64,000 bases of DNA from an uncultured virus (IMG/VR IMGVR_UViG_3300030333_004509) (Duplodnaviria; Heunggongvirae; Uroviricota; Caudoviricetes). Shown here in pieces: positions 1 to 64,000 of this stretch. The notes under the pieces were generated by a model. It searched no databases and was not told the origin of the DNA. It saw only the letters and a program-made list of their open reading frames with translations. The position numbers and the translations under genes were made by a program. The stretch lies in the IMG/VR virus record IMGVR_UViG_3300030333_004509, positions 1 to 64,000 of that record. One strand, written 5' to 3'. Position 1 is the first letter of the stretch. The number at the start of each line of letters is the position of its first letter.

Positions 1-52
1 CATGCAGGTAAGACACGCAAGACGGCGGTTGACGCGATCCAGGAGCGTATTG

Positions 53-328
53 GTGGAGCCTGAGGATGTTCGATCGTATCTTGCAGAGCTTAATCCACAG
101 GCTTTACTGGCTGACGGTTTCGATCGAGCTCTGGTTGGTGTTGCGGGGCGTTGTGGTATGGCTGCTCTTGCGGTATACGATCGAGACAAGTGTATCGAGA
201 TTCTCATGGAAGAGGGTATGGACTGGCCTGAGGCAGAGGAGTACTTCTGCTTCAATGTAGAAGGTGCCTACTTGGGTGAGGGGACCCCGTTATTCGCGGT
301 CCTCTCTACGCCTGATTGCTACGGTTGA
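53..328 (+). CDS. Conserved phage hypothetical protein (ADGFDxAxxG...YD...EAxEYFxFN..GAY.G..TP type)
   Basis: ORF 2..328; AGGAG at 41-45 favours TTG50/GTG53 as start; motif pattern recalled from widespread aquatic phage proteins. Confidence 0.7.
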   Translation: MEPEDVRSYLAELNPQALLADGFDRALVGVAGRCGMAALAVYDRDKCIEILMEEGMDWPEAEEYFCFNVEGAYLGEGTPLFAVLSTPDCYG

Positions 329-352
329 TACCTCAACCCTGTAGCTCTCCGA

Positions 353-613
353 CTACCCGACTCGCTTCTTCGACAGGTCTTCGACCCACTCGAGCATCAA
401 CCACTTGTTGACGACGTGCTCTGCGTCAGAAGCAGCCACTCCATTGAGCGTCTGTATTCCGGCATTGTAACGAAGGTGCAGCTGGTCGCCTGGTCCGACT
501 GATATGCCCGCCACATGACGCAAGTCAATGTAGTGAGTCTCTTCGCCCATGCGGTCGAAGACTTCGATGTGTGCACCCAGGTCGTGGTCTTGAATCAGTG
601 TAAGCTGGTTCAT
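353..613 (-). CDS. Hypothetical protein
   Basis: 86 aa; 4-bp overlap with the stop of the scaffold gene (translational coupling). Confidence 0.7.
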   Translation of the reverse strand: MNQLTLIQDHDLGAHIEVFDRMGEETHYIDLRHVAGISVGPGDQLHLRYNAGIQTLNGVAASDAEHVVNKWLMLEWVEDLSKKRVG

Positions 614-1533
614 CCTACCCCCTGTGCCTGTCGGCGTAGTGCATCCATCATCTCAGCGAAAGAACCGCTATTGCCTTGTGCCGTACTGGCTGCTTGGCTT
701 GTACCCAGGTTCATGAGGTTCACACTCTCAGGCACTGGTTCAGGCTCAGCAGGTGCGGGCTCAGCGGGTTCAGGCGCTGGGTACATGATCCGTACCATCT
801 GGAGTGCCTGCTCTCGAGTCACGTTGGGGAGAGCCGCGACCTGACAGAAGTGCTCGAATGAATCATTGAGTCGCTTCTGCTCTGCCTCGTCCTCGACCTC
901 CTTGTACATCTCAGGAGCTTGCTCTCTCAACCAGTTGTCCCACTCAGAAGCTTCCTTGTCGAGGGCGGCTTCTTCCGCGGCGTTGACCCGAGACTGGATC
1001 TCTTCAGCCAGCTTCTGAGCCTCGTCCCGCTCATTGATGATCTTCTGGAGCTCTTCTTGCGTGACCTCTGAGCGCTTCGAGAGAATCTCTGTGTGCTCCT
1101 TGGTCATCTGGGCCATAGCTTCTTCGTGGGCCTTCTTCAGGCTCTCGATCTCTGCGTTCTTGGCTTCGAGGGGATCTTCTTCCCCGTAGAGCCAGCGCTG
1201 AACTTGCATCTCAGAAGACTTGAGAGCGGCTGCCCTCTCATCCAGTTGCTTGCGTTGAGACGCAGCGGCTTCAAAGGCCTTGGTGTAGCCCCTCTGCCAG
1301 TTCTTGTACTTGTTCTCCATTCCGCCGAATAGCTTGTCTCGAGTCGCATCATCGATCCCGCTCAACCACTCAGCGCTTCTCAGACTCTCCAGCTCACCGT
1401 TCCAATCTGCAGGTTCGGTGGTTGCGGTCTCAGAAGAAGCCTCGGCAGTTTCAACAGGTTCAGACGAAGTCGATGTCTCTACGGCTTCAGTTCCGCTGTC
1501 CTGTACCTCTGCGGTACCTTCTTCAGATGTCAT
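610..1533 (-). CDS. Putative capsid scaffolding protein
   Basis: Acidic disordered N-terminus, YKxWQRGYTK motif followed by a long coiled coil; in the portal operon. Confidence 0.65.
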   Translation of the reverse strand: MTSEEGTAEVQDSGTEAVETSTSSEPVETAEASSETATTEPADWNGELESLRSAEWLSGIDDATRDKLFGGMENKYKNWQRGYTKAFEAAASQRKQLDERAAALKSSEMQVQRWLYGEEDPLEAKNAEIESLKKAHEEAMAQMTKEHTEILSKRSEVTQEELQKIINERDEAQKLAEEIQSRVNAAEEAALDKEASEWDNWLREQAPEMYKEVEDEAEQKRLNDSFEHFCQVAALPNVTREQALQMVRIMYPAPEPAEPAPAEPEPVPESVNLMNLGTSQAASTAQGNSGSFAEMMDALRRQAQGVG

Positions 1534-1541
1534 AGCTTAGG

Positions 1542-1814
1542 CTACTCCTTTTTCATTTTTTCGTGCTTCTTGATGGAGCCAACGCTTCCGTGCTCGGCTC
1601 CTTGTCTCTTGTGATCCGATTTCGACTCCAGGATTAGACGCTTCTTCTCCTCGCTGTCGAGGGATTCCCACTCGTCCGGGCTATACCCAGGCAGAGGGGT
1701 GCGCATCTCCTTAGCTGTGACGGTCTCGGCTTTCTTTAGTTTCTTAAGCAGGGAGTCAGGGGTCGTCATCATCGGAGCCAGCCCGGCCATCTTTATGCTT
1801 CTCATGTCAGCCAT
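1542..1814 (-). CDS. Small basic hypothetical protein
   Basis: 90 aa, tightly packed between neighbours. Confidence 0.65.
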   Translation of the reverse strand: MADMRSIKMAGLAPMMTTPDSLLKKLKKAETVTAKEMRTPLPGYSPDEWESLDSEEKKRLILESKSDHKRQGAEHGSVGSIKKHEKMKKE

Positions 1815-1817
1815 AGC

Positions 1818-2354
1818 TTACATCCCAGGTGGCATCATGCCGCCCATCGGAGGTCCGCCCATTGGCGCACCTTCAGGGGCACCTTCAGGGGCACCCATCG
1901 ACTCAGCAGCCATAGCTTCGCCTTGAGCTGCAAGCTTCTTGAGCTCCATAAGGAGATTGCTGTCTTCCTTGATCTTTGCGACAAGTTCTTCGACAGTCAA
2001 GGAGGCCAGGTCGTCCCGCATACCAGCAGCGTTCCAGAGGTCCCCTGCTTGCTTAGTGGCTTCTTCTGTCGACAGCTCAGGGTTGTTCTCCATGAGCATC
2101 TTCTCGATAGGCTCGAGCACAACCTCACCACCTGCAGCATCTCCTGCGGGGGCCTCTTCGGCGGGCGCTTCATCCATAGGTGCCTCTTCTGCGGGGGCAC
2201 CCTCAGCCGGTGCACCTTCTTCAGGAGGAGGAGATTCAGCCAGGATCTCGTCGGCCATATCCATCAGGGCCTTCATGTCGCTGTCGGGACCAACAGGTAC
2301 TTCGTCACCCTTCTTCGGCGCCTTTGCTGCGAGCTCGTCAAACTTGTCTGCCAT
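1818..2354 (-). CDS. Acidic low-complexity hypothetical protein
   Basis: 178 aa with EGAPA/EEAP repeats; GGAG RBS upstream. Confidence 0.75.
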   Translation of the reverse strand: MADKFDELAAKAPKKGDEVPVGPDSDMKALMDMADEILAESPPPEEGAPAEGAPAEEAPMDEAPAEEAPAGDAAGGEVVLEPIEKMLMENNPELSTEEATKQAGDLWNAAGMRDDLASLTVEELVAKIKEDSNLLMELKKLAAQGEAMAAESMGAPEGAPEGAPMGGPPMGGMMPPGM

Positions 2355-2355
2355 T

Positions 2356-2619
2356 TTAGTCTCCAGATTCGTCGAGCTCTGACTCGAACTCAGGTTGGGG
2401 GGTTGCTAACTCATAGGCCGCGTTGGACCCTATTGCAAGCAGTGTCTTGCGGGGTACCTGACGCCTTTCGCCAGTTGCCCGATCTTCGTACAGAATAGTA
2501 TCACTTTGTGCGACTTCACCGACACGTCGAAGTGATCGAGGTCTCATAGTAGCTCTCTGAACCGCTTCCTTGACCCGTCCAGGGTCAGAGAACGCGCTAG
2601 TAGCCTGCGATTTTGGCAT
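2356..2619 (-). CDS. Hypothetical protein
   Basis: 87 aa; GGAGG RBS; packed in operon. Confidence 0.65.
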   Translation of the reverse strand: MPKSQATSAFSDPGRVKEAVQRATMRPRSLRRVGEVAQSDTILYEDRATGERRQVPRKTLLAIGSNAAYELATPQPEFESELDESGD

Positions 2620-3145
2620 TGGGCCTCCCGTTTAGAGCCGCGCTCGTCGCAGAGATACCCCTCTCCTTAACGGCATGCTTACCTGCAACTCGACTGTTCT
2701 TATTGTGAGACAGGGCCTTCCGTTCTGCCTCGCGCTGAATCGCCTTGTTCGCCTCTTTAGTCTCAGCCATGAGCTGTGCGTCGACACCGTTCTTCTTTCG
2801 CTGCAGCCAGGTTCGGTGCCGCTTCTCATCGGCGCGCGTCTGCTTATCCGTTCTCGAGTCATGCTCGATGTTCATGGTCTGACCGGGAAAGCGAGCCTCT
2901 ACTATAGCTTTAGCTCTGTCGAACTTTTCTTTCGTGTCACAGTAGCCTAAGACTCCCATATCCACGGGGGTGAATCCACCATAGCCCTCTCCCTTAACTC
3001 CAGGGAACTTCCGGTGTGACCAATCCACCACCCGTTTTTCCCCGCACTCGGGACAAGCCGGGGGACCATCGGACCTTCTATAAAAGACGTGGTCTTCGAT
3101 TAGCTCGCACTCAGTGCAGCGTAGTCCGTGGGCAACGAATGACAT
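2597..3145 (-). CDS. Zinc-ribbon (FmdB-like) protein with C-terminal extension
   Basis: CTEC...CPECG pair; start moved to ATG 3145 (AGGA upstream). Confidence 0.7.
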   Translation of the reverse strand: MSFVAHGLRCTECELIEDHVFYRRSDGPPACPECGEKRVVDWSHRKFPGVKGEGYGGFTPVDMGVLGYCDTKEKFDRAKAIVEARFPGQTMNIEHDSRTDKQTRADEKRHRTWLQRKKNGVDAQLMAETKEANKAIQREAERKALSHNKNSRVAGKHAVKERGISATSAALNGRPNAKIAGY

Positions 3146-3152
3146 TAGTATC

Positions 3153-3950
3153 CTACTTTGTGGCTCGACCGCTTCCACCGGCCATTGTCTTGTACTTCTG
3201 CATTGCTGCGTCACCCTCGGCACCGCGCTCCAGCTTCTTTGCTGTAGTCGAGAGCTCTTCTGCCAGCTTCATACGCTCAGCATCTTCCTGCTCTTGGTGA
3301 AAGTCTGAGAACTCATCGAGCGGATCAAGGAAGTAAGATGGGGTTTTCTTATGTCGGGCTTTGATCGTCGCTTCGTGAAGATCGCCCTTATAGGGGTCTT
3401 GCGCTGTCTTCGCTTCCCTGACTTCGCCTTTAAGCTGCTTAATCTTTTCAGTGTGTGTTTGGCCATACTCGCCGGGACCAACGGTCTTCGCCTCTCGCTT
3501 AAGCTTCCTTGCAGCACCTTGGCCGCCCATGTACTCTTGGCCCCTTTCAGTAAACGGACCTATACCGCTTCCGGGATAGAAGCCTGTAAAGAAGTACGCC
3601 ACGTTAGCGGGACTCCTGATAATCGTCTCTCCGACCTTTCGGACACGTCTTGCGTGTATCTTTGCGGCCCCGGCATGGGCTTCGCGCCGGGCCGACCGTT
3701 TCGCCTGCTTGGCTTCTTTCACTCTTTCTTGTGCGCCCTCGACCTTAGTCTTGACCTCACCTCTCTCAACCTCCGGCGTCATAAGCCTGGAGTGCTCGAG
3801 CTGCTCTGCTCGAGTGTAGCGACTTTCTGGGGGGGCTGCCGCGCTCGGTCTTTCTTGCGCGTACCTACTGCCTCTCTCGCGAGCTCTGGCTATTGCTTTC
3901 TGCTTTGCCGCCTTCGCCTCTTTCGATTCAAGTTCTTTGATTGTGGCCAT
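3153..3950 (-). CDS. Basic hypothetical protein
   Basis: Start at 3950 by TAATG coupling with upstream gene; K/R/A/E-rich. Confidence 0.7.
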   Translation of the reverse strand: MATIKELESKEAKAAKQKAIARARERGSRYAQERPSAAAPPESRYTRAEQLEHSRLMTPEVERGEVKTKVEGAQERVKEAKQAKRSARREAHAGAAKIHARRVRKVGETIIRSPANVAYFFTGFYPGSGIGPFTERGQEYMGGQGAARKLKREAKTVGPGEYGQTHTEKIKQLKGEVREAKTAQDPYKGDLHEATIKARHKKTPSYFLDPLDEFSDFHQEQEDAERMKLAEELSTTAKKLERGAEGDAAMQKYKTMAGGSGRATK

Positions 3951-4369
3951 TACTGTTGTCTCCCTGCCCAGACAATACAGACTCTCTGGGACGCACATTT
4001 GAAGTCAAGGGCTTGGCAGTAGCCAAGATCCCCGCCCATGATAGCAGTTTCTGGGTCAGGCTCGTCACCTATCCCCATAGCGATGCAGTTAAGGGTCTGA
4101 TCTGTAGTATCAAAGAAGGTGCAGTTGCCGCAACGCATCGTCATTACATTCTCGATACTGTCGTTAAACTTGTCTGCGTATTTCTGCCAGAACTCCTCGT
4201 TCCCGCCTTCCTCGTCGAGCGCAGGGTTGGCTGGTCCGTATTCCTTGGTGTCTAACGCAGACTGACGGTTCTCGAGATTGAGTTCAAGGTTCTGTGTAGC
4301 CTCGGGGCACGCATCTGCTGTCTGAGCGTCTTGCCTGAGAGCTCCCATCATCTCGTCGTATTCAGCCAT
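3950..4369 (-). CDS. Cys-rich hypothetical protein (possible metal binding)
   Basis: CP...YGP...RCGNC..F...GYC..LDFKC....C..W pattern; TAATG coupling. Confidence 0.75.
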   Translation of the reverse strand: MAEYDEMMGALRQDAQTADACPEATQNLELNLENRQSALDTKEYGPANPALDEEGGNEEFWQKYADKFNDSIENVMTMRCGNCTFFDTTDQTLNCIAMGIGDEPDPETAIMGGDLGYCQALDFKCASQRVCIVWAGRQQ

Positions 4370-4674
4370 TACCATTTCACCTTGTCGGCCCAGTAGGCGG
4401 CGCTCATCTTGCCCTTGGCGATATCCTTGCCGTGCCGAGACTTGAAGCTCTTGCGCTTCTTCTTCATCTTGTCGGACTCGCCCTTCTTTGGCTTACCCGC
4501 GGTCTTAGCTCCCTGCTCACCAAAGCGGATCAACTTCTGCTTATTACCCTCTTTAGCCAGAACGATATGACTCTTCTTAGGGTGACTCGGCGTCCTCTTG
4601 GGTTTATTGACACCCGATAGCCCATGCTTCTTCAGGAGCGTCTTTCTCAGCGCTGCTCGACGTTCATCAGACAT
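4369..4674 (-). CDS. Small highly basic conserved phage protein
   Basis: SHIVLAK...IRFG...RKSFKSRH...SAAYWA motif, recalled from a widespread uncharacterised viral family. Confidence 0.8.
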   Translation of the reverse strand: MSDERRAALRKTLLKKHGLSGVNKPKRTPSHPKKSHIVLAKEGNKQKLIRFGEQGAKTAGKPKKGESDKMKKKRKSFKSRHGKDIAKGKMSAAYWADKVKW

Positions 4675-4784
4675 CAGCTTTTCTTCCTTCTCTTGGACAG
4701 AGCAATAGCAATCGCTTGCTTGTGTGGCTTACCGTGAGACATGTACTTCTTGATGTCTTTAGAGACTTGATCTTTCTTAGCCAT
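4674..4784 (-). CDS. 36-aa basic protein (GKPHKQAIAIALS)
   Basis: Not in ORF track; reads MAKKDQVSKDIKKYMSHGKPHKQAIAIALSKRRKKS; TGATG overlaps at both ends. Confidence 0.75.
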   Translation of the reverse strand: MAKKDQVSKDIKKYMSHGKPHKQAIAIALSKRRKKS

Positions 4785-5782
4785 CAGCCTTCCTCATCTG
4801 CTTGAGGCTCTTTATAGTCAGGGTGCGTGTGATCATACCCGGGGTGGCCGGTAACATTGATGTTGCCTTCTCCTGTCCACATGAAGAACGTGCCGTTACC
4901 AAACTCGGTTATCACCGCTCCGTCAATCTCGCGTGTCTCTACCTCGCCGCCATCAGGGTCGTCTCGCGCTGCCGCGAAGTCTTTGGCGGACGCTTCGTAG
5001 ACTTCTTCGTCGGTTAAGTTTTGTCCGTGGTAGGGACCGTGTTCAGCTGCGTAGCCCAGAGCGTCACCTTCTATTTCCCTTGCCCGCTGCTGGTACGAAA
5101 CGAATGGTGTGGTCACTGCTTCCATGTCTTCAAGGAACTCCCTGCCCATGTCGGAGAGAACGGGGTTGGGCTGCCGCAACGCTTCCATCTCTGCGCTCTC
5201 AAGCGCCTCTTCCTCAGCTTGAGCCTCAGCTTTCATCTTTCTTAGCAAGGCTTCAGGGTTAGGGAGTCGGCCCAAAGACTCTTTAGGAATAAACAGCAGC
5301 TCGTCATCGCTTGTTAGAACAACGACGCCCGTGGGTTTACCGTCCAAGCCTCTCGGAATATCGGCAATCTCGACTATGTTTGTTCCCTCGTAGCCATGCT
5401 CGTAGGCGAACTTTTTATCCGACTTTGGGCGTGCCGTGAGAGGTCCTTTGTAGTCTTGGCCGACTCGGACAAGCTCACCTGGTTTGCCCTGTTCATAAGT
5501 GATGTGTGCTTGGTAGGGGTTGTTTGGGTCCTCCGGGTCTCCTACAAGTCGGATGTTGCCGCCCTTGATGAACCCGTGTGGGTGCTCGTCTTGTTGCGGG
5601 TTGTAGCTAAGTACCTCCCCCGCCTCTTCTCTCAGCTTTTGGTACATGCTCGAGAGAGTGTCGGATCCGTAGTCTATTACTTTCGGGAGTCCCTTGGCGG
5701 CTTCTGCACCTAGCTCCCCGAGCATGCTTAAGGGTTTAGTGACACTCCCTTCTTCCTCAGGTTTTGGTTTGGTGTCAGGCAT
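4784..5782 (-). CDS. Acidic hypothetical protein
   Basis: 332 aa; TGATG coupling to the portal stop. Confidence 0.75.
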   Translation of the reverse strand: MPDTKPKPEEEGSVTKPLSMLGELGAEAAKGLPKVIDYGSDTLSSMYQKLREEAGEVLSYNPQQDEHPHGFIKGGNIRLVGDPEDPNNPYQAHITYEQGKPGELVRVGQDYKGPLTARPKSDKKFAYEHGYEGTNIVEIADIPRGLDGKPTGVVVLTSDDELLFIPKESLGRLPNPEALLRKMKAEAQAEEEALESAEMEALRQPNPVLSDMGREFLEDMEAVTTPFVSYQQRAREIEGDALGYAAEHGPYHGQNLTDEEVYEASAKDFAAARDDPDGGEVETREIDGAVITEFGNGTFFMWTGEGNINVTGHPGYDHTHPDYKEPQADEEG

Positions 5783-7497
5783 CAGCCCGCCTCTCTAATA
5801 GGTGCGCCGCCTCCTGCAGCCATACTCTCTTCTGGTTCAGCTCCTCCAGCTTCCGCACCCTCCATGAGAGCTGCGAGCTCAGGCGGGAGACCACCCTCGG
5901 CTCCCATAGGAGGTCCGCCTCCACCGGCAGCCCCACCCATAGCCATCTGCTGAGCAGCCATTTGCTGCGCCTGTACCTTGGCCGCGACGTCTTGCTCCGA
6001 CATAAGGATGCGGTTCGGAAGGCCCAGACCGCGTATGAGTGACTCCATGAGCTGTCGAGTGTCCACGTTTGGATCCTGTAGAAGCACCGGCAGCAGCTGC
6101 ATAAGCGTCTCGGTCATGACTGCCGGGTTGCTCTGCATTGGGCTGTAGCTCACCATCTCGAACTCAACGTCTACATCAGCAATCGTGTTAAGGTTCACTT
6201 CCATCCACTTACGGTTTCCAGTTACCTTAATCATCTTCTCACCCTTCATGTATTTCTGGGTGAGGTAGAAGCACTTGGAAGCGACATCCTCGAGAGCGTC
6301 ATTGACGTGACCTTCGCGGGTTGCCAAGCGGTTCTTCATCTGGGCGTCGATGATTGCCATCTCAGTAGCAGTACGAGCTCCAACGACTTGACCTCGAGCA
6401 GCTTCAGCCAAAGCTGAGATGAACGCAGCGTCCTCTTCCTGTCTCGCCGTGAACTCTTTCACACCCGTAGGGTTCTGAGGGTAGGGCATCTCGTAGAACA
6501 GTGAGCCCAGAGTTCTAAGGGCCTCTGCGTTCTGCGGCGTGACTCCGACAAAAGAACCTGCCGATGCCTCAACAGCCTTGTTCAAGTCTTCTTCGCTGAG
6601 GCGACCGGCATCGTAGAGAACTCGAGGGATCATCAGGTAAGTGATCCGCTTCATGTGAGTCAGCAAGTCGTTGACAGTCTCTTGCTGGGTCAGCACAAGC
6701 TGCACCTCAGACAAGCCTAAGCAGTCCACACCCGACTGGTTCAAGCTGAACATCGAGTAGGGCACGTAGTCGATGTCATCCTCAAAGACGACAGCATCCA
6801 GCTGACGAACGTAGTGCTGGACCTTGCCGGTCTCGAGGTTGTAGTACTCGTATACAGTGATCCACTCGAAGGCGTCACGCACAGTCTCAGACGCATTCTT
6901 CTGGCGGTCACCTAAGATCCATTTCGGATACCGATCAGGCTTGACGTCCTCCATGTCGGCCTTGTACTTACCTGACTCGACACGCGACTTGAATACCGAG
7001 AATGGTAGAACTGTAGCTTCAATCCAGTAGCGGATGTCATCTACATCCCGCACGGTCAGATCAAAGAAGATTGTTGCCGGGTCACATACCTTAATGACAG
7101 GTCGGTCAGCTTCAGTATCCCAACCAGTCTTGAAGATGCCTCGCTTGCAGAGCACAGCGTCGATCAGTGCGGTGGCGGCCCTACGTCTCATGCGGTTGGA
7201 GCGGAAGATGTACTCCAGTAGACCGTTGATTGCCGGGACAGCCTCTTGGCTGCGGGGGCTTCGAGGCTGAGCCGCTACCTGAGGGTTTGGTCCAAGCAAT
7301 GCACTGATTGCCGTGTCTGCAATAGCGTAGATCAGGTTCTTGCTGCAGAGATTGAGGTTCGAGACCTGTTCAGTGTCAGCAGAACGGTTGACCCAGAAGT
7401 CGCCGCGGTAGTACCTTCGAGCTTTGTCGAAGGTCTCCTTCTCGTTTCGTTCATAGAACTTCTTGTGACGGTCAATCAGAGAAGACAGCTTAGGCAT
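5782..7497 (-). CDS. Portal protein
   Basis: About 570 aa; G..K.GWD, 'RTATEMAI' motif, Q/G/M-rich tail; downstream of TerL; alternative GTG start at 7506. Confidence 0.85.
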   Translation of the reverse strand: MPKLSSLIDRHKKFYERNEKETFDKARRYYRGDFWVNRSADTEQVSNLNLCSKNLIYAIADTAISALLGPNPQVAAQPRSPRSQEAVPAINGLLEYIFRSNRMRRRAATALIDAVLCKRGIFKTGWDTEADRPVIKVCDPATIFFDLTVRDVDDIRYWIEATVLPFSVFKSRVESGKYKADMEDVKPDRYPKWILGDRQKNASETVRDAFEWITVYEYYNLETGKVQHYVRQLDAVVFEDDIDYVPYSMFSLNQSGVDCLGLSEVQLVLTQQETVNDLLTHMKRITYLMIPRVLYDAGRLSEEDLNKAVEASAGSFVGVTPQNAEALRTLGSLFYEMPYPQNPTGVKEFTARQEEDAAFISALAEAARGQVVGARTATEMAIIDAQMKNRLATREGHVNDALEDVASKCFYLTQKYMKGEKMIKVTGNRKWMEVNLNTIADVDVEFEMVSYSPMQSNPAVMTETLMQLLPVLLQDPNVDTRQLMESLIRGLGLPNRILMSEQDVAAKVQAQQMAAQQMAMGGAAGGGGPPMGAEGGLPPELAALMEGAEAGGAEPEESMAAGGGAPIREAG

Positions 7498-7654
7498 CGG
7501 GCTCACCCCTACGTACTGGTTTAGGCCTGAGTCCTTCTTTGCGCTTTTCCTCGAGATCGAGAAGTAGCCGAGTCTGATCAGGCGTCATCTTCTCCTCTGG
7601 TATAGCCAGAAGGTCCAAGTACTGCTTCTTTTCCGGGAATGTAAGGCTAGGCAT
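7490..7654 (-). CDS. Small hypothetical protein
   Basis: MPSLTFPEKK..., 54 aa; overlaps both neighbours. Confidence 0.55.
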   Translation of the reverse strand: MPSLTFPEKKQYLDLLAIPEEKMTPDQTRLLLDLEEKRKEGLRPKPVRRGEPDA

Positions 7655-7787
7655 TGTTGTCCAACTTCGCCTTGGCAAGCAGGTCAGCGCGTATCTTGGC
7701 GACGGTTTTTGCGAACTCTTTGGCGTCGGGTCGACTTACAGTGTCCTGGTCAGGCTTCTCTTTCTTCTTGGGGGTACGTTTAGCCAT
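7647..7787 (-). CDS. 46-aa basic protein
   Basis: Not in ORF track; MAKRTPKKKEKPDQ...LDNNA; starts 1 bp after the TerL stop. Confidence 0.6.
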   Translation of the reverse strand: MAKRTPKKKEKPDQDTVSRPDAKEFAKTVAKIRADLLAKAKLDNNA

Positions 7788-7788
7788 G

Positions 7789-9432
7789 CTACATCCAGTG
7801 TCGAGGGGGTGGTTTGAACAGGTTCTTAGCGTCGGACTTAGCGCGCTTCTTATGTTGATCTAAATCAGCAACTGTGACTTGTCCGGGGACTCTTTCAGGT
7901 TCTGAGTCCTCGATGTTAGCGCGTGTGAAGCGTCGACGCGACAGTATATCAGCCGCCATGACAGCGGTACGTGCGCGGTCGAAGTGATGTTGGCTGCCGT
8001 CAAGCCCTTGTGTGCGTTTCTTGCGGCTCCCGTCATAGTTCACAAGTTGGTGCAAGAGCCCTCTACTGAGCAGTGTGATGTCTCCTTCGCGGAGCATCTG
8101 GACAAGTCTTGCCTCAGCCTCTTGCAGTCTCTTGGATGTCGCGTACCAACCTGGGTGGTTTCGGTCAGTCCATAAGAGATTCCGGCACTGAGCGTCTTTG
8201 AGCACTGCAATACATGCCATCGCGTTAGACTCGACTGCGAGCAGTGCGTTGTTGTAGTAGCTCTGGATCTGCATGAGTCGGCGGGCGAAGCGACCAGGAT
8301 CTTCTCGATCTTCCCAGAAGGCGACTTCACGTCTCTCAAGCGCGTTCCACACAGTGAGTGCGCTCTTATCACCTGACCCACCAAAGCCAGCGGGGTCAGC
8401 TGTGATGAGATACTTTTGGTTCGCTTCTGGTCCAGTCATGATGCAGCAGCCTGCAGGACTGAGTGGTGGATCAGGTACTGCGCGGGCCAGTGCAGGCTTC
8501 AATACTTCGACAGGCATGATTGGCGCGAGACTGCCCAACCAACCATCGTATGGGTCAGATGGATACTTGGCGCTGAACAAGCGATCGTCGCCAACAAACT
8601 CTGTGTTGAGTGCGCTGCGACGGAATGCCATGTTCGCGAGGTTCATCCCGTCATGGCGGGCCTGGTAGGTTTTCTCGGCTTCCGTCAGCTTGATGCTCGG
8701 ATCGTCGATCTGGCAGCTGTCATCGTCCCACCAGTCTAAGAATAGAGGGTGGAACCGACTCTTACCCTCGAGTGCTGACTGCCACATCTGTTCGTGGTGT
8801 GAGCCAGCTCGTCCGGGTGTCGACTCTAATATAACTCTGGCGTTCACCCTTTTATTCACAGTGGGGAAGATATTGATTGCCGCCTTCTTTTGCCACTGGG
8901 CTTCACCAAACTCGGTGATGACCAGTCGGTCAATCGAACGTCCAATAGCTGGTGAGCGACCACCAGCGGTCAGAATCTTGATTCCGCCACCGTGACAGAA
9001 GTGCATCTGCGTAGTTCCTGCTCTGCGACCCTTGGCCAGGGGCATTCTTACATCAGCCGGGAGTCGGTGGTAGGCGAATAAGATGCGCTCGAAGATATCC
9101 TCGGCTGTATCCTGACGCTCTGCGATGAGCAGTCCTTTGACCCCGTTCAGGTACATGCAGTCCCGTAGTAGGAGCATGACAGAGATGGTAGTGATCTTTG
9201 CCTGACGGAACTTGTTGACGAGTACCCAGCGATTGTCGTGCACAGCTTGCAGCAGTTTGCGCTGCGTCTTTGTAGGCTCGAGGTAACCGATAGACTCGTC
9301 CTCTCGCACGATCTGGCACATCGACACAAAAGCATCAGGGGTCGAGAAGAGAGCTCGGATCTTAGACTGGTTGAGTCCAGGTGCGGTTGCTAAGTTCGCA
9401 CCCTTTGTAAGAGCTGAAGTCTGAATAGGCAC
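7789..9432 (-). CDS. terL: Terminase large subunit
   Basis: Walker A-like NKFRQAKITT, Walker B-like LVITEFGE, ESTP motif, RNase H-like ADPA...D..A...VESN; GGAGG RBS before GTG. Confidence 0.9.
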   Translation of the reverse strand: MPIQTSALTKGANLATAPGLNQSKIRALFSTPDAFVSMCQIVREDESIGYLEPTKTQRKLLQAVHDNRWVLVNKFRQAKITTISVMLLLRDCMYLNGVKGLLIAERQDTAEDIFERILFAYHRLPADVRMPLAKGRRAGTTQMHFCHGGGIKILTAGGRSPAIGRSIDRLVITEFGEAQWQKKAAINIFPTVNKRVNARVILESTPGRAGSHHEQMWQSALEGKSRFHPLFLDWWDDDSCQIDDPSIKLTEAEKTYQARHDGMNLANMAFRRSALNTEFVGDDRLFSAKYPSDPYDGWLGSLAPIMPVEVLKPALARAVPDPPLSPAGCCIMTGPEANQKYLITADPAGFGGSGDKSALTVWNALERREVAFWEDREDPGRFARRLMQIQSYYNNALLAVESNAMACIAVLKDAQCRNLLWTDRNHPGWYATSKRLQEAEARLVQMLREGDITLLSRGLLHQLVNYDGSRKKRTQGLDGSQHHFDRARTAVMAADILSRRRFTRANIEDSEPERVPGQVTVADLDQHKKRAKSDAKNLFKPPPRHWM

Positions 9433-9484
9433 AGGTTGCCTCCCTGGTTATGCTATCATGACCCCACTATTCCAGCGAGAAGTC

Positions 9485-9658
9485 ATGGCTATCGGATCTG
9501 ACATTAAAGCAGTTACCCGCGCCTCTATGAAGGGGGCAGAGAAAAAGTCTGAAAAGCTTGAGAGTATTCGGTCTATGCTGGCTAAGATTCAGGGCAGTAA
9601 GAAGAAGCAAAATAACCCTGCTGGTAATCTACCCTCGGGCAGGGCTTACGGTAAGTAG
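9485..9658 (+). CDS. Small basic hypothetical protein
   Basis: ORF 9458..9658; start uncertain (9458 or 9485). Confidence 0.5.
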   Translation: MAIGSDIKAVTRASMKGAEKKSEKLESIRSMLAKIQGSKKKQNNPAGNLPSGRAYGK

Positions 9659-9680
9659 GTCATTTTTTGACCCGAAAGTC

Positions 9681-9709
9681 TTGCAAAACAATATCTGACG
9701 ACGTAGATT
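9681..9709 (+). promoter_or_regulatory. Sigma70-like promoter for the capsid operon
   Basis: TTGCAA-17bp-TAGATT in an AT-rich intergenic region. Confidence 0.55.
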
Positions 9710-9841
9710 TAGTGCAGCACCCGTTGTGCTGCCGGGTAGCCTCCGTCGAGGTCCGGCACTTTAGGCACTAGGGCAGGCATCAACAGGCTTTTGTTTTTTA
9801 CTTGTCGGACTACTTTAGTCTGACTCAGACAGGTGCATTAT

Positions 9842-10891
9842 ATGTCCATCTCTACCGAAGTATTGAATACTACGTTTGCTGATCTTCGTGGTCCTCTCGT
9901 AAATTCTTTTGTTCGGAGCAATGAGCTGTTCGACGCACTGGATGCCAAGGCTCGCATGCCCATGGAAAGCGGCTCGTATATCGAGCGTACTTTCACGGGT
10001 GGTGCTCCTGCTCGAGGTGTCGGTGTGTTCGTCGGTGACGAGCTTCTGAACATGACTCGGCGTCAGCAGGTGAAGAAGTTCCAAGTGGAACCTCATCGTC
10101 TCGTTGTTGCCATCAACATTCCCAAGAAGGAACTACTGTTCAACAGTGGTAAGCTTGCAGTTATCCGACTGATTGAGGAGTATCCTCAGACTGTCATGGA
10201 AGCTGTCAAGGCTGACCTGAACAAGTATCTTCTGACTGGTGTAAGTCGCGGCCTGGTATTCCAGACAGCTGAGCTCAAGGGTCTTATGACTCTGAATGGT
10301 CAGTTCTCTACGGGTATCGGAGCTGGTGTGACTAACGGCCTTCTCGACTTTGCTGCTCCGTCCGCTCAGACGCAGACTGTGCAGAGTGTTGCGAAGAGCT
10401 CCAGCTACTTCCACTTCAACAACTATCTTGACATCGGTACCTGGGCGACTGACGGTCTTCTCGACCTGCGCAAGGTGTATCGTCAGTGCTCCCACTATGC
10501 CGGTGGCGTAGGTAAGGGACCTGACCTGGTCATCATGGATGACGACACCTTCGCTAACTTCGAGGAAACTCGTCGTAGCCAGATTCGTATCTCGATGGTT
10601 GAAGACAAGACCGCCAAGAGCAACATGCTGGGCCTCGAGCTCGGAGTTGCCAAGGTCACGTCTTCGATTGATCTGGATCGCGGAGACTTTAGCGGTGACG
10701 CGGCTGACGGTGTTACCTATATGCTCAACACTGATTACTTCGAGTTCCCGATGCATGAGGCTCCTCAGATCGGTAAGTTCACGGAGCGTGTTGGGGATCA
10801 GGACGTTGTCACGGCACTTTTCTCGATGCAGGGTAACCTCATCTGTACTAAGCTCCCCGCACAGGGTGCTGTTTCCGGCGGATCCGCTTAG
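9842..10891 (+). CDS. Major capsid protein
   Basis: 349 aa; follows promoter and leader, precedes decoration gene and terminator; N-terminal 'LNTT', 'KGL', 'PDLVI.D' and C-terminal 'GNL.C..P..QG' pattern typical of HK97-fold coat proteins. Confidence 0.85.
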   Translation: MSISTEVLNTTFADLRGPLVNSFVRSNELFDALDAKARMPMESGSYIERTFTGGAPARGVGVFVGDELLNMTRRQQVKKFQVEPHRLVVAINIPKKELLFNSGKLAVIRLIEEYPQTVMEAVKADLNKYLLTGVSRGLVFQTAELKGLMTLNGQFSTGIGAGVTNGLLDFAAPSAQTQTVQSVAKSSSYFHFNNYLDIGTWATDGLLDLRKVYRQCSHYAGGVGKGPDLVIMDDDTFANFEETRRSQIRISMVEDKTAKSNMLGLELGVAKVTSSIDLDRGDFSGDAADGVTYMLNTDYFEFPMHEAPQIGKFTERVGDQDVVTALFSMQGNLICTKLPAQGAVSGGSA

Positions 10892-10900
10892 GAGGTTATC

Positions 10901-11464
10901 ATGGCTTTGGGAAATCGAGTAAAGACCGATGCGCTCAATACGACTTATACTACTGAGCAGTATGCTTTGGGTACTAAGTTTGTGGAGTCCGCGGAGGAAG
11001 TAGCAGCCAATGGTTCAGGGGTTAATACCTCGGTCACACTGACTGCTGCGCAGAAGCTGATGCTTGCCGGTGAGCGTACCTGGGTCTTTATTAAGTCCTC
11101 GGGTACGATTGCTGCTGGTGATCTGGTCAAGCGAACTGCCGACACTGACGCCTATACGGGTGTTCAAGACGATAGTGACGAGGGCGCGAAGTATGACATG
11201 CTCGGCGTAGCCGACCATGCGATTGCTTCTGGTGAGTACGGCTGGATTATCTGCAAGGGTGCTTGTGTTGTTCAGGCTGAGTCTGGAGTTGCGGCAGGTC
11301 ATCTACTTGCTTCTGACGGTAATAATACCGCCGGAGAGGTTGATACCTGGACCTCGGGTGCCGGGACTAGTCACAAGTGTATTGGCATTGCCCTTGAGGC
11401 GGAAGATAGCGGGTCTACTTTCGGTGCGGGCTACGTCATTGCGCGGATTGATATCCCCGCTTGA
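10901..11464 (+). CDS. Capsid decoration/cement protein
   Basis: Directly after MCP; AGGAGG RBS; 'GVA..AIA.G.YGWI...G' motif. Confidence 0.7.
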   Translation: MALGNRVKTDALNTTYTTEQYALGTKFVESAEEVAANGSGVNTSVTLTAAQKLMLAGERTWVFIKSSGTIAAGDLVKRTADTDAYTGVQDDSDEGAKYDMLGVADHAIASGEYGWIICKGACVVQAESGVAAGHLLASDGNNTAGEVDTWTSGAGTSHKCIGIALEAEDSGSTFGAGYVIARIDIPA

Positions 11465-11486
11465 TCAGCTGATTCGTGATACATTA

Positions 11487-11521
11487 GGGTCGGGGCTCAT
11501 CGAGCCTCGGCCCTTTCTTTT
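11487..11521 (+). terminator. Intrinsic terminator after capsid genes
   Basis: GGGTCGGGGCTC-ATC-GAGCCTCGGCCC stem followed by TTTCTTTT. Confidence 0.8.
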
Positions 11522-11530
11522 GGAGGTGGT

Positions 11531-13228
11531 ATGGATGTATCTCTCGGAGCGCTTCGTCGAAGACTTTTAGAGTTTCGATCATGGGATAGTTCAGGTAAGG
11601 CGTTCGACATTCGGGTACGAGAGTCTCTGAACTTTGCGTTGGACCGCATGGCAGGCGATGTGCCTGAGGCGCTTATCCCCTCGGAAGAGCATATTGTTCT
11701 GCACGCTGATGTGAAGGGCACTGATTCAGACGTCGCGGCTCGCTTGGCTTATGCGTCGAGTACTGATGACTACTTGAAGTTTGTCGATACAGCAGGCACA
11801 GACATTGGGGCGAGTTCTCTTACTACCTGGAGGCCGACGATCGACGGTACCTGGGATGGCATCATGCATCTCGAGATCACAGACTCTGATGGCGTAAAAC
11901 ACCGACGCCAATCTCGCGAATGGTGGAAAGACGGCAATGCTTACTATGTAAGCCTTGACCGTCCTTGGAGAGATGACTTCGCCTCTGACATCAGCATGGA
12001 TTTCCGTATCCATCAACCAGAGTTTTTTGTTTCTGATGATGTGATGGAGGTTCTTGAGCCTGCGCGTATCTGGGATAGTAGTCGTCAACAAGTCTGGGCG
12101 ATTGATACAGCAGGTGCTTATCGTCAGGACATGGTTGATTTTCAGGGTGAAAGCCAAGGGCGACCCTATAGATTTTGGCGAGGGCGACACTACCAGATCC
12201 CCGCTCCGCATGAAGTGCCTGACATCGAAGCTAAGGACTATGGCGGCCAGCCTCCGACAGGAATCTTTGATCCGCCTGATCTCCCTAAAGAGCAGAAGAC
12301 AGTACCTGATCCGATAAATGTACAGCTGATATCCAAATCTGGGTCCACAGCGACTGTCTCGACGTCACTATCGAGGCTGTCTTTGTCGAAGACAACAGGC
12401 TTGAGAACTGCTGCGACAGCTAAGATACCTAAGGGTGCGGGTATTACCTGGGTCGGCCCCGTAGCAGAGGGTGCCTTCCAGTTTTGCTACACGTATGTCT
12501 GGGGTCGCAGAGACGAAGAGTGGCAAGATGCGCCGCTTGGAACTCGAGATCCTCAGTGGGAAAGCGCTCCGTCTCCGATAAGCTCCGTGATGAATCACGA
12601 AGAGTTTCCGGGCTCAGCTGTCGATATTCTCATTACCAATATCGATGCGATGTTGGAGTACGACACGTTTGCTTCTAGCGGCGCAGATTTTATCAAGCGC
12701 GGTAAGTCAGGTCTGAGGATCCGTATCTACGTGGCCCGCCTCGATGTACGCAAGGAAAGCAAAGTCAGCACTTTTGACCGAGTAGAGAGCTCAGGCAAGT
12801 TTTATCTGCTGACTGAGATCGAACCGGTCATGAAGAAGTATACGTGGACAGGGGCTGTGACACCTGACTACCACCGACCCCTTAAGCACAGTACAGGGTA
12901 CTACGCTCACAAGGTGTACCCGCACCAAGATGCTCGCTATGAAGTCGATCTTCGTGTACTGCGGCTACCGCGCAAGTTTGTGTCCGACCAGGACACAGCC
13001 CCGATTCAGAGAGACTCAGTTCCAGCACTGCTTGAACTGGCTCTTTATTATCTCTGTCTACAAGATGGTGTGGATCAGCAGAGTGCGACATTGCACTTAG
13101 ATCGTTACAACGAGCTGGCCCGCAGGTATCGCATGCGGTACGCTAACCCAGGCCGAATCGTGGAGCCCGTTCCGATCTACGGACATACGACACGAAAGCG
13201 TTTCGGCACATTTAGTAACTCAACATAG
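11531..13228 (+). CDS. Putative head-tail adaptor with large insertion
   Basis: Helical N- and C-termini ('LN.A..R', 'D.D...I....L...A.Y') typical of adaptors; position after capsid genes. Confidence 0.55.
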   Translation: MDVSLGALRRRLLEFRSWDSSGKAFDIRVRESLNFALDRMAGDVPEALIPSEEHIVLHADVKGTDSDVAARLAYASSTDDYLKFVDTAGTDIGASSLTTWRPTIDGTWDGIMHLEITDSDGVKHRRQSREWWKDGNAYYVSLDRPWRDDFASDISMDFRIHQPEFFVSDDVMEVLEPARIWDSSRQQVWAIDTAGAYRQDMVDFQGESQGRPYRFWRGRHYQIPAPHEVPDIEAKDYGGQPPTGIFDPPDLPKEQKTVPDPINVQLISKSGSTATVSTSLSRLSLSKTTGLRTAATAKIPKGAGITWVGPVAEGAFQFCYTYVWGRRDEEWQDAPLGTRDPQWESAPSPISSVMNHEEFPGSAVDILITNIDAMLEYDTFASSGADFIKRGKSGLRIRIYVARLDVRKESKVSTFDRVESSGKFYLLTEIEPVMKKYTWTGAVTPDYHRPLKHSTGYYAHKVYPHQDARYEVDLRVLRLPRKFVSDQDTAPIQRDSVPALLELALYYLCLQDGVDQQSATLHLDRYNELARRYRMRYANPGRIVEPVPIYGHTTRKRFGTFSNST

Positions 13229-13235
13229 GTGATTT

Positions 13236-13688
13236 ATGAGTCAGTCAATGACACTTCCACGTCCCAAGCTGGGCGACCATCTCTACCGCCACACTCTTGT
13301 CGGCCTTGTCGAAGAAGCCCTGGTCGTCAGTATCAGTGGCCCCGAGAAGCAACCAGATATGTGGACCGCGGTTGTTATGACACGTTGCGGCGTCGAGTTT
13401 GTGAGCTCCGACCGAGAGTTTCGCAGCAAGCATGACTGGGTACCTTCGAGCTGGATGTACGACGAAGAGCGTAAGTGCTGGGTGATTCCCGCAGTAAACA
13501 CGCAAGCAGCTAAAGATGCGAGCGGCTGGAATCTTCCTGCACCGAATACAGGCGAGAAGTACATGAGCTGGAGAGCTCGAGTCTTCCGAGAAGTGCCCAT
13601 GCTCAAGAAGAGCGACAACATGAATGACATCTTGTCTGATGCTTGGAAGTCGCTTGATCGAATCGAGATGACTCCTGCCTCGGCTTAA
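13236..13688 (+). CDS. Hypothetical protein
   Basis: 150 aa; AGGTG RBS. Confidence 0.7.
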   Translation: MSQSMTLPRPKLGDHLYRHTLVGLVEEALVVSISGPEKQPDMWTAVVMTRCGVEFVSSDREFRSKHDWVPSSWMYDEERKCWVIPAVNTQAAKDASGWNLPAPNTGEKYMSWRARVFREVPMLKKSDNMNDILSDAWKSLDRIEMTPASA

Positions 13689-13707
13689 CCTCAGCTGAGA
13701 CACGTTC

Positions 13708-15891
13708 ATGGCAGGTCCCCGACAGAATCAACCTGTGGAGTTTGTTGTTCCTGCTGGTGAGCAGCAGGTTCAGTACTCTCCAAGTGCTTTAGCGTACAAG
13801 ATCCAGAACTTCGAGTTTACGCCTGAAGGCACATTGAAGTCTGTTGTGGGGCCTTGTGTGTATGAGCCCGCCCGTTCTGCTGATGAGCAGACAGCAATCA
13901 CCACTCGGTTGGGTGAGGCTCACGGAGTGTTTCACGCGAAGCTGAACGGAGGTGTCAGTGAGATGCTCCTCGTTCGGGCTGGGACTAAGCTGTACCAGCA
14001 TCATGGGTGGAACCGCGAGTTCAAGGAGCTCAAGTCGGGGCTGTCTTCAGACACTCGAGCTACTTACCCTGACCAGTTCGTCATCTTAAACGACAACATT
14101 ATTTGGACGAATGGCGTTGATCGGCCTCTTGTAGTCTCACACGACGGCATGACGTTACCCCTGGGATTCGCTGAAGTACCTGGTGCGCCTCAAGTTGAAG
14201 GACCTGAGAATCCCGACTCTGATAATGTAGACACGTTCTACCCAAACACGATGGGGTATTCGTGGCTTGGTAATATCGGCACTGTCGGTGACTTCCTGGA
14301 TGGATCAGCGGGCTCACTTCGAGAGGGTGGTTGGTACTACTATCTCCAATATGAAGATGTTCACGGGAACCTGTCTCAACCTTCTGCTTCAAGTAACTTA
14401 GTCAAGGTGCACGCAGCCCAAGCCGACCCTTTCGACCCAGATATAGAGAAGAGGTTTGACGATGACAGTGACCGGTACAATCGGTCGTTGGCTCTTGAGA
14501 TAGACGACCTGCAGAAGCAGTTCCTGGTTCGAGTCGCGAGCAACGGACCAGACCACTGCGTAGCTATGCGGTTGTATCGCACACCTGACGTTAACAACAC
14601 CAGCACTATTCCGCGGTTCTTGGCTCGTATCCCAAATAATCGCTCGTTTAGTTATCCCGATAACATTCGTGATTCTCAGCTGGGCTTGGACATGCTGGAG
14701 ATGATTCGAGTCCCTGTGTTCCGTGTGATGTGCACGCATCAGGGACGCCTGGTTATCGGTAACATCGTGGGTGACCCCGGCATTGTGCGTCGATCTTTAC
14801 CGGGTCGACCGGGCACATTCCCTCGACTCGAGTACGTATACCCCGACAGCGGCGGCGCTGAGGTCACGGCAGTCACATCTCACAATGGCGTGCTGCTTGC
14901 CTTTACTGAGGACAGCGTGTACTCGCTCGAAGAGTTTAACGCCCCTAGACCTCTCGCCCAGGGGATTGGCTGCGTTGCTCCCAGGTCGATTCAGGCTATG
15001 CCTGACGGCACACTAATCTGGTTGTCTCGAGATGGGTTTTATGGGATGAGGAATGGTCCGCCTGTTTTGCTGAGCGGACCGATCCAGAGAACGATAAAGA
15101 ACTTTGTTAATCGACCTCGAACTCGCATGGCGGTCTCGGCAATCGATCCTTTGACAGGTGAGTACCGTTGCGCCTTAGCTCCGGCGGGGAATCCAAAGAA
15201 CACGCTCATTCTTTGCTTTGATGGTCAGAGCTGGCGACGCATGGATCTGGGCCTGGAAGTCGCTGATATTTGTCAGACTCGAGATTGGCGACAGTACTTA
15301 CTGTTTATGGGTAAAGACCCAAATGTCGAGTATGAAGGTGAGATAACCAACTACCAGGTGCTCAGAGATAACCAGGTCGCGCTTGAGACTAAGACAGTGG
15401 CGCTCTCGGGGTACAACGAGCTATTCGTCATGGACAGGGAGAACCGTACATACACGCCTCCGTTCCGCGACTATGTCTACCGATCAGGCTGGATGCGGGC
15501 GGACACTGTAGCCTTGACTCCAATGCATATCAGGTCGATGTACCTGGGACTGGTCGACTCCTGGAACGGTGAGTTCAAGATTCGCTTTTACCGAAACGGA
15601 TCATGGGCTGAAGTCGTGGGTATGGAAGACGTGCTCTCAATCGGCGTCGACGATGACACAGGGGTTGTCTCTGACATCGCAGGCTCAGCTGTAATCGGGG
15701 CAGCACGGACTCATGATCCGAGACTATTCTGGCGTCAAGTGCCTGTAGGTCTCGAGAACTCGTACTCCTGGGCGTTTGAGATCAGCGCCAGTCATCCTAC
15801 TCGGCTGCACATCGCGTCTTTTGTTTTTGATGTTACGGTTGCTACGACGGGCAATGTCCGCGGACGTGTACCTCGCAGATCTGACATATAG
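13708..15891 (+). CDS. Putative tail nozzle / DNA stabilisation protein (beta-propeller)
   Basis: 727 aa, beta-rich; 'GRL', 'IGCVAP.SI', 'WLSRDG.Y' motifs typical of podovirus nozzle proteins. Confidence 0.7.
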   Translation: MAGPRQNQPVEFVVPAGEQQVQYSPSALAYKIQNFEFTPEGTLKSVVGPCVYEPARSADEQTAITTRLGEAHGVFHAKLNGGVSEMLLVRAGTKLYQHHGWNREFKELKSGLSSDTRATYPDQFVILNDNIIWTNGVDRPLVVSHDGMTLPLGFAEVPGAPQVEGPENPDSDNVDTFYPNTMGYSWLGNIGTVGDFLDGSAGSLREGGWYYYLQYEDVHGNLSQPSASSNLVKVHAAQADPFDPDIEKRFDDDSDRYNRSLALEIDDLQKQFLVRVASNGPDHCVAMRLYRTPDVNNTSTIPRFLARIPNNRSFSYPDNIRDSQLGLDMLEMIRVPVFRVMCTHQGRLVIGNIVGDPGIVRRSLPGRPGTFPRLEYVYPDSGGAEVTAVTSHNGVLLAFTEDSVYSLEEFNAPRPLAQGIGCVAPRSIQAMPDGTLIWLSRDGFYGMRNGPPVLLSGPIQRTIKNFVNRPRTRMAVSAIDPLTGEYRCALAPAGNPKNTLILCFDGQSWRRMDLGLEVADICQTRDWRQYLLFMGKDPNVEYEGEITNYQVLRDNQVALETKTVALSGYNELFVMDRENRTYTPPFRDYVYRSGWMRADTVALTPMHIRSMYLGLVDSWNGEFKIRFYRNGSWAEVVGMEDVLSIGVDDDTGVVSDIAGSAVIGAARTHDPRLFWRQVPVGLENSYSWAFEISASHPTRLHIASFVFDVTVATTGNVRGRVPRRSDI

Positions 15892-15899
15892 GAGTCGTT

Positions 15900-17489
15900 G
15901 TGCCTTACATTTTTCCGAAGCGACGACTGCAGCCTCAAGATGTGTTGGATCCTATTGAGCTCAACGAGGACTTGATTCCCGCTGCTGATCTATACGCGGG
16001 GGAGATTAACGCTCACAATGTCAGTGCTACGGTTCAAGGTAATATCACGCAACCTGCCGCAGCGACTCACTCTTATGTCTACAAAGAGAAGATGTCAGAT
16101 CCGGGGCTGGGTGACTCATCCTCGGGCTATACGCACCCGACACCGGGAACTGCATCAGGTAGCTTAGTCGCCAGTCACAAGATTGCGAATGACATGAACT
16201 GGGACCTCGTCTCTGACATGTCTTTTGAGAAGACGACGGGGAGCTCCAAGCTCTGGATCGTAGGCCACGTCACGTATATCTGGCTGGGCTTTACAACTAT
16301 CAGCGACAGTTGGGGTCATCGGTTCTCGTCGGGTACGCCTACGGACGTACAGCGCTCACCGTTTCACCCGGCTGGTGTCCAGTTCGCCCTTCGTGTAGAT
16401 GGTCACCTCATCGAATCTACGATGACCGGCAAGATCAGTTCTTGGCAGAAAGTATCTATGCCCGCCAAGGCACAGGACCAAAGAACGTCCGGGTCTGCGC
16501 ACCGTAAGTTTCCTGGCCCAGGCATACCCACTGAGCTCGAGACGCATACAATGGGGCCGCACTGCGCATCAGTCAGACTGGGAACTTTCTACGAGGTCAT
16601 GCCCGGTACGCATACGATTGAGATTGTAGCTCGACGGTTTCCACCATTCGGTCAAGCAACGCACGAAGGTACCGGTAGCTGGGCGGCAAACGAACCTAAC
16701 TTCGTGCATGTTTACAACCGTAAGTTGTTCGTCCTGGATATGCCTGAGAACCCGCCGAATAGCTCCGCGGATACAGCTATATCAGTTGGCACCTTCGACA
16801 CTGAGGCTGTGTTTGATCGTCCTTCGATCGAAGCCGAGAAGGTAGATCGCCTGGCCGCGGCTTTTACGAATGTCCAAAATGGGTCGCTTGCTCGAGGAGC
16901 GTTGAACCACTATCACCTGACGTCTCCCGTGATCGCCGCGAACCAAGCAACAATCACTCATAGCGTGTCCGCGCTTGAGAGTAAGTACAACGGCTATAAC
17001 GACCAATCCGTCACAACAAGCACGTCAGGTACAGGCTGGTACTTGCTCAACAACGGAGGCGGCGAATATCTGTACACTGCTGGGTCACCGCTTAACTGGG
17101 AGACTTCTGACAGCTCGATATTTATTATTCTGGCTAACGTGCAAGTAAAGTCTCTCAGGAAGCACCTGACTAACTACATGGACTTTTTCGGCTCCCTGGT
17201 CCTTGGGTATAAACCCGCTGGTGGCGGTTCGGCTGTAATCTTGGGTCAGTCAGAGGTCTACATCAACGACTACAATCACCTGGCCCGAAACGACGGACCC
17301 ACATACCGGCACTTGGACGAGAGCTACGATGTCGCGTTGTTTGCTGTTGTGAAGTCAACCGATATCACGGATAGTGAGGTCAACTATTTTGGTGTGTACG
17401 GCGCAACGACAGGCTCGACGCATACTTCAGGTCAAAGCGTGATGACGTTCCACCGCGGCAGCATTCAAGTAATCCAGTTGAAGGCGTAG
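15900..17489 (+). CDS. Putative virion structural (tail appendage) protein
   Basis: 529 aa, beta-rich, GGAG RBS, in tail operon. Confidence 0.6.
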   Translation: MPYIFPKRRLQPQDVLDPIELNEDLIPAADLYAGEINAHNVSATVQGNITQPAAATHSYVYKEKMSDPGLGDSSSGYTHPTPGTASGSLVASHKIANDMNWDLVSDMSFEKTTGSSKLWIVGHVTYIWLGFTTISDSWGHRFSSGTPTDVQRSPFHPAGVQFALRVDGHLIESTMTGKISSWQKVSMPAKAQDQRTSGSAHRKFPGPGIPTELETHTMGPHCASVRLGTFYEVMPGTHTIEIVARRFPPFGQATHEGTGSWAANEPNFVHVYNRKLFVLDMPENPPNSSADTAISVGTFDTEAVFDRPSIEAEKVDRLAAAFTNVQNGSLARGALNHYHLTSPVIAANQATITHSVSALESKYNGYNDQSVTTSTSGTGWYLLNNGGGEYLYTAGSPLNWETSDSSIFIILANVQVKSLRKHLTNYMDFFGSLVLGYKPAGGGSAVILGQSEVYINDYNHLARNDGPTYRHLDESYDVALFAVVKSTDITDSEVNYFGVYGATTGSTHTSGQSVMTFHRGSIQVIQLKA

Positions 17490-17491
17490 TC

Positions 17492-18241
17492 ATGTCTGTA
17501 GTCATACCTTACAAGTACATCACGGGATCAATACTAGATCCTGATGGGCACAACCAAAACATCTACACCGACACGCCGCACACAGGGATCATGTCTACGG
17601 CGAATGGTCAGCTTCACAGCACGAACTTTGACTCGTCATTCCAAGTTCAGTCAGAGCATATTCATCCTGAAGAGGTGCTGAGAGGACGGCAAGACTCAGG
17701 TCTCGAGACATTGGACTATTTCTCTGACGGAATCGCGGACTCAGACCAAGCAACTTTCGTGAACGTCGCTGGTTGCGGGGTCAAGGTCTACGTACCCTAC
17801 AGCGCTACCTTGGCTTTGTGGCAGTGGTCCTTCTTCTTTAGTAATCTCAAGTCAGTCACGCTTGATCAGCACGACGAGTATGTCTCGGGGGATATTGTTG
17901 TTCGCGCCGCACTGAACGGGACAGCACTTCAACACACGATGCGCGGTCTCCCTGAGACATCGACGCATGGTGTGTACGCGGGCTACAACAACTCGAACGA
18001 GACCATGGCTTGCCAGTACTGGGATATGTCTCACCTTCAGACTAATCTAAGCGCTGGTTGGCATGACTTGAACCTAACGATTTATATGCAGCAAGTGCTT
18101 GATAGCGACAGTGCAGGTACACATTACCAGTCAGCGACTCGTAAGACAGGTGTCTTCTCAGGCTCAACCTCGATAAGACACTACATCTATAATCGAGCCT
18201 CTTTTGGTGTGCGTAATGCTCGAGTCCTCACGATTTTATGA
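17492..18241 (+). CDS. Putative virion structural protein
   Basis: 249 aa; N-terminus (ILDPDGHN) resembles that of the preceding gene (VLDPIELN). Confidence 0.6.
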   Translation: MSVVIPYKYITGSILDPDGHNQNIYTDTPHTGIMSTANGQLHSTNFDSSFQVQSEHIHPEEVLRGRQDSGLETLDYFSDGIADSDQATFVNVAGCGVKVYVPYSATLALWQWSFFFSNLKSVTLDQHDEYVSGDIVVRAALNGTALQHTMRGLPETSTHGVYAGYNNSNETMACQYWDMSHLQTNLSAGWHDLNLTIYMQQVLDSDSAGTHYQSATRKTGVFSGSTSIRHYIYNRASFGVRNARVLTIL

Positions 18242-18274
18242 TGAAAACAAGATATACTTTTAGCGGAGGATTCG

Positions 18275-18787
18275 ATGCCTGATCCCGTCACTATAGGAAT
18301 CATTGGTAGCTTGGCGTTGAAGCATGCTGCTGCACCGATAGCAGGTCTTATTGCTGAGCGTAAGACAAGGAAGGAGCTCGAGGCTCTGGCTGAAGAAGGT
18401 GTCGGGGGACAAGTCAGTGCAGCTGAGCAGCAGCAACGGATAGCCGACACTAAAGAGGCCATGCGGGAACAGCAGGGCGGCGAATACGAAGCTCCAGGCA
18501 GCGACGACCCTGAGCAAAAGCGCAAACTTGCCATGATGCGAGAAGCGATAAAGTCGAAGGGGATTGGTCAGGCAATGCGCGACTTAGGTCAAGAAGCGCT
18601 CCAGAGATACCAGATTAAGAAGTCTGATATTGAGCGGCTGGGCGATAAGCGGAAGGAAGCAATTACTGGCGTAGTCAAAGGCATTGGCGAGGCAGGCGCA
18701 GAGATCTCAGGTTTCGCTGGGATGAAGCAAACAGAGGGTCTCGCCAAAGCAGCCGGGGCAGCTTCAGGTCTATACGGTAAGGGGTAG
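18275..18787 (+). CDS. Putative small ejection (pilot) protein
   Basis: MPDPVTIGIIG... hydrophobic G/A ends with a coiled coil; GGAGG RBS; first of the internal virion genes. Confidence 0.6.
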   Translation: MPDPVTIGIIGSLALKHAAAPIAGLIAERKTRKELEALAEEGVGGQVSAAEQQQRIADTKEAMREQQGGEYEAPGSDDPEQKRKLAMMREAIKSKGIGQAMRDLGQEALQRYQIKKSDIERLGDKRKEAITGVVKGIGEAGAEISGFAGMKQTEGLAKAAGAASGLYGKG

Positions 18788-18789
18788 TC

Positions 18790-21700
18790 ATGTCGTTCTA
18801 TCAAATGTACATGTCGACACTGGGCTACAGTGGTGTACCCGCAGGCACCTCAACGCGCGATCCTGAAGCTGTCGATATGTACCAGACACTGATCAAGACG
18901 ATCGGTAGATATCGGACAGCTACGGGTAAACGTCTGGCGCAGCAAGAGATCGCCCTGCTGAAGTCTCAGGTTGCGATTGCCAAGACGAACGCCGACATGA
19001 TCGGCATGATCCATGGTGTTGATGCCGACAACGCAGACTCGGTTCGAGATGCGCTGGTCACTCACCGTAGGACGATCCAGGACAACCGCACAAAGCTAGT
19101 TGCGGCGAGGTCTCAGTACAACGATCGCCTGATGCAATATGTGCGTGAGGATTATCGTAAAGCTTCAGGCAACCCGAATGCGGCGGCATGGGAGGCCTTG
19201 ACGGGTGGACTCTTAGATGGCCCAGAAGGTACGGCAGCCGACATTGAGATTCCGCAACTTCTGATGAGCATGCGGGAGGAGGGGTACGAAGGTATTCAGT
19301 TCGATAAGGACTTCAATATCACGTACAACGCCTATTCTGGCACGACGCTTGGCAAGAACATCGTAAGAATGTTCGAGAAAGCCAAGCAAGTTCAGGCGAG
19401 ACAGGCCAGTGCTGCTGCGTCCCTTGACACGGAAATGGCGAATCTTGGTAGCACAGTCATGTTCGATGACAAGACCTGGGCTACGATGAGTGAAGAACAG
19501 AAGGTGAAGGCCCTTAAAGATTCTCTTGGTACAGTCGAGTCAATCACTAAAACTGTTAGGGACTCAGACGGCATCACTCGATTCGACAAGTCTCAGGAGG
19601 TTCTGAATGAGCTTGAAGAACACGACACGTATGTCAAGGCTGCTGAGGGTGATCTCGACAAGCTACGCACAGAGCTCTTTGGGGCCAAGGCAGCTTCGTC
19701 AGATGTCATGGGTAAGGGTATCCAGGCTCTGGTTGATTCTGGCTGGGCCGAGTCTAATGGGTTTGAGCTCGGTCGATATATAGACAGTGACGGCGACGGC
19801 ATACCGGATAACTACGTTGAAGGTCCCGATGACCGTAAAGCCATGCTTGCCTGGAGACGCCAGCTAAAGCGCGGCACCAGTCGATACGGGATGCGAGGCG
19901 GCTCAACCGGTATGTGGGTTGAGATGCAGGTCGCTCTTAGCGACGACCAAGTCAACGAGTACCGCACCACAAGCGGGTTTGCTTACGTCGGCGAGACTCC
20001 AGAGGACGGTCGCTGGATGAGCGGGGCTCAGATTGATGCTGAGCTCGAACGCGCAGTGTCCTCTCCAGTGAAGCTTGTGGAGATCAATGGTGGCGAAGAC
20101 TACGTAGTCATGAACAGCTCAGGTGATTTCTTCCGGTATGCCGACTCTGACGGAGACGGAGCTGATGATTACTTTATCGAGATCACCGATGATGAACGGG
20201 CCGCTCTTCAGGCTAAGGTAGCTGATGGTACGTACAAGACTACGTATCTTCGCGCCGGGACAGAGGTTGATAAGGACGGCAACTTTGTCAGTGGAAGCCT
20301 GGCTACTGACGCCGATATCATTACTGAGCCGGGTGACCCCACCAAGCTAACCGCAGAAGACTTTGAAGATCTCTGGGATATCTCCCCCGATGACCCAAAG
20401 ATTCAAGCGATGCTTCAAGCCCGCGCGTTGTCTGACATGGGCGTTAAGTTCGTTGATGAGGCCACGTTCAAGTCGCTCAAGAGTCATCGAGTGGTGGGGC
20501 GGCTCAAGAAGCAACACGCTTACGACGATCTTGTCCGAGGAGTCGGTACTGTCCGGGTAGAGACTGAATACGGCGAGAAAGCATTCACACCTGATCAGAT
20601 TATCGGTAACCCAAAGGTAGTCAGCAAGAAGTCCAACATGACATTCCGCTCAGTCGTCGACCGAGCTCAGGGAGCCTATGTTGCCGATCAACTGGGTTAC
20701 GGTACCGAGGGTGTGCCGACCGAGCCCAAGACGTTTCAGCGCGGTGGTACCGTCTTCGAGGATGAGGCTGATGTCCGAGACAATGCCTATGACTGGCTGG
20801 AGACCCAGGTAGGTAACCTACCTGAATCGCCCGGCCTCGCTGAGATTCGTGACCAGTTGGCTATGGGCACGGCTGAAGGTATTCAGGAGATTGAAGGCAG
20901 CATTGACGTCACTCAATCTCAGCTGGCGGCAGTCGAGAAGAATCTTTCGACCTTCGATGCTGCAACCGAGAGGATGATCGAGAACCTGACCGAGCCTGAA
21001 AAGAGCGCTGTTCGGCGAGATCGAACTGAAGAGCGTGACCGCTTAGTTGGTGAACGCAATGAGATTCAGAATGAGCTGGCGAAGCTTGAGCGGCAGAAGG
21101 CCAGGGCTGAGCGGCAGTTTAAGCGCCAGGCTACGCCAGAGGTTGAAGAGGAAGTCGCAACGGAGATCGTGGGTCGGGACCGCGCAAGGACTCAGCGGGA
21201 ACGCGAGAAGTCTATTGCCTCAGACGCTGAGAGGTACAACGCACTTCTTAAGAACTTTGTAGAAGCTGATGATGACGGCGACGGGGTACCCAACGGGATT
21301 AAGGGCCTGGTAAACGACGATGATCTAGAGTTCTTCCTGGACTACCTGGTCATGGAAGATAGCGGCGAGAAAGCTCGTTTAGTCGACAAGGGCCTTATTA
21401 CAGAGGCAGATCTCGACAAGGCGCGAGATGCCGCAGCCTCTCGCGGGATGATCAAGTCTCGGACCGAAGCTGCCTACGCTGACCGCTATAAAATCGGTGC
21501 CCTGAGCGATGAGATTCATGAAGTGGGTGGTCTAAGGGATCAGTTGACGGATCACATGAACAACATCGAAACTATGAAGCCTCAGGTTGAGGCAACTCTC
21601 AAAGCTGTCCAGGCAAAAGGTAGGACTGAGCCTGTTACGGCAGAAGAGAAGGAGATACTCGCCAAGTATTACAAAGAGCTCGACGATCTCTCGAAAGTTC

Positions 21701-23022
21701 GCGGAGAGATAAAGACGCGGAAGGATGAGATCGATCGTATCGAGCTGAGGCCTCTTGGTTTCTTGGGCCCTGATGAGAAGCCTAAATATCGAGTCGGCAT
21801 CAGAACTCAACAGGGTCTGACTCAGCGAAAATACACGCCTCCTATGGAGCTCTTGGACAAGACTATTAGAGGTACCGAGCCTGAGGCAGTAAGCGAGGTA
21901 CAGGACAGGTTGATTGCTCTGGGTATCACTGAAGGTGGTACAGACGACGACTTCTACACTGGCCTGGAGAGGGCGCTAAAAGACTTCCAGACAAAGCAGG
22001 GCCTAACAGTCACGGGCACGACCACCGAAGAAACATGGCGTAGGCTTAGAGAGCTTACACCCGGCATCGTTGTGGACAGAGACGGTGACGGCAAAGAAGA
22101 CGAGGTCGAAACCTACACTATCGTCAGCATTGACGGGGAGACGAAGGATCGGATTCGATACGATCAAAGTGAAGACATTTACTATGTGCGCACCGAAGAC
22201 GCTAAGGACAAGAGTCTTCGCGATGTGTCGGATGTAACAGGGTCTGACTGGAAAGCGATACCCTGGAGCATTACAGACGCGGACGGAGAGCCGAGGAGAA
22301 CTGAAGCAAGCAGAAAGCTTGAGTCCCTGTTGTTCGACAGCGGGATTAGCCGTGAGGCGTTGAATTACCGTGACGTAGGAAAGGAAAATCGTGAGCGCTT
22401 CTACGACATCATGGAGGCGATCGGAGAGGGTACAGCCGACGCTGACGACTGGCGTGACCTGAAGTCCCTGATTGATCCTACTAAGCCTGACAGGCCGGTA
22501 GATATCGAGACAGAGGAGCCTATCGAGGTGTCAAAAGTTGATCCTTCTAAGGGGTCGACACTAAAGAAGAAGCCGACACCGACACCGACACCGACACCAG
22601 TTCCGACTGGCCCGATCACTGTCGCGGATGACAAGCCTGATGAGGTAGAAGAGATCCCAAAAGTAGCAGATACTGTCGAGTCTCATCCCTTCATGGTCGC
22701 TAAGGAGAGGCAAGAACAGGATGCGGCTAAGAAAGCTGAGATTGATTTTATACGGGAGTCCTTAGAAGACAAACGTAAGCGCACAGCGCAAGCGACGATG
22801 GAAGCTATCGGGCTCGATGCGCTGTCCGCCACAAAGCCTGAGCCTAAGCCTGCGACTACACCTGAGCCGCCCCCGAGTGGTGAGCCCTCAAAACCCTTGA
22901 CTATGCGACAGAAATTACTCGAGAAGTTTAAGCGGCGGAAAGCAGGCTCTGAGGTCGAAGTCCCCTCAGCCAAAACACCCCCATTGGGTGAGACTCCCGT
23001 AGCGGAAGAGGAAGAGGAATAA
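18790..23022 (+). CDS. Large internal virion protein with peptidoglycan-binding domain and DxDGDG motifs
   Basis: 1410 aa; PG_binding_1-like 'V..VQ.RL..LG...AL.DFQ..QGL.VTG....TW..L' at about 21870-22050. Confidence 0.7.
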   Translation: MSFYQMYMSTLGYSGVPAGTSTRDPEAVDMYQTLIKTIGRYRTATGKRLAQQEIALLKSQVAIAKTNADMIGMIHGVDADNADSVRDALVTHRRTIQDNRTKLVAARSQYNDRLMQYVREDYRKASGNPNAAAWEALTGGLLDGPEGTAADIEIPQLLMSMREEGYEGIQFDKDFNITYNAYSGTTLGKNIVRMFEKAKQVQARQASAAASLDTEMANLGSTVMFDDKTWATMSEEQKVKALKDSLGTVESITKTVRDSDGITRFDKSQEVLNELEEHDTYVKAAEGDLDKLRTELFGAKAASSDVMGKGIQALVDSGWAESNGFELGRYIDSDGDGIPDNYVEGPDDRKAMLAWRRQLKRGTSRYGMRGGSTGMWVEMQVALSDDQVNEYRTTSGFAYVGETPEDGRWMSGAQIDAELERAVSSPVKLVEINGGEDYVVMNSSGDFFRYADSDGDGADDYFIEITDDERAALQAKVADGTYKTTYLRAGTEVDKDGNFVSGSLATDADIITEPGDPTKLTAEDFEDLWDISPDDPKIQAMLQARALSDMGVKFVDEATFKSLKSHRVVGRLKKQHAYDDLVRGVGTVRVETEYGEKAFTPDQIIGNPKVVSKKSNMTFRSVVDRAQGAYVADQLGYGTEGVPTEPKTFQRGGTVFEDEADVRDNAYDWLETQVGNLPESPGLAEIRDQLAMGTAEGIQEIEGSIDVTQSQLAAVEKNLSTFDAATERMIENLTEPEKSAVRRDRTEERDRLVGERNEIQNELAKLERQKARAERQFKRQATPEVEEEVATEIVGRDRARTQREREKSIASDAERYNALLKNFVEADDDGDGVPNGIKGLVNDDDLEFFLDYLVMEDSGEKARLVDKGLITEADLDKARDAAASRGMIKSRTEAAYADRYKIGALSDEIHEVGGLRDQLTDHMNNIETMKPQVEATLKAVQAKGRTEPVTAEEKEILAKYYKELDDLSKVRGEIKTRKDEIDRIELRPLGFLGPDEKPKYRVGIRTQQGLTQRKYTPPMELLDKTIRGTEPEAVSEVQDRLIALGITEGGTDDDFYTGLERALKDFQTKQGLTVTGTTTEETWRRLRELTPGIVVDRDGDGKEDEVETYTIVSIDGETKDRIRYDQSEDIYYVRTEDAKDKSLRDVSDVTGSDWKAIPWSITDADGEPRRTEASRKLESLLFDSGISREALNYRDVGKENRERFYDIMEAIGEGTADADDWRDLKSLIDPTKPDRPVDIETEEPIEVSKVDPSKGSTLKKKPTPTPTPTPVPTGPITVADDKPDEVEEIPKVADTVESHPFMVAKERQEQDAAKKAEIDFIRESLEDKRKRTAQATMEAIGLDALSATKPEPKPATTPEPPPSGEPSKPLTMRQKLLEKFKRRKAGSEVEVPSAKTPPLGETPVAEEEEE

Positions 23023-26000
23023 TGCCTGAAGAGACCGAGATACCGATTCCGGGTGAAGATGTAGGCACCTCGACAGGGAAGAAGAAGAAGAAGAAGAAGA
23101 AGAACACAACTGTTGGGTCGACCGAAACTGATTCGGGCGAAACTACTAAGTCTCAGCGTGTTGTTATCCCTGAGGATAAACCTGAGGATACGGGTGAAGT
23201 CGAGAGTGAGTCTCAAGCTGGACCTCCGATCGAGGATCAGCCCGAAGAAGACACTGGACCTACAACTAGTGCTCAGCCACCCTCAACCTATAAGCCTAAG
23301 CCAGTAGATCCTGAACCCGTAGTCAAACCTGAGGTTAAGCCCTCGAAGCCTATTGTTCCTGCGGAGGTGAAGGCCGCGAGGAAAGCTCGAGCAGCGCACG
23401 ACACGGACGAGGCTCGACTCTACGGGTACTTAGGACCGGATGTTCCGCAGACGGAAGCACGACTTACGACAGATGTATTCAGGTCCGAAGAAGCTCAGAA
23501 CGCTCTGACTCCGCTTATCAGCGGCGAGACAATCGACGAGCAGAGAGCTGATTACTACAAGAGACTCATGGCTGATGTACCTCAGCCTATTCAAGACGCT
23601 TTCGGTCACAAGGGCATGGGGCTGTATAGGATGTGGGATGATATCGCATACCGAGCAGCTGTCGAGTCGGGCAAGATAGATGAGAAGACTATCGGGGTTG
23701 TACCTCACGACTCAATGCTACCTGGAGCTAGACACTCAGGGTTTCAACCTCTAAACCTTTTCGACATCGTGCTCGTCCCCCAGATAATGGCTGATGAGCA
23801 GACAACTGACAGCTTCATTGGGCGGATTGACGATGTTGCAGCGAAGATGCTTGACCCAAAAGACCTCGACGAGAGTGGGATCAGTAAGACTGCGCAGGAA
23901 TATGTTGAAGGCTTATCCTTGCCTGAGCTCCATGCACTAGACACTAAGATCCTCCCCACGATGATATACAATCTTGCAGGTCAGCATTATGGTTATGACC
24001 CAGCGGTAATCGAAGCCTACCAGGCAATGACTGGAGGCGAGTTACCTCAAGATGTTAACGGGAGGCCTATCTCTGCGTATAAGACTCAGTCAAGTGGTGG
24101 TGGAGCTTTCGGTGTACAAGAGCTGGTTCCGAGAGAGGGTTCACCCTATGCAGATGATCCCGAGCAGTACAAGTCATTCTTACTAGTGCACGACAGGCTC
24201 AGGCTGCTTGTCGATCTCGAGACACAAGAACGGGAAGCGAAGTCTGAGGAACTTCGCATGGGCGCCGACGAAGCCGAGGTAGAGCGCCGCGAGACAGAAG
24301 TTATCGGAGCTCGAGGTGGGGTGAGTATTGCTCGAGAAGTGCTCGAGAACCGAGGCGAGAGCCCACCTGAGATAGGTACAATCGAGTATGAGCGAACTAC
24401 CAGTAATGGGCGTATTTCGGACTATCAAAGATTACTTGCAACCCCCTATCTCAGTCACGACCGCTATGTACCGGTGGACTCTATGCCCGGTACTTACAAA
24501 GGCTATGACCAGGGTGTGGTTGACACCTACCGAGAAGAGGCTCGAGTGGTGGGGACATTTGCGTCTGGAGGCAAAAGACCGACACCCGCACCGGGTCGGG
24601 TAATGCCCGCCACTCCACAAAAGAGGGTCTCACTCCCTGGAAGTGAGAGGATTGTAAGTGTGCAGCCTCTGCGGCAAGCTATGCCCAGACCTGAATCAGG
24701 TCTCTCGCTTCCAGCTATGGGCGGACCACCACCACCATCACCGTTTGAGCCCGGAGAACTTTGGTCTGTCAAGAAAGGCTTCATCGCAAAAGTAACCCCG
24801 ACTCACACAGCCAGCGAGGGAGTAGCCTACTTAACTAGGAGCGACGATAACGACCCTCGCATCACATACGCTACCGTTGATCCTACCATTAAGCCTCACC
24901 CTCTGGATGTTGACCGCAAGATACGTCAGCTCAGAGATGCGGGTGAAGACGAGAACGGGAACACCGTAGACGACGCTTACATCAATCGCTTCATGGCACG
25001 CATGAACACGTCGCCTGATGAGATCGATACTTATCGTCGACTTATTCAGGCTGAAGAAGAGCACCTGGCTCGGCTGTTTAGTCGCGAAGGCGGCGAGGGC
25101 GGCACGACTAGAAACGTCCGAATCGAAAACTTAAAGAAAGAGATCAAAGACCTGGAAGCTGAGAGAGCTACCTTGACGGCAGAGCGTGAGGGTCTCGAAG
25201 AATCCCCTGAGGGTTATAGTCGAGGTACAGCCATTAACCGAAGACTGAAGGCGATCGCAGCCGAGATCCCCAAAGCACAAGCGGATGTCGACAGGTTGTC
25301 TGAGACTCGGAGGATGCGCACCGTAAGCCCCGCATCAGGTGAAACGATCTCTATGGACATAGAGCGATACCCGCAGAAAGCGGATGAGAGCCCGCTCGAG
25401 TATATGCGTAGGCTCGCGATCTTACGGGTCGATCTGAAGGTACGCATCGCTCGAAATAAGAACGTGATTGCAGCTCTAAGAGAGAAACAGACTAAGCTCG
25501 AGTCCACTAAGGCAGCCCCCACAGACGAAGCATGGATTGAGTTTATCGGCTCTCTGGAAGAGGTGATGAATGAGCGGGCTGTGCAGGCAAGAGAGTCCGA
25601 AAAGTATTTAACTGCGGCTAGAGCCGGTAGTGCCGCTGTTGGTGCTGGTCGAAATAGACCGGATGACCCTGAAGGTACCGCTATTGAGAAGTTCGGTTAC
25701 ATTCAACCTCCGAGACCTTATGCCGAGTATATATGGGCAGAAAGTCCCGATATCGAAGAGATCGGTTACCCCGTGTACTGGCTAGATGACGGTAACGAGC
25801 ATACCCACGGAGACGCACGACACCCGATTGCCATCAGACAAGGTCTTGTCTTCAATCGAAGGCTGACACTTACAGATAAAGAAGACAAATACGGCCCTAT
25901 AACCGGCTACTGGGTGACGATAGAAGAAGACAAGCTAATCAACCAGCTGTTAAAAGTGCGGGACGAGCAAGATGCTGAAGCACAAAAGCTGCAGGAGCAA

Positions 26001-26087
26001 ATTGAGGCCGTCAATGCTAAAGTCAGGGAGCTCAACCGGGTTACTGGAATGGAGCAAGAACAGCTTAGGCTGATAGGTGGTATCTAG
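23022..26087 (+). CDS. Large putative internal virion protein
   Basis: 1021 aa; TAATG coupling; poly-Lys and P/E-rich N-terminus; coiled coils. Confidence 0.7.
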   Translation: MPEETEIPIPGEDVGTSTGKKKKKKKKNTTVGSTETDSGETTKSQRVVIPEDKPEDTGEVESESQAGPPIEDQPEEDTGPTTSAQPPSTYKPKPVDPEPVVKPEVKPSKPIVPAEVKAARKARAAHDTDEARLYGYLGPDVPQTEARLTTDVFRSEEAQNALTPLISGETIDEQRADYYKRLMADVPQPIQDAFGHKGMGLYRMWDDIAYRAAVESGKIDEKTIGVVPHDSMLPGARHSGFQPLNLFDIVLVPQIMADEQTTDSFIGRIDDVAAKMLDPKDLDESGISKTAQEYVEGLSLPELHALDTKILPTMIYNLAGQHYGYDPAVIEAYQAMTGGELPQDVNGRPISAYKTQSSGGGAFGVQELVPREGSPYADDPEQYKSFLLVHDRLRLLVDLETQEREAKSEELRMGADEAEVERRETEVIGARGGVSIAREVLENRGESPPEIGTIEYERTTSNGRISDYQRLLATPYLSHDRYVPVDSMPGTYKGYDQGVVDTYREEARVVGTFASGGKRPTPAPGRVMPATPQKRVSLPGSERIVSVQPLRQAMPRPESGLSLPAMGGPPPPSPFEPGELWSVKKGFIAKVTPTHTASEGVAYLTRSDDNDPRITYATVDPTIKPHPLDVDRKIRQLRDAGEDENGNTVDDAYINRFMARMNTSPDEIDTYRRLIQAEEEHLARLFSREGGEGGTTRNVRIENLKKEIKDLEAERATLTAEREGLEESPEGYSRGTAINRRLKAIAAEIPKAQADVDRLSETRRMRTVSPASGETISMDIERYPQKADESPLEYMRRLAILRVDLKVRIARNKNVIAALREKQTKLESTKAAPTDEAWIEFIGSLEEVMNERAVQARESEKYLTAARAGSAAVGAGRNRPDDPEGTAIEKFGYIQPPRPYAEYIWAESPDIEEIGYPVYWLDDGNEHTHGDARHPIAIRQGLVFNRRLTLTDKEDKYGPITGYWVTIEEDKLINQLLKVRDEQDAEAQKLQEQIEAVNAKVRELNRVTGMEQEQLRLIGGI

Positions 26088-29000
26088 TGAGCGATTACGA
26101 GGACACGCCGGAGGGACTCCCTGAACCTGAAGTCCCTAAGATTGATGATACTTATGGCCTCCGCGAGGAGGACATCAAAGAGTATATGGACATCGCAGGC
26201 GTCAGCCGTCAGAAGGCTATTCGAGTTTTAGCCCCCAATCTCGGAGCTCAAGTTGCGCAACGAGAAGCAAAGCTGGACATACGTAAGCAGCAAGATGAAG
26301 TAGTTGATCGCCTCGATATTACCGGTTTAGGTAACAAGCTGAAGGGCAACCAAGGCGCGATCGAAATGGGCTTGACCCCGCGCTATACAGATCACAACGA
26401 CGTATTGGATAAGCACGCTCAATCAGTCGGTATGTCAGCGGATGAATATCGCCAAGAACTTGGAGCACTCAACGTCGGGTACGAAGCTCTGGTCGAGGAC
26501 ATCGTTACGCGCGGACGACCAGTAGAGCACGCACTCAAGATGGCGGATAAACGTGGGTCACTGGCAAGAGTGGATTCCCGTACACGCGAGATTGAGCAGA
26601 CTGGTCATTACCTCCAGACAAAAGCCCGGGTCTTAGCTCGTACCGATCCTGAGGCAGCTAAGGAGTTAGGGATTGAGATTGATCCTATCTTCGTTGACGA
26701 AGAAAGCTCCTTTGGCCTAAGCGGCACCTCTGAGTATGAGAGGCGACAAGTCGTATCTCAGCCAGGCGAATACGGATTTCAAGCTGCCCAGATGCAAGCT
26801 GAAGCCTTGGTGACCTCAAACCCTGAGCTTGGTCAATGGGTCAAAGAGCTCAGCGCAAGTCATGTCGGTGGCGATACTTACATCACTCGACGCGCTACGC
26901 AGAAACTCGATAAGTGGAAGGCGGCAAACCCTGGGTACGACCAGAAAGAAGCAGAAGACTTGGAGAAAGTCTTCATCGACCAAGCCATGGAAGAGCTGGG
27001 CATATTCAAGACTATTGGTTGGTGGCAGATGCCCATCTTCATGTCTTCGCGGTATCGGTATGGAGATGCGAAAGACGATAGTTTTATTACAGCAATGGCG
27101 CCTCAGATTGAGATTGTCGGCCTTAACAACAAGGGTCACGTCGTTACTCGGACTGCAGGTGCAGGGCAGTATGGGATAAAGACCGTCGACTTTCTTCAGG
27201 CCGGTGTTGTTGGCGGCTTGGCTACGATAGGTACCGAAGAAGACTGGTGGAGTGGGTCTAAGCGAGGTATCGCGAATCAACGTGACTTCTTAGAGTGGTC
27301 TCAAGATCTAGCAGGTCATGACGCAAGCACCATAAAGAAGGCAGGCTACGGTATAGCCGCGTTGCCATTCTTGCTGCTTACCCCAGACGCACTATTCGGT
27401 ACAGCAGGCGCAGCCAAGATCGCTGGTCGCGGCGGCAAGCTTGTGCGCAAAGGTGCGGTAACTCGCAAGCACATGACTTCGATTGAAGACATTTTGTCAG
27501 GGGCTAAAGGCGGCGACATTGATGCGCTCACCATGGCAGACATCGAGCGGATCCAAGCACTCGATAAGAGCCTGATGCTGAATGACGAGATTGCGGAGCA
27601 GATGGACCTATTGGATGGTCAGATCGGTGCCTTCTTGGGTCGATCAAATCCATATACAGGCTTTACGTTTGTCAAGGGTGAGCCTAACAAGGGCATAAAG
27701 CTGGCCGACGATCTACCCGGTAATCTGGGTGGTCAGGGTATCAATCTTCACCCCACACGAAGAAAGGCAAGGGCTAAAGCTCAGGCGCAAGAGTTAGCCG
27801 AGCGTGAAGCCAGGGCTAAGGCGAAGGGCAAGGTCGAGAAGAAGGGCATAGAGATTGAGACGCCCAAGGTCGAGATACCCGACCTCTACGACTATGCCGG
27901 TCATCTGAAGAGGATTCGTACTGCGAGAAAAGCCGTGGATGATCTGGATGTCGGGGACTTTGCTCCGCGGCTCGACGCAGACATTACGTCTGAGTCCGTG
28001 CGGATCACGAATATCATCTCAGATATTGCTGACGCCGAGGTCGCAGCGAACTTTCGTCTGAAGATGAAGGGCAGCTTAGATGACGCGCTGAAGCGGCCTG
28101 GTGTTCCTGCGAGAGGTGCGAACACGGAAGACGCGGCTCGTTTTTGGTATTCCGATATGGTCGAGGAAGTACGCAAGCTTCCAGGCATGGAGAAGGCAAC
28201 TGATGAGCTTGCTGCGATTGACCGAGCTCTTGCCGCGGGGGAGATCACCGAGGCAGAAGCTAAGGCGGCAAGAAAGCCGTTCCAGGCACAGGCTGCAGCA
28301 CGTCGACAAGTCTACAACCAGCTTGAGTCTATCGCTAAGAAGGCGCAAAAGATTGCAGACGACAGCCCTCTGAAGAGAACAAAGCAAGCATTGGATCGTG
28401 CTGAAGAGGCTGTCAAGGCAAACCTCGAGAGTCGCATCGCTGCTTGGTACGTGTTGCATGACCAGCTACAGGGCGGGCTGTTGTTCAAGGGTCGACGTCG
28501 AGTAAACCCGCTGGCTGAAGGTAGTAAGCTAGCCAACAAGATCAAAGACTTTATTGATCTCACGCCAGATGCTCAGAACTTCGCAGGTATGCTGCAGAAG
28601 TACTTCAACATGAGCCAAGCAGAGGCCGACGCAAACGCCCGACTCTTTGATGCCGCAGCTAAAGCGTGGGCCTACCAGAATCAGCGCACCCCGCATGACT
28701 GGTGGAAGCGTACAATCGCAGGCGTCAAGTCCAAGGAAGACTTCATTGAGCGGTTCAAGAATGGGCCTCCAGATGTGACTAATCCTCCAGGTAAGGGAGG
28801 TAAGGTTACGCCTGACGGGGATGGACCCACACCTGATCCTACCGGGATGGTACCTGTCGTCGCCCCTCACTGGCAGGGCAACATGAACACTGTGGCAGGT
28901 CGAGCATCTACGGCTCTACCCGATGGCTACAGACTTGAAGGGTTTGGCGGCGAGGCTCTCGAGTTTCCCTCTGGTATCGGACCTAAGGGTGACCGCGGAC

Positions 29001-32000
29001 TGATGAACAAGCTGGCTATCCGCATCCGAAACGCGGGAGTCGATATTGATCCATACAGAACAAGCAAGAAAGACTTGTTCGAGTCAATCAATAAAGGTCT
29101 GCTTGAGCTCTCCGAGACAGCGAATGGTCGTGTAGTTATTGACGAGCTGGTCGAAGAAGGATTCTTCCGTAATATCGGTCAACGTAACTGGAAAGTTATT
29201 GGTCCCGATGGCAGTGTCGTCAAGGAAGTCACGAACAGTGATGCGCTGGATGTAGTAGCGCAGGCAGTCGAGAAGCTTCTTGATGACGGAGTCATGGTCC
29301 GGCACGCAGAGGACATGGGCGGGGACATTCGTGTAGGTCCGGTGGTTTACGGTATGTCACACGCAGCTGTCCGAGCTGCCCTGAAGGATCATCCAAGGGA
29401 AGTCGGAGTTCACTTCATCGGAGATCAGCAGATCTTCAGATTTGGAGATGAGTTCGACGACAAGGTTAAGTACGGTCATGACAATACCGCGGCACTAGCT
29501 AAGCGGCCTGACCATGTCGCGTATCACAACCACCCAGACCCTGAAGGTTATCGGAACTGGTTCTCTCGGGATGACTTGATGTTCTTCCCCTTCTTGGCGC
29601 TCAGAGAACAGCGCGTAATCATGGCTGACGGTAGTGTGCTTCAGCTCGAGATGCTGGGAGATGCTGGATGGAACGGCTGGAACAATCTCAGTCACATTGG
29701 CCGCCTCTTTAACGGTGATTACACTACTGTCGCCGAGATGGAGCGTGGCGATGCCGTGTTCCACGCCGTGTTAAGAGACTACTCAGAGAGGATAGACAAT
29801 GACGTATTTGAAGCCGCAGAAGCCGCGCACAGGGCCGATGTCAACGCCGGAAAGTTCGGCCCCCGACCAGAAGCCGGACCCGAGCTCGTCGAGTACAACA
29901 AGCGCCAAAATCGGGCTCTCTTTGAATCCCTCTCCAGAAGATATGAGAAACTACTTAAAGAAGATTACGGAATCGATGCCCGAGTTACCGTCTACGAAGG
30001 ACGGATTCCTGATAGACGACTCGCACCAGATGTTGAAGCAGTTTCGGATCCCCGCCCCGTCGCCCGAGAAGGGGAGCTCCGAGTAAAGGATCCGATAGAG
30101 CCTCTTGCTGTAAAGCGAGCAGACGATACACCGCAGGTACCGGTAGAAGAAGAGTTCACCAGCTTAGTTAAGAAGCTTGGTCCAGACGGGCTCAACGCAC
30201 TGAGCTTTAAGTCAGACGACTTTATGCGCAATGTCATAACGCGCAATCAGTCAGGCACCGTTACGTCTGAGGTAGTTGAGTTTATTCCCGTCGACAAGAT
30301 CGGCCTGGGTAGGCTTGCTAACCTGGGTGACTGGCGCGTCACAGATAACGCGAAGATAGAGCAAGCTAAGAATCTGCTGAGGGGGTTCATAAACGACTAC
30401 AGACAGAAACTTGTCGACATAGGCGCTGTTAAGAAGGTCGATAATAAAGATCGAATTCAGTACCGAATAGATCGCGAAGAAGATGTGTGGGACACGACAT
30501 GGATGAACTATGACGCCAACGTAGAGGCGGCTATCCTCAGTGACGCCTGGTTGGACGGACCAGTCAGCATCCTCGCACATACCGCGCATGACCTGGACCG
30601 TCAGTTCGCAATGCTGTCGCGAGACATATTCAGTCCCGCTGAAGTCGCCGCCATCAAGCAGGAACTTGCAAGCGACCCTCGTATACTAGACGCGATTGAG
30701 CTGATTAACGAAAGCACAGCGTATAAACCAGGCAGACAACCGCGATTTTACCGAGAGAAAAAGGAGGCTCCGACTAAGTTATCGGCTGACCCGCAAAACA
30801 ATGAGGTGGCGACGTTCTTGGGTACCCTGCGGGCATCACCTGAACCTTTCGGTGAAGCAGCAGATAACTTCAAGCAAAAGCTATTGGTGCTAAAGGATCA
30901 CGCTAGTCAGCTTGGTGACTTACTCGTACCTTATCAAGATAAGTTCTTAGGCCTTATAGCTGATGACGACAACCTGATTCAACTGGCCCTCGTAGCTGAC
31001 GCTAGACGGAACTCGGGATTCTTCAAGCAGACAAGTCAACCGGGTAATATATCCGATCATTGCCGGAAGATAGCCACCTTAAAATGGAGGCTGCGGACGG
31101 GTGACTTCAAGGGCGGGAGTATAGATCCGGCAATACAAGAGATTGCAAGTGATCTCTTGCCGACAGAGCTTGATCTTCAGAGGATGTTAGCTGACGAACA
31201 AGCTTTTCTACGCAATGAGCTAGATATTCTAAGGGGGCAGTTACAAAAAGAGCGGCACCAGCTTGTCCGAGATCTACGTGTGTTGGACACGATAGGTATA
31301 ATCAACGCTAAAAATGCAAGTTTCGATTCTACTATCGCCGAAGCCAAGGCCCGACTACAGTCGCCCGTAAATTCAGCCTTTGAATATATGGAACTGATGA
31401 ATATGGGAGGTCCGCCTAAGACTCACATGTACGGTCTTCGCGTTCGAGATCCTGAAAAACTTCAGGAATATATTACAAGCGTCGAGACTAAGCTCAGAGA
31501 CCCGTCCTTGGAGGCTGAGAAAACAGCGCACCTGCTGGGTCGAAGACGTGAGCTCAAAGATCACTTGTTTATTCAGAGCCGGTGGCGCAAAATGCTCGAG
31601 GAGGCGAGTAAACGACCAGGCAGCTACCTCGAGGAGGCAGTACCGACTCTCACGAAGACTGAAGAGTTTGCGCCTCCAAACTTTCCGGGTCTCGATAAAC
31701 ACTTCAACCCGCGAGACGCAGAACGTATCCGCAATGAAGTGGCGTGGCTGCAAGATCCCGAAAACGTCGGGATGGATGATGGGTCGCCCGTAGTCGCGGG
31801 TATCGGACTCGACAGCGGCTCGTCTGTCACAGTTATGCTCTTGGACGAAGGCTACATTGAGATCCAGCCCACAGATATGCTCAGTCAGCTGGAGCGGATG
31901 GAAAGATCCGATGCTTACGAATATGTCGGTGTCCCCCACCTAAAAGGTTTCCTTTCACCTAAAGCCGAGACCTCCGCGCCAACTATCACAGAGTTCAATA

Positions 32001-35000
32001 TGTTCACCGCGGATGTTAAGCATGAGGAGATCAGCGCTCGAGCCCGAGATCTTCAAGGCGAGATAGCTCGCGCAGCCCATGCTGTGCGGAACTTAGCCTC
32101 AGAAATAAGAAGCGGTATAACTTATGCTGGCGACGGTAAGCAGGTATACCGAGACTACAAGTATGGCTTAGGACGATTCGCGTCCTTAATGACGGACTCG
32201 ATCCGCGAAAGCAAGCACAGCTTCGTCGCCCTGGATAACGCAAAGAATGTCCCGATTAGTTCTCCGGCCTTGGGCTTAGGAGAGACCGTCCTCGAGAACT
32301 TGGCACGTCAAGGTGTTCCAGCAGACACCTCAGTTCACACACTCGTCGGTATGCTGAATAACCGTACATCGTTGATGCACAACCTCAGCCCAACAACTCG
32401 AGAAATCATCGAGCGTAGAGCTTTCGACCAAGACATGATCCGGCATGCGAGCGCCGCAGAGTCTCACGAACTCATGGTTAGTCAGGTGAACGCTACACCT
32501 TGGTTCCACGCTACGCAGAGCGACTTTAATATCTACGACTACTCCCTCAAGTACTCAGGTAAGCATTACGGTAATGCCTTTGGTCCAGGTCTATACTTGG
32601 CAGAGAACCCTGAACTTTCGGTTGTTAAGTACATGGCAGGCGCAGGTCTGGGCACACGGACTATTCCTGATGCTCGCAATCAACTTGCTGCCGTCAAGGT
32701 TAACGCACGAAACATAATCGACATCCGCGGGTACCCCGAGGACTTAGCTAACCAGTTCGATGAACTTGGTATGCCGATGGAAGCCTTAGTTCTTCGAGGT
32801 GGATACCAACCCTTGACTCAAAAGCTTCTGGACGAAGCCACGGGGAGAACGCGAACTCGCACAGGCGCTACTTTTTACAGAGGCTACATGACACCGACTA
32901 GGATGTCTAACGAGGGCCTCTTCAATGCGAGCAGCGAGATCCATCTCATAAGTAGGGCGCAAGCAAAGTTGCAGAGCATCGCGGAGGAGCTGGGTCTCAA
33001 AGCTGCCGATGTCACGGATGACGCGCAATACGCGACCCTCACAAGTGACGAGTCTCTGATGTCCCGCTTAGATACGGATAGGCGGACGTTTGGAGCTCAC
33101 CCGAGCGATGAAGCTATTTCTGACATCGAAGCGCTCGCTAAAGCAGGTGATTCAGAGCCATTCCCCGTACCAGGAAGTGAGCCGATTCCGGGGTTCTTTT
33201 ATACGCCTGCGGCAGAGAGCTGGCTCTGGCGTGAGATGCTCATGGATAACGCGGCGCACATCGCTTACGATCCGAGATTCTACTCGAGAGGTGGCGCCGA
33301 GATTATCGCAGACTTGAGCCATCGAGACATGGCATACCAGCTTGATCGGCTCAGATATGAGACATCGCAGAAGTTCAGAAATCGTTCTGTGAGTCGCGCC
33401 CCTGATGCGTGGAATATGCTTCGTAAGATGTATTCTGGTCGAGGCAAGCAGCTCAGAGCCGCGGAGAGCGGATCCGACACGATGCGTGCAGTCCAAGAGG
33501 CTCGACAGAAAGATCTACAAGAGTGGGTGCACCAGTCATACGAGACTGACGCAGGCACTCAGCGATTCCCTGAGCTACCTGAATATCCTGGTGACGATAG
33601 CGTAGGCTTTACAGGCGACCCTCCAGACACTCCGTCAGAAGAACTGCAGCTACTCGAAAACTTTGCTCGAGAGGTTCTCGACGCAGCTAAGGAAGGTAAG
33701 CTCGACAAATACGCAACAGGTGAGCGGAGGATCTTTGGAGACATACACAGTGAGTACCAGCCTTGGGACGTGGATGATCATGTCTTTGGCTGGAACATAC
33801 TGGATAGTATCGGATCTATTGAGTACAACCTACCCACCGCTTCAGGGCAGACAGAGCTCCCAAATCTTAGGCGTCTTGCACGACTTCACAAGAGGGGTAG
33901 GCTTCCCCCCGGAGGTTTGAATAAGTTTAAGCTCAACATGATCCAGACTTTGGAGCACAACGGAATCAATACCCTGGATGATCTTCGTGTCTACTACAAC
34001 ATGGATCGAACTCGTCGGGCTGACACCGTGTTCCGTCTTAAGGGACCGGATGGAAAACAGCTGGATAAGCCTTCCTCAGAGTACCTAACCGCCCTGGTTC
34101 TTGGCGGCGGTATTGCCGCACGCGCACCTAAGCAAGCTGACATTAGCGGACTCATAGAGCGCTGCCACAAGTTCCTCGACGCCCGTGCGCCGACCAAGAT
34201 TGATCTGCACACGATGCTGATGAATAACAACGTCGACGGAGCTCTACACTTTGGGTCTATGGACTCCAACGTGCTTATCTTGTTCGACCCCATGGCATCT
34301 AAGCTGGACAACGCTGTTGAAGTATTGGTCGAGAAGGGTCGAGTCTTCGACGACGACATTCTCTATCACACACGTAGAGTCGACGATCTTATCGAAGAAG
34401 AGAGAGCCGCGGTCGAGTTCTTGGATGATGGACGCGCAGTCATTTACGCTCTCGGAGAACCCGATCCAGTCTCAGTGATTCATGAGCTCGGTCATATTCT
34501 TCGGCGCCAGATGTCGAAAGATGACCTGGATGGCGTCACGGCATATCTGAATAAGAAGCTGGGTCTTGAGGGTGAAGACGCGCTTACTCACAAGGGTAAC
34601 AAGTTTGTCGGCTCAAAAGAGAACGTCAGGAGAGCTGAAGAGCACTTCGCAGAAGCCTTCGAGGCTTATGTAGCTCGAGGTACGGCAGCAACCGACATTA
34701 AACCTGCGTTCTCCAGGCTCAAGGTATTCCTGGGCCAGGTTGTTGCTCGCATGACCCGCAGTAACCAGACCATAGATATCGACCCTGATGTCGAGGTGTT
34801 CTTTGACAAGCTGTTGAAGGAGACCCCTGACGCAGAGCCAATCCTTAGGCGCGTGTCAGGTAGAGTACAGGAGCACATGAACATCTCAGGTACGGGTAGT
34901 CCCTTCCCTGAAGTCAGCGCATTCGAGTTCTTCTCAGAAGAGTCTCGTCGCGTCGGAGCTACGCATATCGGTACAAAGCTTGATGCGGATGGCAATGTAA

Positions 35001-38000
35001 CCGAGACTATTGAGCTGACGCGCGAAAGCCTTGAAGCCGAATACGACAAGCTGCAGAACCTGGTGGATTCAAAGAAGCTTGACCCAGAAGAAGCGGTGCT
35101 TCGGATTGTCGATGAAGACGGTAACGCTGTTCCTGTCATGCACGACATGTATGATGGTGGTAAGTCGACTTTCGACCTGAATGATGTAGGTAGTCTCCAA
35201 GTCAGGCTGGAGCGAGAAAGAGCGGAAGCTCTTACCGCCACAATGCCCATGGCTCACACTAAGTCTGCCGCACACGCGGTCAAGGAGTTCAGCCCGATTG
35301 AAGCGCTTCAGTCTCGCCTGGCTACCCCCGGCGCAAAGGCGGGTATCGGTCGAGCCGCACTGTTCACGTTCTTTGGTGGTGATCCCAACAAGGCGCTGAG
35401 ACTGCTACCCCCGATGCAACGCATGGAGATACGGGCGGGATCTCGGTCTGTCGAGCAAGCCATCGGTGAGTGCGTCACGTTGGTCGCCGAGGCGAACCAA
35501 TATGAGAAGGGTGGCTTGGGTAAAGTCGTTAAGTATCTGACGGGTGAGATACTGAACTTCGAGTTCGGTGGTAGATCTGTCATGAGTTCGGGGTGGAACT
35601 CCGCGAGCTCGGTCGCTGACGCAATCCGAGTCTCTGCAACGGAGGCTCTCGAGACAGATCACAAGGCTCTTATGGGAGCTCTGACTGTCTTTATTGAGCG
35701 CACAAAGCCTCACAAGGCAGATGAACGGACCTTCACCGAGATGTTCGACCAGTTTGCTCGTAACGACCCTGATGCGGCACAGCTCTTAGACAAGGCCATG
35801 CATCGCATGTTCAAGGGTAAAGGTAGCTTCCTGTCTGACGTAGGTAATGTGATTCAGATCGGTAAGAATCCCACACCTGAAGAGTACAAGTTGCTCGAAG
35901 CGCTGCTGTACTTCTCGGGCAGCACTAAGAGAAACGGTAAGCTGATCGATGATGCGGGGCTTACGTGGGAGCAGAGAACTACGAAGCTCTTCGACGAAGT
36001 CAACAAGATCTACGGACCTAAGGGTGATATCGTAACGAAGAAGATGGCCTTGGTTATGGCCGGTCACGGCACTGCAGGTAGAGTCTTCCGTAGCTGGACA
36101 GACATGGGCGTGGCTGTCGAAGAAGATGTTGTCGCCGCGTTCAAGAAGATGATGATGGGTGAGGCTATCAGTCCTGAGATCCGACCCAGGGTCATGGATG
36201 TGGTGCGACGCTACGGGTACAACCCGTTCTTCCTCGAATCAAGCATGTTGGATGCTGGCTACCACCTACCACTTCAAGCCCGTAAGAAGCTGAGCGAAGC
36301 TTTGGCTCGCGGGCTGGAGAAAGCTGACCCTCGAGTAGAGAAGTGGGAGAAGCTCGGTAATATACCCGCTTCATTCCAGAAGTTCCTGGGCAGTGAGCAG
36401 AACATGAAGAGCGTGTTCGGTGCCTGGTTCCGGTACATGAAGCTGCGCATGACTCGCGGTGCCGTGATGATTCGGCCACGCTACTTCCTGATGAACACGA
36501 TCGATCACTTCACCCAGATGGGTATGGTAACTGGTATACGTCCCGCTTTGATCTCTACGGTCAGGCTCAGCGCTCAGAATGCCTTGGCTGTTCCAGGAGT
36601 CAATAAAGCTTTGGCTATTCTCGAGAAAGCATCGACCCTCCCTGCAGGCGGCAAGTACCAAATCAAGGTTGAGCAGGCGCGAAAGATTCTGCAGAGTGGT
36701 GGTGACGCAGTTGCAAATGCGCTCGGTAAGATGATGGGTGCGTCTAAGTACAACATCAAGTTGAATGATATTCTCGAGGGCAAGCCAGGCACATTCAAGG
36801 TTACTGACAAGAATGGCTTGATCAAGGTCTACAGCTACCAAGACATCCGGGCCATCATGGTTCAGGAGGGTATCTTCGCGACCTTCGACACGACAGCTCT
36901 GGGCAAGGTCGTGCGAGAGAGCGTAGAGAACCAATGGAGAGGTAGCACTTTTAAGGATGCAAAGACGAAAGCTCGGTACCTGGCGGAAGACCTACTGTTC
37001 AACTCGATTGATGACATCGCTGAAGCTTGGTCAGAGCGTGAGCGTGCCGGTGCCGTGATTACATTGATCGAGATGGGCTATGATCCCAAGACAGCTTCTC
37101 GAATGACCATTGATGCTCTGTACGATTATGCAGGCACTATGACTTCGATAGATCGGCATTGGCTGATGTCGCTTATGTTCCCCTTCTGGGCTTATCAGAA
37201 GAACGCGAACCGGCAAATCTTCAACATGATGTTTAGTCCGAGAGGTGCCTACCGCATGGGCGTGATCCGACGATTCCATGAAGGCTCTACTTACCTCGCA
37301 AGTGAGCTGTACTGGAGCGCAATCGTTGATCCCTACGGTGTCTACTACGACGGCTTAGATGATAACCAGAAGAAGACTTACGACGCTGTCCGTACTCGCA
37401 TCGAGTTCGGTTACGGACCTATCGACGAGCTCTCGGATGAGCATCGTGAACGCATGGAACGTGCGTTTAATGTACAAGACCTTAAAGATCTAAGCGCTGA
37501 GCAAATCAACATCATTGAGAACGGCTACGGCTCTCCAAGTCAGCAGTCTCCCAAGGTACGTACAGCAATCATGAGATTGTTTGCTGGGCATGGTTCAGGT
37601 GCTGTCCGAGTTACGGATGGTCGAATCCTGGATATGTCAGACTTCATGTCGATCTACTCTGGGTACGACTCATCCGGCGCTGACTACTACAACGTGACCG
37701 GTGAAGAGCTACGCACGCCCCTCTCAGGCTACGACCCAGATGCCTGGGTCAAGATGTCAGTCAAGGAAAAGGAGCGACTTATTCTTAACGCTAAGTTGGA
37801 AGAGTCAAAGACAGCTTTCCGTATGGCAACTCTACCTCGACCTCAAGAGCATGAGCTCCCCTCGTATTATCGAGATCGCGCCTTCATCTCCATCCCACCC
37901 ATCTTCGACAAGAATACACAGCAATACCACAAGCTACTTCAGGACACGGGACACGAATCTCCTTGGACAGGTGTATTCCTGCCAGAAAACACAATCCAAG

Positions 38001-38659
38001 GCGGGTTCGGTCACATGGCGAACATGACAGCCTTCTACCTTCTTGCGGGTGAATGGGTGCTCGGATCTAACGGCTTGCACTTGATCGACGACAAGGACGA
38101 AGGCTCGGCTATGCTTGGGTATGCGATGAACAACGCACTCGAGGAAGTCGTAAATGTACGGAATGCGCCGATTGCGGGTGAAGTGCTTGACTGGATCTCA
38201 GACGAGAAGATGCAGTACCCAAGACGGATCTCGGATACTACCGCGAACTTGATTGAATCAAGCGGGATTCTGGGGATGATCCCTGTGTTGCGGACACAAG
38301 AGGTGGCCGAGTGGATGGAGGAAGATGAGCGGCGTGCGGCATTCAAGGAAGGGTGGGTCGCTGCAGAAGAAGCCGAGATGGCTGGAGCTCGAGTTCGCCC
38401 AAGACGTAATTACATTCCGCCAGGTATGATCACGTTCCTCTTTGACAACAGTCCTCTCGGAGAGTTTGACCGCATGATGAAAGCTTGGGAGATGACTCCG
38501 CAAGAAGAGACTATGGAGTTTCAAGGTCAGCTCTACCGCTGGGCACGTACTTTGGCGGGGGCGGATATCCAAGAGATTCGGGGTAGCCGCACTGCATCGC
38601 TTGAAGAACCTTATAGCATGCGCAAGTTTAGAGGCATGCCTGAAGAACCAATGGATTAG
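26087..38659 (+). CDS. Giant polyvalent/ejection protein (JAB-like, ART-like and zincin HExxH motifs)
   Basis: 4190-aa uninterrupted ORF; HNHP...FSRDD; WFHAT...FGPGLYLAEN; IHELGH...EEHFAEAF. Confidence 0.8.
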   Translation: MSDYEDTPEGLPEPEVPKIDDTYGLREEDIKEYMDIAGVSRQKAIRVLAPNLGAQVAQREAKLDIRKQQDEVVDRLDITGLGNKLKGNQGAIEMGLTPRYTDHNDVLDKHAQSVGMSADEYRQELGALNVGYEALVEDIVTRGRPVEHALKMADKRGSLARVDSRTREIEQTGHYLQTKARVLARTDPEAAKELGIEIDPIFVDEESSFGLSGTSEYERRQVVSQPGEYGFQAAQMQAEALVTSNPELGQWVKELSASHVGGDTYITRRATQKLDKWKAANPGYDQKEAEDLEKVFIDQAMEELGIFKTIGWWQMPIFMSSRYRYGDAKDDSFITAMAPQIEIVGLNNKGHVVTRTAGAGQYGIKTVDFLQAGVVGGLATIGTEEDWWSGSKRGIANQRDFLEWSQDLAGHDASTIKKAGYGIAALPFLLLTPDALFGTAGAAKIAGRGGKLVRKGAVTRKHMTSIEDILSGAKGGDIDALTMADIERIQALDKSLMLNDEIAEQMDLLDGQIGAFLGRSNPYTGFTFVKGEPNKGIKLADDLPGNLGGQGINLHPTRRKARAKAQAQELAEREARAKAKGKVEKKGIEIETPKVEIPDLYDYAGHLKRIRTARKAVDDLDVGDFAPRLDADITSESVRITNIISDIADAEVAANFRLKMKGSLDDALKRPGVPARGANTEDAARFWYSDMVEEVRKLPGMEKATDELAAIDRALAAGEITEAEAKAARKPFQAQAAARRQVYNQLESIAKKAQKIADDSPLKRTKQALDRAEEAVKANLESRIAAWYVLHDQLQGGLLFKGRRRVNPLAEGSKLANKIKDFIDLTPDAQNFAGMLQKYFNMSQAEADANARLFDAAAKAWAYQNQRTPHDWWKRTIAGVKSKEDFIERFKNGPPDVTNPPGKGGKVTPDGDGPTPDPTGMVPVVAPHWQGNMNTVAGRASTALPDGYRLEGFGGEALEFPSGIGPKGDRGLMNKLAIRIRNAGVDIDPYRTSKKDLFESINKGLLELSETANGRVVIDELVEEGFFRNIGQRNWKVIGPDGSVVKEVTNSDALDVVAQAVEKLLDDGVMVRHAEDMGGDIRVGPVVYGMSHAAVRAALKDHPREVGVHFIGDQQIFRFGDEFDDKVKYGHDNTAALAKRPDHVAYHNHPDPEGYRNWFSRDDLMFFPFLALREQRVIMADGSVLQLEMLGDAGWNGWNNLSHIGRLFNGDYTTVAEMERGDAVFHAVLRDYSERIDNDVFEAAEAAHRADVNAGKFGPRPEAGPELVEYNKRQNRALFESLSRRYEKLLKEDYGIDARVTVYEGRIPDRRLAPDVEAVSDPRPVAREGELRVKDPIEPLAVKRADDTPQVPVEEEFTSLVKKLGPDGLNALSFKSDDFMRNVITRNQSGTVTSEVVEFIPVDKIGLGRLANLGDWRVTDNAKIEQAKNLLRGFINDYRQKLVDIGAVKKVDNKDRIQYRIDREEDVWDTTWMNYDANVEAAILSDAWLDGPVSILAHTAHDLDRQFAMLSRDIFSPAEVAAIKQELASDPRILDAIELINESTAYKPGRQPRFYREKKEAPTKLSADPQNNEVATFLGTLRASPEPFGEAADNFKQKLLVLKDHASQLGDLLVPYQDKFLGLIADDDNLIQLALVADARRNSGFFKQTSQPGNISDHCRKIATLKWRLRTGDFKGGSIDPAIQEIASDLLPTELDLQRMLADEQAFLRNELDILRGQLQKERHQLVRDLRVLDTIGIINAKNASFDSTIAEAKARLQSPVNSAFEYMELMNMGGPPKTHMYGLRVRDPEKLQEYITSVETKLRDPSLEAEKTAHLLGRRRELKDHLFIQSRWRKMLEEASKRPGSYLEEAVPTLTKTEEFAPPNFPGLDKHFNPRDAERIRNEVAWLQDPENVGMDDGSPVVAGIGLDSGSSVTVMLLDEGYIEIQPTDMLSQLERMERSDAYEYVGVPHLKGFLSPKAETSAPTITEFNMFTADVKHEEISARARDLQGEIARAAHAVRNLASEIRSGITYAGDGKQVYRDYKYGLGRFASLMTDSIRESKHSFVALDNAKNVPISSPALGLGETVLENLARQGVPADTSVHTLVGMLNNRTSLMHNLSPTTREIIERRAFDQDMIRHASAAESHELMVSQVNATPWFHATQSDFNIYDYSLKYSGKHYGNAFGPGLYLAENPELSVVKYMAGAGLGTRTIPDARNQLAAVKVNARNIIDIRGYPEDLANQFDELGMPMEALVLRGGYQPLTQKLLDEATGRTRTRTGATFYRGYMTPTRMSNEGLFNASSEIHLISRAQAKLQSIAEELGLKAADVTDDAQYATLTSDESLMSRLDTDRRTFGAHPSDEAISDIEALAKAGDSEPFPVPGSEPIPGFFYTPAAESWLWREMLMDNAAHIAYDPRFYSRGGAEIIADLSHRDMAYQLDRLRYETSQKFRNRSVSRAPDAWNMLRKMYSGRGKQLRAAESGSDTMRAVQEARQKDLQEWVHQSYETDAGTQRFPELPEYPGDDSVGFTGDPPDTPSEELQLLENFAREVLDAAKEGKLDKYATGERRIFGDIHSEYQPWDVDDHVFGWNILDSIGSIEYNLPTASGQTELPNLRRLARLHKRGRLPPGGLNKFKLNMIQTLEHNGINTLDDLRVYYNMDRTRRADTVFRLKGPDGKQLDKPSSEYLTALVLGGGIAARAPKQADISGLIERCHKFLDARAPTKIDLHTMLMNNNVDGALHFGSMDSNVLILFDPMASKLDNAVEVLVEKGRVFDDDILYHTRRVDDLIEEERAAVEFLDDGRAVIYALGEPDPVSVIHELGHILRRQMSKDDLDGVTAYLNKKLGLEGEDALTHKGNKFVGSKENVRRAEEHFAEAFEAYVARGTAATDIKPAFSRLKVFLGQVVARMTRSNQTIDIDPDVEVFFDKLLKETPDAEPILRRVSGRVQEHMNISGTGSPFPEVSAFEFFSEESRRVGATHIGTKLDADGNVTETIELTRESLEAEYDKLQNLVDSKKLDPEEAVLRIVDEDGNAVPVMHDMYDGGKSTFDLNDVGSLQVRLERERAEALTATMPMAHTKSAAHAVKEFSPIEALQSRLATPGAKAGIGRAALFTFFGGDPNKALRLLPPMQRMEIRAGSRSVEQAIGECVTLVAEANQYEKGGLGKVVKYLTGEILNFEFGGRSVMSSGWNSASSVADAIRVSATEALETDHKALMGALTVFIERTKPHKADERTFTEMFDQFARNDPDAAQLLDKAMHRMFKGKGSFLSDVGNVIQIGKNPTPEEYKLLEALLYFSGSTKRNGKLIDDAGLTWEQRTTKLFDEVNKIYGPKGDIVTKKMALVMAGHGTAGRVFRSWTDMGVAVEEDVVAAFKKMMMGEAISPEIRPRVMDVVRRYGYNPFFLESSMLDAGYHLPLQARKKLSEALARGLEKADPRVEKWEKLGNIPASFQKFLGSEQNMKSVFGAWFRYMKLRMTRGAVMIRPRYFLMNTIDHFTQMGMVTGIRPALISTVRLSAQNALAVPGVNKALAILEKASTLPAGGKYQIKVEQARKILQSGGDAVANALGKMMGASKYNIKLNDILEGKPGTFKVTDKNGLIKVYSYQDIRAIMVQEGIFATFDTTALGKVVRESVENQWRGSTFKDAKTKARYLAEDLLFNSIDDIAEAWSERERAGAVITLIEMGYDPKTASRMTIDALYDYAGTMTSIDRHWLMSLMFPFWAYQKNANRQIFNMMFSPRGAYRMGVIRRFHEGSTYLASELYWSAIVDPYGVYYDGLDDNQKKTYDAVRTRIEFGYGPIDELSDEHRERMERAFNVQDLKDLSAEQINIIENGYGSPSQQSPKVRTAIMRLFAGHGSGAVRVTDGRILDMSDFMSIYSGYDSSGADYYNVTGEELRTPLSGYDPDAWVKMSVKEKERLILNAKLEESKTAFRMATLPRPQEHELPSYYRDRAFISIPPIFDKNTQQYHKLLQDTGHESPWTGVFLPENTIQGGFGHMANMTAFYLLAGEWVLGSNGLHLIDDKDEGSAMLGYAMNNALEEVVNVRNAPIAGEVLDWISDEKMQYPRRISDTTANLIESSGILGMIPVLRTQEVAEWMEEDERRAAFKEGWVAAEEAEMAGARVRPRRNYIPPGMITFLFDNSPLGEFDRMMKAWEMTPQEETMEFQGQLYRWARTLAGADIQEIRGSRTASLEEPYSMRKFRGMPEEPMD

Positions 38660-38712
38660 GAATCCGATTAACTTACTCGCTTAAATGAGTTACACTTTTC
38701 GCGGAGATCATC

Positions 38713-39168
38713 ATGAACTACAACGGCTGGAATCGATACGGAGTTTCTCGGGGTGGTCCGTCAGACCCGACCTCTGCTACAGCACTGACTACGTCATTCC
38801 AAGTCTTCGCCTGCACAGCAGACGCTACAAACCATGCAGGCTCAGCCAACTTTCCCGCGCACTGCATTCTTATGGGCGTCGAAGTAGAGCTCAACGGAAT
38901 CACAGCTGCGTCGGGTACAGAAGTTACTATGTACATTGCTCGAGACGCTGCGGGTGATGTGCCTCTGACACCCAGCACCACCTCAGGTGCGGTGCAAGAG
39001 ATCACTTTCGGGAAGACAACGTCAACTGAAGGTGGGGTGCTCTTCCCCGTCGAAGTGGATTATCACTTCTTCAGTGAGACCGATACAGCCAATAACATCT
39101 ATGTCTGCCTCAAGACTTCAGCCACTGCTGTCAAGGTCAAGCATATCCGCGTTAACTGGAGGGCATAA
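38713..39168 (+). CDS. Hypothetical (probably structural) protein
   Basis: 151 aa, beta-rich; GGAG RBS; TAATG coupling to tail fibre. Confidence 0.7.
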   Translation: MNYNGWNRYGVSRGGPSDPTSATALTTSFQVFACTADATNHAGSANFPAHCILMGVEVELNGITAASGTEVTMYIARDAAGDVPLTPSTTSGAVQEITFGKTTSTEGGVLFPVEVDYHFFSETDTANNIYVCLKTSATAVKVKHIRVNWRA

Positions 39169-40544
39169 TGGCTCGGTTTAGTGATGTCTTTGCCCCCAAG
39201 AGCCAGACAATCGTCGGCACACTCACAGCGGGTGATCTCGAGGTCGACAGTCCCACACTCAGCATTGACGCGACTAATGACCGTGTCGGCATAGGACTCA
39301 CAGACCCCGACAGTAAGCTGGAAGTTCTTGCCACAACCACTCAACAGAAGTGGTCCTATGACGCAGACAGCTTCGCCACAGTTACCGTTGCGGATGCCAG
39401 CCACACGACGATTGCCACGGGAGAGTCTGGGAACCTTATACTGGATGCGGCGGGTGACATCGAGCTGAACGCTGACAGCGCTGACATCGTGTTCAAGGAT
39501 GGGACGCACCAGCTGGCTAAGATTGCCTCCGGTTCAGCCACCATGACCATCGGTTCTGGCGTAGCCGAGGATACTTTTCTGGTCTTCGACGGTAACGCCG
39601 CTGATTGGCGTATCGGTATTGACGATTCCGCCGATGAACTTGAGATCGGCGTGGGTGGAGCGCACGACACTACTCCTGCGATTATCATCGACACTTCGGC
39701 CAATGTGACCGTAAGCACAGACCTCACCGTAGCTGGCGGCGACATCACCTATGGCAACGGACAGAATGCTACAGCATCCGTCGCAGCTACAGCCCACAAC
39801 GTTGCCGGTAAGAACCTGACCATCACAGCCGGTCCGACAACGGCAGGCACGACGAACAACATTGCTGGTGGGAGCCTGACTCTACAGGCAGGGCAAGGCA
39901 AGGGCTCTGGTGCCGGTGGTGACATCATCTTCCAGACCGCCAACGCGGGGGGTTCAGGTAGTAGCTTGAACTCTTTGGCTACAGCACTCACAATCAGCGA
40001 CGATCTAAGCTCAACATTCACGGGACACGTAGTCTTCGCCGAGAGCACCTCAGTGAAGTGCGGAAGTAACGCCATCCTGTCGGATAGCAGCGGCACGATG
40101 ACACTGTCGAATATCGACGCATTGGACGCCACGACTGAAGCTACGATCGAGAGTGCAATCGATACCTTGTCCAACCTGGCCAGCATCGGAACGATTACCA
40201 CTGGCGTCTGGAATGGGACCGCAATCGCCCAGGCCTATATTGCCGCCGATGCGATTAACGGGGACAAGATCGCCGACGATGCTATTGATTCGGAGCACTA
40301 TGTAGATGGGTCGATCGATACCGCACATATCGCCGACAACCAGGTGACCCTGGCCAAGATGGCCGGGTTGGCGCGAGGTAGCATCATCGTTGGAAACGCC
40401 AGCGGAGATCCAACCGCTCTGGCAATCGGGTCTAACACCTACGTCCTCAAGTCAGACGGAACCGACATCGCTTGGGCCGCGTCTTCCGGGGGCGTTGCCG
40501 TTGACGACCCAAACCTTATTCTTCACACTCAAGTTTTCTCGTAG
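39168..40544 (+). CDS. Tail fibre protein
   Basis: G/A/T/S-rich; 'RVGIG.T.P..KL.V' and 'DAI..DKIADDAI.SEH..DGSIDTAHIAD..VT.AK' fibre repeats. Confidence 0.75.
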   Translation: MARFSDVFAPKSQTIVGTLTAGDLEVDSPTLSIDATNDRVGIGLTDPDSKLEVLATTTQQKWSYDADSFATVTVADASHTTIATGESGNLILDAAGDIELNADSADIVFKDGTHQLAKIASGSATMTIGSGVAEDTFLVFDGNAADWRIGIDDSADELEIGVGGAHDTTPAIIIDTSANVTVSTDLTVAGGDITYGNGQNATASVAATAHNVAGKNLTITAGPTTAGTTNNIAGGSLTLQAGQGKGSGAGGDIIFQTANAGGSGSSLNSLATALTISDDLSSTFTGHVVFAESTSVKCGSNAILSDSSGTMTLSNIDALDATTEATIESAIDTLSNLASIGTITTGVWNGTAIAQAYIAADAINGDKIADDAIDSEHYVDGSIDTAHIADNQVTLAKMAGLARGSIIVGNASGDPTALAIGSNTYVLKSDGTDIAWAASSGGVAVDDPNLILHTQVFS

Positions 40545-40552
40545 GATAAATC

Positions 40553-40924
40553 ATGGCTGCTATTACTAAGCGCGCACTTCAGCCTGCTGCCAGCGGTAGC
40601 GAGGTTGTTGCTGTATCTGTTGACGCTACATCCAGCGCAGGTACGGCTGTGCACGAAGGTCCAAGCAACACGTCTCATTATGATGAAGTCTGGATCTGGG
40701 CGACTAACATCAACACATCGACTGAAACGCTTACGATCGAGTTTGGCGGGACAACCGCAGCGCTGCACCACTTCGTCACCACCATCAACCCCAATGAGAC
40801 TGTCTTGGTGGTTCCTGGTTGGGTGCTGAAGGGAGCGGGCACTGAACTTGTCGTCAAAGCGTTTTCCACCACAGCCGATAAAGTCAATCTCACGGGATAC
40901 GTTAACCGTATCGATCAGTCGTAA
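40553..40924 (+). CDS. Tail-associated small beta-sandwich protein
   Basis: 'DEVWIWATN...LTIEFGG...LVVPG..L...GYVNRI' pattern; follows the fibre gene. Confidence 0.65.
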   Translation: MAAITKRALQPAASGSEVVAVSVDATSSAGTAVHEGPSNTSHYDEVWIWATNINTSTETLTIEFGGTTAALHHFVTTINPNETVLVVPGWVLKGAGTELVVKAFSTTADKVNLTGYVNRIDQS

Positions 40925-41769
40925 TGAGTAGTAGACACACGCGAATACCGGGTCCGATCAATCTCCAGACGACTATGAAGCAGCGTCGGGAGATTATTGG
41001 TCGCAGTGAGTGGATCTCCATCGACATCAACGATGGTAGCTGGACGGAGAATGATCCGAATAGCACGCTTGTGTCTAAGGCCACTGGAACCGGCGGAATG
41101 ACAATCTCACTGGAATCTGACCGAGACAGCGATACTTGGAGCACAGCTAACCAGACTTGTGTTCGATGGTTCAAGCCACTCACTACGCCTGTCGGTAGCT
41201 TGATGAAGTGGGAAGACGAGTTTGGTGTAGAGTTCCTCGTCCAGCGGATGTCTACCACGGCTAACGACGACAACATGTTGGTTGTCGGACTATCGGATGA
41301 TCCCACTGATACATCGGGACAGAAGTGGGCTGGTGGTCAGATGACCAACAAAGGCAACGGCGACTTTGTTTTGAAGTTCGGCGGCGATCAAGACTTGAAC
41401 ACGCTGACCGGTGGGTCCAGTGACATCGGAAGCACACCAAGGGCATACGTCAACTGCATGCTGCAGATCACAGACGATCGAAGCAGTGACGCGATTGAGC
41501 CCATGGGCGTGACTGGCGTCGTCTTGGATTCAGACAACGATGCCCTCACCAACCTCAACGCAAACGGCCAGAACATTGGGTGGAACAACTCCAACAATGT
41601 CTACCTCGTTGTGGCTGCAGGGTGGGCAACGTCTGGCGCGAGCTCAGACTCAAGCGCGGTATGGAAGGTCTGGTATCGACTGACTCACAGCTTCTCTAAG
41701 CTGGATCCTCAGTACATCCCTGGCGGAGGAAATAATCCTCGCGGTGGTATACCAGGATCGAGTAGGTAA
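40924..41769 (+). CDS. Hypothetical, possible receptor-binding protein
   Basis: 281 aa, beta/W-rich; TAATG coupling. Confidence 0.6.
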   Translation: MSSRHTRIPGPINLQTTMKQRREIIGRSEWISIDINDGSWTENDPNSTLVSKATGTGGMTISLESDRDSDTWSTANQTCVRWFKPLTTPVGSLMKWEDEFGVEFLVQRMSTTANDDNMLVVGLSDDPTDTSGQKWAGGQMTNKGNGDFVLKFGGDQDLNTLTGGSSDIGSTPRAYVNCMLQITDDRSSDAIEPMGVTGVVLDSDNDALTNLNANGQNIGWNNSNNVYLVVAAGWATSGASSDSSAVWKVWYRLTHSFSKLDPQYIPGGGNNPRGGIPGSSR

Positions 41770-41771
41770 TC

Positions 41772-42020
41772 ATGGCAGATACACAGATCGACAAAGTTTG
41801 GGCTGTCACTAACGGAATCCGCAAAGACGTTAGTGAGATTAAGATCTGCATGGCAAGACTTGATGAGCGATCGGCAGCGAGAGAGAAAGCCGTGGAGTTA
41901 CAGTCGACCCGACTGGACTACATGGAAAGGAAACTCCAGAAGCTAGATCTGAAGGTGGCCGCGGCTATGGGTGGCGTGGCTCTGATCTCTTATGGACTTC
42001 AACTCTTGGTGCAAACATGA
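41772..42020 (+). CDS. Putative holin-like membrane protein
   Basis: Coiled coil plus one C-terminal TM helix; immediately upstream of the endolysin. Confidence 0.55.
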   Translation: MADTQIDKVWAVTNGIRKDVSEIKICMARLDERSAAREKAVELQSTRLDYMERKLQKLDLKVAAAMGGVALISYGLQLLVQT

Positions 42021-42607
42021 GTTATCTACCTCCAGTATTACGGGCTGCTAAAGCGCAGGATTATGCCGTCTTTGACGGTAACGAAGACTATGACTTGAAC
42101 ATTATCGGTGTGCGCAACGACATCTCGCACCGCAAGCCAGATCTCTACCTGGACGATCTGTACGTCTTCTGGAAGCAATCAGGTATCTGGCGATGCTTCA
42201 ACGCCGCGATGACTACAACTCCCGGCGAGTACTACCTGGTCCACCCGATGCGCCCATCGCAAGGCTGCGCCATCATGGTGCCTGGACAATACAGGGGTGC
42301 ATATAAGCAAGGGCTCCACAAGGGTAAGCCAGGACTTCTTCAGAGAGGGGCCAAGGTCAAGTGGTACAGAGACAACGATCGAGACACTGTACTTGACCTC
42401 GACCCCGCAACTATCGGAGAAGGCTACGCTGGGTTGAACATCCACCGAGGGGGGCGAAGTGATCGAGTCGGGCGATGGTCCGCCGGATGCCAGGTCCTCC
42501 ATCCCCCCGACATGGATTTTTTGCTCGAGCTCTGCAAGAAGCAAGTCGAGACCAATGGGTGGGAGAGCTTCACCTACACCCTTCTTACAGAGGACCAGCT
42601 TAAATGA
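42017..42607 (+). CDS. Putative endolysin (L,D-transpeptidase/YkuD-like Cys peptidase)
   Basis: NIIGVR, TTPG, PGQY and the catalytic-like NIHR...WSAGCQV motif. Confidence 0.7.
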   Translation: MSYLPPVLRAAKAQDYAVFDGNEDYDLNIIGVRNDISHRKPDLYLDDLYVFWKQSGIWRCFNAAMTTTPGEYYLVHPMRPSQGCAIMVPGQYRGAYKQGLHKGKPGLLQRGAKVKWYRDNDRDTVLDLDPATIGEGYAGLNIHRGGRSDRVGRWSAGCQVLHPPDMDFLLELCKKQVETNGWESFTYTLLTEDQLK

Positions 42608-42840
42608 GTAGGCTTACCCGCGATCAAAGGCGTGCTCGCCGCCGTAGAGTAATCTCGAGAGCCGTAGCTCTCGCCCGTGAACTACACATGGGAGACGAAG
42701 AAAAGCAAAAAGAGTTTATTGTTGAGATTGTAAATCGTGCTATTGATATTCCAGGGCTGACAGAGAACGCAGAAAAGAAACTACTGATGGCAGTAGCGGA
42801 AGTTCTGATCGACTTGGTATCGGAGAACAGCGATGGATAA
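42604..42840 (+). CDS. Hypothetical protein
   Basis: 78 aa; ATGA coupling; 'N.AIDIPGL.E..E' motif. Confidence 0.65.
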   Translation: MSRLTRDQRRARRRRVISRAVALARELHMGDEEKQKEFIVEIVNRAIDIPGLTENAEKKLLMAVAEVLIDLVSENSDG

Positions 42841-43033
42841 GAAACTAAAGGGTGCGGTTGTCGCACTGATCGGGTCTCTATGCTACGGAGGTGCTCAGCT
42901 GATGGGCATGGAAGAGCGTATTGCTAAGCTCGAGGAGCTCGTACTCGCTGAGCCTGAAGAAGAGTCTGAAGAGTCTGAAGAGATCGAAGAGTCTGAAGAG
43001 TCCCCTGAAGAGACCGAGACTGAAGAGGGGTAA
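42833..43033 (+). CDS. Small membrane-anchored acidic protein
   Basis: N-terminal hydrophobic segment; EES tandem repeat. Confidence 0.6.
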   Translation: MDKKLKGAVVALIGSLCYGGAQLMGMEERIAKLEELVLAEPEEESEESEEIEESEESPEETETEEG

Positions 43034-43038
43034 ACGCG

Positions 43039-43371
43039 ATGGATCCGTCGATGCTAGTGGAACACATCGACGCCATCGGGCTCATACCTTTGCTCATCTG
43101 GCAGTCGTTGAGAATGGAGAAGAAGCTCGACGCTCAGGCTGAGCAGATGGCTAAGCAGCGCAAAGAGAACGATGCCCGCAATGTAGAGATGGTGAAGGGC
43201 TGGGAGAAGCAGCTGGTAGCTCTCGTCAACAAGTACGAAGAGCGAGAAGACGAGATTCGCACCCGCTACGATAATGTAATCGCAAACTACAACAACGAGC
43301 GGGATCGCATGTTCCGTGACATGGATCGCAAACTCGACGATGCGATCCGCTTCTTCCAAGCGAGACCTTGA
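43039..43371 (+). CDS. TM plus coiled-coil protein (lysis-associated?)
   Basis: Hydrophobic AIGLIPLLIW followed by a coiled coil. Confidence 0.6.
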   Translation: MDPSMLVEHIDAIGLIPLLIWQSLRMEKKLDAQAEQMAKQRKENDARNVEMVKGWEKQLVALVNKYEEREDEIRTRYDNVIANYNNERDRMFRDMDRKLDDAIRFFQARP

Positions 43372-43727
43372 TGGCGGGGCGTAAGAACAGGCATCTTAAA
43401 GACGCTGTACCGCGAGATAGGAAACTTAAACGTCAGGTACAAGAAGCTGTAGCACCACGCACTTTGTCGATGGGTACTGCGTCTCACGCACCATTCGGGT
43501 TTCAGGTTCAGGGTGAGCTAAGCGTAGAAGACGCGGCTACCTTCAGTGCGGGAGTTACAGCCAATGGTGGTGTGACTATTACGACAACCACCGCAGCCTT
43601 AACCTTACCTCGTATGACAACGACTCAGCGCAATGCTTTGACTGCAGCCGTGGGCATGATAATCTACAACACAACAGATTCTAAGTTCCAGGGCTACGCA
43701 GGTAGTTCCTGGGTCAATCTACATTAG
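43371..43727 (+). CDS. Tail-fibre-domain small protein
   Basis: 'LPRMTT.QR.AL....GMIIYNTT...FQGY.G..W' fibre motif; TGATG start. Confidence 0.65.
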   Translation: MAGRKNRHLKDAVPRDRKLKRQVQEAVAPRTLSMGTASHAPFGFQVQGELSVEDAATFSAGVTANGGVTITTTTAALTLPRMTTTQRNALTAAVGMIIYNTTDSKFQGYAGSSWVNLH

Positions 43728-43735
43728 AGGTTCCC

Positions 43736-44113
43736 GTGGCTACTTCAATCACGACTCTCAGTTCTCAGTTTGAAGACGTCATCATTCAAGACACGAATAC
43801 TGACGAGAACATTAAGAACGACATCACCCAAGGAACCGGATCCGTCTACTCGATTCAAGTGGCCAACGGTATCGGATCAACGTCTATCTTCTTCAAGATC
43901 TATGACGGTAACTCTGCCGTAGTCGGAACCACAGAACCCATCTTCATCATGAAGGTTGCAGCCAGCGCTACTAAGCAGCTGATTATCCCTGACGGTATGC
44001 CCTTCACCACAGGTCTCTGCTACTGCACGACGGATCAGAACGGAAGTCAGGGAGCTGGCGGCGGTTACTCCAGTGCCTCAGGCAACGTCACTGTTCGCAT
44101 CGTTACGAGCTAA
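43736..44113 (+). CDS. Hypothetical structural protein, paralogue A
   Basis: Shares G..Y...N...KIYD...VG.T.P...PDG..F.T with the next gene. Confidence 0.7.
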   Translation: MATSITTLSSQFEDVIIQDTNTDENIKNDITQGTGSVYSIQVANGIGSTSIFFKIYDGNSAVVGTTEPIFIMKVAASATKQLIIPDGMPFTTGLCYCTTDQNGSQGAGGGYSSASGNVTVRIVTS

Positions 44114-44124
44114 AGGAACACATC

Positions 44125-44496
44125 ATGGCAGTTAATCTCGGACATATCCCAGGCTCTTATATCGGTGCGACCCTTATCGAAGACACTGCCGCAAACGCGA
44201 CTAAGCAGATTGGTAAGGCGAGCTCAGGTACAATCTACCAGGTCTTTATCGACAACACGTCGAACAGTAGCGCAGTTTACCTGAAGGTCTACGACCTCGC
44301 GTCAGGCAGCGTGACTGTCGGCCAGACGCACCCAGACTTCGTGTTCCCATGTCCTGGATCTGGTAAGCGACAGTTTAACTTCCCTGACGGAATCGCATTC
44401 GCTACGGCGTTCACCTACGCTATTACGACTTCGCCGGGAACCGCGGGGTCAAGCGACCCCTCTCCGACCCCGACAGTCCGAATCACGATCAGTTAA
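44125..44496 (+). CDS. Hypothetical structural protein, paralogue B
   Basis: Same motif as paralogue A; AAGGA RBS. Confidence 0.7.
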   Translation: MAVNLGHIPGSYIGATLIEDTAANATKQIGKASSGTIYQVFIDNTSNSSAVYLKVYDLASGSVTVGQTHPDFVFPCPGSGKRQFNFPDGIAFATAFTYAITTSPGTAGSSDPSPTPTVRITIS

Positions 44497-44735
44497 GCCT
44501 GGGGGATCCGCGTTACGAAGAGCTCGATGACCCGGTTGTACAGTCGGTCCATCGCAGTCACCGGATTCTCAGCTGTCGCAGCGGTCACAAATGCGCCCTC
44601 GACAAACAGCATCCAGCTGTCTTCCTGGCATACCACGATCGCGTCAAAGCCCCAGCACTGCAGGGCCTCGACAAGATCATCGGCACCTTCGTGCGCGTAC
44701 TCCAATCCCATAGCTACTACGTCTTCCATGTTCAT
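44493..44735 (-). CDS. Hypothetical protein
   Basis: Downstream of the HTH gene; start at 44735 or 44729. Confidence 0.55.
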   Translation of the reverse strand: MNMEDVVAMGLEYAHEGADDLVEALQCWGFDAIVVCQEDSWMLFVEGAFVTAATAENPVTAMDRLYNRVIELFVTRIPQA

Positions 44736-44737
44736 CC

Positions 44738-45037
44738 TCAAGACTCATTCTTACGTTTAGACTCATTCCGGTCAACCCGAGCTTTCTCTCCCAGGTCAAC
44801 AAGCAGGCTCAACCAGGCCTCGTAAGGCTTTGGATCATTACCTGCGCGTCGCTTATTGTCTGAAGCGAGCGCCTCTGCAATACCTTTGACGTGGCGCAGA
44901 GTCGGTGTTCTCATGCCTGACTCGAGACGACTAATCTCAGAGCAGCTTAGGCCTGATCGGTTCGAGAGCTCTTGTTGTGTCCAGTGACGTAGACTTCGAT
45001 GAGTCTTAATGAAGCGACTAAATGCGCTGCTGTACAT
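44738..45037 (-). CDS. XRE-family HTH transcriptional regulator
   Basis: R....WTQQELS..SGLS.SEISRLESG.RTP; GGAGG RBS before ATG 45037. Confidence 0.85.
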   Translation of the reverse strand: MYSSAFSRFIKTHRSLRHWTQQELSNRSGLSCSEISRLESGMRTPTLRHVKGIAEALASDNKRRAGNDPKPYEAWLSLLVDLGEKARVDRNESKRKNES

Positions 45038-45059
45038 GGTACCTCCTATTGCTGGATCA

Positions 45060-45088
45060 ATCGTAGCCACGAGTTTCCGTCGCGTCAA
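45060..45088 (-). promoter_or_regulatory. Sigma70-like promoter for the HTH gene
   Basis: Minus strand TTGACG-17bp-TACGAT. Confidence 0.65.
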
Positions 45089-45096
45089 GTTTCTTG

Positions 45097-45125
45097 TTGA
45101 CGACCTGGAACTACGTAACTACACT
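45097..45125 (+). promoter_or_regulatory. Sigma70-like promoter for the replication operon
   Basis: TTGACG-17bp-TACACT. Confidence 0.7.
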
Positions 45126-45142
45126 TGTGCCGGAGGATGAAC

Positions 45143-47056
45143 ATGTGGGACCAACCGCACTTTAATTATCATATCGATCTCGAGGGAATCCCTCAGACCA
45201 ACTTTGAGATACTCGATAATCTCGAAGCGATGGTGCCTGGTTGCCTGGTTTACGCCATCGGTAACCAACATCTTAAGTATCGAGTAGGGAAGCGTGTAGT
45301 ACCTGACCACGTTGAACTGACAGGCTACCGAGTCATGGTTCCTGTCCACGGAGCTTGGCTGGTTGAAGGCTACCTGCAACAACATTTAGTGGCGTATGAG
45401 CCTGAGCCTGTAGGTGTTAACGGGCTCGTCCCTTGGAGCTCCGACTCTTACAGACTCGAGACCTTAGAAGATATTGGTCGAGAAGTCTTGTACCGTCGAA
45501 CTTTGGAGGGTGAAGTCAAGGAGTCGGTGCGTGAGCTTATCACGCCTTACCAGCTTAGAAACGTAGGCTGGGCTACGAGTAGGCCCTGGGTCATGAATGT
45601 CTGGCCTTGTGGATCAGGCAAGACCCTGGGTTCTTTGCTCAGCGCACTGACTGTTGACGGTCCCGTGCTTGTCGTGTGTCCCGCAAAGGCTCGCCATGTC
45701 TGGTGGAGCCAGGTACAGGAGTACACCAACATCAAGCCTTATCGTGTTGTACCTCGATCTAATCGACGGAAGAAATACCAAGAGCTACCCCAGTACCTGC
45801 ACGAATGTCGGACGCATAGACGTAGACCATTCATCATTGTGGGTGCTGAGTCGTTAGCCGATTACCTTGAAGAGATGCGCTTGATTAAGCCCACCGTGCT
45901 GGTGCTGGATGAACTGCACATACACGGTAGCCGTAAACGCTGGACTGCAATCCAAGAAGCCGATGGTTCTGTGTCATTCGAGCGGCGCAAGACCAAGATG
46001 AGCGACAGGGATAACCGAGCCGTTGCCGTCATGGATGCCAGTCGTATCGAGAGTCTCGAGCTCTGCATCGGACTAACTGCTACCCCCTTGGATGATGGTA
46101 GGCCGCGGAGACTCTGGTCTCAGTTGGACCTACTCTGCCCCGGAGGATTTGCGTATAGCTACAGCAAGTTCGCCAACCGTTACTGTGACGCGCGACCTGG
46201 ACAGTTCGGTGGTCTTGATGACACAGGCGCCAGTAATATCGAGGAACTCAGAGCTCGCTGCTCATTCTTTACGCACGAAGTCCCCTACTCTGAATCTCAT
46301 TCAGCGCTGCCCTCAACCCGAGTACAAGTGGTTTACCTAAGTCAGCAGGACCTGGTGCGAGCTGACCGATTCAGTGATGGTCAGACTTTTAACCAAGCCC
46401 TTAAGAGTATGAACCGGGAGGCACGCAGCAACCCGCTCATGCGAGAGCGTGTGGTGGAGTCTCGCTTGGCCGAGGCTTGTAGTCGGAAGCGCCGCTACGT
46501 TGTGGATGAGATCAAGGAGGGACTCAAAGGTGGGGGCAAGGTAGTTGTCTTCACAGCTCGTAGACGAGAAGCTGAGTTGTGGGCTCACCAGGTACGCAAA
46601 GCCATCAAGCGCGGCGACGAAGCTATGCAGCACGTTCCAATCTGGATGGGTCACGGTGGCGTGAGCGAGCAAGAGCGTGATGAAATGGTCGACGCTTTCC
46701 GTGAATCTGACGGTCCCTGCTGCCTGATTGGTACAGGGCAAGCGTTCGGTACAGCCGTCGACGGTATGCAGACAGCTGACTTGGCGATCTTTGCGATGTT
46801 ACCGTGGAAACCTGGAGACTTCGTGCAGTGGAAGGGAAGGTTTGATAGACTGGGCGGACGTGCCACGTTGCTCAAGGTTGTTGTTGCGACCGGCACCTAC
46901 GATGAACGAGTCGTTGAGATCCTTGTCGAGAAGTTCGGGCCTATCGAGCAGTTTCTAAAAGCTGACGAGCTCCGAGGTCTGGACGAGAAGCTGCTTGGTC
47001 TTGAAGATCAAGAGAGCATTGTTGACAGCATTATAGGAAAACTGGAGATTGGATGA
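45143..47056 (+). CDS. SNF2-like superfamily 2 helicase
   Basis: GSGKT, VVCP, LDELH, LTATP, Q..GR..R motifs; GGAGG RBS. Confidence 0.9.
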   Translation: MWDQPHFNYHIDLEGIPQTNFEILDNLEAMVPGCLVYAIGNQHLKYRVGKRVVPDHVELTGYRVMVPVHGAWLVEGYLQQHLVAYEPEPVGVNGLVPWSSDSYRLETLEDIGREVLYRRTLEGEVKESVRELITPYQLRNVGWATSRPWVMNVWPCGSGKTLGSLLSALTVDGPVLVVCPAKARHVWWSQVQEYTNIKPYRVVPRSNRRKKYQELPQYLHECRTHRRRPFIIVGAESLADYLEEMRLIKPTVLVLDELHIHGSRKRWTAIQEADGSVSFERRKTKMSDRDNRAVAVMDASRIESLELCIGLTATPLDDGRPRRLWSQLDLLCPGGFAYSYSKFANRYCDARPGQFGGLDDTGASNIEELRARCSFFTHEVPYSESHSALPSTRVQVVYLSQQDLVRADRFSDGQTFNQALKSMNREARSNPLMRERVVESRLAEACSRKRRYVVDEIKEGLKGGGKVVVFTARRREAELWAHQVRKAIKRGDEAMQHVPIWMGHGGVSEQERDEMVDAFRESDGPCCLIGTGQAFGTAVDGMQTADLAIFAMLPWKPGDFVQWKGRFDRLGGRATLLKVVVATGTYDERVVEILVEKFGPIEQFLKADELRGLDEKLLGLEDQESIVDSIIGKLEIG

Positions 47057-48003
47057 GCATGTTGATTGACGCCGGTAAGAGCGAGCGAGGTTGGTCGAGG
47101 ATCGGCCAGTTCATGAAGTGCCCTCAACTGTTTGCTTACACCAACAGACTGAATCTCAGCATGATCCCCGCGAGTGCCCTGACTCGAGGATCGATCGGCC
47201 ACATCCTACAAGCACACCAACACGCAATCTGGGGAGCCAAGCAGGGCGGGTGCTTTGTGGGAGACGACTGGGTCACAGATCCAAAAGACGTCCTACCTCC
47301 CGAAGAAGCAGCGCTTGCTTACTGCGACAAGGAAGGTGAAGGACACGAACACCTGGACCGAATGGTCGAGACCTTCCGCCGGTACATGGCTCGCTATCCT
47401 GAACCACCCGGCGCTATCGTAGCCGTGGAGTATCCGATTACAGGAATGCTTGGTCACCTTGACGGACAGTGGGGCCTATGGGCGGTCACAAGTGATACCA
47501 AGGATCAGATCCAGCCTACGCCACTGAACTGCCCCGGTCATCCCGACCACGGCAAACCACTGACTCTTACCAGACGTTTAGATCTTGTGATTAAGGATCG
47601 TAGTGGGCGCGTCTATGTGTGGGATCATAAGCACCAAGCTCGAGTTGAGCCTGGCAGATCGGTAGACGCTTACGCTATTGATGGGGGCTTCGCAGCCTTC
47701 CGCATCCTGGGTCAGCAGATCTGGGGACCAAAGACAGGGGTGGCACTGAATCTTATTCAGACCCAAGATCCTTGGAGAGTAGCCCGACCCATCGTCCCCG
47801 TCACACCCCACAGAGACCGACACTTCGCCCAGATGTTGTGGCGCGCAGAGCATGAAATAGCTCGTCTGGATCTCGGTTGCGAGGACTTGTGGAGCTGGCC
47901 CAAGAGTCAGCATGAGACCACTTGCTATGGTCGCTACGGCGCATGTTCCGCTATCAAACTATGTTTTTACGGAGAATCAGAAATATCCACATTTAGTGGT
48001 TGA
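47053..48003 (+). CDS. PD-(D/E)XK exonuclease, Cas4/AddB-like with Fe-S cysteines
   Basis: KCP, GS..H, VE, RLDL...DHK, C-terminal C..(6)C..(5)C. Confidence 0.8.
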   Translation: MSMLIDAGKSERGWSRIGQFMKCPQLFAYTNRLNLSMIPASALTRGSIGHILQAHQHAIWGAKQGGCFVGDDWVTDPKDVLPPEEAALAYCDKEGEGHEHLDRMVETFRRYMARYPEPPGAIVAVEYPITGMLGHLDGQWGLWAVTSDTKDQIQPTPLNCPGHPDHGKPLTLTRRLDLVIKDRSGRVYVWDHKHQARVEPGRSVDAYAIDGGFAAFRILGQQIWGPKTGVALNLIQTQDPWRVARPIVPVTPHRDRHFAQMLWRAEHEIARLDLGCEDLWSWPKSQHETTCYGRYGACSAIKLCFYGESEISTFSG

Positions 48004-48028
48004 CCCGATATGTGGTAGCGATTACTCT
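48000..48028 (+). promoter_or_regulatory. Sigma70-like promoter
   Basis: TTGACC-17bp-TACTCT. Confidence 0.5.
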
Positions 48029-48066
48029 CTCTGTACCCTAACCCAACCTGTCAACATGGAGTCACG

Positions 48067-49053
48067 ATGAGTGACGGTAGTACCGCGCATCCATCCGTAA
48101 TGATTTGCTCATACGGTAAACCAAAAAAGCGTAAGACATCTGATGCGATTGCAGCTTTCCCCAGCGCCTTATTTGTAGGTGTGCCCAGTGCGATTACTTT
48201 GGTCGCGCAGAACGAGCTCGGGTTTACACCTGCGGTTCATCCCAGCCCACCTCAGACCCTACCTGAACTGGTTGCTCTACTCGAGCACCTGGGTAGCACC
48301 AACATGGCTGAAGCTTACGGGGCACTCGTCATCGACGATGCCAGCCACATCTGCAAGCGCAGCATGCTTGTCTGGAATGAGGAAGCGCCTTCTGGTCGTA
48401 GCGGTAAGAAGGATCGCTTCTACGCTTACCAGCAGCTGAATCGTTACCTGCTGGAGATGTCCAGCCTTGCTCGTCATCTTGGTGTTCACCTTGTCACAAC
48501 GTGGCATGAGCGCATGCCGGGCAGCAACGCTGACGGACACTTCAGCCCAGGCGGACCCGATGTTCCCTCGCGGAACCAGACGGAGACGATCCCTTCCTGG
48601 TGCGACATCAACGTCCGCGCCATGGTTGACCCCGGATACCCCGACCCTTGGTTCCCCTCTGTCTACTACTGCGATCCTACTGATAGCAACTGGATTACTG
48701 GTGACCGCACAGGTGTGTGTACCCAGAAGACCCCGGGCAACCTAAGAGAGATCTTGCGAGCCAGCGAGTCAGGCTACCAGCTTAGCCGTCTGCCCGGTCT
48801 CGAGTGGCAAGATGAGCTCGCTGACCTGATCGCAACTCAAGTCGCTACTGGCGCAGATGTACGCGCTACGGTACAGAACATCGCGGGCCAGTATCAAGCT
48901 AACCCTTTGCATTTACGCTGGGCATGCCAAGACGGTATTGCTCGCGGAATCTTGCGGATGAATCGGCAGAAAGGTCTGTTTGATTTTTCCTCTACCCAGG
49001 TCGAACAGAAGAAAGAGGGGGCAGCTCTCCCTCCACCTCCCCCGACCGCTTAA
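48067..49053 (+). CDS. Sak4-like (AAA_24) recombination ATPase
   Basis: YGKPKKRKTS (variant Walker A), LVIDD Walker B, T.H, WCD; nuclease-ATPase-SSB synteny. Confidence 0.7.
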   Translation: MSDGSTAHPSVMICSYGKPKKRKTSDAIAAFPSALFVGVPSAITLVAQNELGFTPAVHPSPPQTLPELVALLEHLGSTNMAEAYGALVIDDASHICKRSMLVWNEEAPSGRSGKKDRFYAYQQLNRYLLEMSSLARHLGVHLVTTWHERMPGSNADGHFSPGGPDVPSRNQTETIPSWCDINVRAMVDPGYPDPWFPSVYYCDPTDSNWITGDRTGVCTQKTPGNLREILRASESGYQLSRLPGLEWQDELADLIATQVATGADVRATVQNIAGQYQANPLHLRWACQDGIARGILRMNRQKGLFDFSSTQVEQKKEGAALPPPPPTA

Positions 49054-49088
49054 CCGGACTACAAGTCCACAACAGGAGATAGAACCTC

Positions 49089-49733
49089 ATGACTACTATC
49101 ATGATCCCCGGTTCAGATTTTGAGGGCATCGGAGCTCTCAATGCAGCGCCACCCGACGCAGGCGTCTACGAAGTGAGCATCACTAAGCTCGAGCGTCATC
49201 CCAGCGACAAGCCTGGTGTTCGTCGTGTCCACGTCTTGTTCCCTAACGGGTTCACGATGTTTACCTTTGTGCACTTCGCACATGAGCAGGATTCCAGCGG
49301 CAACTTCGTCCGCATCCCTAACCTGCCCGACAACAAGTTCATTGGCCGCATGAAAGCGATCAAGACGATCCTCTACTCGCTGGGTTACGCCGACGAGCAG
49401 ATCCAGAGTGGTGACATCCACGATGGTTGGTTCATTACAGCCCAGTCTAACAACAAGGGCTTCGTGGACTTTACTCCCGGTCAGCGTGGAGTGCAGGGCA
49501 GCTACAGCAACGTCAACAGCTGGCTGACCAAAGCTCAATACGAGAGCCGGAAGAGCCAGCCTGCTGCAGCTCAGACCAAGGCAAGCCCCGCGGCTGTCAA
49601 GGTGGGCGCGGCTCCTCTGCCCGCAGCCAAGCAGACCATGTCTGCTCCGGCCCCGACCAATGGTGCTGGCGCACCGTCTGTCGGCGCGGCTCTGCCCCCG
49701 CCACCTTCAGTGGCGCAGGGAATCGTGAGCTGA
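49089..49733 (+). CDS. Putative single-stranded DNA-binding protein (DUF669-like OB fold)
   Basis: 'P.AG.YEV.I' start, 'Y.NV..W' end, A/P-rich tail; follows the Sak4-like gene. Confidence 0.6.
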   Translation: MTTIMIPGSDFEGIGALNAAPPDAGVYEVSITKLERHPSDKPGVRRVHVLFPNGFTMFTFVHFAHEQDSSGNFVRIPNLPDNKFIGRMKAIKTILYSLGYADEQIQSGDIHDGWFITAQSNNKGFVDFTPGQRGVQGSYSNVNSWLTKAQYESRKSQPAAAQTKASPAAVKVGAAPLPAAKQTMSAPAPTNGAGAPSVGAALPPPPSVAQGIVS

Positions 49734-49737
49734 GTGA

Positions 49738-49843
49738 TAGACCGTGGCCGGGGGGAGGTTTACCTCTCTTTTCTCCTCCCTCCCGCCATCATTACCGCAC
49801 AGGGAGGCACAGCGGTGGTTGCATCAGGTGTCTCATCCTTTTT
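49738..49843 (+). ncRNA. Structured RNA motif copy 1 (three-way junction plus pseudoknot)
   Basis: P1 GACC/GGUU, variable P2, P3 ACCGC/GCGGU, loop GAGGCAC pairs with GUGUCUC, U-tract. Confidence 0.7.
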
Positions 49844-49919
49844 AGACCGAGGGTACTTCATGCCCTTCGAGCCGAGCAGGGAGGCATGTCGGTGGTCGCA
49901 TAGATGTCTCACTCTTTTT
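49843..49919 (+). ncRNA. Structured RNA motif copy 2
   Basis: P1 GACC/GGUC, P2 GAGGGUA/UGCCCUU, P3 GCCGA/UCGGU, pseudoknot GAGGCAU/AUGUCUC, U-tract. Confidence 0.7.
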
Positions 49920-49941
49920 CTCCAACCCTCAAGTCGGAGAC

Positions 49942-50033
49942 TAGGCCAGACGGAGGTTTTTTCTAGGTCCTCCGAATCGTAACCCGGACAGGGAGGCACA
50001 CCGGGGGCTGTACCAGGTGTCTCATTTTTCTTT
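49942..50033 (+). ncRNA. Structured RNA motif copy 3
   Basis: P1 GGCC/GGCU, P2 CGGAGG/CCUCCG, P3 CCCGG/CCGGG, pseudoknot GAGGCAC/GUGUCUC, U-tract. Confidence 0.7.
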
Positions 50034-50054
50034 ACAACCCTTTAGGGGGAGCAG

Positions 50055-52787
50055 TTGTCACAGTCTCTATCACAGTGCAAAACTCAGCAAGGTGACGCCC
50101 AATGTGATAGCTGCCCGCTCAGGAACGGGGGGCCACTTTCGGAGGGAGAGTGGAAACCGGTGGGACCTGAGCTACACCAAAGAGCGACCGTAATTGCAAT
50201 TGCAGAGTCGCCCGGTCCCGAGGAGGTCGAGAGAGGCCGACCCCTTGTGGGCCGCTCTGGTGGTGAGTGGAACGATGCCCTGCGTGCTGCGGGCAAGACT
50301 CGCCCCGAAGTGGACCTAACCCACGTAATCCTCTGCCGCCCACCAGGACAGTCTTCTGGTGCCTGGGGTCGGATGGAGAAGAAGTTAGACAAGCTAAACA
50401 AGAAGCGAGAGAAAGACGGGCTGGACCCGCTGCCTCACCCGGCAGAGTGCTGTCGCCCTCGACTACTCGCTGAAGTATCAAAGTACGATCACATCATCAC
50501 GCTGGGTAAGACCGCCACTCGAGCTCTGACCGGCTCATCAGGATCCATCCAGGCTATGCGCGGTGGACCACTGTGGGTCGACGAAGACTGGCAGATCACG
50601 ACAGACGATGACGCCAAGCTACGCCGAGTCATGCCGACTCTGCACCCCTCGTTTGTACTGCGCTCACCCAGCTGGCGTAACGTCTTGCACTCTGACATCG
50701 GTAAGGCTTTCCGTTGGTTCGGCGGGGCACTACGCTGGACTGAACCCGACATCCTATGGCGACCTTCACCCGAAGAGCTTGAGGAGTGGCTTAGTCAACC
50801 AGCTCCTTTCTGGGCTTATGACGTGGAGACTGACGGTATCAACGCGCTCGAGTGCGGGTTGCGCACCTTGGCTATCGCCATCCCTGACATGGACGACCAA
50901 GGTCGAGTGGCTGACCCCACCATGGGTCGACAGGTCCACACGAACGCCAGGTCTGTAGGGTTGACATTCATGACTGTGAGTGGGGTCGCATGGTTCGACA
51001 CCGAGGAAGGCGCAGAGATCAAGGAGATCCTTCGACGGGCTTTCACTGATGGGCGTCCCTGGGTCGGACACAATGCCGGGTTCTTCGATCGACTGGTGAT
51101 CGAGAACCACTTTGGTGTGACGCCATACCCCCTCATCGACACGCTCTTCCCCGCACGTTTCCGTGCACCTGACCTGCCCAAAGGTCTCAAGACTGTGGGT
51201 TCGGTACTCACCGACGTAGAGCGCTGGGAGAGTACAGAGAAGGGAACGAAGATCGCGACAGGCAGTGAAGACGACGATGAGCTGTTGCGTTACAACATCA
51301 TTGACGCTGTAGTGAACGCACGTATCGTTCCTCCGCTTATCGTAGCTACTGAGAAAGCAGGCGCATTCCGCCCATGTAACCCAGCGTTTCGTCCATCAGG
51401 TTGGCCCAGCCATAGACCCTGGGATCTCAACGAAGTGGATCACGCCACGCAGGAGATGTGTGTTGAGCTCCACAGGAACGGTATCTGGGTCGACCAGGCT
51501 AAGCGGCTAAGTCTCGAGGCAGAGTATGAGATCAGCGTTCAGCAACGACATAAACGGCTTAATGGTTTTATCGATGGAGTCCCCATCAATCCCGGTAGTG
51601 CTGATCAAATACGCGATCTACTGTATCGTCGTTGGGGCCTGGGCATACCACCTCAGATGGAAGCGAGAGACTTCTACACCGAGACTGGTGCCCCTGGAAC
51701 AGGTGACGCTGTTCTCCGAGGACACTTAGCCAGCGGAAACTTGACGGCACAACAGGAAGAGTTCATACGTGAGCTGAGGTTGTACCGTAGAGAAAAGAAC
51801 AAGATCTTAGGTACGGTGTTGATCCCGATGCGTCGACGAGACATCGACCTCAAGAAAGGCTTGGTCTGGGAAGACGGGCGTGTCCGCAGTAACTGGAACG
51901 CTCACGTCACCAGCGTAGGTAGGCTGTCCAGTAGTGGACCCAACCTCCAGAACATCGGTAACCGAAAGGGGCAGGGCAGGCTGAAGAGTATCTTCGCAGC
52001 ACCACCTGGACGTGCTTACATCGGGGCTGACCTAGACCAGGCTCACCTGCGGATCACAGCCAACTACTGGCAGATACCACGTCTACTCGAGTGCTTCGCG
52101 GAGAAGAAAGACCCGCACAACCTGCTGGCCTATGACGTATTCGGCTCGAAGTTTAAGAACGCTGATGGGTGGGGACCGGAAGGATTCAGCCTCAAGCGTA
52201 AGCCTACAAGCGGCTCAGCTAAAGCGATGCGTGATGTGATGAAGACGTTCCGCTATGCCTCGATCTACTGGGCAGATCCCATGACCGTCTGGCAGGTGCT
52301 CACCTCAACGGAGACAAACGACGGCAAGATGCCGTACCTCAAGTTCGAGACTCGAGAGGTACGCCACTTCCATCGCAAGTGGTTGGAGGCTGAGCCTGAG
52401 TGGATGGATGCGTGGAACCGCATGCTCACGATCTACCGATACCAGAACTATATGGAGGAGCCTGTGCTGGGTAGGCGCAGCGGCGGGCTGAGTGACGGCA
52501 AGAAGAACGAGGTTGTTAACTTCCCGATCCTCGCCGCGGAGAGCTCGCTCATGCGACTGGCTGAGCAGGCTGTCATCGAAGCATTCCCGTTCCAGTTTGA
52601 CGGGCCCGGCACTGGCATGATTCACCAGTGTCACGACAGTATCTGTGTCGAGGTCCCTGATGCAGGAGAAGAGCAGCTCGAGGAATGGCGCTGCATCGTA
52701 GAAGAATGCATGACAATCAAGGTGCCTGGCTGGGAGGTCGACCTGACTTCTGAGGCGGACATCGGACGAACACTAAAGGATGTGTAA
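50055..52787 (+). CDS. polA: Family A DNA polymerase with N-terminal family-4 uracil-DNA glycosylase-like domain and 3'-5' exonuclease
   Basis: UDG: C..C, ESPG..E, CRPP, LG..A, HPS; Exo: DVET, HNA.FD, Y...D; Pol: GRLSS..PNLQN, D..Q..LR, R...K...Y...Y, HD. Confidence 0.92.
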   Translation: MSQSLSQCKTQQGDAQCDSCPLRNGGPLSEGEWKPVGPELHQRATVIAIAESPGPEEVERGRPLVGRSGGEWNDALRAAGKTRPEVDLTHVILCRPPGQSSGAWGRMEKKLDKLNKKREKDGLDPLPHPAECCRPRLLAEVSKYDHIITLGKTATRALTGSSGSIQAMRGGPLWVDEDWQITTDDDAKLRRVMPTLHPSFVLRSPSWRNVLHSDIGKAFRWFGGALRWTEPDILWRPSPEELEEWLSQPAPFWAYDVETDGINALECGLRTLAIAIPDMDDQGRVADPTMGRQVHTNARSVGLTFMTVSGVAWFDTEEGAEIKEILRRAFTDGRPWVGHNAGFFDRLVIENHFGVTPYPLIDTLFPARFRAPDLPKGLKTVGSVLTDVERWESTEKGTKIATGSEDDDELLRYNIIDAVVNARIVPPLIVATEKAGAFRPCNPAFRPSGWPSHRPWDLNEVDHATQEMCVELHRNGIWVDQAKRLSLEAEYEISVQQRHKRLNGFIDGVPINPGSADQIRDLLYRRWGLGIPPQMEARDFYTETGAPGTGDAVLRGHLASGNLTAQQEEFIRELRLYRREKNKILGTVLIPMRRRDIDLKKGLVWEDGRVRSNWNAHVTSVGRLSSSGPNLQNIGNRKGQGRLKSIFAAPPGRAYIGADLDQAHLRITANYWQIPRLLECFAEKKDPHNLLAYDVFGSKFKNADGWGPEGFSLKRKPTSGSAKAMRDVMKTFRYASIYWADPMTVWQVLTSTETNDGKMPYLKFETREVRHFHRKWLEAEPEWMDAWNRMLTIYRYQNYMEEPVLGRRSGGLSDGKKNEVVNFPILAAESSLMRLAEQAVIEAFPFQFDGPGTGMIHQCHDSICVEVPDAGEEQLEEWRCIVEECMTIKVPGWEVDLTSEADIGRTLKDV

Positions 52788-53239
52788 TGAGTACTGCAAG
52801 ATGGTTCCTGGCGCATGACAAGTCGGTTGAGGAAGATCTCATCAACATGTGGGCCAAAGAACTAAAAGAACTGTTGGCTTCCCCCGGCTTTGAAGTCGAA
52901 GTAACTTCAGGTCGAGATGACTACATCGCTCGATCTGCAGCCTTGGGTGGCTGGGCTCGTTGGTGCGGTGATGTCCCGCACGGTCGACGCTACGATGGTG
53001 ATCCCATGTTCCATGGTGTAGTCGTACCCGTCAGTCCTGGTGACATGAAGCCGCTGGTCGGCAAGGCTACCTGTCAGATCGTCGCTGGCTTTATCAGCGA
53101 GATGAAGCACGCCTACACCTGGTGCCCCGCATCTGGTGAGTTTCAACGCATCGAAGATGTTCAAACGACTGACATGGACGACTGGCGTGGCTGGGCTCAA
53201 CTAATACTTGAGGTTGACGCCTCGTCACAATGTGAATAG
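52787..53239 (+). CDS. Hypothetical protein
   Basis: 150 aa; TAATG coupling to the polymerase. Confidence 0.75.
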   Translation: MSTARWFLAHDKSVEEDLINMWAKELKELLASPGFEVEVTSGRDDYIARSAALGGWARWCGDVPHGRRYDGDPMFHGVVVPVSPGDMKPLVGKATCQIVAGFISEMKHAYTWCPASGEFQRIEDVQTTDMDDWRGWAQLILEVDASSQCE

Positions 53240-53242
53240 TCT
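53214..53242 (+). promoter_or_regulatory. Sigma70-like promoter
   Basis: TTGACG-17bp-TAGTCT. Confidence 0.55.
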
Positions 53243-53271
53243 ACCAGTATCCTAAACTCAAGGAGGGATGA

Positions 53272-55026
53272 ATGTCTAAGACACCTTCGCCTGATCCCTA
53301 TGTCAGGCTCATAGAGAGCAACGTAAAGAGTCCCACGGGGGACTTCTGGAAGCTAGAGCTCAGTCCTCGAACGCTGCTCGTTGGCTCAAACACATCACAT
53401 AAGAGCGCGGTTCTGCAGTCAGTAGAGCTGGCATTGACGGGTGCTGCCGATGATATTGTCGGTCGATCTGCTGTCAAGGATGCGGGCTTGCTCATGACTC
53501 TGTCCCCAAGCGACACGCTTGAGACTACAGCTTGTTTCTCGGATGGGTCAGAAGCTTTCTTCCGCGTCAAGAGTGACGGCAAGAAAGTCAGCAAGCCAGA
53601 GCACGCTCACGATCTCGATACCAAGCAGAGCCTACTGCTGCGTCAGGTTCGCTCAGTGCTTGCCTCAGGCACAGATACCTCTCGCCGCGCGTTTCTCCGG
53701 TGGGTAGGTAGAAACCTACAGGAAGAAGACATCCTGGCTTTCGTACCGACAAACCTGCACTCTAAGTATCGCGACTGGGCTGAGCATATCCGCGGAGATG
53801 ACCAGGTAGACACGCTTCTTAAGATCTACGATTACGCAGCCAAGAAGCAGAGAGACTTGGGTCGACAGGCACAGGCGGCTCGCGCTGTGGTGCAGAGTCT
53901 CAGTGAAGATGTTGAGCTGGGTGACAGTGCTCAAGTCGGACATCTTAAAGAGAAGATCAGCAATCACATCTCGTTGATGGCTCACGCCTACACGGGCAGT
54001 CACCTGCCGGAAGGATGGAAGCACGTCGATGTATCTAAGCAGGCAGTGAACTTTGCGATTGAACAGGACCTCGAGTCGTGTCCTCTGTGCGGCAGCAACG
54101 TAGGCAACGAGCACTTTCACCGAGTCCTGGATTACTACCTCAAGGCTTGCGAAGACGTGGATCGAACTGATCAAGCAGCTTACTTGTTTGAGAAGAATAC
54201 GGAGCTTCAAGAGATGCTCAACCAGCTGGCTGATCTGTCGAATAAGCAGGGGCAGCGTAGCTCAATGATGGACACGCAGGCCAAGGTGATCGAGCTTACG
54301 CAAGAAGCTGAGAACTACAAGCTCTACAAGTCACAGCTGTCTGACACTGTACTTCAGCTACTTCGCTCTTCTTTTGTCCAAGACTTCTGTCTGCAAGTTA
54401 GCGAGTACCTACCAAAGAACTGGCGCTTCTCAGTCAGGCTCAACGAGGGTGACCGCCAGGTGTTCCGGGTAGGTCTGTATGACTCCGAGTCTGGGCGTGT
54501 GCGCTGCGCTTTGTCCGGTGCTGAGTGGGCTACAGTCACATCAGCGCTGGCTATGTGCGTGGCCGATGGACTGCCGGAGACTACACCTCGAGTGATTATT
54601 CCTGAGGATCGAGCTTGGGATAAGAAGACCTTGGCGGCTGTTATGCGGAGCTTTAACTCCTTCGATGGTCAGGTCCTGATGGCGAGCACCATCCGACCGC
54701 AGGGTCGCACTCCCAAGGGCTGGACCATTATCGACATGGACCAGTGGCTGGAGGAAGAGATCGAAGGCTCAGCTGAGGCTGCGGATGAGCAAGCAGAGCT
54801 TAGCTCATGTCCCGTAGACACTGAACCTGAGCGACCAGTCTCGAGCAAGGGAGCGAAGATCCTTACCGGTCTTGGCTACGACAAGGAGCAGATCACGCAC
54901 ATGAACGTGTCGACTGCTGCGGCTATCATCAAGCAAGGTTTGTTGGCTGAGTACACTCACATCAGCTCAGACGGCGGTTATGAGTTCACTCAGAGCAGCA
55001 AGCTGATTAAGTTGCCAGAACAATGA
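53272..55026 (+). CDS. Rad50/SbcC-like ABC ATPase with short coiled coil
   Basis: LLVGSNTSHKS Walker A-like, central CPLCG hook, LSGAE signature. Confidence 0.75.
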   Translation: MSKTPSPDPYVRLIESNVKSPTGDFWKLELSPRTLLVGSNTSHKSAVLQSVELALTGAADDIVGRSAVKDAGLLMTLSPSDTLETTACFSDGSEAFFRVKSDGKKVSKPEHAHDLDTKQSLLLRQVRSVLASGTDTSRRAFLRWVGRNLQEEDILAFVPTNLHSKYRDWAEHIRGDDQVDTLLKIYDYAAKKQRDLGRQAQAARAVVQSLSEDVELGDSAQVGHLKEKISNHISLMAHAYTGSHLPEGWKHVDVSKQAVNFAIEQDLESCPLCGSNVGNEHFHRVLDYYLKACEDVDRTDQAAYLFEKNTELQEMLNQLADLSNKQGQRSSMMDTQAKVIELTQEAENYKLYKSQLSDTVLQLLRSSFVQDFCLQVSEYLPKNWRFSVRLNEGDRQVFRVGLYDSESGRVRCALSGAEWATVTSALAMCVADGLPETTPRVIIPEDRAWDKKTLAAVMRSFNSFDGQVLMASTIRPQGRTPKGWTIIDMDQWLEEEIEGSAEAADEQAELSSCPVDTEPERPVSSKGAKILTGLGYDKEQITHMNVSTAAAIIKQGLLAEYTHISSDGGYEFTQSSKLIKLPEQ

Positions 55027-55256
55027 AATGCCCTGTCTGCAATCAGAAGACTGTCGTTTGCACCACTCGTACAAGCGACAGTCCGCGAGGTTACAAGGCG
55101 GCTCGTCTTGTAAAAGAGTCGGTGTCTTGGTACACCAGTGATTGGGTTGCTCGCATACGATCCTGCTCCAACTGCGGTTGGAGTGGGCCAACAGTCGAGC
55201 TTCCACTCGAGGATTTGAAGGGTGGTTGGAAACATGCCTACCCGCACAAACCTTGA
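55023..55256 (+). CDS. NrdR-N-like zinc-ribbon protein
   Basis: MKCP.C...T.V..TR...R.R.C..CG; no ATP cone. Confidence 0.7.
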   Translation: MKCPVCNQKTVVCTTRTSDSPRGYKAARLVKESVSWYTSDWVARIRSCSNCGWSGPTVELPLEDLKGGWKHAYPHKP

Positions 55257-55282
55257 CAGCATGGTCCGCGACTCGATAGATT
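55253..55282 (+). promoter_or_regulatory. Sigma70-like promoter
   Basis: TTGACA-18bp-TAGATT. Confidence 0.5.
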
Positions 55283-55443
55283 GATCGAACCCACCAGACT
55301 GCGCGGTCTGGTTCCTGTAACAAGGATTGGGTTTAGGGTTGCGTCATCCGTTTGAGCTCGGGCGGGTGGCGCATTTCCTTGTCCCTCAGCGCACTTCTTT
55401 GATCCCCCCCTAACGGTACACTTCATGATCCCCGGAGTCCCTC

Positions 55444-57534
55444 ATGCCAGATACGGCGCAAGCCGATGGAGCTCAAGCTGAAAACCCTGAACCCATCTCA
55501 GCAATCGAAGCCCTTGAGAATCTACTAACTGCCGCGAGAGAACAGAACGCTGAAGCTCGCGACTCTGCCTGGTCCCAGATCCAGGACCCTGATGTAATGG
55601 ATGAGCTAGCTCGAGAGTGGCGCACATCCAGCGATCGGATCACCGCACTGATCTCAGCGCTTGAAACAACAAGAGGTCAGGCTCGTCGAGCCCGGACACT
55701 GCGTAACGCAATCAGGCGACTGGCTGAAGAGCGTGCTCGCCAGATGGCTGAGCAGTGGCTCAATGAACTACAAGAGGACATGACCAGGCTACCTACCCTG
55801 GCCGAGGCGCTGAGCCTGGGCGGGCCGCCCGCGGGCGTAGTGGATCCCCTGGTCCTGGCGAACCTGCATGTACCTCGAGGATTCCAGATCGAAGTCTCGG
55901 GAGTCTACCGATTGACTCCTGGGATGGACGGTGACATGCAGCGCACAAAGATCTGTTCCGCTCCGATGTTTATCTCAGGCCGGACCATCGATGTCCTTAC
56001 CGGAGAAGCGAAACGTCAGGTTGTGTGGCGGGGGCCCAGTGGTTGGTGCTGCCGTGTCGTAGACAGGAGAACGATCCTTGACGGCTCACGCATCATGTCC
56101 CTTGCGGATCTCGAGGCCCCGGTAAACTCAATCACAAGCGGACAGGTTATCACTTACCTGGCAGAGTTCGAGTCCGAGAACAGTCACCGCTTCCCGGCAA
56201 TCCGCTCAGCTTCGCGCATGGGCTGGCTCCCGGACGGCTCCTTTATCCTGCCGGACGTTCACTACACGCCGGACGATGAGCCCACCAGGTTCGCCTTGAC
56301 CGCACCTCCCGGACTCGAGCAGCTATCCAAGGGTTGGGGCTCGGCAGGCACCTGGAACGAGTGGTGCAACGGTGTGCGCCAGATCTGTGAGTTCCCGCAC
56401 ATGATGATCTCCATCTATGCCGCGGCAGCTGCCCCGATCCTTACTGTCCTGCGCCTTCCCGGATTCGTCGTAGACTTCAGCGGCGAGACCAGCGGAGGTA
56501 AAACCACAGCTCTTCGTATGGCTGCGTCTGTGTGGGGTCGGCCCGCAGACAGTTATCCTACGGCGATGTATAGCTGGGACGCCACCAAGGTCTGGATCGA
56601 GCGCACCACCGGCTACCTCCACAACCTGCCCTTGATTCTCGATGAGACCAAGCGCGTGCGTCATCCCCGGATGATTCGAGATGTGATCTATGACTTCTGC
56701 CAGGGGCAGGGTCGAGGCCGCGGATCGGTCGACGGCACCAGGTCCATGGCATCCTGGCGCTCTGTCCTGATCAGCTCCGGCGAAGGTGCAGCCACCAGCT
56801 TCAGCCAAGATGCCGGAACTCGAGCTCGAGTCCTTAGCCTCAAAGGTAAGCCGTTGGGTAACAACGCAGAGGAAGGCGGCAAGATCAGCGAGAACATACA
56901 GGTGATTCTTTCGGATAACTACGGACACCTGGGCCGGAGGCTCGCTCATTACCTGGTCGCTAACACCGCAAACCATGACCAGATTCGGCAGGTCTTCAAG
57001 GAAGCTCGGGACCGGTACTCGAACATTGCACAGACTGCGGTAGCTCGTAGACACGCAGCTCACCTGGCTGTTCTCGAAGTAACCGCACAGATCGTTCATC
57101 AGCTTGACGTGCCTCGTCCGCTCGAGGATCCCTTCGCTCGACTGATCGAGGCCGCGGCGGACGCAGGCATCGACGCCGACCGACCGTTCGCTGCGATGCA
57201 GGACATCGTGAGCTGGTGCGCAGCCAATCGCACACGGTTCTGGGGCCGACATGAGAGCACCTCCTTTGGCCCACGCACACCCGGAAACGGTTGGGCTGGG
57301 GCCTGGTCAGACGAGGAGGGCTGGGAGTTCATCGCGATAACCACACTAACGCTTCGTCAGATTCTGGATGAGCTGGGCCACCATCCTGACGAGGTGATCA
57401 CCCGGTGGGACGAGAGAGGCTGGCTCTTCAGGGGACGAGGGCGAAACCGAACCAAGGTCGTGCGCGTGGATGGCTCCCCGATCCGCTGCTACTGCATCGA
57501 CCGGAGAGCTGCTGACCTGGCGCTGGATGACTGA
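55444..57534 (+). CDS. DUF927 / Cch-SaPI-Rep-type replicative helicase
   Basis: R.GW, G.W..W, GETSGGKTT, LPLILDE, G.GR.R, SSGE, NYGH.G motifs. Confidence 0.85.
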   Translation: MPDTAQADGAQAENPEPISAIEALENLLTAAREQNAEARDSAWSQIQDPDVMDELAREWRTSSDRITALISALETTRGQARRARTLRNAIRRLAEERARQMAEQWLNELQEDMTRLPTLAEALSLGGPPAGVVDPLVLANLHVPRGFQIEVSGVYRLTPGMDGDMQRTKICSAPMFISGRTIDVLTGEAKRQVVWRGPSGWCCRVVDRRTILDGSRIMSLADLEAPVNSITSGQVITYLAEFESENSHRFPAIRSASRMGWLPDGSFILPDVHYTPDDEPTRFALTAPPGLEQLSKGWGSAGTWNEWCNGVRQICEFPHMMISIYAAAAAPILTVLRLPGFVVDFSGETSGGKTTALRMAASVWGRPADSYPTAMYSWDATKVWIERTTGYLHNLPLILDETKRVRHPRMIRDVIYDFCQGQGRGRGSVDGTRSMASWRSVLISSGEGAATSFSQDAGTRARVLSLKGKPLGNNAEEGGKISENIQVILSDNYGHLGRRLAHYLVANTANHDQIRQVFKEARDRYSNIAQTAVARRHAAHLAVLEVTAQIVHQLDVPRPLEDPFARLIEAAADAGIDADRPFAAMQDIVSWCAANRTRFWGRHESTSFGPRTPGNGWAGAWSDEEGWEFIAITTLTLRQILDELGHHPDEVITRWDERGWLFRGRGRNRTKVVRVDGSPIRCYCIDRRAADLALDD

Positions 57535-57735
57535 ATGCCAATCTACGAATACAAATGTGCGAAGTGCAACATCAGTATCGAACGACTCGTTCGTATGAAT
57601 GAGACTGCTAAGCCAGACTGTCCGATGTGTAATGAAGAGATGAAGCGCATAATCAGTCAAACCAGCTTCGTCCTTAAGGGCGGAGGCTGGTTCGCTGATA
57701 GCTACTCCTCGAGCTCCGCGGACCCAAACAAGTAA
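57535..57735 (+). CDS. FmdB-family zinc-ribbon protein
   Basis: MPIYEYKC..C...CP.C...M.RIIS...F.LKG.GW. Confidence 0.85.
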   Translation: MPIYEYKCAKCNISIERLVRMNETAKPDCPMCNEEMKRIISQTSFVLKGGGWFADSYSSSSADPNK

Positions 57736-57736
57736 C

Positions 57737-58015
57737 TCAGTACAAGTCTGGGTCTGCCTTTATCTGGTCAATCAACCTACCCAGATACATGTTCGCTCGC
57801 CTTGTTCCCTTGATCTCTTCATCTGCATCCTGCGCGATTGCCACGCGCATACGCTCGGCCATGCCGGGACGGATTGCCTCGACGCAGAACAGCACCTCGT
57901 TCATCTTCTCGATCATGAACTCCAACTCTTGCTTCAAGTCGTCGCAGATTTGCTCCTGCAATCCAAGCTCATGGATGGCGTCTGCCATCGTTTCGATATG
58001 TTCTTCTAATCTCAT
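57737..58015 (-). CDS. Hypothetical protein
   Basis: 92 aa; AAGGAG upstream. Confidence 0.65.
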   Translation of the reverse strand: MRLEEHIETMADAIHELGLQEQICDDLKQELEFMIEKMNEVLFCVEAIRPGMAERMRVAIAQDADEEIKGTRRANMYLGRLIDQIKADPDLY

Positions 58016-58080
58016 GGGTTACGATTCTCCTTCGTTCATTAGTAGGAACGATTGGTAGGTCTGAAAGTGGACACGAACTT

Positions 58081-58332
58081 TTAGATTTTTCTTCGCACCT
58101 CCGCCAGCAGCTCATCTCGCTCGGCCTCCATCGCCTCAAGCTCCTCGACCCTGCGGAAGTACTGCTGACGCATCAAGCGGATCTCACGCTTAAGCTCTTC
58201 GACCTCGCGCTCCTGCGCATCTACAAGCTCCTCGACCTCGGCCTTCAGCTTTCGGACTTGCATGTGCAGTTGTCCGTTCTCGGCCTCGACCTCCTCGTAC
58301 CTGTCTGCCATCCTCATAAATGCGCTCATCAC
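58081..58332 (-). CDS. Coiled-coil hypothetical protein
   Basis: 83 aa; coupled to the upstream gene. Confidence 0.7.
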   Translation of the reverse strand: MMSAFMRMADRYEEVEAENGQLHMQVRKLKAEVEELVDAQEREVEELKREIRLMRQQYFRRVEELEAMEAERDELLAEVRRKI

Positions 58333-58691
58333 TTACCTTCCAACGAGTCAGCAAGCTGCTCGAGTTCTTCGATGATGTCTGCCGATGCGACTGCTCTGGT
58401 CCTTGTGCCGACAGCTGCTGCTGACGCGGCCCCGTTATCGAGCAGACCCTGCGCTCGATTGAGCACGCTAATCGTCCATTCGTCTCCCTTGTTAACCAGA
58501 TCCCAGACTACCGAGTCAACGTCTTTGTACTCGGTGAGATCCAGCAGATCCTTCACAGACTCCTGCAAGAGATCGTACTCAAGCTCGACAGCATCGCACG
58601 CGAGGATCAGATCCTGCTTCCAGTCCGGCTTGCGGCTACCTGCCACCACATCACAGACACACTCGACCAGTCTTTGCATTGCTTCCATCAC
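58329..58691 (-). CDS. Hypothetical protein
   Basis: GGAGGTG RBS; overlap coupling. Confidence 0.7.
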   Translation of the reverse strand: MMEAMQRLVECVCDVVAGSRKPDWKQDLILACDAVELEYDLLQESVKDLLDLTEYKDVDSVVWDLVNKGDEWTISVLNRAQGLLDNGAASAAAVGTRTRAVASADIIEELEQLADSLEGK

Positions 58692-59173
58692 TCACCTCCC
58701 AAACCATTCAATCGGCTGCGGGGAACACCTGTCGTCAGACCTCGAGCCAGTCGAGCTTCGTAGCAGGCCTCCCTGACGGACTCGATCTCACTCTCAGTCA
58801 GCCAGACTACCCGGGTCTCCTTGTCGTGGCTTCCGACACTCAGTCGCTCAGCCACCCTGATGTAGTCCGTGCCCCGGTAGATGTACTCCTTCTCCAGGCC
58901 ACCGTGCTGGTCGTGGCGATGTCTCCACGGTCGGCACTTGAGCTTCGACCCGGTGTCGGGGCCAGCCTTCAGCTCGGGCTCCTCACCGGGGTCAGGGCTG
59001 GGCGCTTCCTTGCGCCTCGTCTCCAGCTCGTAGAGAACCACATCTGGCTCTTTGCCGTCCGTAATCGCAGCGATCAAGTCTTCGGCTCCCCACCTGTCTG
59101 GGCTGTCATACCCACAGATGGCTTCGTCGAAGATGAACTTGCCTGTGATCTGTACCTCGTAAACTTTCTGCAT
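58688..59173 (-). CDS. Hypothetical protein
   Basis: AGGAGGT RBS. Confidence 0.7.
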   Translation of the reverse strand: MQKVYEVQITGKFIFDEAICGYDSPDRWGAEDLIAAITDGKEPDVVLYELETRRKEAPSPDPGEEPELKAGPDTGSKLKCRPWRHRHDQHGGLEKEYIYRGTDYIRVAERLSVGSHDKETRVVWLTESEIESVREACYEARLARGLTTGVPRSRLNGLGGE

Positions 59174-59193
59174 AGTAGTTACCTCCTGAATCT

Positions 59194-59222
59194 AATGTTG
59201 ACACGTTGGAAATATAGTCAAC
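59194..59222 (-). promoter_or_regulatory. Repeated 29-bp promoter/operator element, copy A
   Basis: 24/29 identical to 62318-62346; upstream of a leftward gene. Confidence 0.6.
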
Positions 59223-59745
59223 AACTTTCTTCGATCTTTTTTATAAACTGTTGAGCTGATCTTACGGTTGCAAACCTAAGCCAATCTTCTGTTTGCTCCG
59301 GTGCTTTCAGCGTAGTCCCACATCTTGCTTGCGGGTTCTTAAGTAGGACAGACCCCGGTCTCTGCTGACCGAACATACTAAACCTGTCGGTAGCAAGAAC
59401 GTAAGGACCATTCCTGTGGCTACGAGTCTCGAGGATCTTAGCCAACCATTCCATGCGTTGGTTCAGGGGCAGGGGCGAGACCACATCGTGCAGCTGGATG
59501 TATGGTTCAGACAGTCGAGCCAGGACGTACCGTCCAGCGAAGTCTTTGCATGATCCGCGGAGTGGTCCATCTAATCTCACATGTCGTGAGCCATTGTAGG
59601 TACGCACCAGTCCGCTGCCAATCACAACGTCCATTCCTTTGGCTAAGATCTGCATGGTCCAGTCACCTTGGGCTCGAGTCAGCTCCTCCCCCGGTGTGGG
59701 TCGAAGCGGAAACCCACACCAGGAATATCCGTTGAGCCGGGTCAA
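59218..59745 (-). CDS. Degenerate ATP-dependent DNA ligase-like protein
   Basis: WTMQILAKG, LHDVV..PL.QR..L, VLLKNP...DWLRF echo ligase motifs I, IIIa, IV and V; TTGA-coupled start inferred. Confidence 0.45.
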   Translation of the reverse strand: MTRLNGYSWCGFPLRPTPGEELTRAQGDWTMQILAKGMDVVIGSGLVRTYNGSRHVRLDGPLRGSCKDFAGRYVLARLSEPYIQLHDVVSPLPLNQRMEWLAKILETRSHRNGPYVLATDRFSMFGQQRPGSVLLKNPQARCGTTLKAPEQTEDWLRFATVRSAQQFIKKIEESC

Positions 59746-60080
59746 GGTATGCCTCGCTTCGAGCCTGTGCATGGGCAGCATGGGTCGGAGCACTGGCACC
59801 AGTCCTGCTGGTTCTGCCAGACTTCGTAGTGATCCTCCTCGGGACCCTCCTGCGCACAGGACAGAGTCTCGAAGACTTCGACGTGGGGCTCCTCGTTCCA
59901 GGACACGTACCACAGAGTCTTGAACTTGCCGTCCTCTGTCGAGCGAACCTCGCACCAGCTGTCGTTGTCAATCTGGAGATACAGCATCACCTCGACCTGG
60001 TCTTCAGGCTCATGGTTGATCTTGTCGTCCTGCCACGGAGTCCCCTCGTACTCGGGTGGATTCGGTAGTCTGCGCATCAC
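59742..60080 (-). CDS. Hypothetical protein with Cys-rich C-terminus
   Basis: GGAGGTG RBS; overlap coupling. Confidence 0.65.
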   Translation of the reverse strand: MMRRLPNPPEYEGTPWQDDKINHEPEDQVEVMLYLQIDNDSWCEVRSTEDGKFKTLWYVSWNEEPHVEVFETLSCAQEGPEEDHYEVWQNQQDWCQCSDPCCPCTGSKRGIP

Positions 60081-60664
60081 TCACCTCCCTTTGCTTGCTC
60101 GATTGCTTCGCGCAGGTCAGCTTCCCACCGCTCTTGGCAGTCGTTCGCGTCCTTGCACTCCTGCTCGGTCCACGGGGTTCCGTCGTCCATGCCGATACCC
60201 GTCCAATAGTCGGGGAGACTAAACGGTGCCTTGTCAGCCTCGACCACACTGCTCTCCAGTGTGTCGGTGAAGCCACCACTGTCGCTGTTGACAACGACAT
60301 GGAAAGCAACCAGCACACCTCGGCTCGGGTGCTTCCAGACCTTGAAGTCGAAGCAGGCCAACCAGTCGCCCATATCCCGCTCGGTGTAGACCCCCTTGGC
60401 GTCATTCTCCTCATCCGAATAGCCGGTGGTGTAGGTCAGGTGACCGTAGGCATCGAGAGACTTTAACTGGCTCTCGTCCGTGGGCACGGGCTCACCCTTT
60501 CGGCAGGGCTCAGAGCAGTACCCCTCCCACCAAGGACTCACTCCTGTGATGCCATTCTCTGGGTCAGGGTCTTCATCGGGTAGGTCGCATCCACAGCTGA
60601 AGCAGACGGTATCGTCCCAAGGCTCATCCGGTCCACCAGGATATGTTGTTCTGTAGGTCATCAC
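60077..60664 (-). CDS. Acidic hypothetical protein with C..C/C...C motif
   Basis: GGAGGTG RBS; overlap coupling. Confidence 0.7.
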   Translation of the reverse strand: MMTYRTTYPGGPDEPWDDTVCFSCGCDLPDEDPDPENGITGVSPWWEGYCSEPCRKGEPVPTDESQLKSLDAYGHLTYTTGYSDEENDAKGVYTERDMGDWLACFDFKVWKHPSRGVLVAFHVVVNSDSGGFTDTLESSVVEADKAPFSLPDYWTGIGMDDGTPWTEQECKDANDCQERWEADLREAIEQAKGGE

Positions 60665-61134
60665 TCACCTCCTTGAGTCGCTGAGGCGAACAGGTCGGGG
60701 TCGCATGCCCCAGTCGTAGCCCCACAATCAGGGCATGGGACTACAGGGTTCATGTCCTCGGACAGCTTGTCCATCGCCTCGTTTGTTTGCTTGTATGTCT
60801 TGAGCTCCACGAAGCAATGCTCCTCGCAGCTGTGACACCACTGGGTCTCGGTGCTGCTCCCCGAACCGTACCAATCGTTTGGCTGACTCGTATTCGGGTT
60901 GACCCACGTCGCGACCTCGACGTCTGCGCTTCCGCATTCCTGGCACACGTACTCTTCGAGCGGAGAGTCCTCCTGCTTCAATGCTTCCGCGGCTACGTCT
61001 GCTGCCCAGTCATCGAAGCACTGGGTGTTCTGGTCGGGTCCATTCGGGGGCAACGGGTACTCGGCGTTGTTTGCGTGGTAGTCCCTTGCGTCCACAATCT
61101 TACGGAGCGCCTCTTCCATTCGTTTACTCATCAT
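60661..61134 (-). CDS. Zinc-ribbon hypothetical protein
   Basis: CQECGS.DV...WV.PN...WC.SC; ATGA coupling. Confidence 0.7.
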   Translation of the reverse strand: MMSKRMEEALRKIVDARDYHANNAEYPLPPNGPDQNTQCFDDWAADVAAEALKQEDSPLEEYVCQECGSADVEVATWVNPNTSQPNDWYGSGSSTETQWCHSCEEHCFVELKTYKQTNEAMDKLSEDMNPVVPCPDCGATTGACDPDLFASATQGGE

Positions 61135-61889
61135 CCACCCCCAATCATCTTGCTGTTGCTTCGAGCGCCAACCCCACGATTGAGGGAGATGGTTCTACCC
61201 GCGGCTCGACCCTGAGCTGACCCGCCCACGCCTCCGCTGTAGCCGCTGCCCAACCGCGGGTTGTGCTGTCGCATGAAACCATCCGCCCGCTGCTTCCGGG
61301 TCTGGAGTGCGATGGCCGTGCAGCTCGACACGTCCTGCCGGTTTGCTGCTCGACGCTGCTCGTACAGCTTAGCGCTGAGACCCTGGACTGCGCCCTCGCG
61401 GAAGCGAGTCACGTCGGTGCGGCTGGGAGTCTCCCAGTAGTCGTTGCGATACTCTTCGCGGAACTTCTTAGCCAATCGCTGAATCTCACGTTCAGCTACT
61501 GAGTAGAGGTACCGCCAAACTTCCAGGTCAGACTTGTGACCATACGCCAGGGCGAAGGTGCGCCGCTTCCAGCCCTTGCGGTCTGTGGAGTCAGGCACCC
61601 AAGGGTTCCGGTTGGTGTGGCGGACGGCACGCAGAGCGGACACGTTGCAGTGGTTGGCCAGTGCCCACGCCAGCTGAATGGCCCAGGTGTTCTTCCCTAC
61701 CTCGATGGCAGTCACCTCCATAGGATCTTCGCTTAGGATCTGATCCTCGCGCAGAGCGTGCAGACTGACTGCGTGTTCACGCATGAGCTTGTCTGCCATC
61801 TTGGCTGCGGCAGCAGCTTCGCCACCCTCGGACCCCTCAGCCAATGCGAGGAGCTTGCGGATTCTGCTGGTGATTCTTTCGGTTGTCAT
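61131..61889 (-). CDS. DUF2786-domain protein
   Basis: 'RIRKLLALA....EA.AA...A.KLM.EH' N-terminus; 'F..G...G' and 'G.AAG..ISL' C-terminal motifs. Confidence 0.8.
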   Translation of the reverse strand: MTTERITSRIRKLLALAEGSEGGEAAAAAKMADKLMREHAVSLHALREDQILSEDPMEVTAIEVGKNTWAIQLAWALANHCNVSALRAVRHTNRNPWVPDSTDRKGWKRRTFALAYGHKSDLEVWRYLYSVAEREIQRLAKKFREEYRNDYWETPSRTDVTRFREGAVQGLSAKLYEQRRAANRQDVSSCTAIALQTRKQRADGFMRQHNPRLGSGYSGGVGGSAQGRAAGRTISLNRGVGARSNSKMIGGG

Positions 61890-62275
61890 TCTGCACCTTC
61901 CTTCGACAGGTTCTCTGCCTCTTCGATGATCTCTCTCATGCGAGCCATAGCGCGGCTGAAATCTCGGTCTGTCAAGGAGGTCCAGTTATCCGCGTCACCT
62001 CGACCTTGGAGCCCTCCCTCTGCGACTGCGCGTACGGAAGGCAGGACGTGATGCTTCAGCAGAGCCGACAGTAGCATGCGGGCCTCGCGAGGATACAGCT
62101 CTGCGATGTCCTCCTCGTTGAACTCGACTTCGTGCTCTTGCTCGTCGAACTCAACGGTGACGTCCGTGCCTACGTCGATGCACTCGTCCCCGATGTTGAT
62201 CTCTCCGTGCACCTCGACGCACTGCGTGTGCGGTGTGACGCTCTTGTACGCTGTGAATAGTGTGATTGCTGACAT
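61886..62275 (-). CDS. Hypothetical protein
   Basis: AGGAG RBS; first gene of the leftward cluster. Confidence 0.7.
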   Translation of the reverse strand: MSAITLFTAYKSVTPHTQCVEVHGEINIGDECIDVGTDVTVEFDEQEHEVEFNEEDIAELYPREARMLLSALLKHHVLPSVRAVAEGGLQGRGDADNWTSLTDRDFSRAMARMREIIEEAENLSKEGAE

Positions 62276-62317
62276 GTGATGTACTCCTGAGTGCGGGCTC
62301 CGTTGCCTCGCAGAATG

Positions 62318-62346
62318 AATGTTGCCACGTGGGAAACATCGACAAC
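62318..62346 (-). promoter_or_regulatory. Repeated 29-bp promoter/operator element, copy B
   Basis: 24/29 identical to 59194-59222; upstream of the leftward operon. Confidence 0.6.
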
Positions 62347-62526
62347 CCCTTGGGCAAAGAAAGTTGTAGATTGCAGCGCAGTCGTGCGATTAAAAACTTT
62401 CTGATATTTCCTCCTTGTCATGTTGATCGCCGTGCCTACATTCTTTGTGAGCGGGGCACACGGCACTGACGCCAGCCTCAAGGAGGTGACGATAGCCTAA
62501 GCAAGGCGGACAGAAAGTGTCCGCGT

Positions 62527-62866
62527 AGCGTTACGACCTACGAGGGAGGGTATGTCGTAACGCTGAAAGAGCAGGTCGAACCTAACCTATCGCCCAGTTC
62601 TTGACAGTTCTTTGACATCTCTGTTACGACCCCGTCGTAACAACCATTCAACAGGTTGAACCTGGACAATGGTCGAGCCTCGGGGGGCGTTACGACATGA
62701 TCGCACAACACATAGACATGTCTCTGGATGGATAAGCATAAGCACATAAACAGGCTGCAATGACCTATCCAACCAGTCAGAAGGGTATATGTAAGAGTTT
62801 AGGTCGTAACACGTTATTTTGCGGGCGATTGTTCCGCTTCAACCTACACTCTGAGCGTTACGACCC
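62527..62866. repeat. Iteron cluster: seven GTTACGAC in alternating orientation (candidate ori or pac)
   Basis: Copies at 62530(+), 62554(-), 62623(+), 62634(-), 62689(+), 62803(-), 62857(+). Confidence 0.8.
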
Positions 62867-62876
62867 NNNNNNNNNN
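62867..62876. other. Assembly gap (10 N)
   Basis: Run of N. Confidence 1.
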
Positions 62877-63410
62877 ATGGAAGACTCCACTGAACAAACG
62901 ATCTCACCTGCAAACGAACCGACCACGCTTGTGCCTACCGTCGTAGTCCCGCCAGGGGAAGACGAGGTTGTGAGTATGCTGGTCGAAGAAAGCAGGTTTG
63001 AGAATGAGCCTGAGGTCCAGGCCGCCGCAGCTCGGCTACTCGAAGCCGGTTACACAGTTTCTGTGGTTGCGAGGCGGCTCCAACTCAGGCCTTCGACCCT
63101 CTGGCGCTGGTCTAAAGAACCAGATATTGCTTCAGCGATCCAAGCTGGCCGCGAATATAGACGTCAGACCTTGGGACAAGGGCTCGAGCACGCCGCTGAA
63201 GCTGCTCTATCAGCTCTTTTGGAGGTTGCGGAGGACGTTGGGGCCGCTCCAAGGGACAGAGTCAAGGCTTCTGAGGCGATTCTGGACCGGTGTGGGATCA
63301 CACCAGCCGCAGAATCCGCCGGATCTACCACAGCTGTAGCCGTAGAAGTAGATTTTGATGATAGACTGGCCCGGATCGTGGCCCAATCGGCCATCGCGCC
63401 GACTAAATAG
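62877..63410 (+). CDS. Putative terminase small subunit (HTH)
   Basis: HTH 'VARRL.L.PSTLWRW...P', then 'A..AL.......RVKASEAILDR.G'; start abuts the gap, so it is uncertain. Confidence 0.65.
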   Translation: MEDSTEQTISPANEPTTLVPTVVVPPGEDEVVSMLVEESRFENEPEVQAAAARLLEAGYTVSVVARRLQLRPSTLWRWSKEPDIASAIQAGREYRRQTLGQGLEHAAEAALSALLEVAEDVGAAPRDRVKASEAILDRCGITPAAESAGSTTAVAVEVDFDDRLARIVAQSAIAPTK

Positions 63411-63441
63411 CGTATATTTTAGTATACGGAAGGACAATCCC

Positions 63442-63780
63442 ATGCACGGACAGCCGATCGCCCTGATAATCGCCAAGAAAGAAGCCGGAGCGCCGGACTT
63501 CTCCGGCCCAACCATGGATCAGGCCCGGAAAGACATGATCCACGCGCATGATTCGCCGGATCAGGCTGATCAACCGGATGAAACGTCCGATAAGGCCGGA
63601 TCTAAGGACATGAAAGAGATGCATGCTGAGCTGATGGAGATTGCCGGAGAGCTGCGCAAGGCATCGGAGACTCACGCCGGACAGGCCGACCGGATCGAAG
63701 CTCTCTGCGAGTGTATGATGAAGGCTGAGCCGGACGATGCCGGAGTCGGAGAGGCGAAGGTCTTCGAGCCCGCCGAATAA
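63442..63780 (+). CDS. Hypothetical protein
   Basis: AAGGA RBS before ATG 63442. Confidence 0.6.
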   Translation: MHGQPIALIIAKKEAGAPDFSGPTMDQARKDMIHAHDSPDQADQPDETSDKAGSKDMKEMHAELMEIAGELRKASETHAGQADRIEALCECMMKAEPDDAGVGEAKVFEPAE

Positions 63781-63813
63781 AAGAAACGACCCGCCGGATT
63801 AACGGCGGGCCGC
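63779..63813 (-). terminator. Intrinsic terminator (minus strand)
   Basis: GCGGCCCGCCG-TTAATC-CGGCGGGTCGT followed by TTCTTTT on the minus strand. Confidence 0.7.
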
Positions 63814-63857
63814 TGGGATGAACGGTACTGACCACATGATCCCCAGTGGTCTTACCG

Positions 63858-63886
63858 TTTATATACACTGTGTGCCGGGGTGTCAA
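63858..63886 (-). promoter_or_regulatory. Near-consensus sigma70 promoter
   Basis: Minus strand TTGACA-17bp-TATAAA. Confidence 0.6.
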
Positions 63887-64000
63887 GTCTCCCACTGCTC
63901 GAGGAACTCAACCAGCTGGACGAGTGTCAGCTTGATCTCCGGCTTCCACGGATCTCCGTGATCATCCTTCAACGACCGGAGATCCTCGAGCCACATCCGC

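Follow-up and report, generated by a model that had tools for sequence, protein, structure and literature searches.

The DNA analysed here is a 64,000-nucleotide stretch (the window) from an uncultured marine phage of the Caudoviricetes, in which two genes on the + strand enclose a repeated intergenic element. The upstream gene (49089..49733, +) encodes a 214-aa SSB-like protein with a predicted OB fold and a disordered C-terminal tail. Neither Pfam nor PHROG searches returned a match for this protein, and its 14 homologues are all unnamed. The best Foldseek matches of its AF2 model (mean pLDDT 70.7) are to PrgE of pCF10, an OB-fold, SSB-like protein (E 1.4e-4, TM(target) 0.59-0.61). The downstream gene (50055..52787, +) encodes a 910-aa fusion of a UDG-like domain, a 3'-5' exonuclease and a family-A DNA polymerase; Pfam detects UDG (E 8.9e-14) and DNA_pol_A (E 6.7e-32), together with a DNA_pol_A_exo1 match (E 3.3e-4) that lies under the cut-off of that profile. 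These results uphold the initial annotation, which had named the flanking genes as SSB and DNA polymerase. According to the sequence and the ORF list, a G-poor spacer, a Shine-Dalgarno (SD) word and the start of the polymerase gene occupy 50024..50057 (+), with the SD AGGGGGAG at 50044-51 and a TTG start at 50055-57, ~31 nt beyond the last pseudoknot strand. A search of the window for tRNA or tmRNA genes found none, and a scan of 49000-50400 for sigma-70-like promoters returned 0 sites.

Between the two genes, at 49738-50033 on the + strand, the sequence holds three tandem units, each with helices P1, P2 and P3, a 13-nt loop and a pseudoknot formed by this loop and a downstream strand. All of these elements, proposed in the initial annotation, were found in place. 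Unit 1 (49738..49843, +), which like the other two begins with UA, scores 60.5 bits (E 4.4e-16) with the R1 covariance model and comprises P1 (49740-43/49817-20, GACC/GGUU), the P2 hairpin (49744-49790), P3 (49794-98/49812-16), the loop ACAGGGAGGCACA (49799-811), the linker GCAUCAG (49821-27) and the pseudoknot strand GUGUCUC (49828-34), followed by an A (49835) and the tract UCCUUUUU. Unit 2 (49843..49921, +; 63.3 bits, E 6.2e-17) has P1 at 49845-48/49894-97 (GACC/GGUC), P2 at 49849-49867, P3 at 49871-75/49889-93, the loop GCAGGGAGGCAUG at 49876-88, the linker GCAUAG at 49898-903 and the strand AUGUCUC at 49904-10, then A 49911 and the tract CUCUUUUUCU. In unit 3 (49942..50033, +; 59.8 bits, E 7.1e-16), P1 (49944-47/50006-09, GGCC/GGCU), P2 (49948-49980) and P3 (49983-87/50001-05) accompany the loop ACAGGGAGGCACA (49988-50000), the linker GUACCAG (50010-16) and the strand GUGUCUC (50017-23), with A 50024 leading into the tract UUUUUCUUU. 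The stem sequences differ among the three units. The pattern CAGGGAGGCA-N14-26-TGTCTCA occurs three times in the window, compared with 0 in 100 shuffles, and nowhere in the remainder of the 70-kb genome.

A coding function for the units was considered and rejected. The two ORFs that span them, one of 82 aa on the + strand and one of 79 aa on the - strand, match no Pfam family at E up to 1. Among homologous copies, the loop can be in any of the three frames with respect to the upstream stop codon (44/23/23 of 90), and readthrough would yield in-frame extensions with a median length of 16.5 codons, often of 0-3. Some units also contain a mini-ORF of five sense codons (AUG...UAG), which is missing in units 1 and 3 and in short forms and is a by-product.

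Constrained folding returned the P2 hairpin in all three units, as had been claimed, and gave the three-way junction as the minimum-energy fold of units 2 and 3; that of unit 1 has a longer P3 in place of P1. For the 321-nt region as a whole, the energy of the nested fold is unexceptional, with z = +0.46 (+ strand) and -0.51 (- strand). Searches by sequence pattern and by covariance model, the latter being a check named in the initial annotation, recovered ~95 distinct copies of the motif in marine viral and metagenome contigs. Their conserved core is an H-type pseudoknot of ~37 nt, in which a 5-bp hairpin (P3) carries the loop RCAGG-GAGGCAY-R and is followed by the linker A(N)YAG, the strand RUGYCUC, an A and a G-poor tract. 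P1 and P2 are an optional elaboration, missing in most copies; the three-way junction first put forward as the motif thus holds for the folds of units 2 and 3, but the core consists of hairpin and pseudoknot. Tandem copies are found in the window and at loci L117, L089 and L060, most genomes have one copy, and some complete relatives have none. Weak model matches inside coding sequence (G006:19458 and L131:1055) and pattern matches without P3 (L062, L066/L098, L073 and L075) were set aside as chance; L064 is doubtful, and L096/L099 are uncertain copies, with a P3 of just 3 bp inside an open frame.

Both P3 and the pseudoknot are supported by compensatory changes, in line with the earlier statement that the stems diverge while pairing is kept. 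In an alignment of 82 distinct rows (A3), 98.5% of 891 cells are paired and both sides have changed in 9 of 12 pairs, with 0 of 500 shuffles equally good; in a second alignment of 19 distinct rows (A5), whose loci were chosen via protein homology and not via the RNA pattern, 100% of 209 cells are paired and both sides have changed in 7 of 12 pairs, both alignments having been fitted to a model that already carried P3. The loop and strand letters, GGGAGG included, are near-invariant across unrelated phages, an invariance that is partly ascertainment, since the search pattern behind the primary matches itself fixed most pseudoknot letters. The proposal that G-U pairs favour RNA on the + strand stands for P3 but not for the pair inside the pseudoknot, which is G-C in 16 of the 17 rows of the unbiased set (A5). 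Strand specificity rests mainly on the G-U pairs of P3.

The motif matches no Rfam family; the initial annotation had not recognised it as a known riboswitch or ribozyme. Scans against Rfam 15 gave no match in the whole window at gathering thresholds, and eight homologous loci gave none at E up to 0.1; with the limit relaxed to E 10, the region 49600-50200 gave three chance-level rows only (16.4, 12.6 and 7.9 bits, with cut-offs of 95.5, 49.5 and 40). An exact-pattern search of 596 Gb of prokaryote genomes found 0 matches, a search that divergent copies could escape. Among cultured phages, blastn with an 81-nt motif region gave chance matches only, and blastn with window positions 49000-53300 gave none; the whole genomes of Microcystis phage Mel-JY01 and Flavobacterium phage immuto, the nearest isolates by SSB, contain no match to the covariance model. 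In the literature, the 10-nt loop word occurs only in unrelated papers among the matches listed, and a search on intercistronic phage pseudoknots and mRNA stability yielded nothing on the motif. PMC10690425 is a catalogue of >10,000 viral candidate RNAs: the loop word is absent from the searchable part of its supplementary text, and Hc1, FKBP, CSD and cold are not among the entries of its table that covers genes up to 25 bp downstream. The pseudoknot RNA seems to be previously uncatalogued, with a prior listing in the alignments or table 4 of PMC10690425 being possible.

The compactness of the motif could suggest a small self-cleaving ribozyme, or a processing site at which polycistronic RNA is cut. 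It is strictly intergenic, phage-only and small, has many invariant unpaired letters with variable peripheral helices, occurs in tandem, and adjoins tRNA genes in two lineages. We nevertheless consider this decidedly unlikely: no Rfam ribozyme matches even at E up to 10, the ~26 conserved positions are above the typical ribozyme number, and the architecture is, to our understanding, unlike the pistol, twister and HDV-like folds.

The initial annotation had also raised the possibility of a decoy, by analogy to ToxI antitoxin RNAs of type III toxin-antitoxin systems, arrays of near-identical tandem units of ~36 nt that fold into pseudoknots and adjoin a ToxN/AbiQ-type toxin gene in a bacterium or plasmid. 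More generally, several copies could titrate a host RNA-binding regulator, or act as an anti-defence RNA; the loop word CAGGGAGG, which we take to fit the CsrA/RsmE site consensus CANGGANG, is invariant, and tandem copies exist in the window, L117, L089 and L060. In contrast to ToxI, the units differ in sequence and are usually single, and those of the window lie between the genes for an SSB-like protein and a polymerase, with no endoribonuclease toxin gene adjacent. RNAs that bind CsrA/RsmA present several GGA words, each unpaired in a hairpin loop; the GGA of the motif is paired in the conserved knot (G and A paired in 99.8-100% of cells), most genomes are single-copy, and there is no toxin gene, no repeat array and no prokaryote-genome match to the pattern. 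The ToxI-like role accordingly finds no support, and a decoy for a host regulator, or an anti-defence RNA, is very unlikely.

The copies occupy intercistronic gaps, often directly 3' of SSB genes from two unrelated families, one OB-fold and PrgE-like, the other gp32-like (phrog_1192). In 79 distinct contexts, a downstream start lies within 150 nt in 71 and less than 40 nt past the knot in 63; for the latter, knot-to-start distances range from 8 to 39 nt, with quartiles of 23/30/34 nt (median 30 nt). An SD-like word precedes the start in 61 of the 71 and lies 8-25 nt beyond the knot, that is, outside the pseudoknot. The spacers of the 79 contexts, 933 nt in all, contain 4% G, 42% A, 28% C and 26% U. 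In the SSB-polymerase phage family, 13 of 17 junction variants, read by eye, have 16-21 nt between knot and start; the distance from stop codon to knot varies from ~6 to ~85 nt, and an extra hairpin lies 5' of the knot, not between knot and start. Locus L005 has the same layout, with a hairpin and a long gap on the 5' side of its knot and 23 nt on the 3' side. The gp32-type phages carry the motif in the intercistronic gaps of operon-like gene runs, and it is absent there ahead of the first gene, behind the last gene and between overlapping genes. The 67-aa protein, Csp and 153-aa protein genes keep the motif upstream despite differing upstream neighbours.

The motif probably tunes the expression of neighbouring genes. 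Its structure, conservation, placement and spacer composition are the observations from which we infer every functional step that follows, contact with the ribosome included. As our best but tentative reading, each unit may be a cis-acting leader module that combines a compact pseudoknot in phage mRNA with a short, G-poor single-stranded tract, and through which translation of the next cistron is decoupled and set. The stable knot would form a structural boundary just past the upstream stop codon and would uncouple translation and structure from the highly expressed SSB gene, and the unstructured tract would offer the small ribosomal subunit or protein S1 a standby landing site ahead of the real SD and start. 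Translation of the downstream gene, the polymerase in this case, would then have a set level of its own, and the three copies in the window would have arisen by local duplication, making the effect stronger or adjusting it. The near-invariance of the loop and strand across unrelated phages suggests a shared host partner, such as the ribosome; ribosome-related binding, which the initial annotation had put forward, may thus be part of the role. A precedent is the +42 mRNA of E. coli tisB, in which, according to PMC7708055, a pseudoknot beside a single-stranded region forms a standby site proposed to bind 30S and S1 for downstream initiation. The tisB element has no sequence relation to the motif; it acts at a processed 5' end, ~100 nt away from a ribosome-binding site that is sequestered, whereas the motif lies 8-39 nt from apparently open sites within polycistronic RNA. 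It has also been reported, in an excerpt of PMC3879156, that ACA motifs upstream of the SD enhance translation.

Several placements argue against a leader. In the window (units 1 and 2) and in L117 (unit 1), what follows is another unit and not a gene; a tRNA-Asn gene begins 5 nt 3' of the knot in L031, and a tRNA-Met gene 25 nt 3' in L009; in L007, L014 and L031 a structured element of ~155 nt separates the knot from the polymerase gene; in L089 a terminator-like hairpin and then a convergent gene come after two tandem units; and in 16 of the 79 contexts no start lies within 40 nt. The spread of knot-to-start distances also means that no strict docking geometry is evident. The SD-like letters of the knot are paired in 99.8-100% of cells in A3 and A5, and so are not free for 16S rRNA unless the knot opens. 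Moreover, gp32-type SSB genes always have the motif downstream and are followed by seven different genes, so that a linkage to the upstream gene is equally visible.

Alternatively, the knot may be an RNA-decay barrier, or processing punctuation, a mechanically stable block, proposed also in the initial annotation, that halts exoribonucleases after a cut in the adjacent single-stranded tract or at a tRNA. The SSB segment, or another upstream one, would outlive the downstream segment, and tandem copies would be additive. We hold this to be nearly as likely as the leader module, and doubtful in its turn. Such a barrier needs no adjacent start, which fits the tandem units and the ends of transcription units, and tRNA genes 5-25 nt downstream would leave a 3' end at the knot. 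The long hairpin with a U tract that relatives have at the same junction likewise has the shape of a 3' stabiliser, and the upstream genes often encode abundant proteins (SSB, Csp, Hc1). The invariant loop letters would suit a triplex-like tertiary fold of the kind that nuclease-resistant viral RNAs have. In the xrRNAs of flaviviruses and plant viruses, a three-way junction or a small hairpin has a loop that pairs with 3' sequence; the long form of the motif resembles the three-way-junction class in this topology and the short form the small plant-virus class. The motif differs from these in that no Rfam xrRNA matches it, that most copies are plain H-type knots without a junction, and that the enzymes to be resisted would be bacterial. 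On the other hand, plain hairpins would suffice as a barrier, the SD-like primary sequence would stay unexplained, and the nested folding energy is not exceptional. In L126-type loci and L005, furthermore, a terminator-like hairpin 5' of the knot would make a 3' barrier redundant and leave it out of terminated transcripts.

The repeated association with SSB genes brings to mind the gene 32 operator of T4, T2 and RB69, an SSB-associated element in which, according to an excerpt of PMC3014915, an H-type knot is followed by an unstructured tract that runs into the ribosome-binding site; the same excerpt presents it as possibly the sole viral pseudoknot in translational autoregulation. The motif has this order too, and its first copy lies directly 3' of SSB genes of two unrelated families, with SSB co-workers (the polymerase, UvsX) encoded downstream. 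By analogy, the knot could nucleate cooperative binding of SSB, or of a cold-shock protein, along the G-poor tract, so that bound protein masks the next ribosome-binding site and an excess of SSB represses the downstream genes. We regard this as rather unlikely. The T4 operator sits upstream of gene 32 and regulates that gene, whereas all SSB-linked copies of the motif lie 3' of the SSB gene, before many other genes, and never 5' of it in loci with enough upstream sequence; a model search upstream of gp32-like genes (95-740 nt) and of 49089-49733 found no copy. The tract of the motif is CA- or U-rich, in contrast to the UUAAA repeats of the gene 32 operator. One invariant knot would have to be recognized by two unrelated SSB families. 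An SSB gene is upstream in only ~15 of 107 contexts, and many genes under such control would encode lipoproteins, FKBP or similar products. When 17 motif-neighbour proteins were compared with the window by tblastn, a single marginal match was obtained, with no homologue of Csp, Hc1 or the 67-aa protein, which points to no common phage protein partner. We know of no conserved words common to the motif and the T2 pseudoknot. A role as RNA partner of the adjacent polymerase, also suggested initially, is unlikely because most copies adjoin other genes (Csp, FKBP, Hc1, UvsX, PhoH, tRNAs).

The initial annotation had further proposed that the units set the SSB:polymerase ratio as attenuators. The loop strand would pair with the emerging RUGYCUC, giving a helix that stops a single base short of a U-rich tract; some polymerases would be released, and transcripts of the polymerase gene reduced relative to those of SSB. 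A U-rich tract follows the knot in all three units of the window and in about half of the homologues. Indirect support for a ratio-setting role comes from relatives, which at this same junction have a terminator-like hairpin with U6, a 4-nt gene junction, or one, two or three units, a series in which several copies could be additive. An intrinsic terminator has a G+C-rich, short-loop hairpin with a U run directly behind it; the terminator scan flagged none of the units, only a sub-hairpin within P2 of unit 1. The tract is CA-rich rather than U-rich in about half of the homologues, the U run of units 1 and 2 begins 4 nt past the helix, and a knot before each small operon gene would starve the distal ones. 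Attenuation is, in our judgement, unlikely.

Several riboswitch classes are compact H-type knots with invariant loop letters, and tandem aptamers are known, so that the knot might be thought to bind a small molecule and alter downstream expression. In H-type riboswitches such as preQ1 and SAM-II, the SD or a terminator is part of the knot and the genes form a coherent set; here the real SD lies outside the knot, no terminator occurs within the 8-39 nt preceding the start, the downstream genes have no pathway in common, and no Rfam family matches. A riboswitch is therefore highly improbable.

Finally, the element could act at the DNA level as a site of gene-cassette exchange, by analogy with the PeSLs of T4-type phages or integron attC. 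PeSLs are described, in PMC4122927, as short, conserved repeats between genes, located in plastic regions on the flanks of small variable genes, and probably serve cassette exchange. A variety of small genes each have the motif on their flanks, gene families recur beside differing neighbours, and cultured relatives have RecA directly after SSB, without cassettes. A PeSL, however, combines a terminator stem-loop with a sigma-70-type early promoter, and the motif has a covarying pseudoknot, no consistent U tract and, with 8-39 nt before the start, too little space for a promoter; the scan of the window region gave no sigma-70-like site. Its helix covariation with G-U pairs is strand-specific, and its stems are without conserved core-site words. 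A primary role of this kind is extremely improbable, and cassette exchange is more likely a by-product of repeated sequence.

The small size of the motif, its clear compensatory changes and the natural series of zero, one, two and three copies at one junction make the leader module and its rivals directly testable, and the motif could serve as an insulator or stabiliser part. It is conceivable, at well below an even chance, that it represents a phage-only RNA device directed at a conserved host machine, be it an intercistronic pseudoknot that docks 30S/S1, as a prokaryotic counterpart to the ribosome-recruiting elements of viruses, or the first bacteriophage class of exoribonuclease-resistant RNA; under both versions, marine phages unrelated to one another would employ it as a portable device for gene-by-gene control of expression. 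Should the reading proposed here hold, a well-supported RNA family would join the very short list of regulatory phage mRNA pseudoknots, and at least two unrelated lineages of uncultured marine phages would have in common a portable module of 37 nt by which expression is set between neighbouring genes and which appears foremost at the step from stoichiometric SSB to its catalytic partners, the polymerase and the recombinase.

A conserved, strand-specific, covarying pseudoknot RNA occupies three units (window 49738-49843, 49843-49921 and 49942-50033, + strand) between an SSB-like gene and a polymerase gene, and reading the sequence of 49500-50300 reproduced, letter for letter, the units described in the initial annotation. 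Each opens with UA, after which come P1 (4 bp), P2 (a variable hairpin) and P3 (5 bp), the last closing the 13-nt loop RCAGGGAGGCAYR. Past the loop, P3 and then P1 are completed by their 3′ strands; a linker of 6-7 nt with AG at its end leads to the 7-nt pseudoknot strand, GUGUCUC or AUGUCUC, which is complementary to the GAGGCAY within the loop, and an A and a pyrimidine-rich tract come next. In the window, 50023 is the final base of the last pseudoknot strand, with AGGGGGAG at 50044 and TTG at 50055 further downstream. A pattern of the two conserved words matches three times in the window as against none in 100 shuffles, with no further match in the rest of the 70,080-bp virus record. Under constrained folding the P2 hairpins form and units 2 and 3 adopt a three-way junction; P1 of unit 1 has a competitor in an extended P3. 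In nested folding energy the region is ordinary (z +0.46 and -0.51), so that thermodynamics alone would have missed it. A coding role was rejected, as the upstream stops are spread over all three frames when counted from the loop, and open extensions in frame with it are short. The SSB-like frame itself stays open for 82 codons past its TGA (49734-49982, +), across units 1-2 and into unit 3; the other unit numbers and short extensions of relatives argue for a chance opening.

The upstream gene (49089-49733, +) encodes a protein that matches nothing in Pfam or PHROG and has 14 homologues, all unnamed. Its AlphaFold model (pLDDT 70.7, with a disordered tail) resembles PrgE of pCF10 (Foldseek E 1.4e-4), an OB-fold SSB-like protein, and calling the product an SSB on this predicted fold similarity is reasonable. 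Downstream (50055-52787, +), a UDG-like domain is fused N-terminally to a family-A DNA polymerase; relatives keep this fusion, which carries a CxxC...CPL motif near its start. Further upstream in the window are a helicase, a PD-(D/E)XK nuclease and an AAA_24 protein. Elsewhere, a 696-aa protein (55444-57534, +) combines DUF927 with a Cch-type HTH_56 domain, presumably the marks of a primase/helicase-like replication initiator, and a 4190-aa ORF (26087-38659, +) without a Pfam match adjoins ORFs of 1410 aa (with a peptidoglycan-binding domain) and 1021 aa, which suggests giant virion or injected proteins.

The covariation proposed in the initial annotation is borne out by two alignments, in both of which helix pairs change on both sides. 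Across the 82 distinct rows of the first, 98.5% of 891 cells are paired, values matched by none of 500 shuffles, and sliding the register lowers pairing to 30-57%; both-side changes affect 5/5 P3 pairs and 4/7 pseudoknot pairs, the pseudoknot variants including A-U to C-G (8 rows), G-C to A-U and A-U to G-C. Because the search patterns had fixed most pseudoknot letters of the loci drawn with them, the count was repeated on 19 distinct rows from loci that had been collected through homologues of the upstream protein before the model was run over them. Here 100% of 209 cells are paired, with both-side changes in 7 of 12 pairs, including G-C to A-U in four distinct rows. Where the window knot has its internal G-U, 16 of 17 rows of this homology-drawn set have G-C; strand specificity therefore comes mostly from G-U pairs in P3.

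In IMG/VR a first pattern search hit 41 loci, of which 19 have the loop closed by a complementary stem and 22, lacking one, were set aside as chance matches. A tighter pattern occurred nowhere in 596 Gb of prokaryote genomes and at 60 metagenome loci, about 54 with the stem. A covariance model built from 20 long-form cores made 121 matches in 71 sources, on a single strand within each locus, and several loci hold 2-5 copies spaced 250-320 nt apart. The alignments reduce the conserved unit to only ~37 nt (hairpin, loop, A(N)YAG, RUGYCUC and A), which by its sequence is a classical H-type pseudoknot. Its third loop can be 4 nt long or carry a hairpin; in the window it instead pairs back with a strand upstream of an inserted hairpin, giving P1/P2. 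No Rfam family matches the motif, a check the initial annotation had proposed, and a literature search for the loop word or topic terms found no paper. A large IMG/VR catalogue of candidate viral RNAs could contain it, and the table of genes within 25 bp, in the part of that source available, is without its typical neighbours (PMC10690425). On present comparisons we therefore class the motif as a new RNA family within a type already familiar in general, the phage mRNA pseudoknot element.

The motif is confined to phage-like marine contigs, all uncultured, and DNA of the window recurs in runs labelled marine, seawater or synthetic metagenomes. Two phage groups are prominent among its carriers. 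In the relatives of the window (~54-73 kb), where the SSB-like gene precedes that of the UDG-polymerase, the motif directly follows the upstream-protein homologue in 23 of 80 loci, and in none of the 36 most distant. It is dispensable within this family, as complete relatives G002 and G003 hold one copy each and G007 and G008 none. The junction is strikingly plastic: a 4-nt gap without any RNA element, a hairpin of 13-14 bp that has a conserved loop and a U tract, this hairpin plus a knot, a single knot (short or long), two knots (L117), three (the window), or a knot plus a tRNA gene. The tRNA genes, both between the SSB-like and polymerase genes, are tRNA-Asn (L031:1421-1495, −), 5 nt after the pseudoknot, and tRNA-Met (L009:1561-1635, +), 25 nt after it. 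The 13-14-bp hairpin, a second conserved RNA-like element, directly follows the SSB-like gene in L122-L124, L127, L128, L131, L144 and L152 and is found on the 5′ side of the knot in L126, L129, L130, L134, L138 and L140. Its stem sequence varies around a constant 9-nt loop, A-N-GAGGUCC, usually with a U-rich tract next that gives it the shape of a terminator; a downstream GGACCUC could pair with this loop in L127, L128 and L152, and Rfam has no match for it in L122, L126, L127 or L131. A conserved, structured non-coding stretch of ~155 nt (L007:1300-1500, L014:330-530 and L031:1260-1420, all −) separates the knot or tRNA from the UDG-polymerase gene; its long hairpin begins GGGUCACCACC, and U5 comes after a closing helix of 12 bp (GGAGGCGGUGGG / CCCCCGCCGUCUCC).

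The second group comprises large phages with a gp32-like SSB (phrog_1192), whose nearest isolates share 31-32% identity. The motif (M) fills almost every gap of their operon-like runs, as in gp32 - M - 67-aa protein - M - Csp - M - FKBP - M - Hc1 - M - UvsX. It is not present ahead of the first gene, behind the last one or where genes overlap. In uncultured members (L016, L017, L024, L037, L049-L058, L061, L065, L079, L088, L093-L095, L102 and L104), the small genes strung between those for SSB and UvsX encode, among others, a cold-shock protein, an FKBP isomerase, the histone-like Hc1 of chlamydial type and a conserved 67-aa protein whose C-terminus reads ..AEKLYxFVQKK; lipoprotein-like ORFs also occur there. 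In both nearest isolates the recombinase (RecA) gene comes directly after that for the SSB, and scans of their whole genomes found no motif. Since two unrelated SSB families have the first copy directly behind their genes, an SSB operator is attractive by analogy with that of T4 gene 32 (PMC3014915). However, in the loci with enough upstream sequence the leader of the SSB gene itself never holds the motif, and no SSB gene adjoins most copies.

The motif is intercistronic, with a G-poor tract 3′, and we infer that it acts in cis and post-transcriptionally. In 79 distinct contexts, a downstream start lies within 150 nt in 71 (61 of these with an SD-like word) and within 40 nt in 63 (quartiles 23/30/34), and the knot-to-start spacer contains 4% G. 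The stop codon mostly stands 4-10 nt before the hairpin in short forms; in the SSB-polymerase family its distance to the knot is highly variable, and knot-to-start is 16-21 nt in 13 of 17 junction variants read by eye. The reading ranked first, held tentatively, is a leader module in which the knot would be a boundary uncoupling the downstream cistron from a heavily translated upstream one, and the single-stranded tract a ribosome standby site. It is preferred because copies lie close to starts, the spacer is depleted of G, invariant letters resemble an SD and tisB offers a standby precedent (PMC7708055). Exceptions to this layout are tandem units with no gene between them, the tRNA genes past the knot, the ~155-nt element before the polymerase, and L089, where two units precede a terminator-like hairpin and a convergent gene. 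A barrier to mRNA decay, ranked second at a slightly lower probability, fits the tandem, tRNA-adjacent and end-of-unit copies better, as well as the exchange with a terminator-like hairpin, but leaves the sequence invariance without explanation. Attenuator, ribozyme, sponge, riboswitch and cassette-exchange readings rank lower. The setting of the SSB:polymerase ratio, for which the initial annotation had invoked attenuators, is compatible with the leader module, the decay barrier and the SSB operator alike, and the series of junction variants favours it.

Follow-up and report, generated by a model that had tools for sequence, protein, structure and literature searches.

Histidine at the steric-gate position and three linked pocket changes in a UDG-exonuclease-polymerase fusion of uncultured phages

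The family A DNA polymerase (PolA) described here carries a histidine, His664, at the position normally held by the steric-gate glutamate (position A2, Klenow E710). Across a large clade of relatives, this change occurs together with three others, and the linked set, in Klenow numbering, is T666V, E710H, Q849L and A852E. The original prediction had called this active site rewired; this is supported, and more strongly than was claimed: four positions co-change across the clade. E710 and Q849 hardly vary among Pol I-type enzymes, and a good deal of polymerase engineering builds on these two residues. We consider it rather probable that the enzyme is a working phage replicase with an alternative sugar and minor-groove pocket, and that its function is the same as in its closest relatives with Glu at the gate (Glu-type sisters). 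The His-type clade would then be a large natural group of sole, proofreading phage replicases in which E710, Q849 and two neighbours are replaced. It would represent a second stable architecture of the family A active site, and anyone wishing to develop enzymes that select differently at the sugar or the minor groove would find natural starting points among its members.

The fusion gene, its motifs and its genome setting

The window, i.e., the whole 64,000-nucleotide stretch of viral DNA that was analysed, contains a three-domain fusion gene with the following features.

50055..52787, + strand: UDG / 3'-5' exonuclease / family A DNA polymerase fusion gene, 910 aa, TTG start, stop included
50094..50738, + strand: N-terminal UDG domain (Pfam UDG, 8.9e-14, at aa 43-207)
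50772..51404, + strand: 3'-5' exonuclease domain, ~aa 240-450, with Exo I D256/E258 (50820-50828), Exo II N340/D345 and Exo III Y413/D417
51420..52784, + strand: polymerase domain, ~aa 456-910 (Pfam DNA_pol_A at aa 488-907)
51909..51923, + strand: TSVGR, the 'TGR' motif, with Thr changed to Val621 (51915-51917) and Arg623 (= R668) kept
52029..52052, + strand: motif A, DLDQAHLR, with catalytic D659 (= D705) and His664 (CAC, 52044-52046) at steric-gate position E710
52230..52271, + strand: motif B / O-helix, RDVMKTFRYASIYW, with R726, K730, Y734 (= F762, a T7-like Tyr) and Y738 kept
52518..52547, + strand: motif 6, NFPILAAESS, with N822 (= N845) kept, Leu826 (52530-52532) for Q849 and a new Glu829 (52539-52541) at A852
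52632..52640, + strand: motif C, HDS, with H860, catalytic D861 (= D882) and S862 for E883

Alignments of relatives to the 910-residue fusion begin between residues 1 and 15 and run onward from there. A purine-rich stretch was observed immediately 5' of the TTG start.

Family-4 UDGs are recognized by four Fe-S cysteines, a GE(A/G)PG-type motif and an HPS motif. In the fusion protein, C17, C20, C94 and C133 were nearly invariant among relatives (family alignment A1), and the GPG, CRPP and HPS motifs were aligned with those of TM0511, a family-4 UDG of T. maritima. The AESPG stretch, which has Ala for the first Gly of the motif, was also aligned to TM0511. The NCBIfam model UDG_fam4 scored 59.8 bits, under its cut-off of 125.3. 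The UDG domain is probably active. The match of the second domain to Pfam DNA_pol_A_exo1 was weak (20.9 bits, cut-off 23.6), and the Exo I-III residues were nearly invariant among relatives. The polymerase domain matched Pfam DNA_pol_A (PF00476) with 111.3 bits (cut-off 34.3), and the protein terminates directly after motif C. An AlphaFold2 model (pLDDT 94.4, pTM 0.91) exhibited a confident Klenow-like fold, and its top Foldseek matches were Klenow, Bst and Taq (TM 0.78-0.83, normalised to target length; E down to 1e-28).

All of the motif strings on which the original prediction relied were found in this reading frame. A phmmer comparison with the PDB placed 'adldqahlritanyw' on Klenow 'adysqielrimahls' with top posterior probability, so that H664 corresponds to E710, and motif A contains no Glu elsewhere. 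The other equivalences, drawn by eye, also stand: N761R (R733), F762Y (Y734), G763A, G767W, Q849L (L826) and D854S (S831), with D705, D882, R668, R754, K758, Y766 and the three Exo motifs kept. Some corrections to the list are needed. Of its changes, E710H and Q849L alone are confined to the His-type clade. F762Y and the HDS/HDA form of motif C, with Ser or Ala at the S862 position, are also found in Glu-type sisters, and not all clade members have N761R and G767W. Moreover, two changes that track His exactly or nearly so, A852E (E829) and T666V (V621), had been missed. Overall, the Glu gate, the TGR Thr and the motif 6 Gln (Klenow T666 and Q849) are absent, with H664, V621 and L826 in their places. 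The protein has the hallmark residues D659, D861, R726, K730 and Y738, which His-type and Glu-type sequences alike conserve, and the O-helix 'gate assistant' aromatic is kept as Y734.

According to CheckV, the phage genome (70 kb) is 100% complete. The fusion was its only PolA match, and no other polymerase family was matched. The flanking replication genes are as follows.

45125..49733, + strand: upstream genes for an SNF2/DEAD helicase, a PD-(D/E)XK nuclease, an AAA_24 ATPase and a 214-aa ORF without family match
52787..57534, + strand: downstream genes for a 150-aa ORF overlapping the polymerase stop, a 584-aa SMC/AAA-like protein and a DUF927 primase-helicase

Next to polymerases of either type, the helicase, nuclease and AAA_24 genes stood in the same order; among the loci compared, the 214-aa ORF occurred beside the His type only. 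A sole PolA match in a complete genome, with these three genes in one order beside both types, is a setting that suggests a replicase. The predicted active enzyme is likewise supported, by inference, by the catalytic, O-helix and exonuclease residues kept in both types, together with this setting and the modelled fold. Using Pfam, PHROGs and NCBIfam, no genes for nucleotide modification, nucleotide synthesis or nucleotide metabolism were recognised among the 46-52 ORFs of the 70 kb. The sole hint of modified DNA came from outside the window, where a protein of the GP88 family is encoded whose tail resembles QueC below threshold.

Members of the clade are frequent in marine viromes (Tara, JGI and ENA sources). 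No cultured member was found by tblastn against 50,697 phage records, in which identity reached at most 26.6% for the fusion polymerase itself (P0001; its best GenBank phage match) and 26.8% for the Glu-type sister P0160. The polymerases of phages Rctr197k and N4 and of a Manatee Spring phage have Glu at the gate, and no alignment was obtained at the gate region for the polymerase domain of Mel-JY34.

Four linked positions and the origin of the His type

Position 710 was occupied by His in 190 of the 269 family members examined, by Glu in 76 and by Asp in one, and E710H is not a chance change because so many members share it. This count, which comes from many independent assemblies, and the His found at the gate column in 44 viral loci also speak against the idea of a polymerase-like scaffold without activity, or of a His produced by an assembly or alignment artefact, for which no support was found. 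With intact reading frames, conservation of all catalytic residues and no other polymerase found in the genome, we regard this idea as hardly credible.

Two protein lists served to read the four columns, as did two viral contig sets. The second protein list comprised the best 150 of 14,172 PolA matches at E <= 0.001, and the Glu-type viral loci were retrieved with a 12-sequence alignment as query. Only two states were observed, x-H-(L/I)-E or x-(E/D)-Q-nonE, with one Ser for Gln, and no mixed state occurred among the sequences readable in these four sets. The first protein list exhibited (V/P)HLE in 120 out of 120 sequences, and the second contained 68 complete His-type, 74 complete Glu/Asp-type and 8 incomplete sequences, with none mixed. 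The readable loci of the viral contigs gave the same picture (42/42 for the His type and 20/20 for the Glu type, none mixed). Column 666 was occupied by V, P or I in the His type (N in two sequences) and by T, S or G in the Glu type (single occurrences of A, I and M).

Other active-site residues, namely D705, D882, R668, R754, K758, Y766, N845 and Exo I-III, were equally conserved in His-type and Glu-type representatives. Three positions varied more in the His type than in the Glu type: R712 (non-Arg in 16/71 versus 4/77), Q708 (non-Gln in 13/71 versus 1/77) and H881 (non-His in 7/65 versus 0/76), which could reflect altered constraints. A coupling between the gate and the UDG domain was considered and rejected, as no UDG column separates the two types.

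In quick trees built with FastTree and IQ-TREE, three gate changes were needed. A single origin of the His type was not rejected by the AU test (p 0.307), and only three independent concordant pairs were available (sign test p 0.25); on these values, we do not claim several independent origins. One or a few ancestral events may underlie the joint occurrence of the four changes, and with three independent pairs and a single origin not rejected, the statistics do not prove physical coupling. The same values are compatible with a neutral set, frozen since one ancient branch, of residues that are not in contact with each other. We nevertheless consider such a frozen set improbable. All four columns are highly conserved within each type among sequences that are 35-45% identical to one another, with no partial reversion in the 68 and 74 representatives, and only 4 of the ~900 scorable columns separate the types at 0.99 or more. 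Moreover, three small His-type lineages, placed among Glu-type sequences in the free tree, carry all four changes, and E710 and Q849 are adjacent in solved structures.

The altered pocket and its possible function

Substitutions of Q849 strongly damage Klenow, and the proposal that the His-type enzyme has the same function as its sisters therefore depends on compensation for the loss of this residue. The available portions of the article on KlenTaq (PMC6125688) describe E615, N750 and Q754 as bonding one water that reads the incoming dNTP's O2, and the counterpart of Q849 as hydrogen-bonding the template base of the terminal pair. E710 and Q849 share this water network with N845, and two of the four sites thus belong to one network. 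As for the TGR Thr, a conserved residue (T666) of ordinary family A enzymes, a single cluster (#14, with Ala) among 19 PolA clusters departs from it in the parts of Czernecki et al. 2023 (PMC10201439) available to us.

In an ordinary family A enzyme, E710, N845 and Q849 hold the base-reading water, with E710 packing on C2' and excluding rNTPs. The corresponding set of residues in the His-type clade is V/P666, H710, L/I849 and E852. The imidazole of His is expected to occupy the steric-gate position and still block the 2'-OH, and the new Glu, one helical turn past 849, may anchor the His and substitute for the lost polar groups, with Val and Leu packing round the His ring. The net function would be proofread, dNTP-specific replication coupled to the UDG domain, the same as in Glu-type sisters. 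By analogy with family D polymerases, this position is best read as a gate formed by His.

For the altered sugar or base selectivity that had been suggested, with rNTP use, priming or modified nucleotides as examples, the computations gave no support. In the strongest version of this suggestion, the loss of E710 might open the gate and permit rNTP use, and hence priming or RNA synthesis. Indeed, E710 is the residue barring rNTP use in Klenow (PMC10201439, in part), and small gate residues, such as that of Taq E615G, open the gate (PMC6125688, in part). His is not small, however. In the accessible text on PolD (PMC7708050), the steric gate is H931, the wild-type enzyme discriminates ~2,300-fold and H931A abolishes this discrimination; small side chains at this gate raised rNTP use, whereas bulky or charged ones did not. 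Since, in addition, the aromatic gate assistant Y734 is kept, the exonuclease is intact and the phage has its own DUF927 primase-helicase, an opened gate appears very unlikely.

A further reading is that the four-residue pocket shifts what is accepted at the minor-groove edge or the sugar, such as a substituted base, a 2'-modified or arabino sugar, or an analogue to which the phage would be resistant. His-type phages would then replicate or tolerate something that Glu-type phages do not. The replaced residues are those reading the minor groove of the incoming base and C2', the template-base hydrogen-bonder Q849 has become a hydrophobic Leu, and Q708, R712 and H881 vary more in the His type. 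Moreover, other UDG-PolA groups sit in modified-thymidine phages. Against this, no modification, dNTP-synthesis or PurZ-like gene was recognised in the 70 kb, which is a weak argument as many ORFs have no match, and the NCBIfam DpoZ model scored far below its cut-off. This pocket makes no contact with the major groove, where thymidine carries its known modifications (at C5), and an identical replication module lies beside both polymerase types. We therefore hold a shifted pocket to be a possibility, but a doubtful one, and it is with the same reserve that the V/H/L/E pocket can be viewed as a natural family A solution that tolerates or prefers nucleotides altered at the 2' sugar position or the minor-groove edge. 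If this were true, His-type marine phages would either have a DNA chemistry that has gone unrecognised or evade a nucleotide-analogue defence of the host, and the V/H/L/E enzyme would be a ready-made scaffold for modified nucleic acids.

Comparison with known systems

We continue to favour a dNTP-specific replicase, and its nearest known counterparts are the Glu-type sisters (e.g., P0160 and P0171; loci L056-L077), which fall into one uncultured UDG-exo-PolA subfamily with it. Their three domains are laid out alike, and sequence identity is 30-40%. Common features are Tyr at B3, Ser or Ala after the motif C Asp, and the upstream helicase-nuclease-AAA_24 order. They differ in keeping the canonical T/S666, E710, Q849 and A/G852 and in their contigs, mostly of ~40 kb versus 65-73 kb for the His type; no DUF927 primase was detected beside Glu-type polymerases at E 1e-5.

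The following comparisons with published groups refer to the parts of the cited articles that were available. The N4-like UDG-PolAs (cluster #17, PMC10201439; type phage N4, gp39) resemble the fusion in the combination of an N-terminal family-4 UDG, an exonuclease and a PolA, in protein size (800-900 aa) and in the ~70-kb phage genomes. In contrast, the B3 residue of cluster #17 is Phe and its UDG is inactivated (PMC10201439), whereas the present enzyme has Tyr and keeps the UDG motifs. N4-like membership was rejected: the gate residue of gp39 is Glu (DFASLEDR), and the protein aligned by BLASTP over 191 residues only, with 32% identity, and the 4190-aa ORF of the phage exhibited no BLASTP similarity to the N4 vRNAP.

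The SPO1-like and SP15-like UDG-PolAs, represented by YerA41 and phiLo (Missoury et al. 2026, PMC13697223), are also UDG-PolA fusions with conserved UDG catalytic motifs, and these two enzymes have been shown to couple replication to uracil excision. They are larger (1306 aa for YerA41; measured masses of 133.7 kDa for phiLo and 155.5 kDa for YerA41) and carry two large inserts as well as an ~80-aa domain at the C-terminus, whereas the present protein has 910 aa and ends at motif C. The article refers to the E710 gate with an O-helix Phe, and the enzymes belong to modified-thymidine phages with PolX and a ligase (PMC13697223), genes that were not found here. Among Bacillus phages, the best matches to a Glu-type sister were ~22% identical.

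T7 DNA polymerase (cluster #5) is similar in its B3 Tyr (Y526 in T7, Y734 here) and in being a proofreading phage replicase; it differs by Glu480 at the gate, according to the accessible part of its description, and by having no UDG domain. The divPolA1 proteins, as presented in the available text of Yutin et al. 2024 (PMC11348598), are second, exonuclease-dead and thumb-truncated polymerases beside a regular replicase, unlike the full-length, proofreading and sole polymerase of this phage; neither the word 'steric' nor 'histidine' occurs in that text. Membership in DpoZ, the aminoadenine-incorporating PolA, was not supported (NCBIfam NF038380, 41.5 bits, cut-off 500), and the genome had no adenylosuccinate-synthetase-like match. 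Similarly, the model for bacterial DNA polymerase I (NF004397) gave 104.4 bits against a cut-off of 720, and the N-terminus is a UDG rather than a 5' nuclease.

A literature search, in the text accessible to it, found no published mention of a His gate in family A, and none is made in the available part of PMC7708050. That part describes PolD H931 and a proposed His gate in family C polymerases, in which the imidazole by C2' excludes rNTPs and helps to position dNTPs. The catalytic folds of PolD and family C are unrelated to that of the fusion polymerase, and the likeness is one of analogy only; as such, PolD H931 would be the best functional analogy for H664. Family A would then have its first His steric gate in H664, convergent with the gate of family D and, as proposed, of family C.

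Polymerase gene and genomic context

The polymerase under study (P0001) was found in a record of 70,080 bp, of which the window covers bases 1-64000, with an estimated completeness of 100% (CheckV) and a run of 10 Ns at window positions 62867-62876. It was the sole PolA match in the genome, and scans with Pfam, PHROGs, and NCBIfam detected no other polymerase in the remaining ORFs. The following genes made up the replication module:

Replication module, in order
45125-47056: SNF2/DEAD helicase
47053-48003: PD-(D/E)XK nuclease
48067-49053: AAA_24 ATPase
between the ATPase and the polymerase: 214-aa ORF without a family match
50055-52787 (+): polymerase, 910 aa, TTG start with a purine-rich stretch just 5' of it
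52787-53239 (+): 150-aa ORF without a family match, overlapping the polymerase stop codon (ATGA)
downstream of the 150-aa ORF and before the DUF927 gene: 584-aa SMC/AAA-like protein
55444-57534: DUF927 primase-helicase

A database copy of the polymerase, P0002 (875 aa, 100% identical), begins 35 residues later and would lose C17 and C20, two of the four Fe-S cysteines; the TTG at 50055 is the better start, since relatives align from residue 1-15. The protein combines three domains:

Domains of P0001 (Pfam)
residues 43-207: UDG (E 8.9e-14)
residues 252-378: DNA_pol_A_exo1 (weak, 20.9 bits versus a cut-off of 23.6)
residues 488-907: DNA_pol_A (111.3 bits versus a cut-off of 34.3)

The UDG domain, a predicted glycosylase judging from its motifs, aligned with family-4 UDGs, among them T. 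maritima TM0511, with four nearly invariant cysteines, an HPS motif, and AESPG where GEGPG is expected. The exonuclease residues were kept (Exo I, D256 and E258; Exo II, N340 and D345; Exo III, Y413 and D417). An AlphaFold2 model, built from a 91-sequence alignment, had a mean pLDDT of 94.4 and a pTM of 0.91, and its closest folds were Klenow, Bst, and Taq (TM 0.78-0.83, target-length normalised).

The rest of the window carried podovirus-like structural genes, encoding a portal, a terminase, a major head protein, and proteins of 1410, 1021, and 4190 aa. The 4190-aa ORF (26087-38659, +) follows the 1410-aa protein (18790-23022), which has a peptidoglycan-binding domain, and the 1021-aa protein (23022-26087); neither Pfam nor PHROGs matched the 4190-aa ORF, and BLASTP detected no similarity to the N4 virion RNA polymerase. 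In a podovirus-like virion, these three would be candidates for giant internal or ejection proteins.

Histidine at the steric gate and three linked positions

The motifs described in the original prediction were all found at their reported positions in the polymerase ORF, and its central claim, a histidine in place of the steric-gate glutamate of Klenow (E710), was confirmed: phmmer against the PDB placed "adldqahlritanyw" over Klenow "adysqielrimahls" with top posterior probability, so that H664 (CAC, 52044-52046) occupies the E710 position. The remaining by-eye equivalences and the retained catalytic and Exo residues were likewise borne out by the alignment, with D659 corresponding to D705, R623 to R668, R726 to R754, K730 to K758, R733 to N761, Y734 to F762, Y738 to Y766, W739 to G767, N822 to N845, L826 to Q849, S831 to D854, and H860-D861-S862 to H881-D882-E883.

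No close cultured relative was found among 50,697 GenBank phage records, where the best tblastn identity was 26.6% for P0001 and 26.8% for P0160, a sister with glutamate at the gate. Metagenomes, including Tara, JGI, and ENA sources, yielded 606 matching proteins in a word-seeded search and 520 matches at E ≤ 1e-30 in a full HMMER search of 1.84 billion cluster representatives. Many members are 1200-2034 aa long (e.g., P0105-P0107, P0153, P0176, P0223, P0252); PF13392, an HNH domain, occurs in some of these, and the motif B site of some reads FVHN(S/C), which looks like inteins or homing-endonuclease insertions within the O-helix region. The P0001 gene itself has no such insertion.

Among 269 sequences anchored to P0001, 190 had His as the gate residue, 76 had Glu, and 1 had Asp. 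When every column was scored for its separation of His-type from Glu-type (Glu or Asp) representatives, only four reached the threshold of at least 0.99:

Columns separating the two types (Klenow position in brackets)
664 (E710): His versus Glu/Asp
826 (Q849): Leu/Ile versus Gln, one Ser
829 (A852): Glu versus Ala/Gly/Ser, plus a few others
621 (T666, TGR motif): Val/Pro/Ile (2 Asn) versus Thr/Ser/Gly (single Ala, Ile, Met)

Of the substitutions originally proposed as a rewired active site, E710H and Q849L were specific to the His-type, whereas F762Y and the Ser/Ala after the motif C Asp were common to both types, and R733 and W739 varied within the His-type.

Written in the order 666, 710, 849, 852, the four residues were (V/P)HLE in 120/120 of the word-seeded matches listed. 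Among the 150 HMMER matches listed, all 68 complete His-type sequences were x-H-(L/I)-E and all 74 complete Glu/Asp-type sequences were x-(E/D)-Q-nonE, with S for Q in one of them, the other 8 being truncated across at least one of the sites; mixed combinations were absent from the complete sequences of both lists. In an independent set of IMG/VR contigs, P0001 retrieved 49 loci, of which 42 were readable at the four sites (42/42 (V/P)HLE), and a Glu-type alignment retrieved 22, of which 20 were readable (20/20 (T/S)(E/D)Q(A/G/H)). An Asp gate (GADANQIDLRV) with otherwise canonical partners (TDQA) was observed in P0187 and at loci L070-L072; Asp to His is a single base change.

Trees built without the trait columns (FastTree, 143 rows; IQ-TREE quick, 67 rows) each required 3 state changes. 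P0169/P0204/P0215 and P0255 fell among Glu-type sequences, each with the entire four-residue set, and no partial reversion was seen in either state across lineages merely 35-45% identical. A single origin of the His-type was not rejected by the AU test (lnL difference 19.4, p 0.307) and the concordant independent pairs numbered three, too few to reach significance (p 0.25); physical coupling of the four sites is therefore not proved by sequence data alone.

Predicted pocket and substrate selectivity

In natural KlenTaq ternary complexes, as described in PMC6125688, a water on O2 of the incoming dNTP also bonds E615, N750, and Q754 (Klenow E710, N845, and Q849); Q754 in addition forms a hydrogen bond with the template base in the terminal pair, and the primer base is read by R573 (R668). 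The retained Asn and two of the four sites (710 and 849) thus belong to one network. Position 852 lies three residues past 849, both inside a single predicted helix (residues 817-843), and position 666 precedes R668 by two residues. E829 would contact H664, with V621 and L826 packing against the His ring, and E829 is expected to make up for the polar groups that positions 710 and 849 have lost.

H664 is expected to shut out rNTPs still, since His is bulky, the aromatic "gate assistant" position F762 is kept as Tyr, and a His gate has a precedent in family D polymerases. According to PMC7708050, H931 is a demonstrated steric gate there (H931A loses ~2,300-fold dATP/rATP discrimination), that gate is opened by small side chains, and a His gate has been proposed for family C.

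The original prediction had instead suggested rNTP use, priming, or modified nucleotides. An altered substrate window of the His-type polymerase is conceivable because Q849 is replaced by a residue incapable of hydrogen bonding and because three positions are more often non-canonical in the His-type than in the Glu-type (Q708, 13/71 versus 1/77; R712, 16/71 versus 4/77; H881, 7/65 versus 0/76), yet we consider it unlikely. The H881 change to Tyr (QNYDS) was seen in six His-type proteins (P0169, P0204, P0215, P0228, P0229, P0173) and in no Glu-type representative.

The order helicase-nuclease-AAA_24-polymerase was common to both types of loci, and no nucleotide-modification or nucleotide-synthesis gene was recognised among the genome's ORFs by the Pfam, PHROGs, and NCBIfam scans. 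These observations, together with the phage's own primase-helicase, agree with a gate that still shuts out rNTPs, and none of them points to unusual DNA or self-priming. A GP88-family protein (PF17338, 2.2e-27) beyond the window (full record 64244-65227; L055:2245-3228, -) has a sub-threshold C-terminal QueC-like stretch (E 0.01), the sole and faint sign that the genome might encode a PP-loop or nucleotide-modifying enzyme.

The DUF927 primase-helicase adjoined 28/49 His-type loci, the remaining 21 ending before its position, and 0/22 Glu-type loci (L056-L077) at E 1e-5; primase use may differ between these two groups of phages. The 150-aa ORF lay immediately 3' of the polymerase in 37/49 His-type loci, the other 12 having little or no sequence past the polymerase match, and was present in 6/22 Glu-type loci; its product may assist the polymerase as an accessory protein.

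Comparison with known family A polymerases

The histidine at residue 664 is real and strongly conserved. A full-text literature search, outside subscription journals and supplements, found no printed description of a His gate in family A, its matches being the family D paper and a fidelity survey. Czernecki et al. 2023 (PMC10201439) divide PolAs among 19 clusters, note Ala for the TGR Thr in a single cluster, and assign UDG-PolAs to an N4-like cluster or leave them unclassified; Missoury et al. 2026 (PMC13697223) added an SP15-like UDG-PolA group. NCBIfam model scores for DpoZ and Pol I were far under their cut-offs. Unlike P0001, N4 gp39 keeps Glu as its gate residue, and it aligned with P0001 over only 191 aa; the SP15-like enzymes are larger and carry inserts. 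P0001 fits none of the N4-like, SP15-like, DpoZ, or Pol I groups, and its pocket is best described, from sequence comparison, as a new variant of the family A replicase active site, seen in a large uncultured UDG-PolA subfamily.
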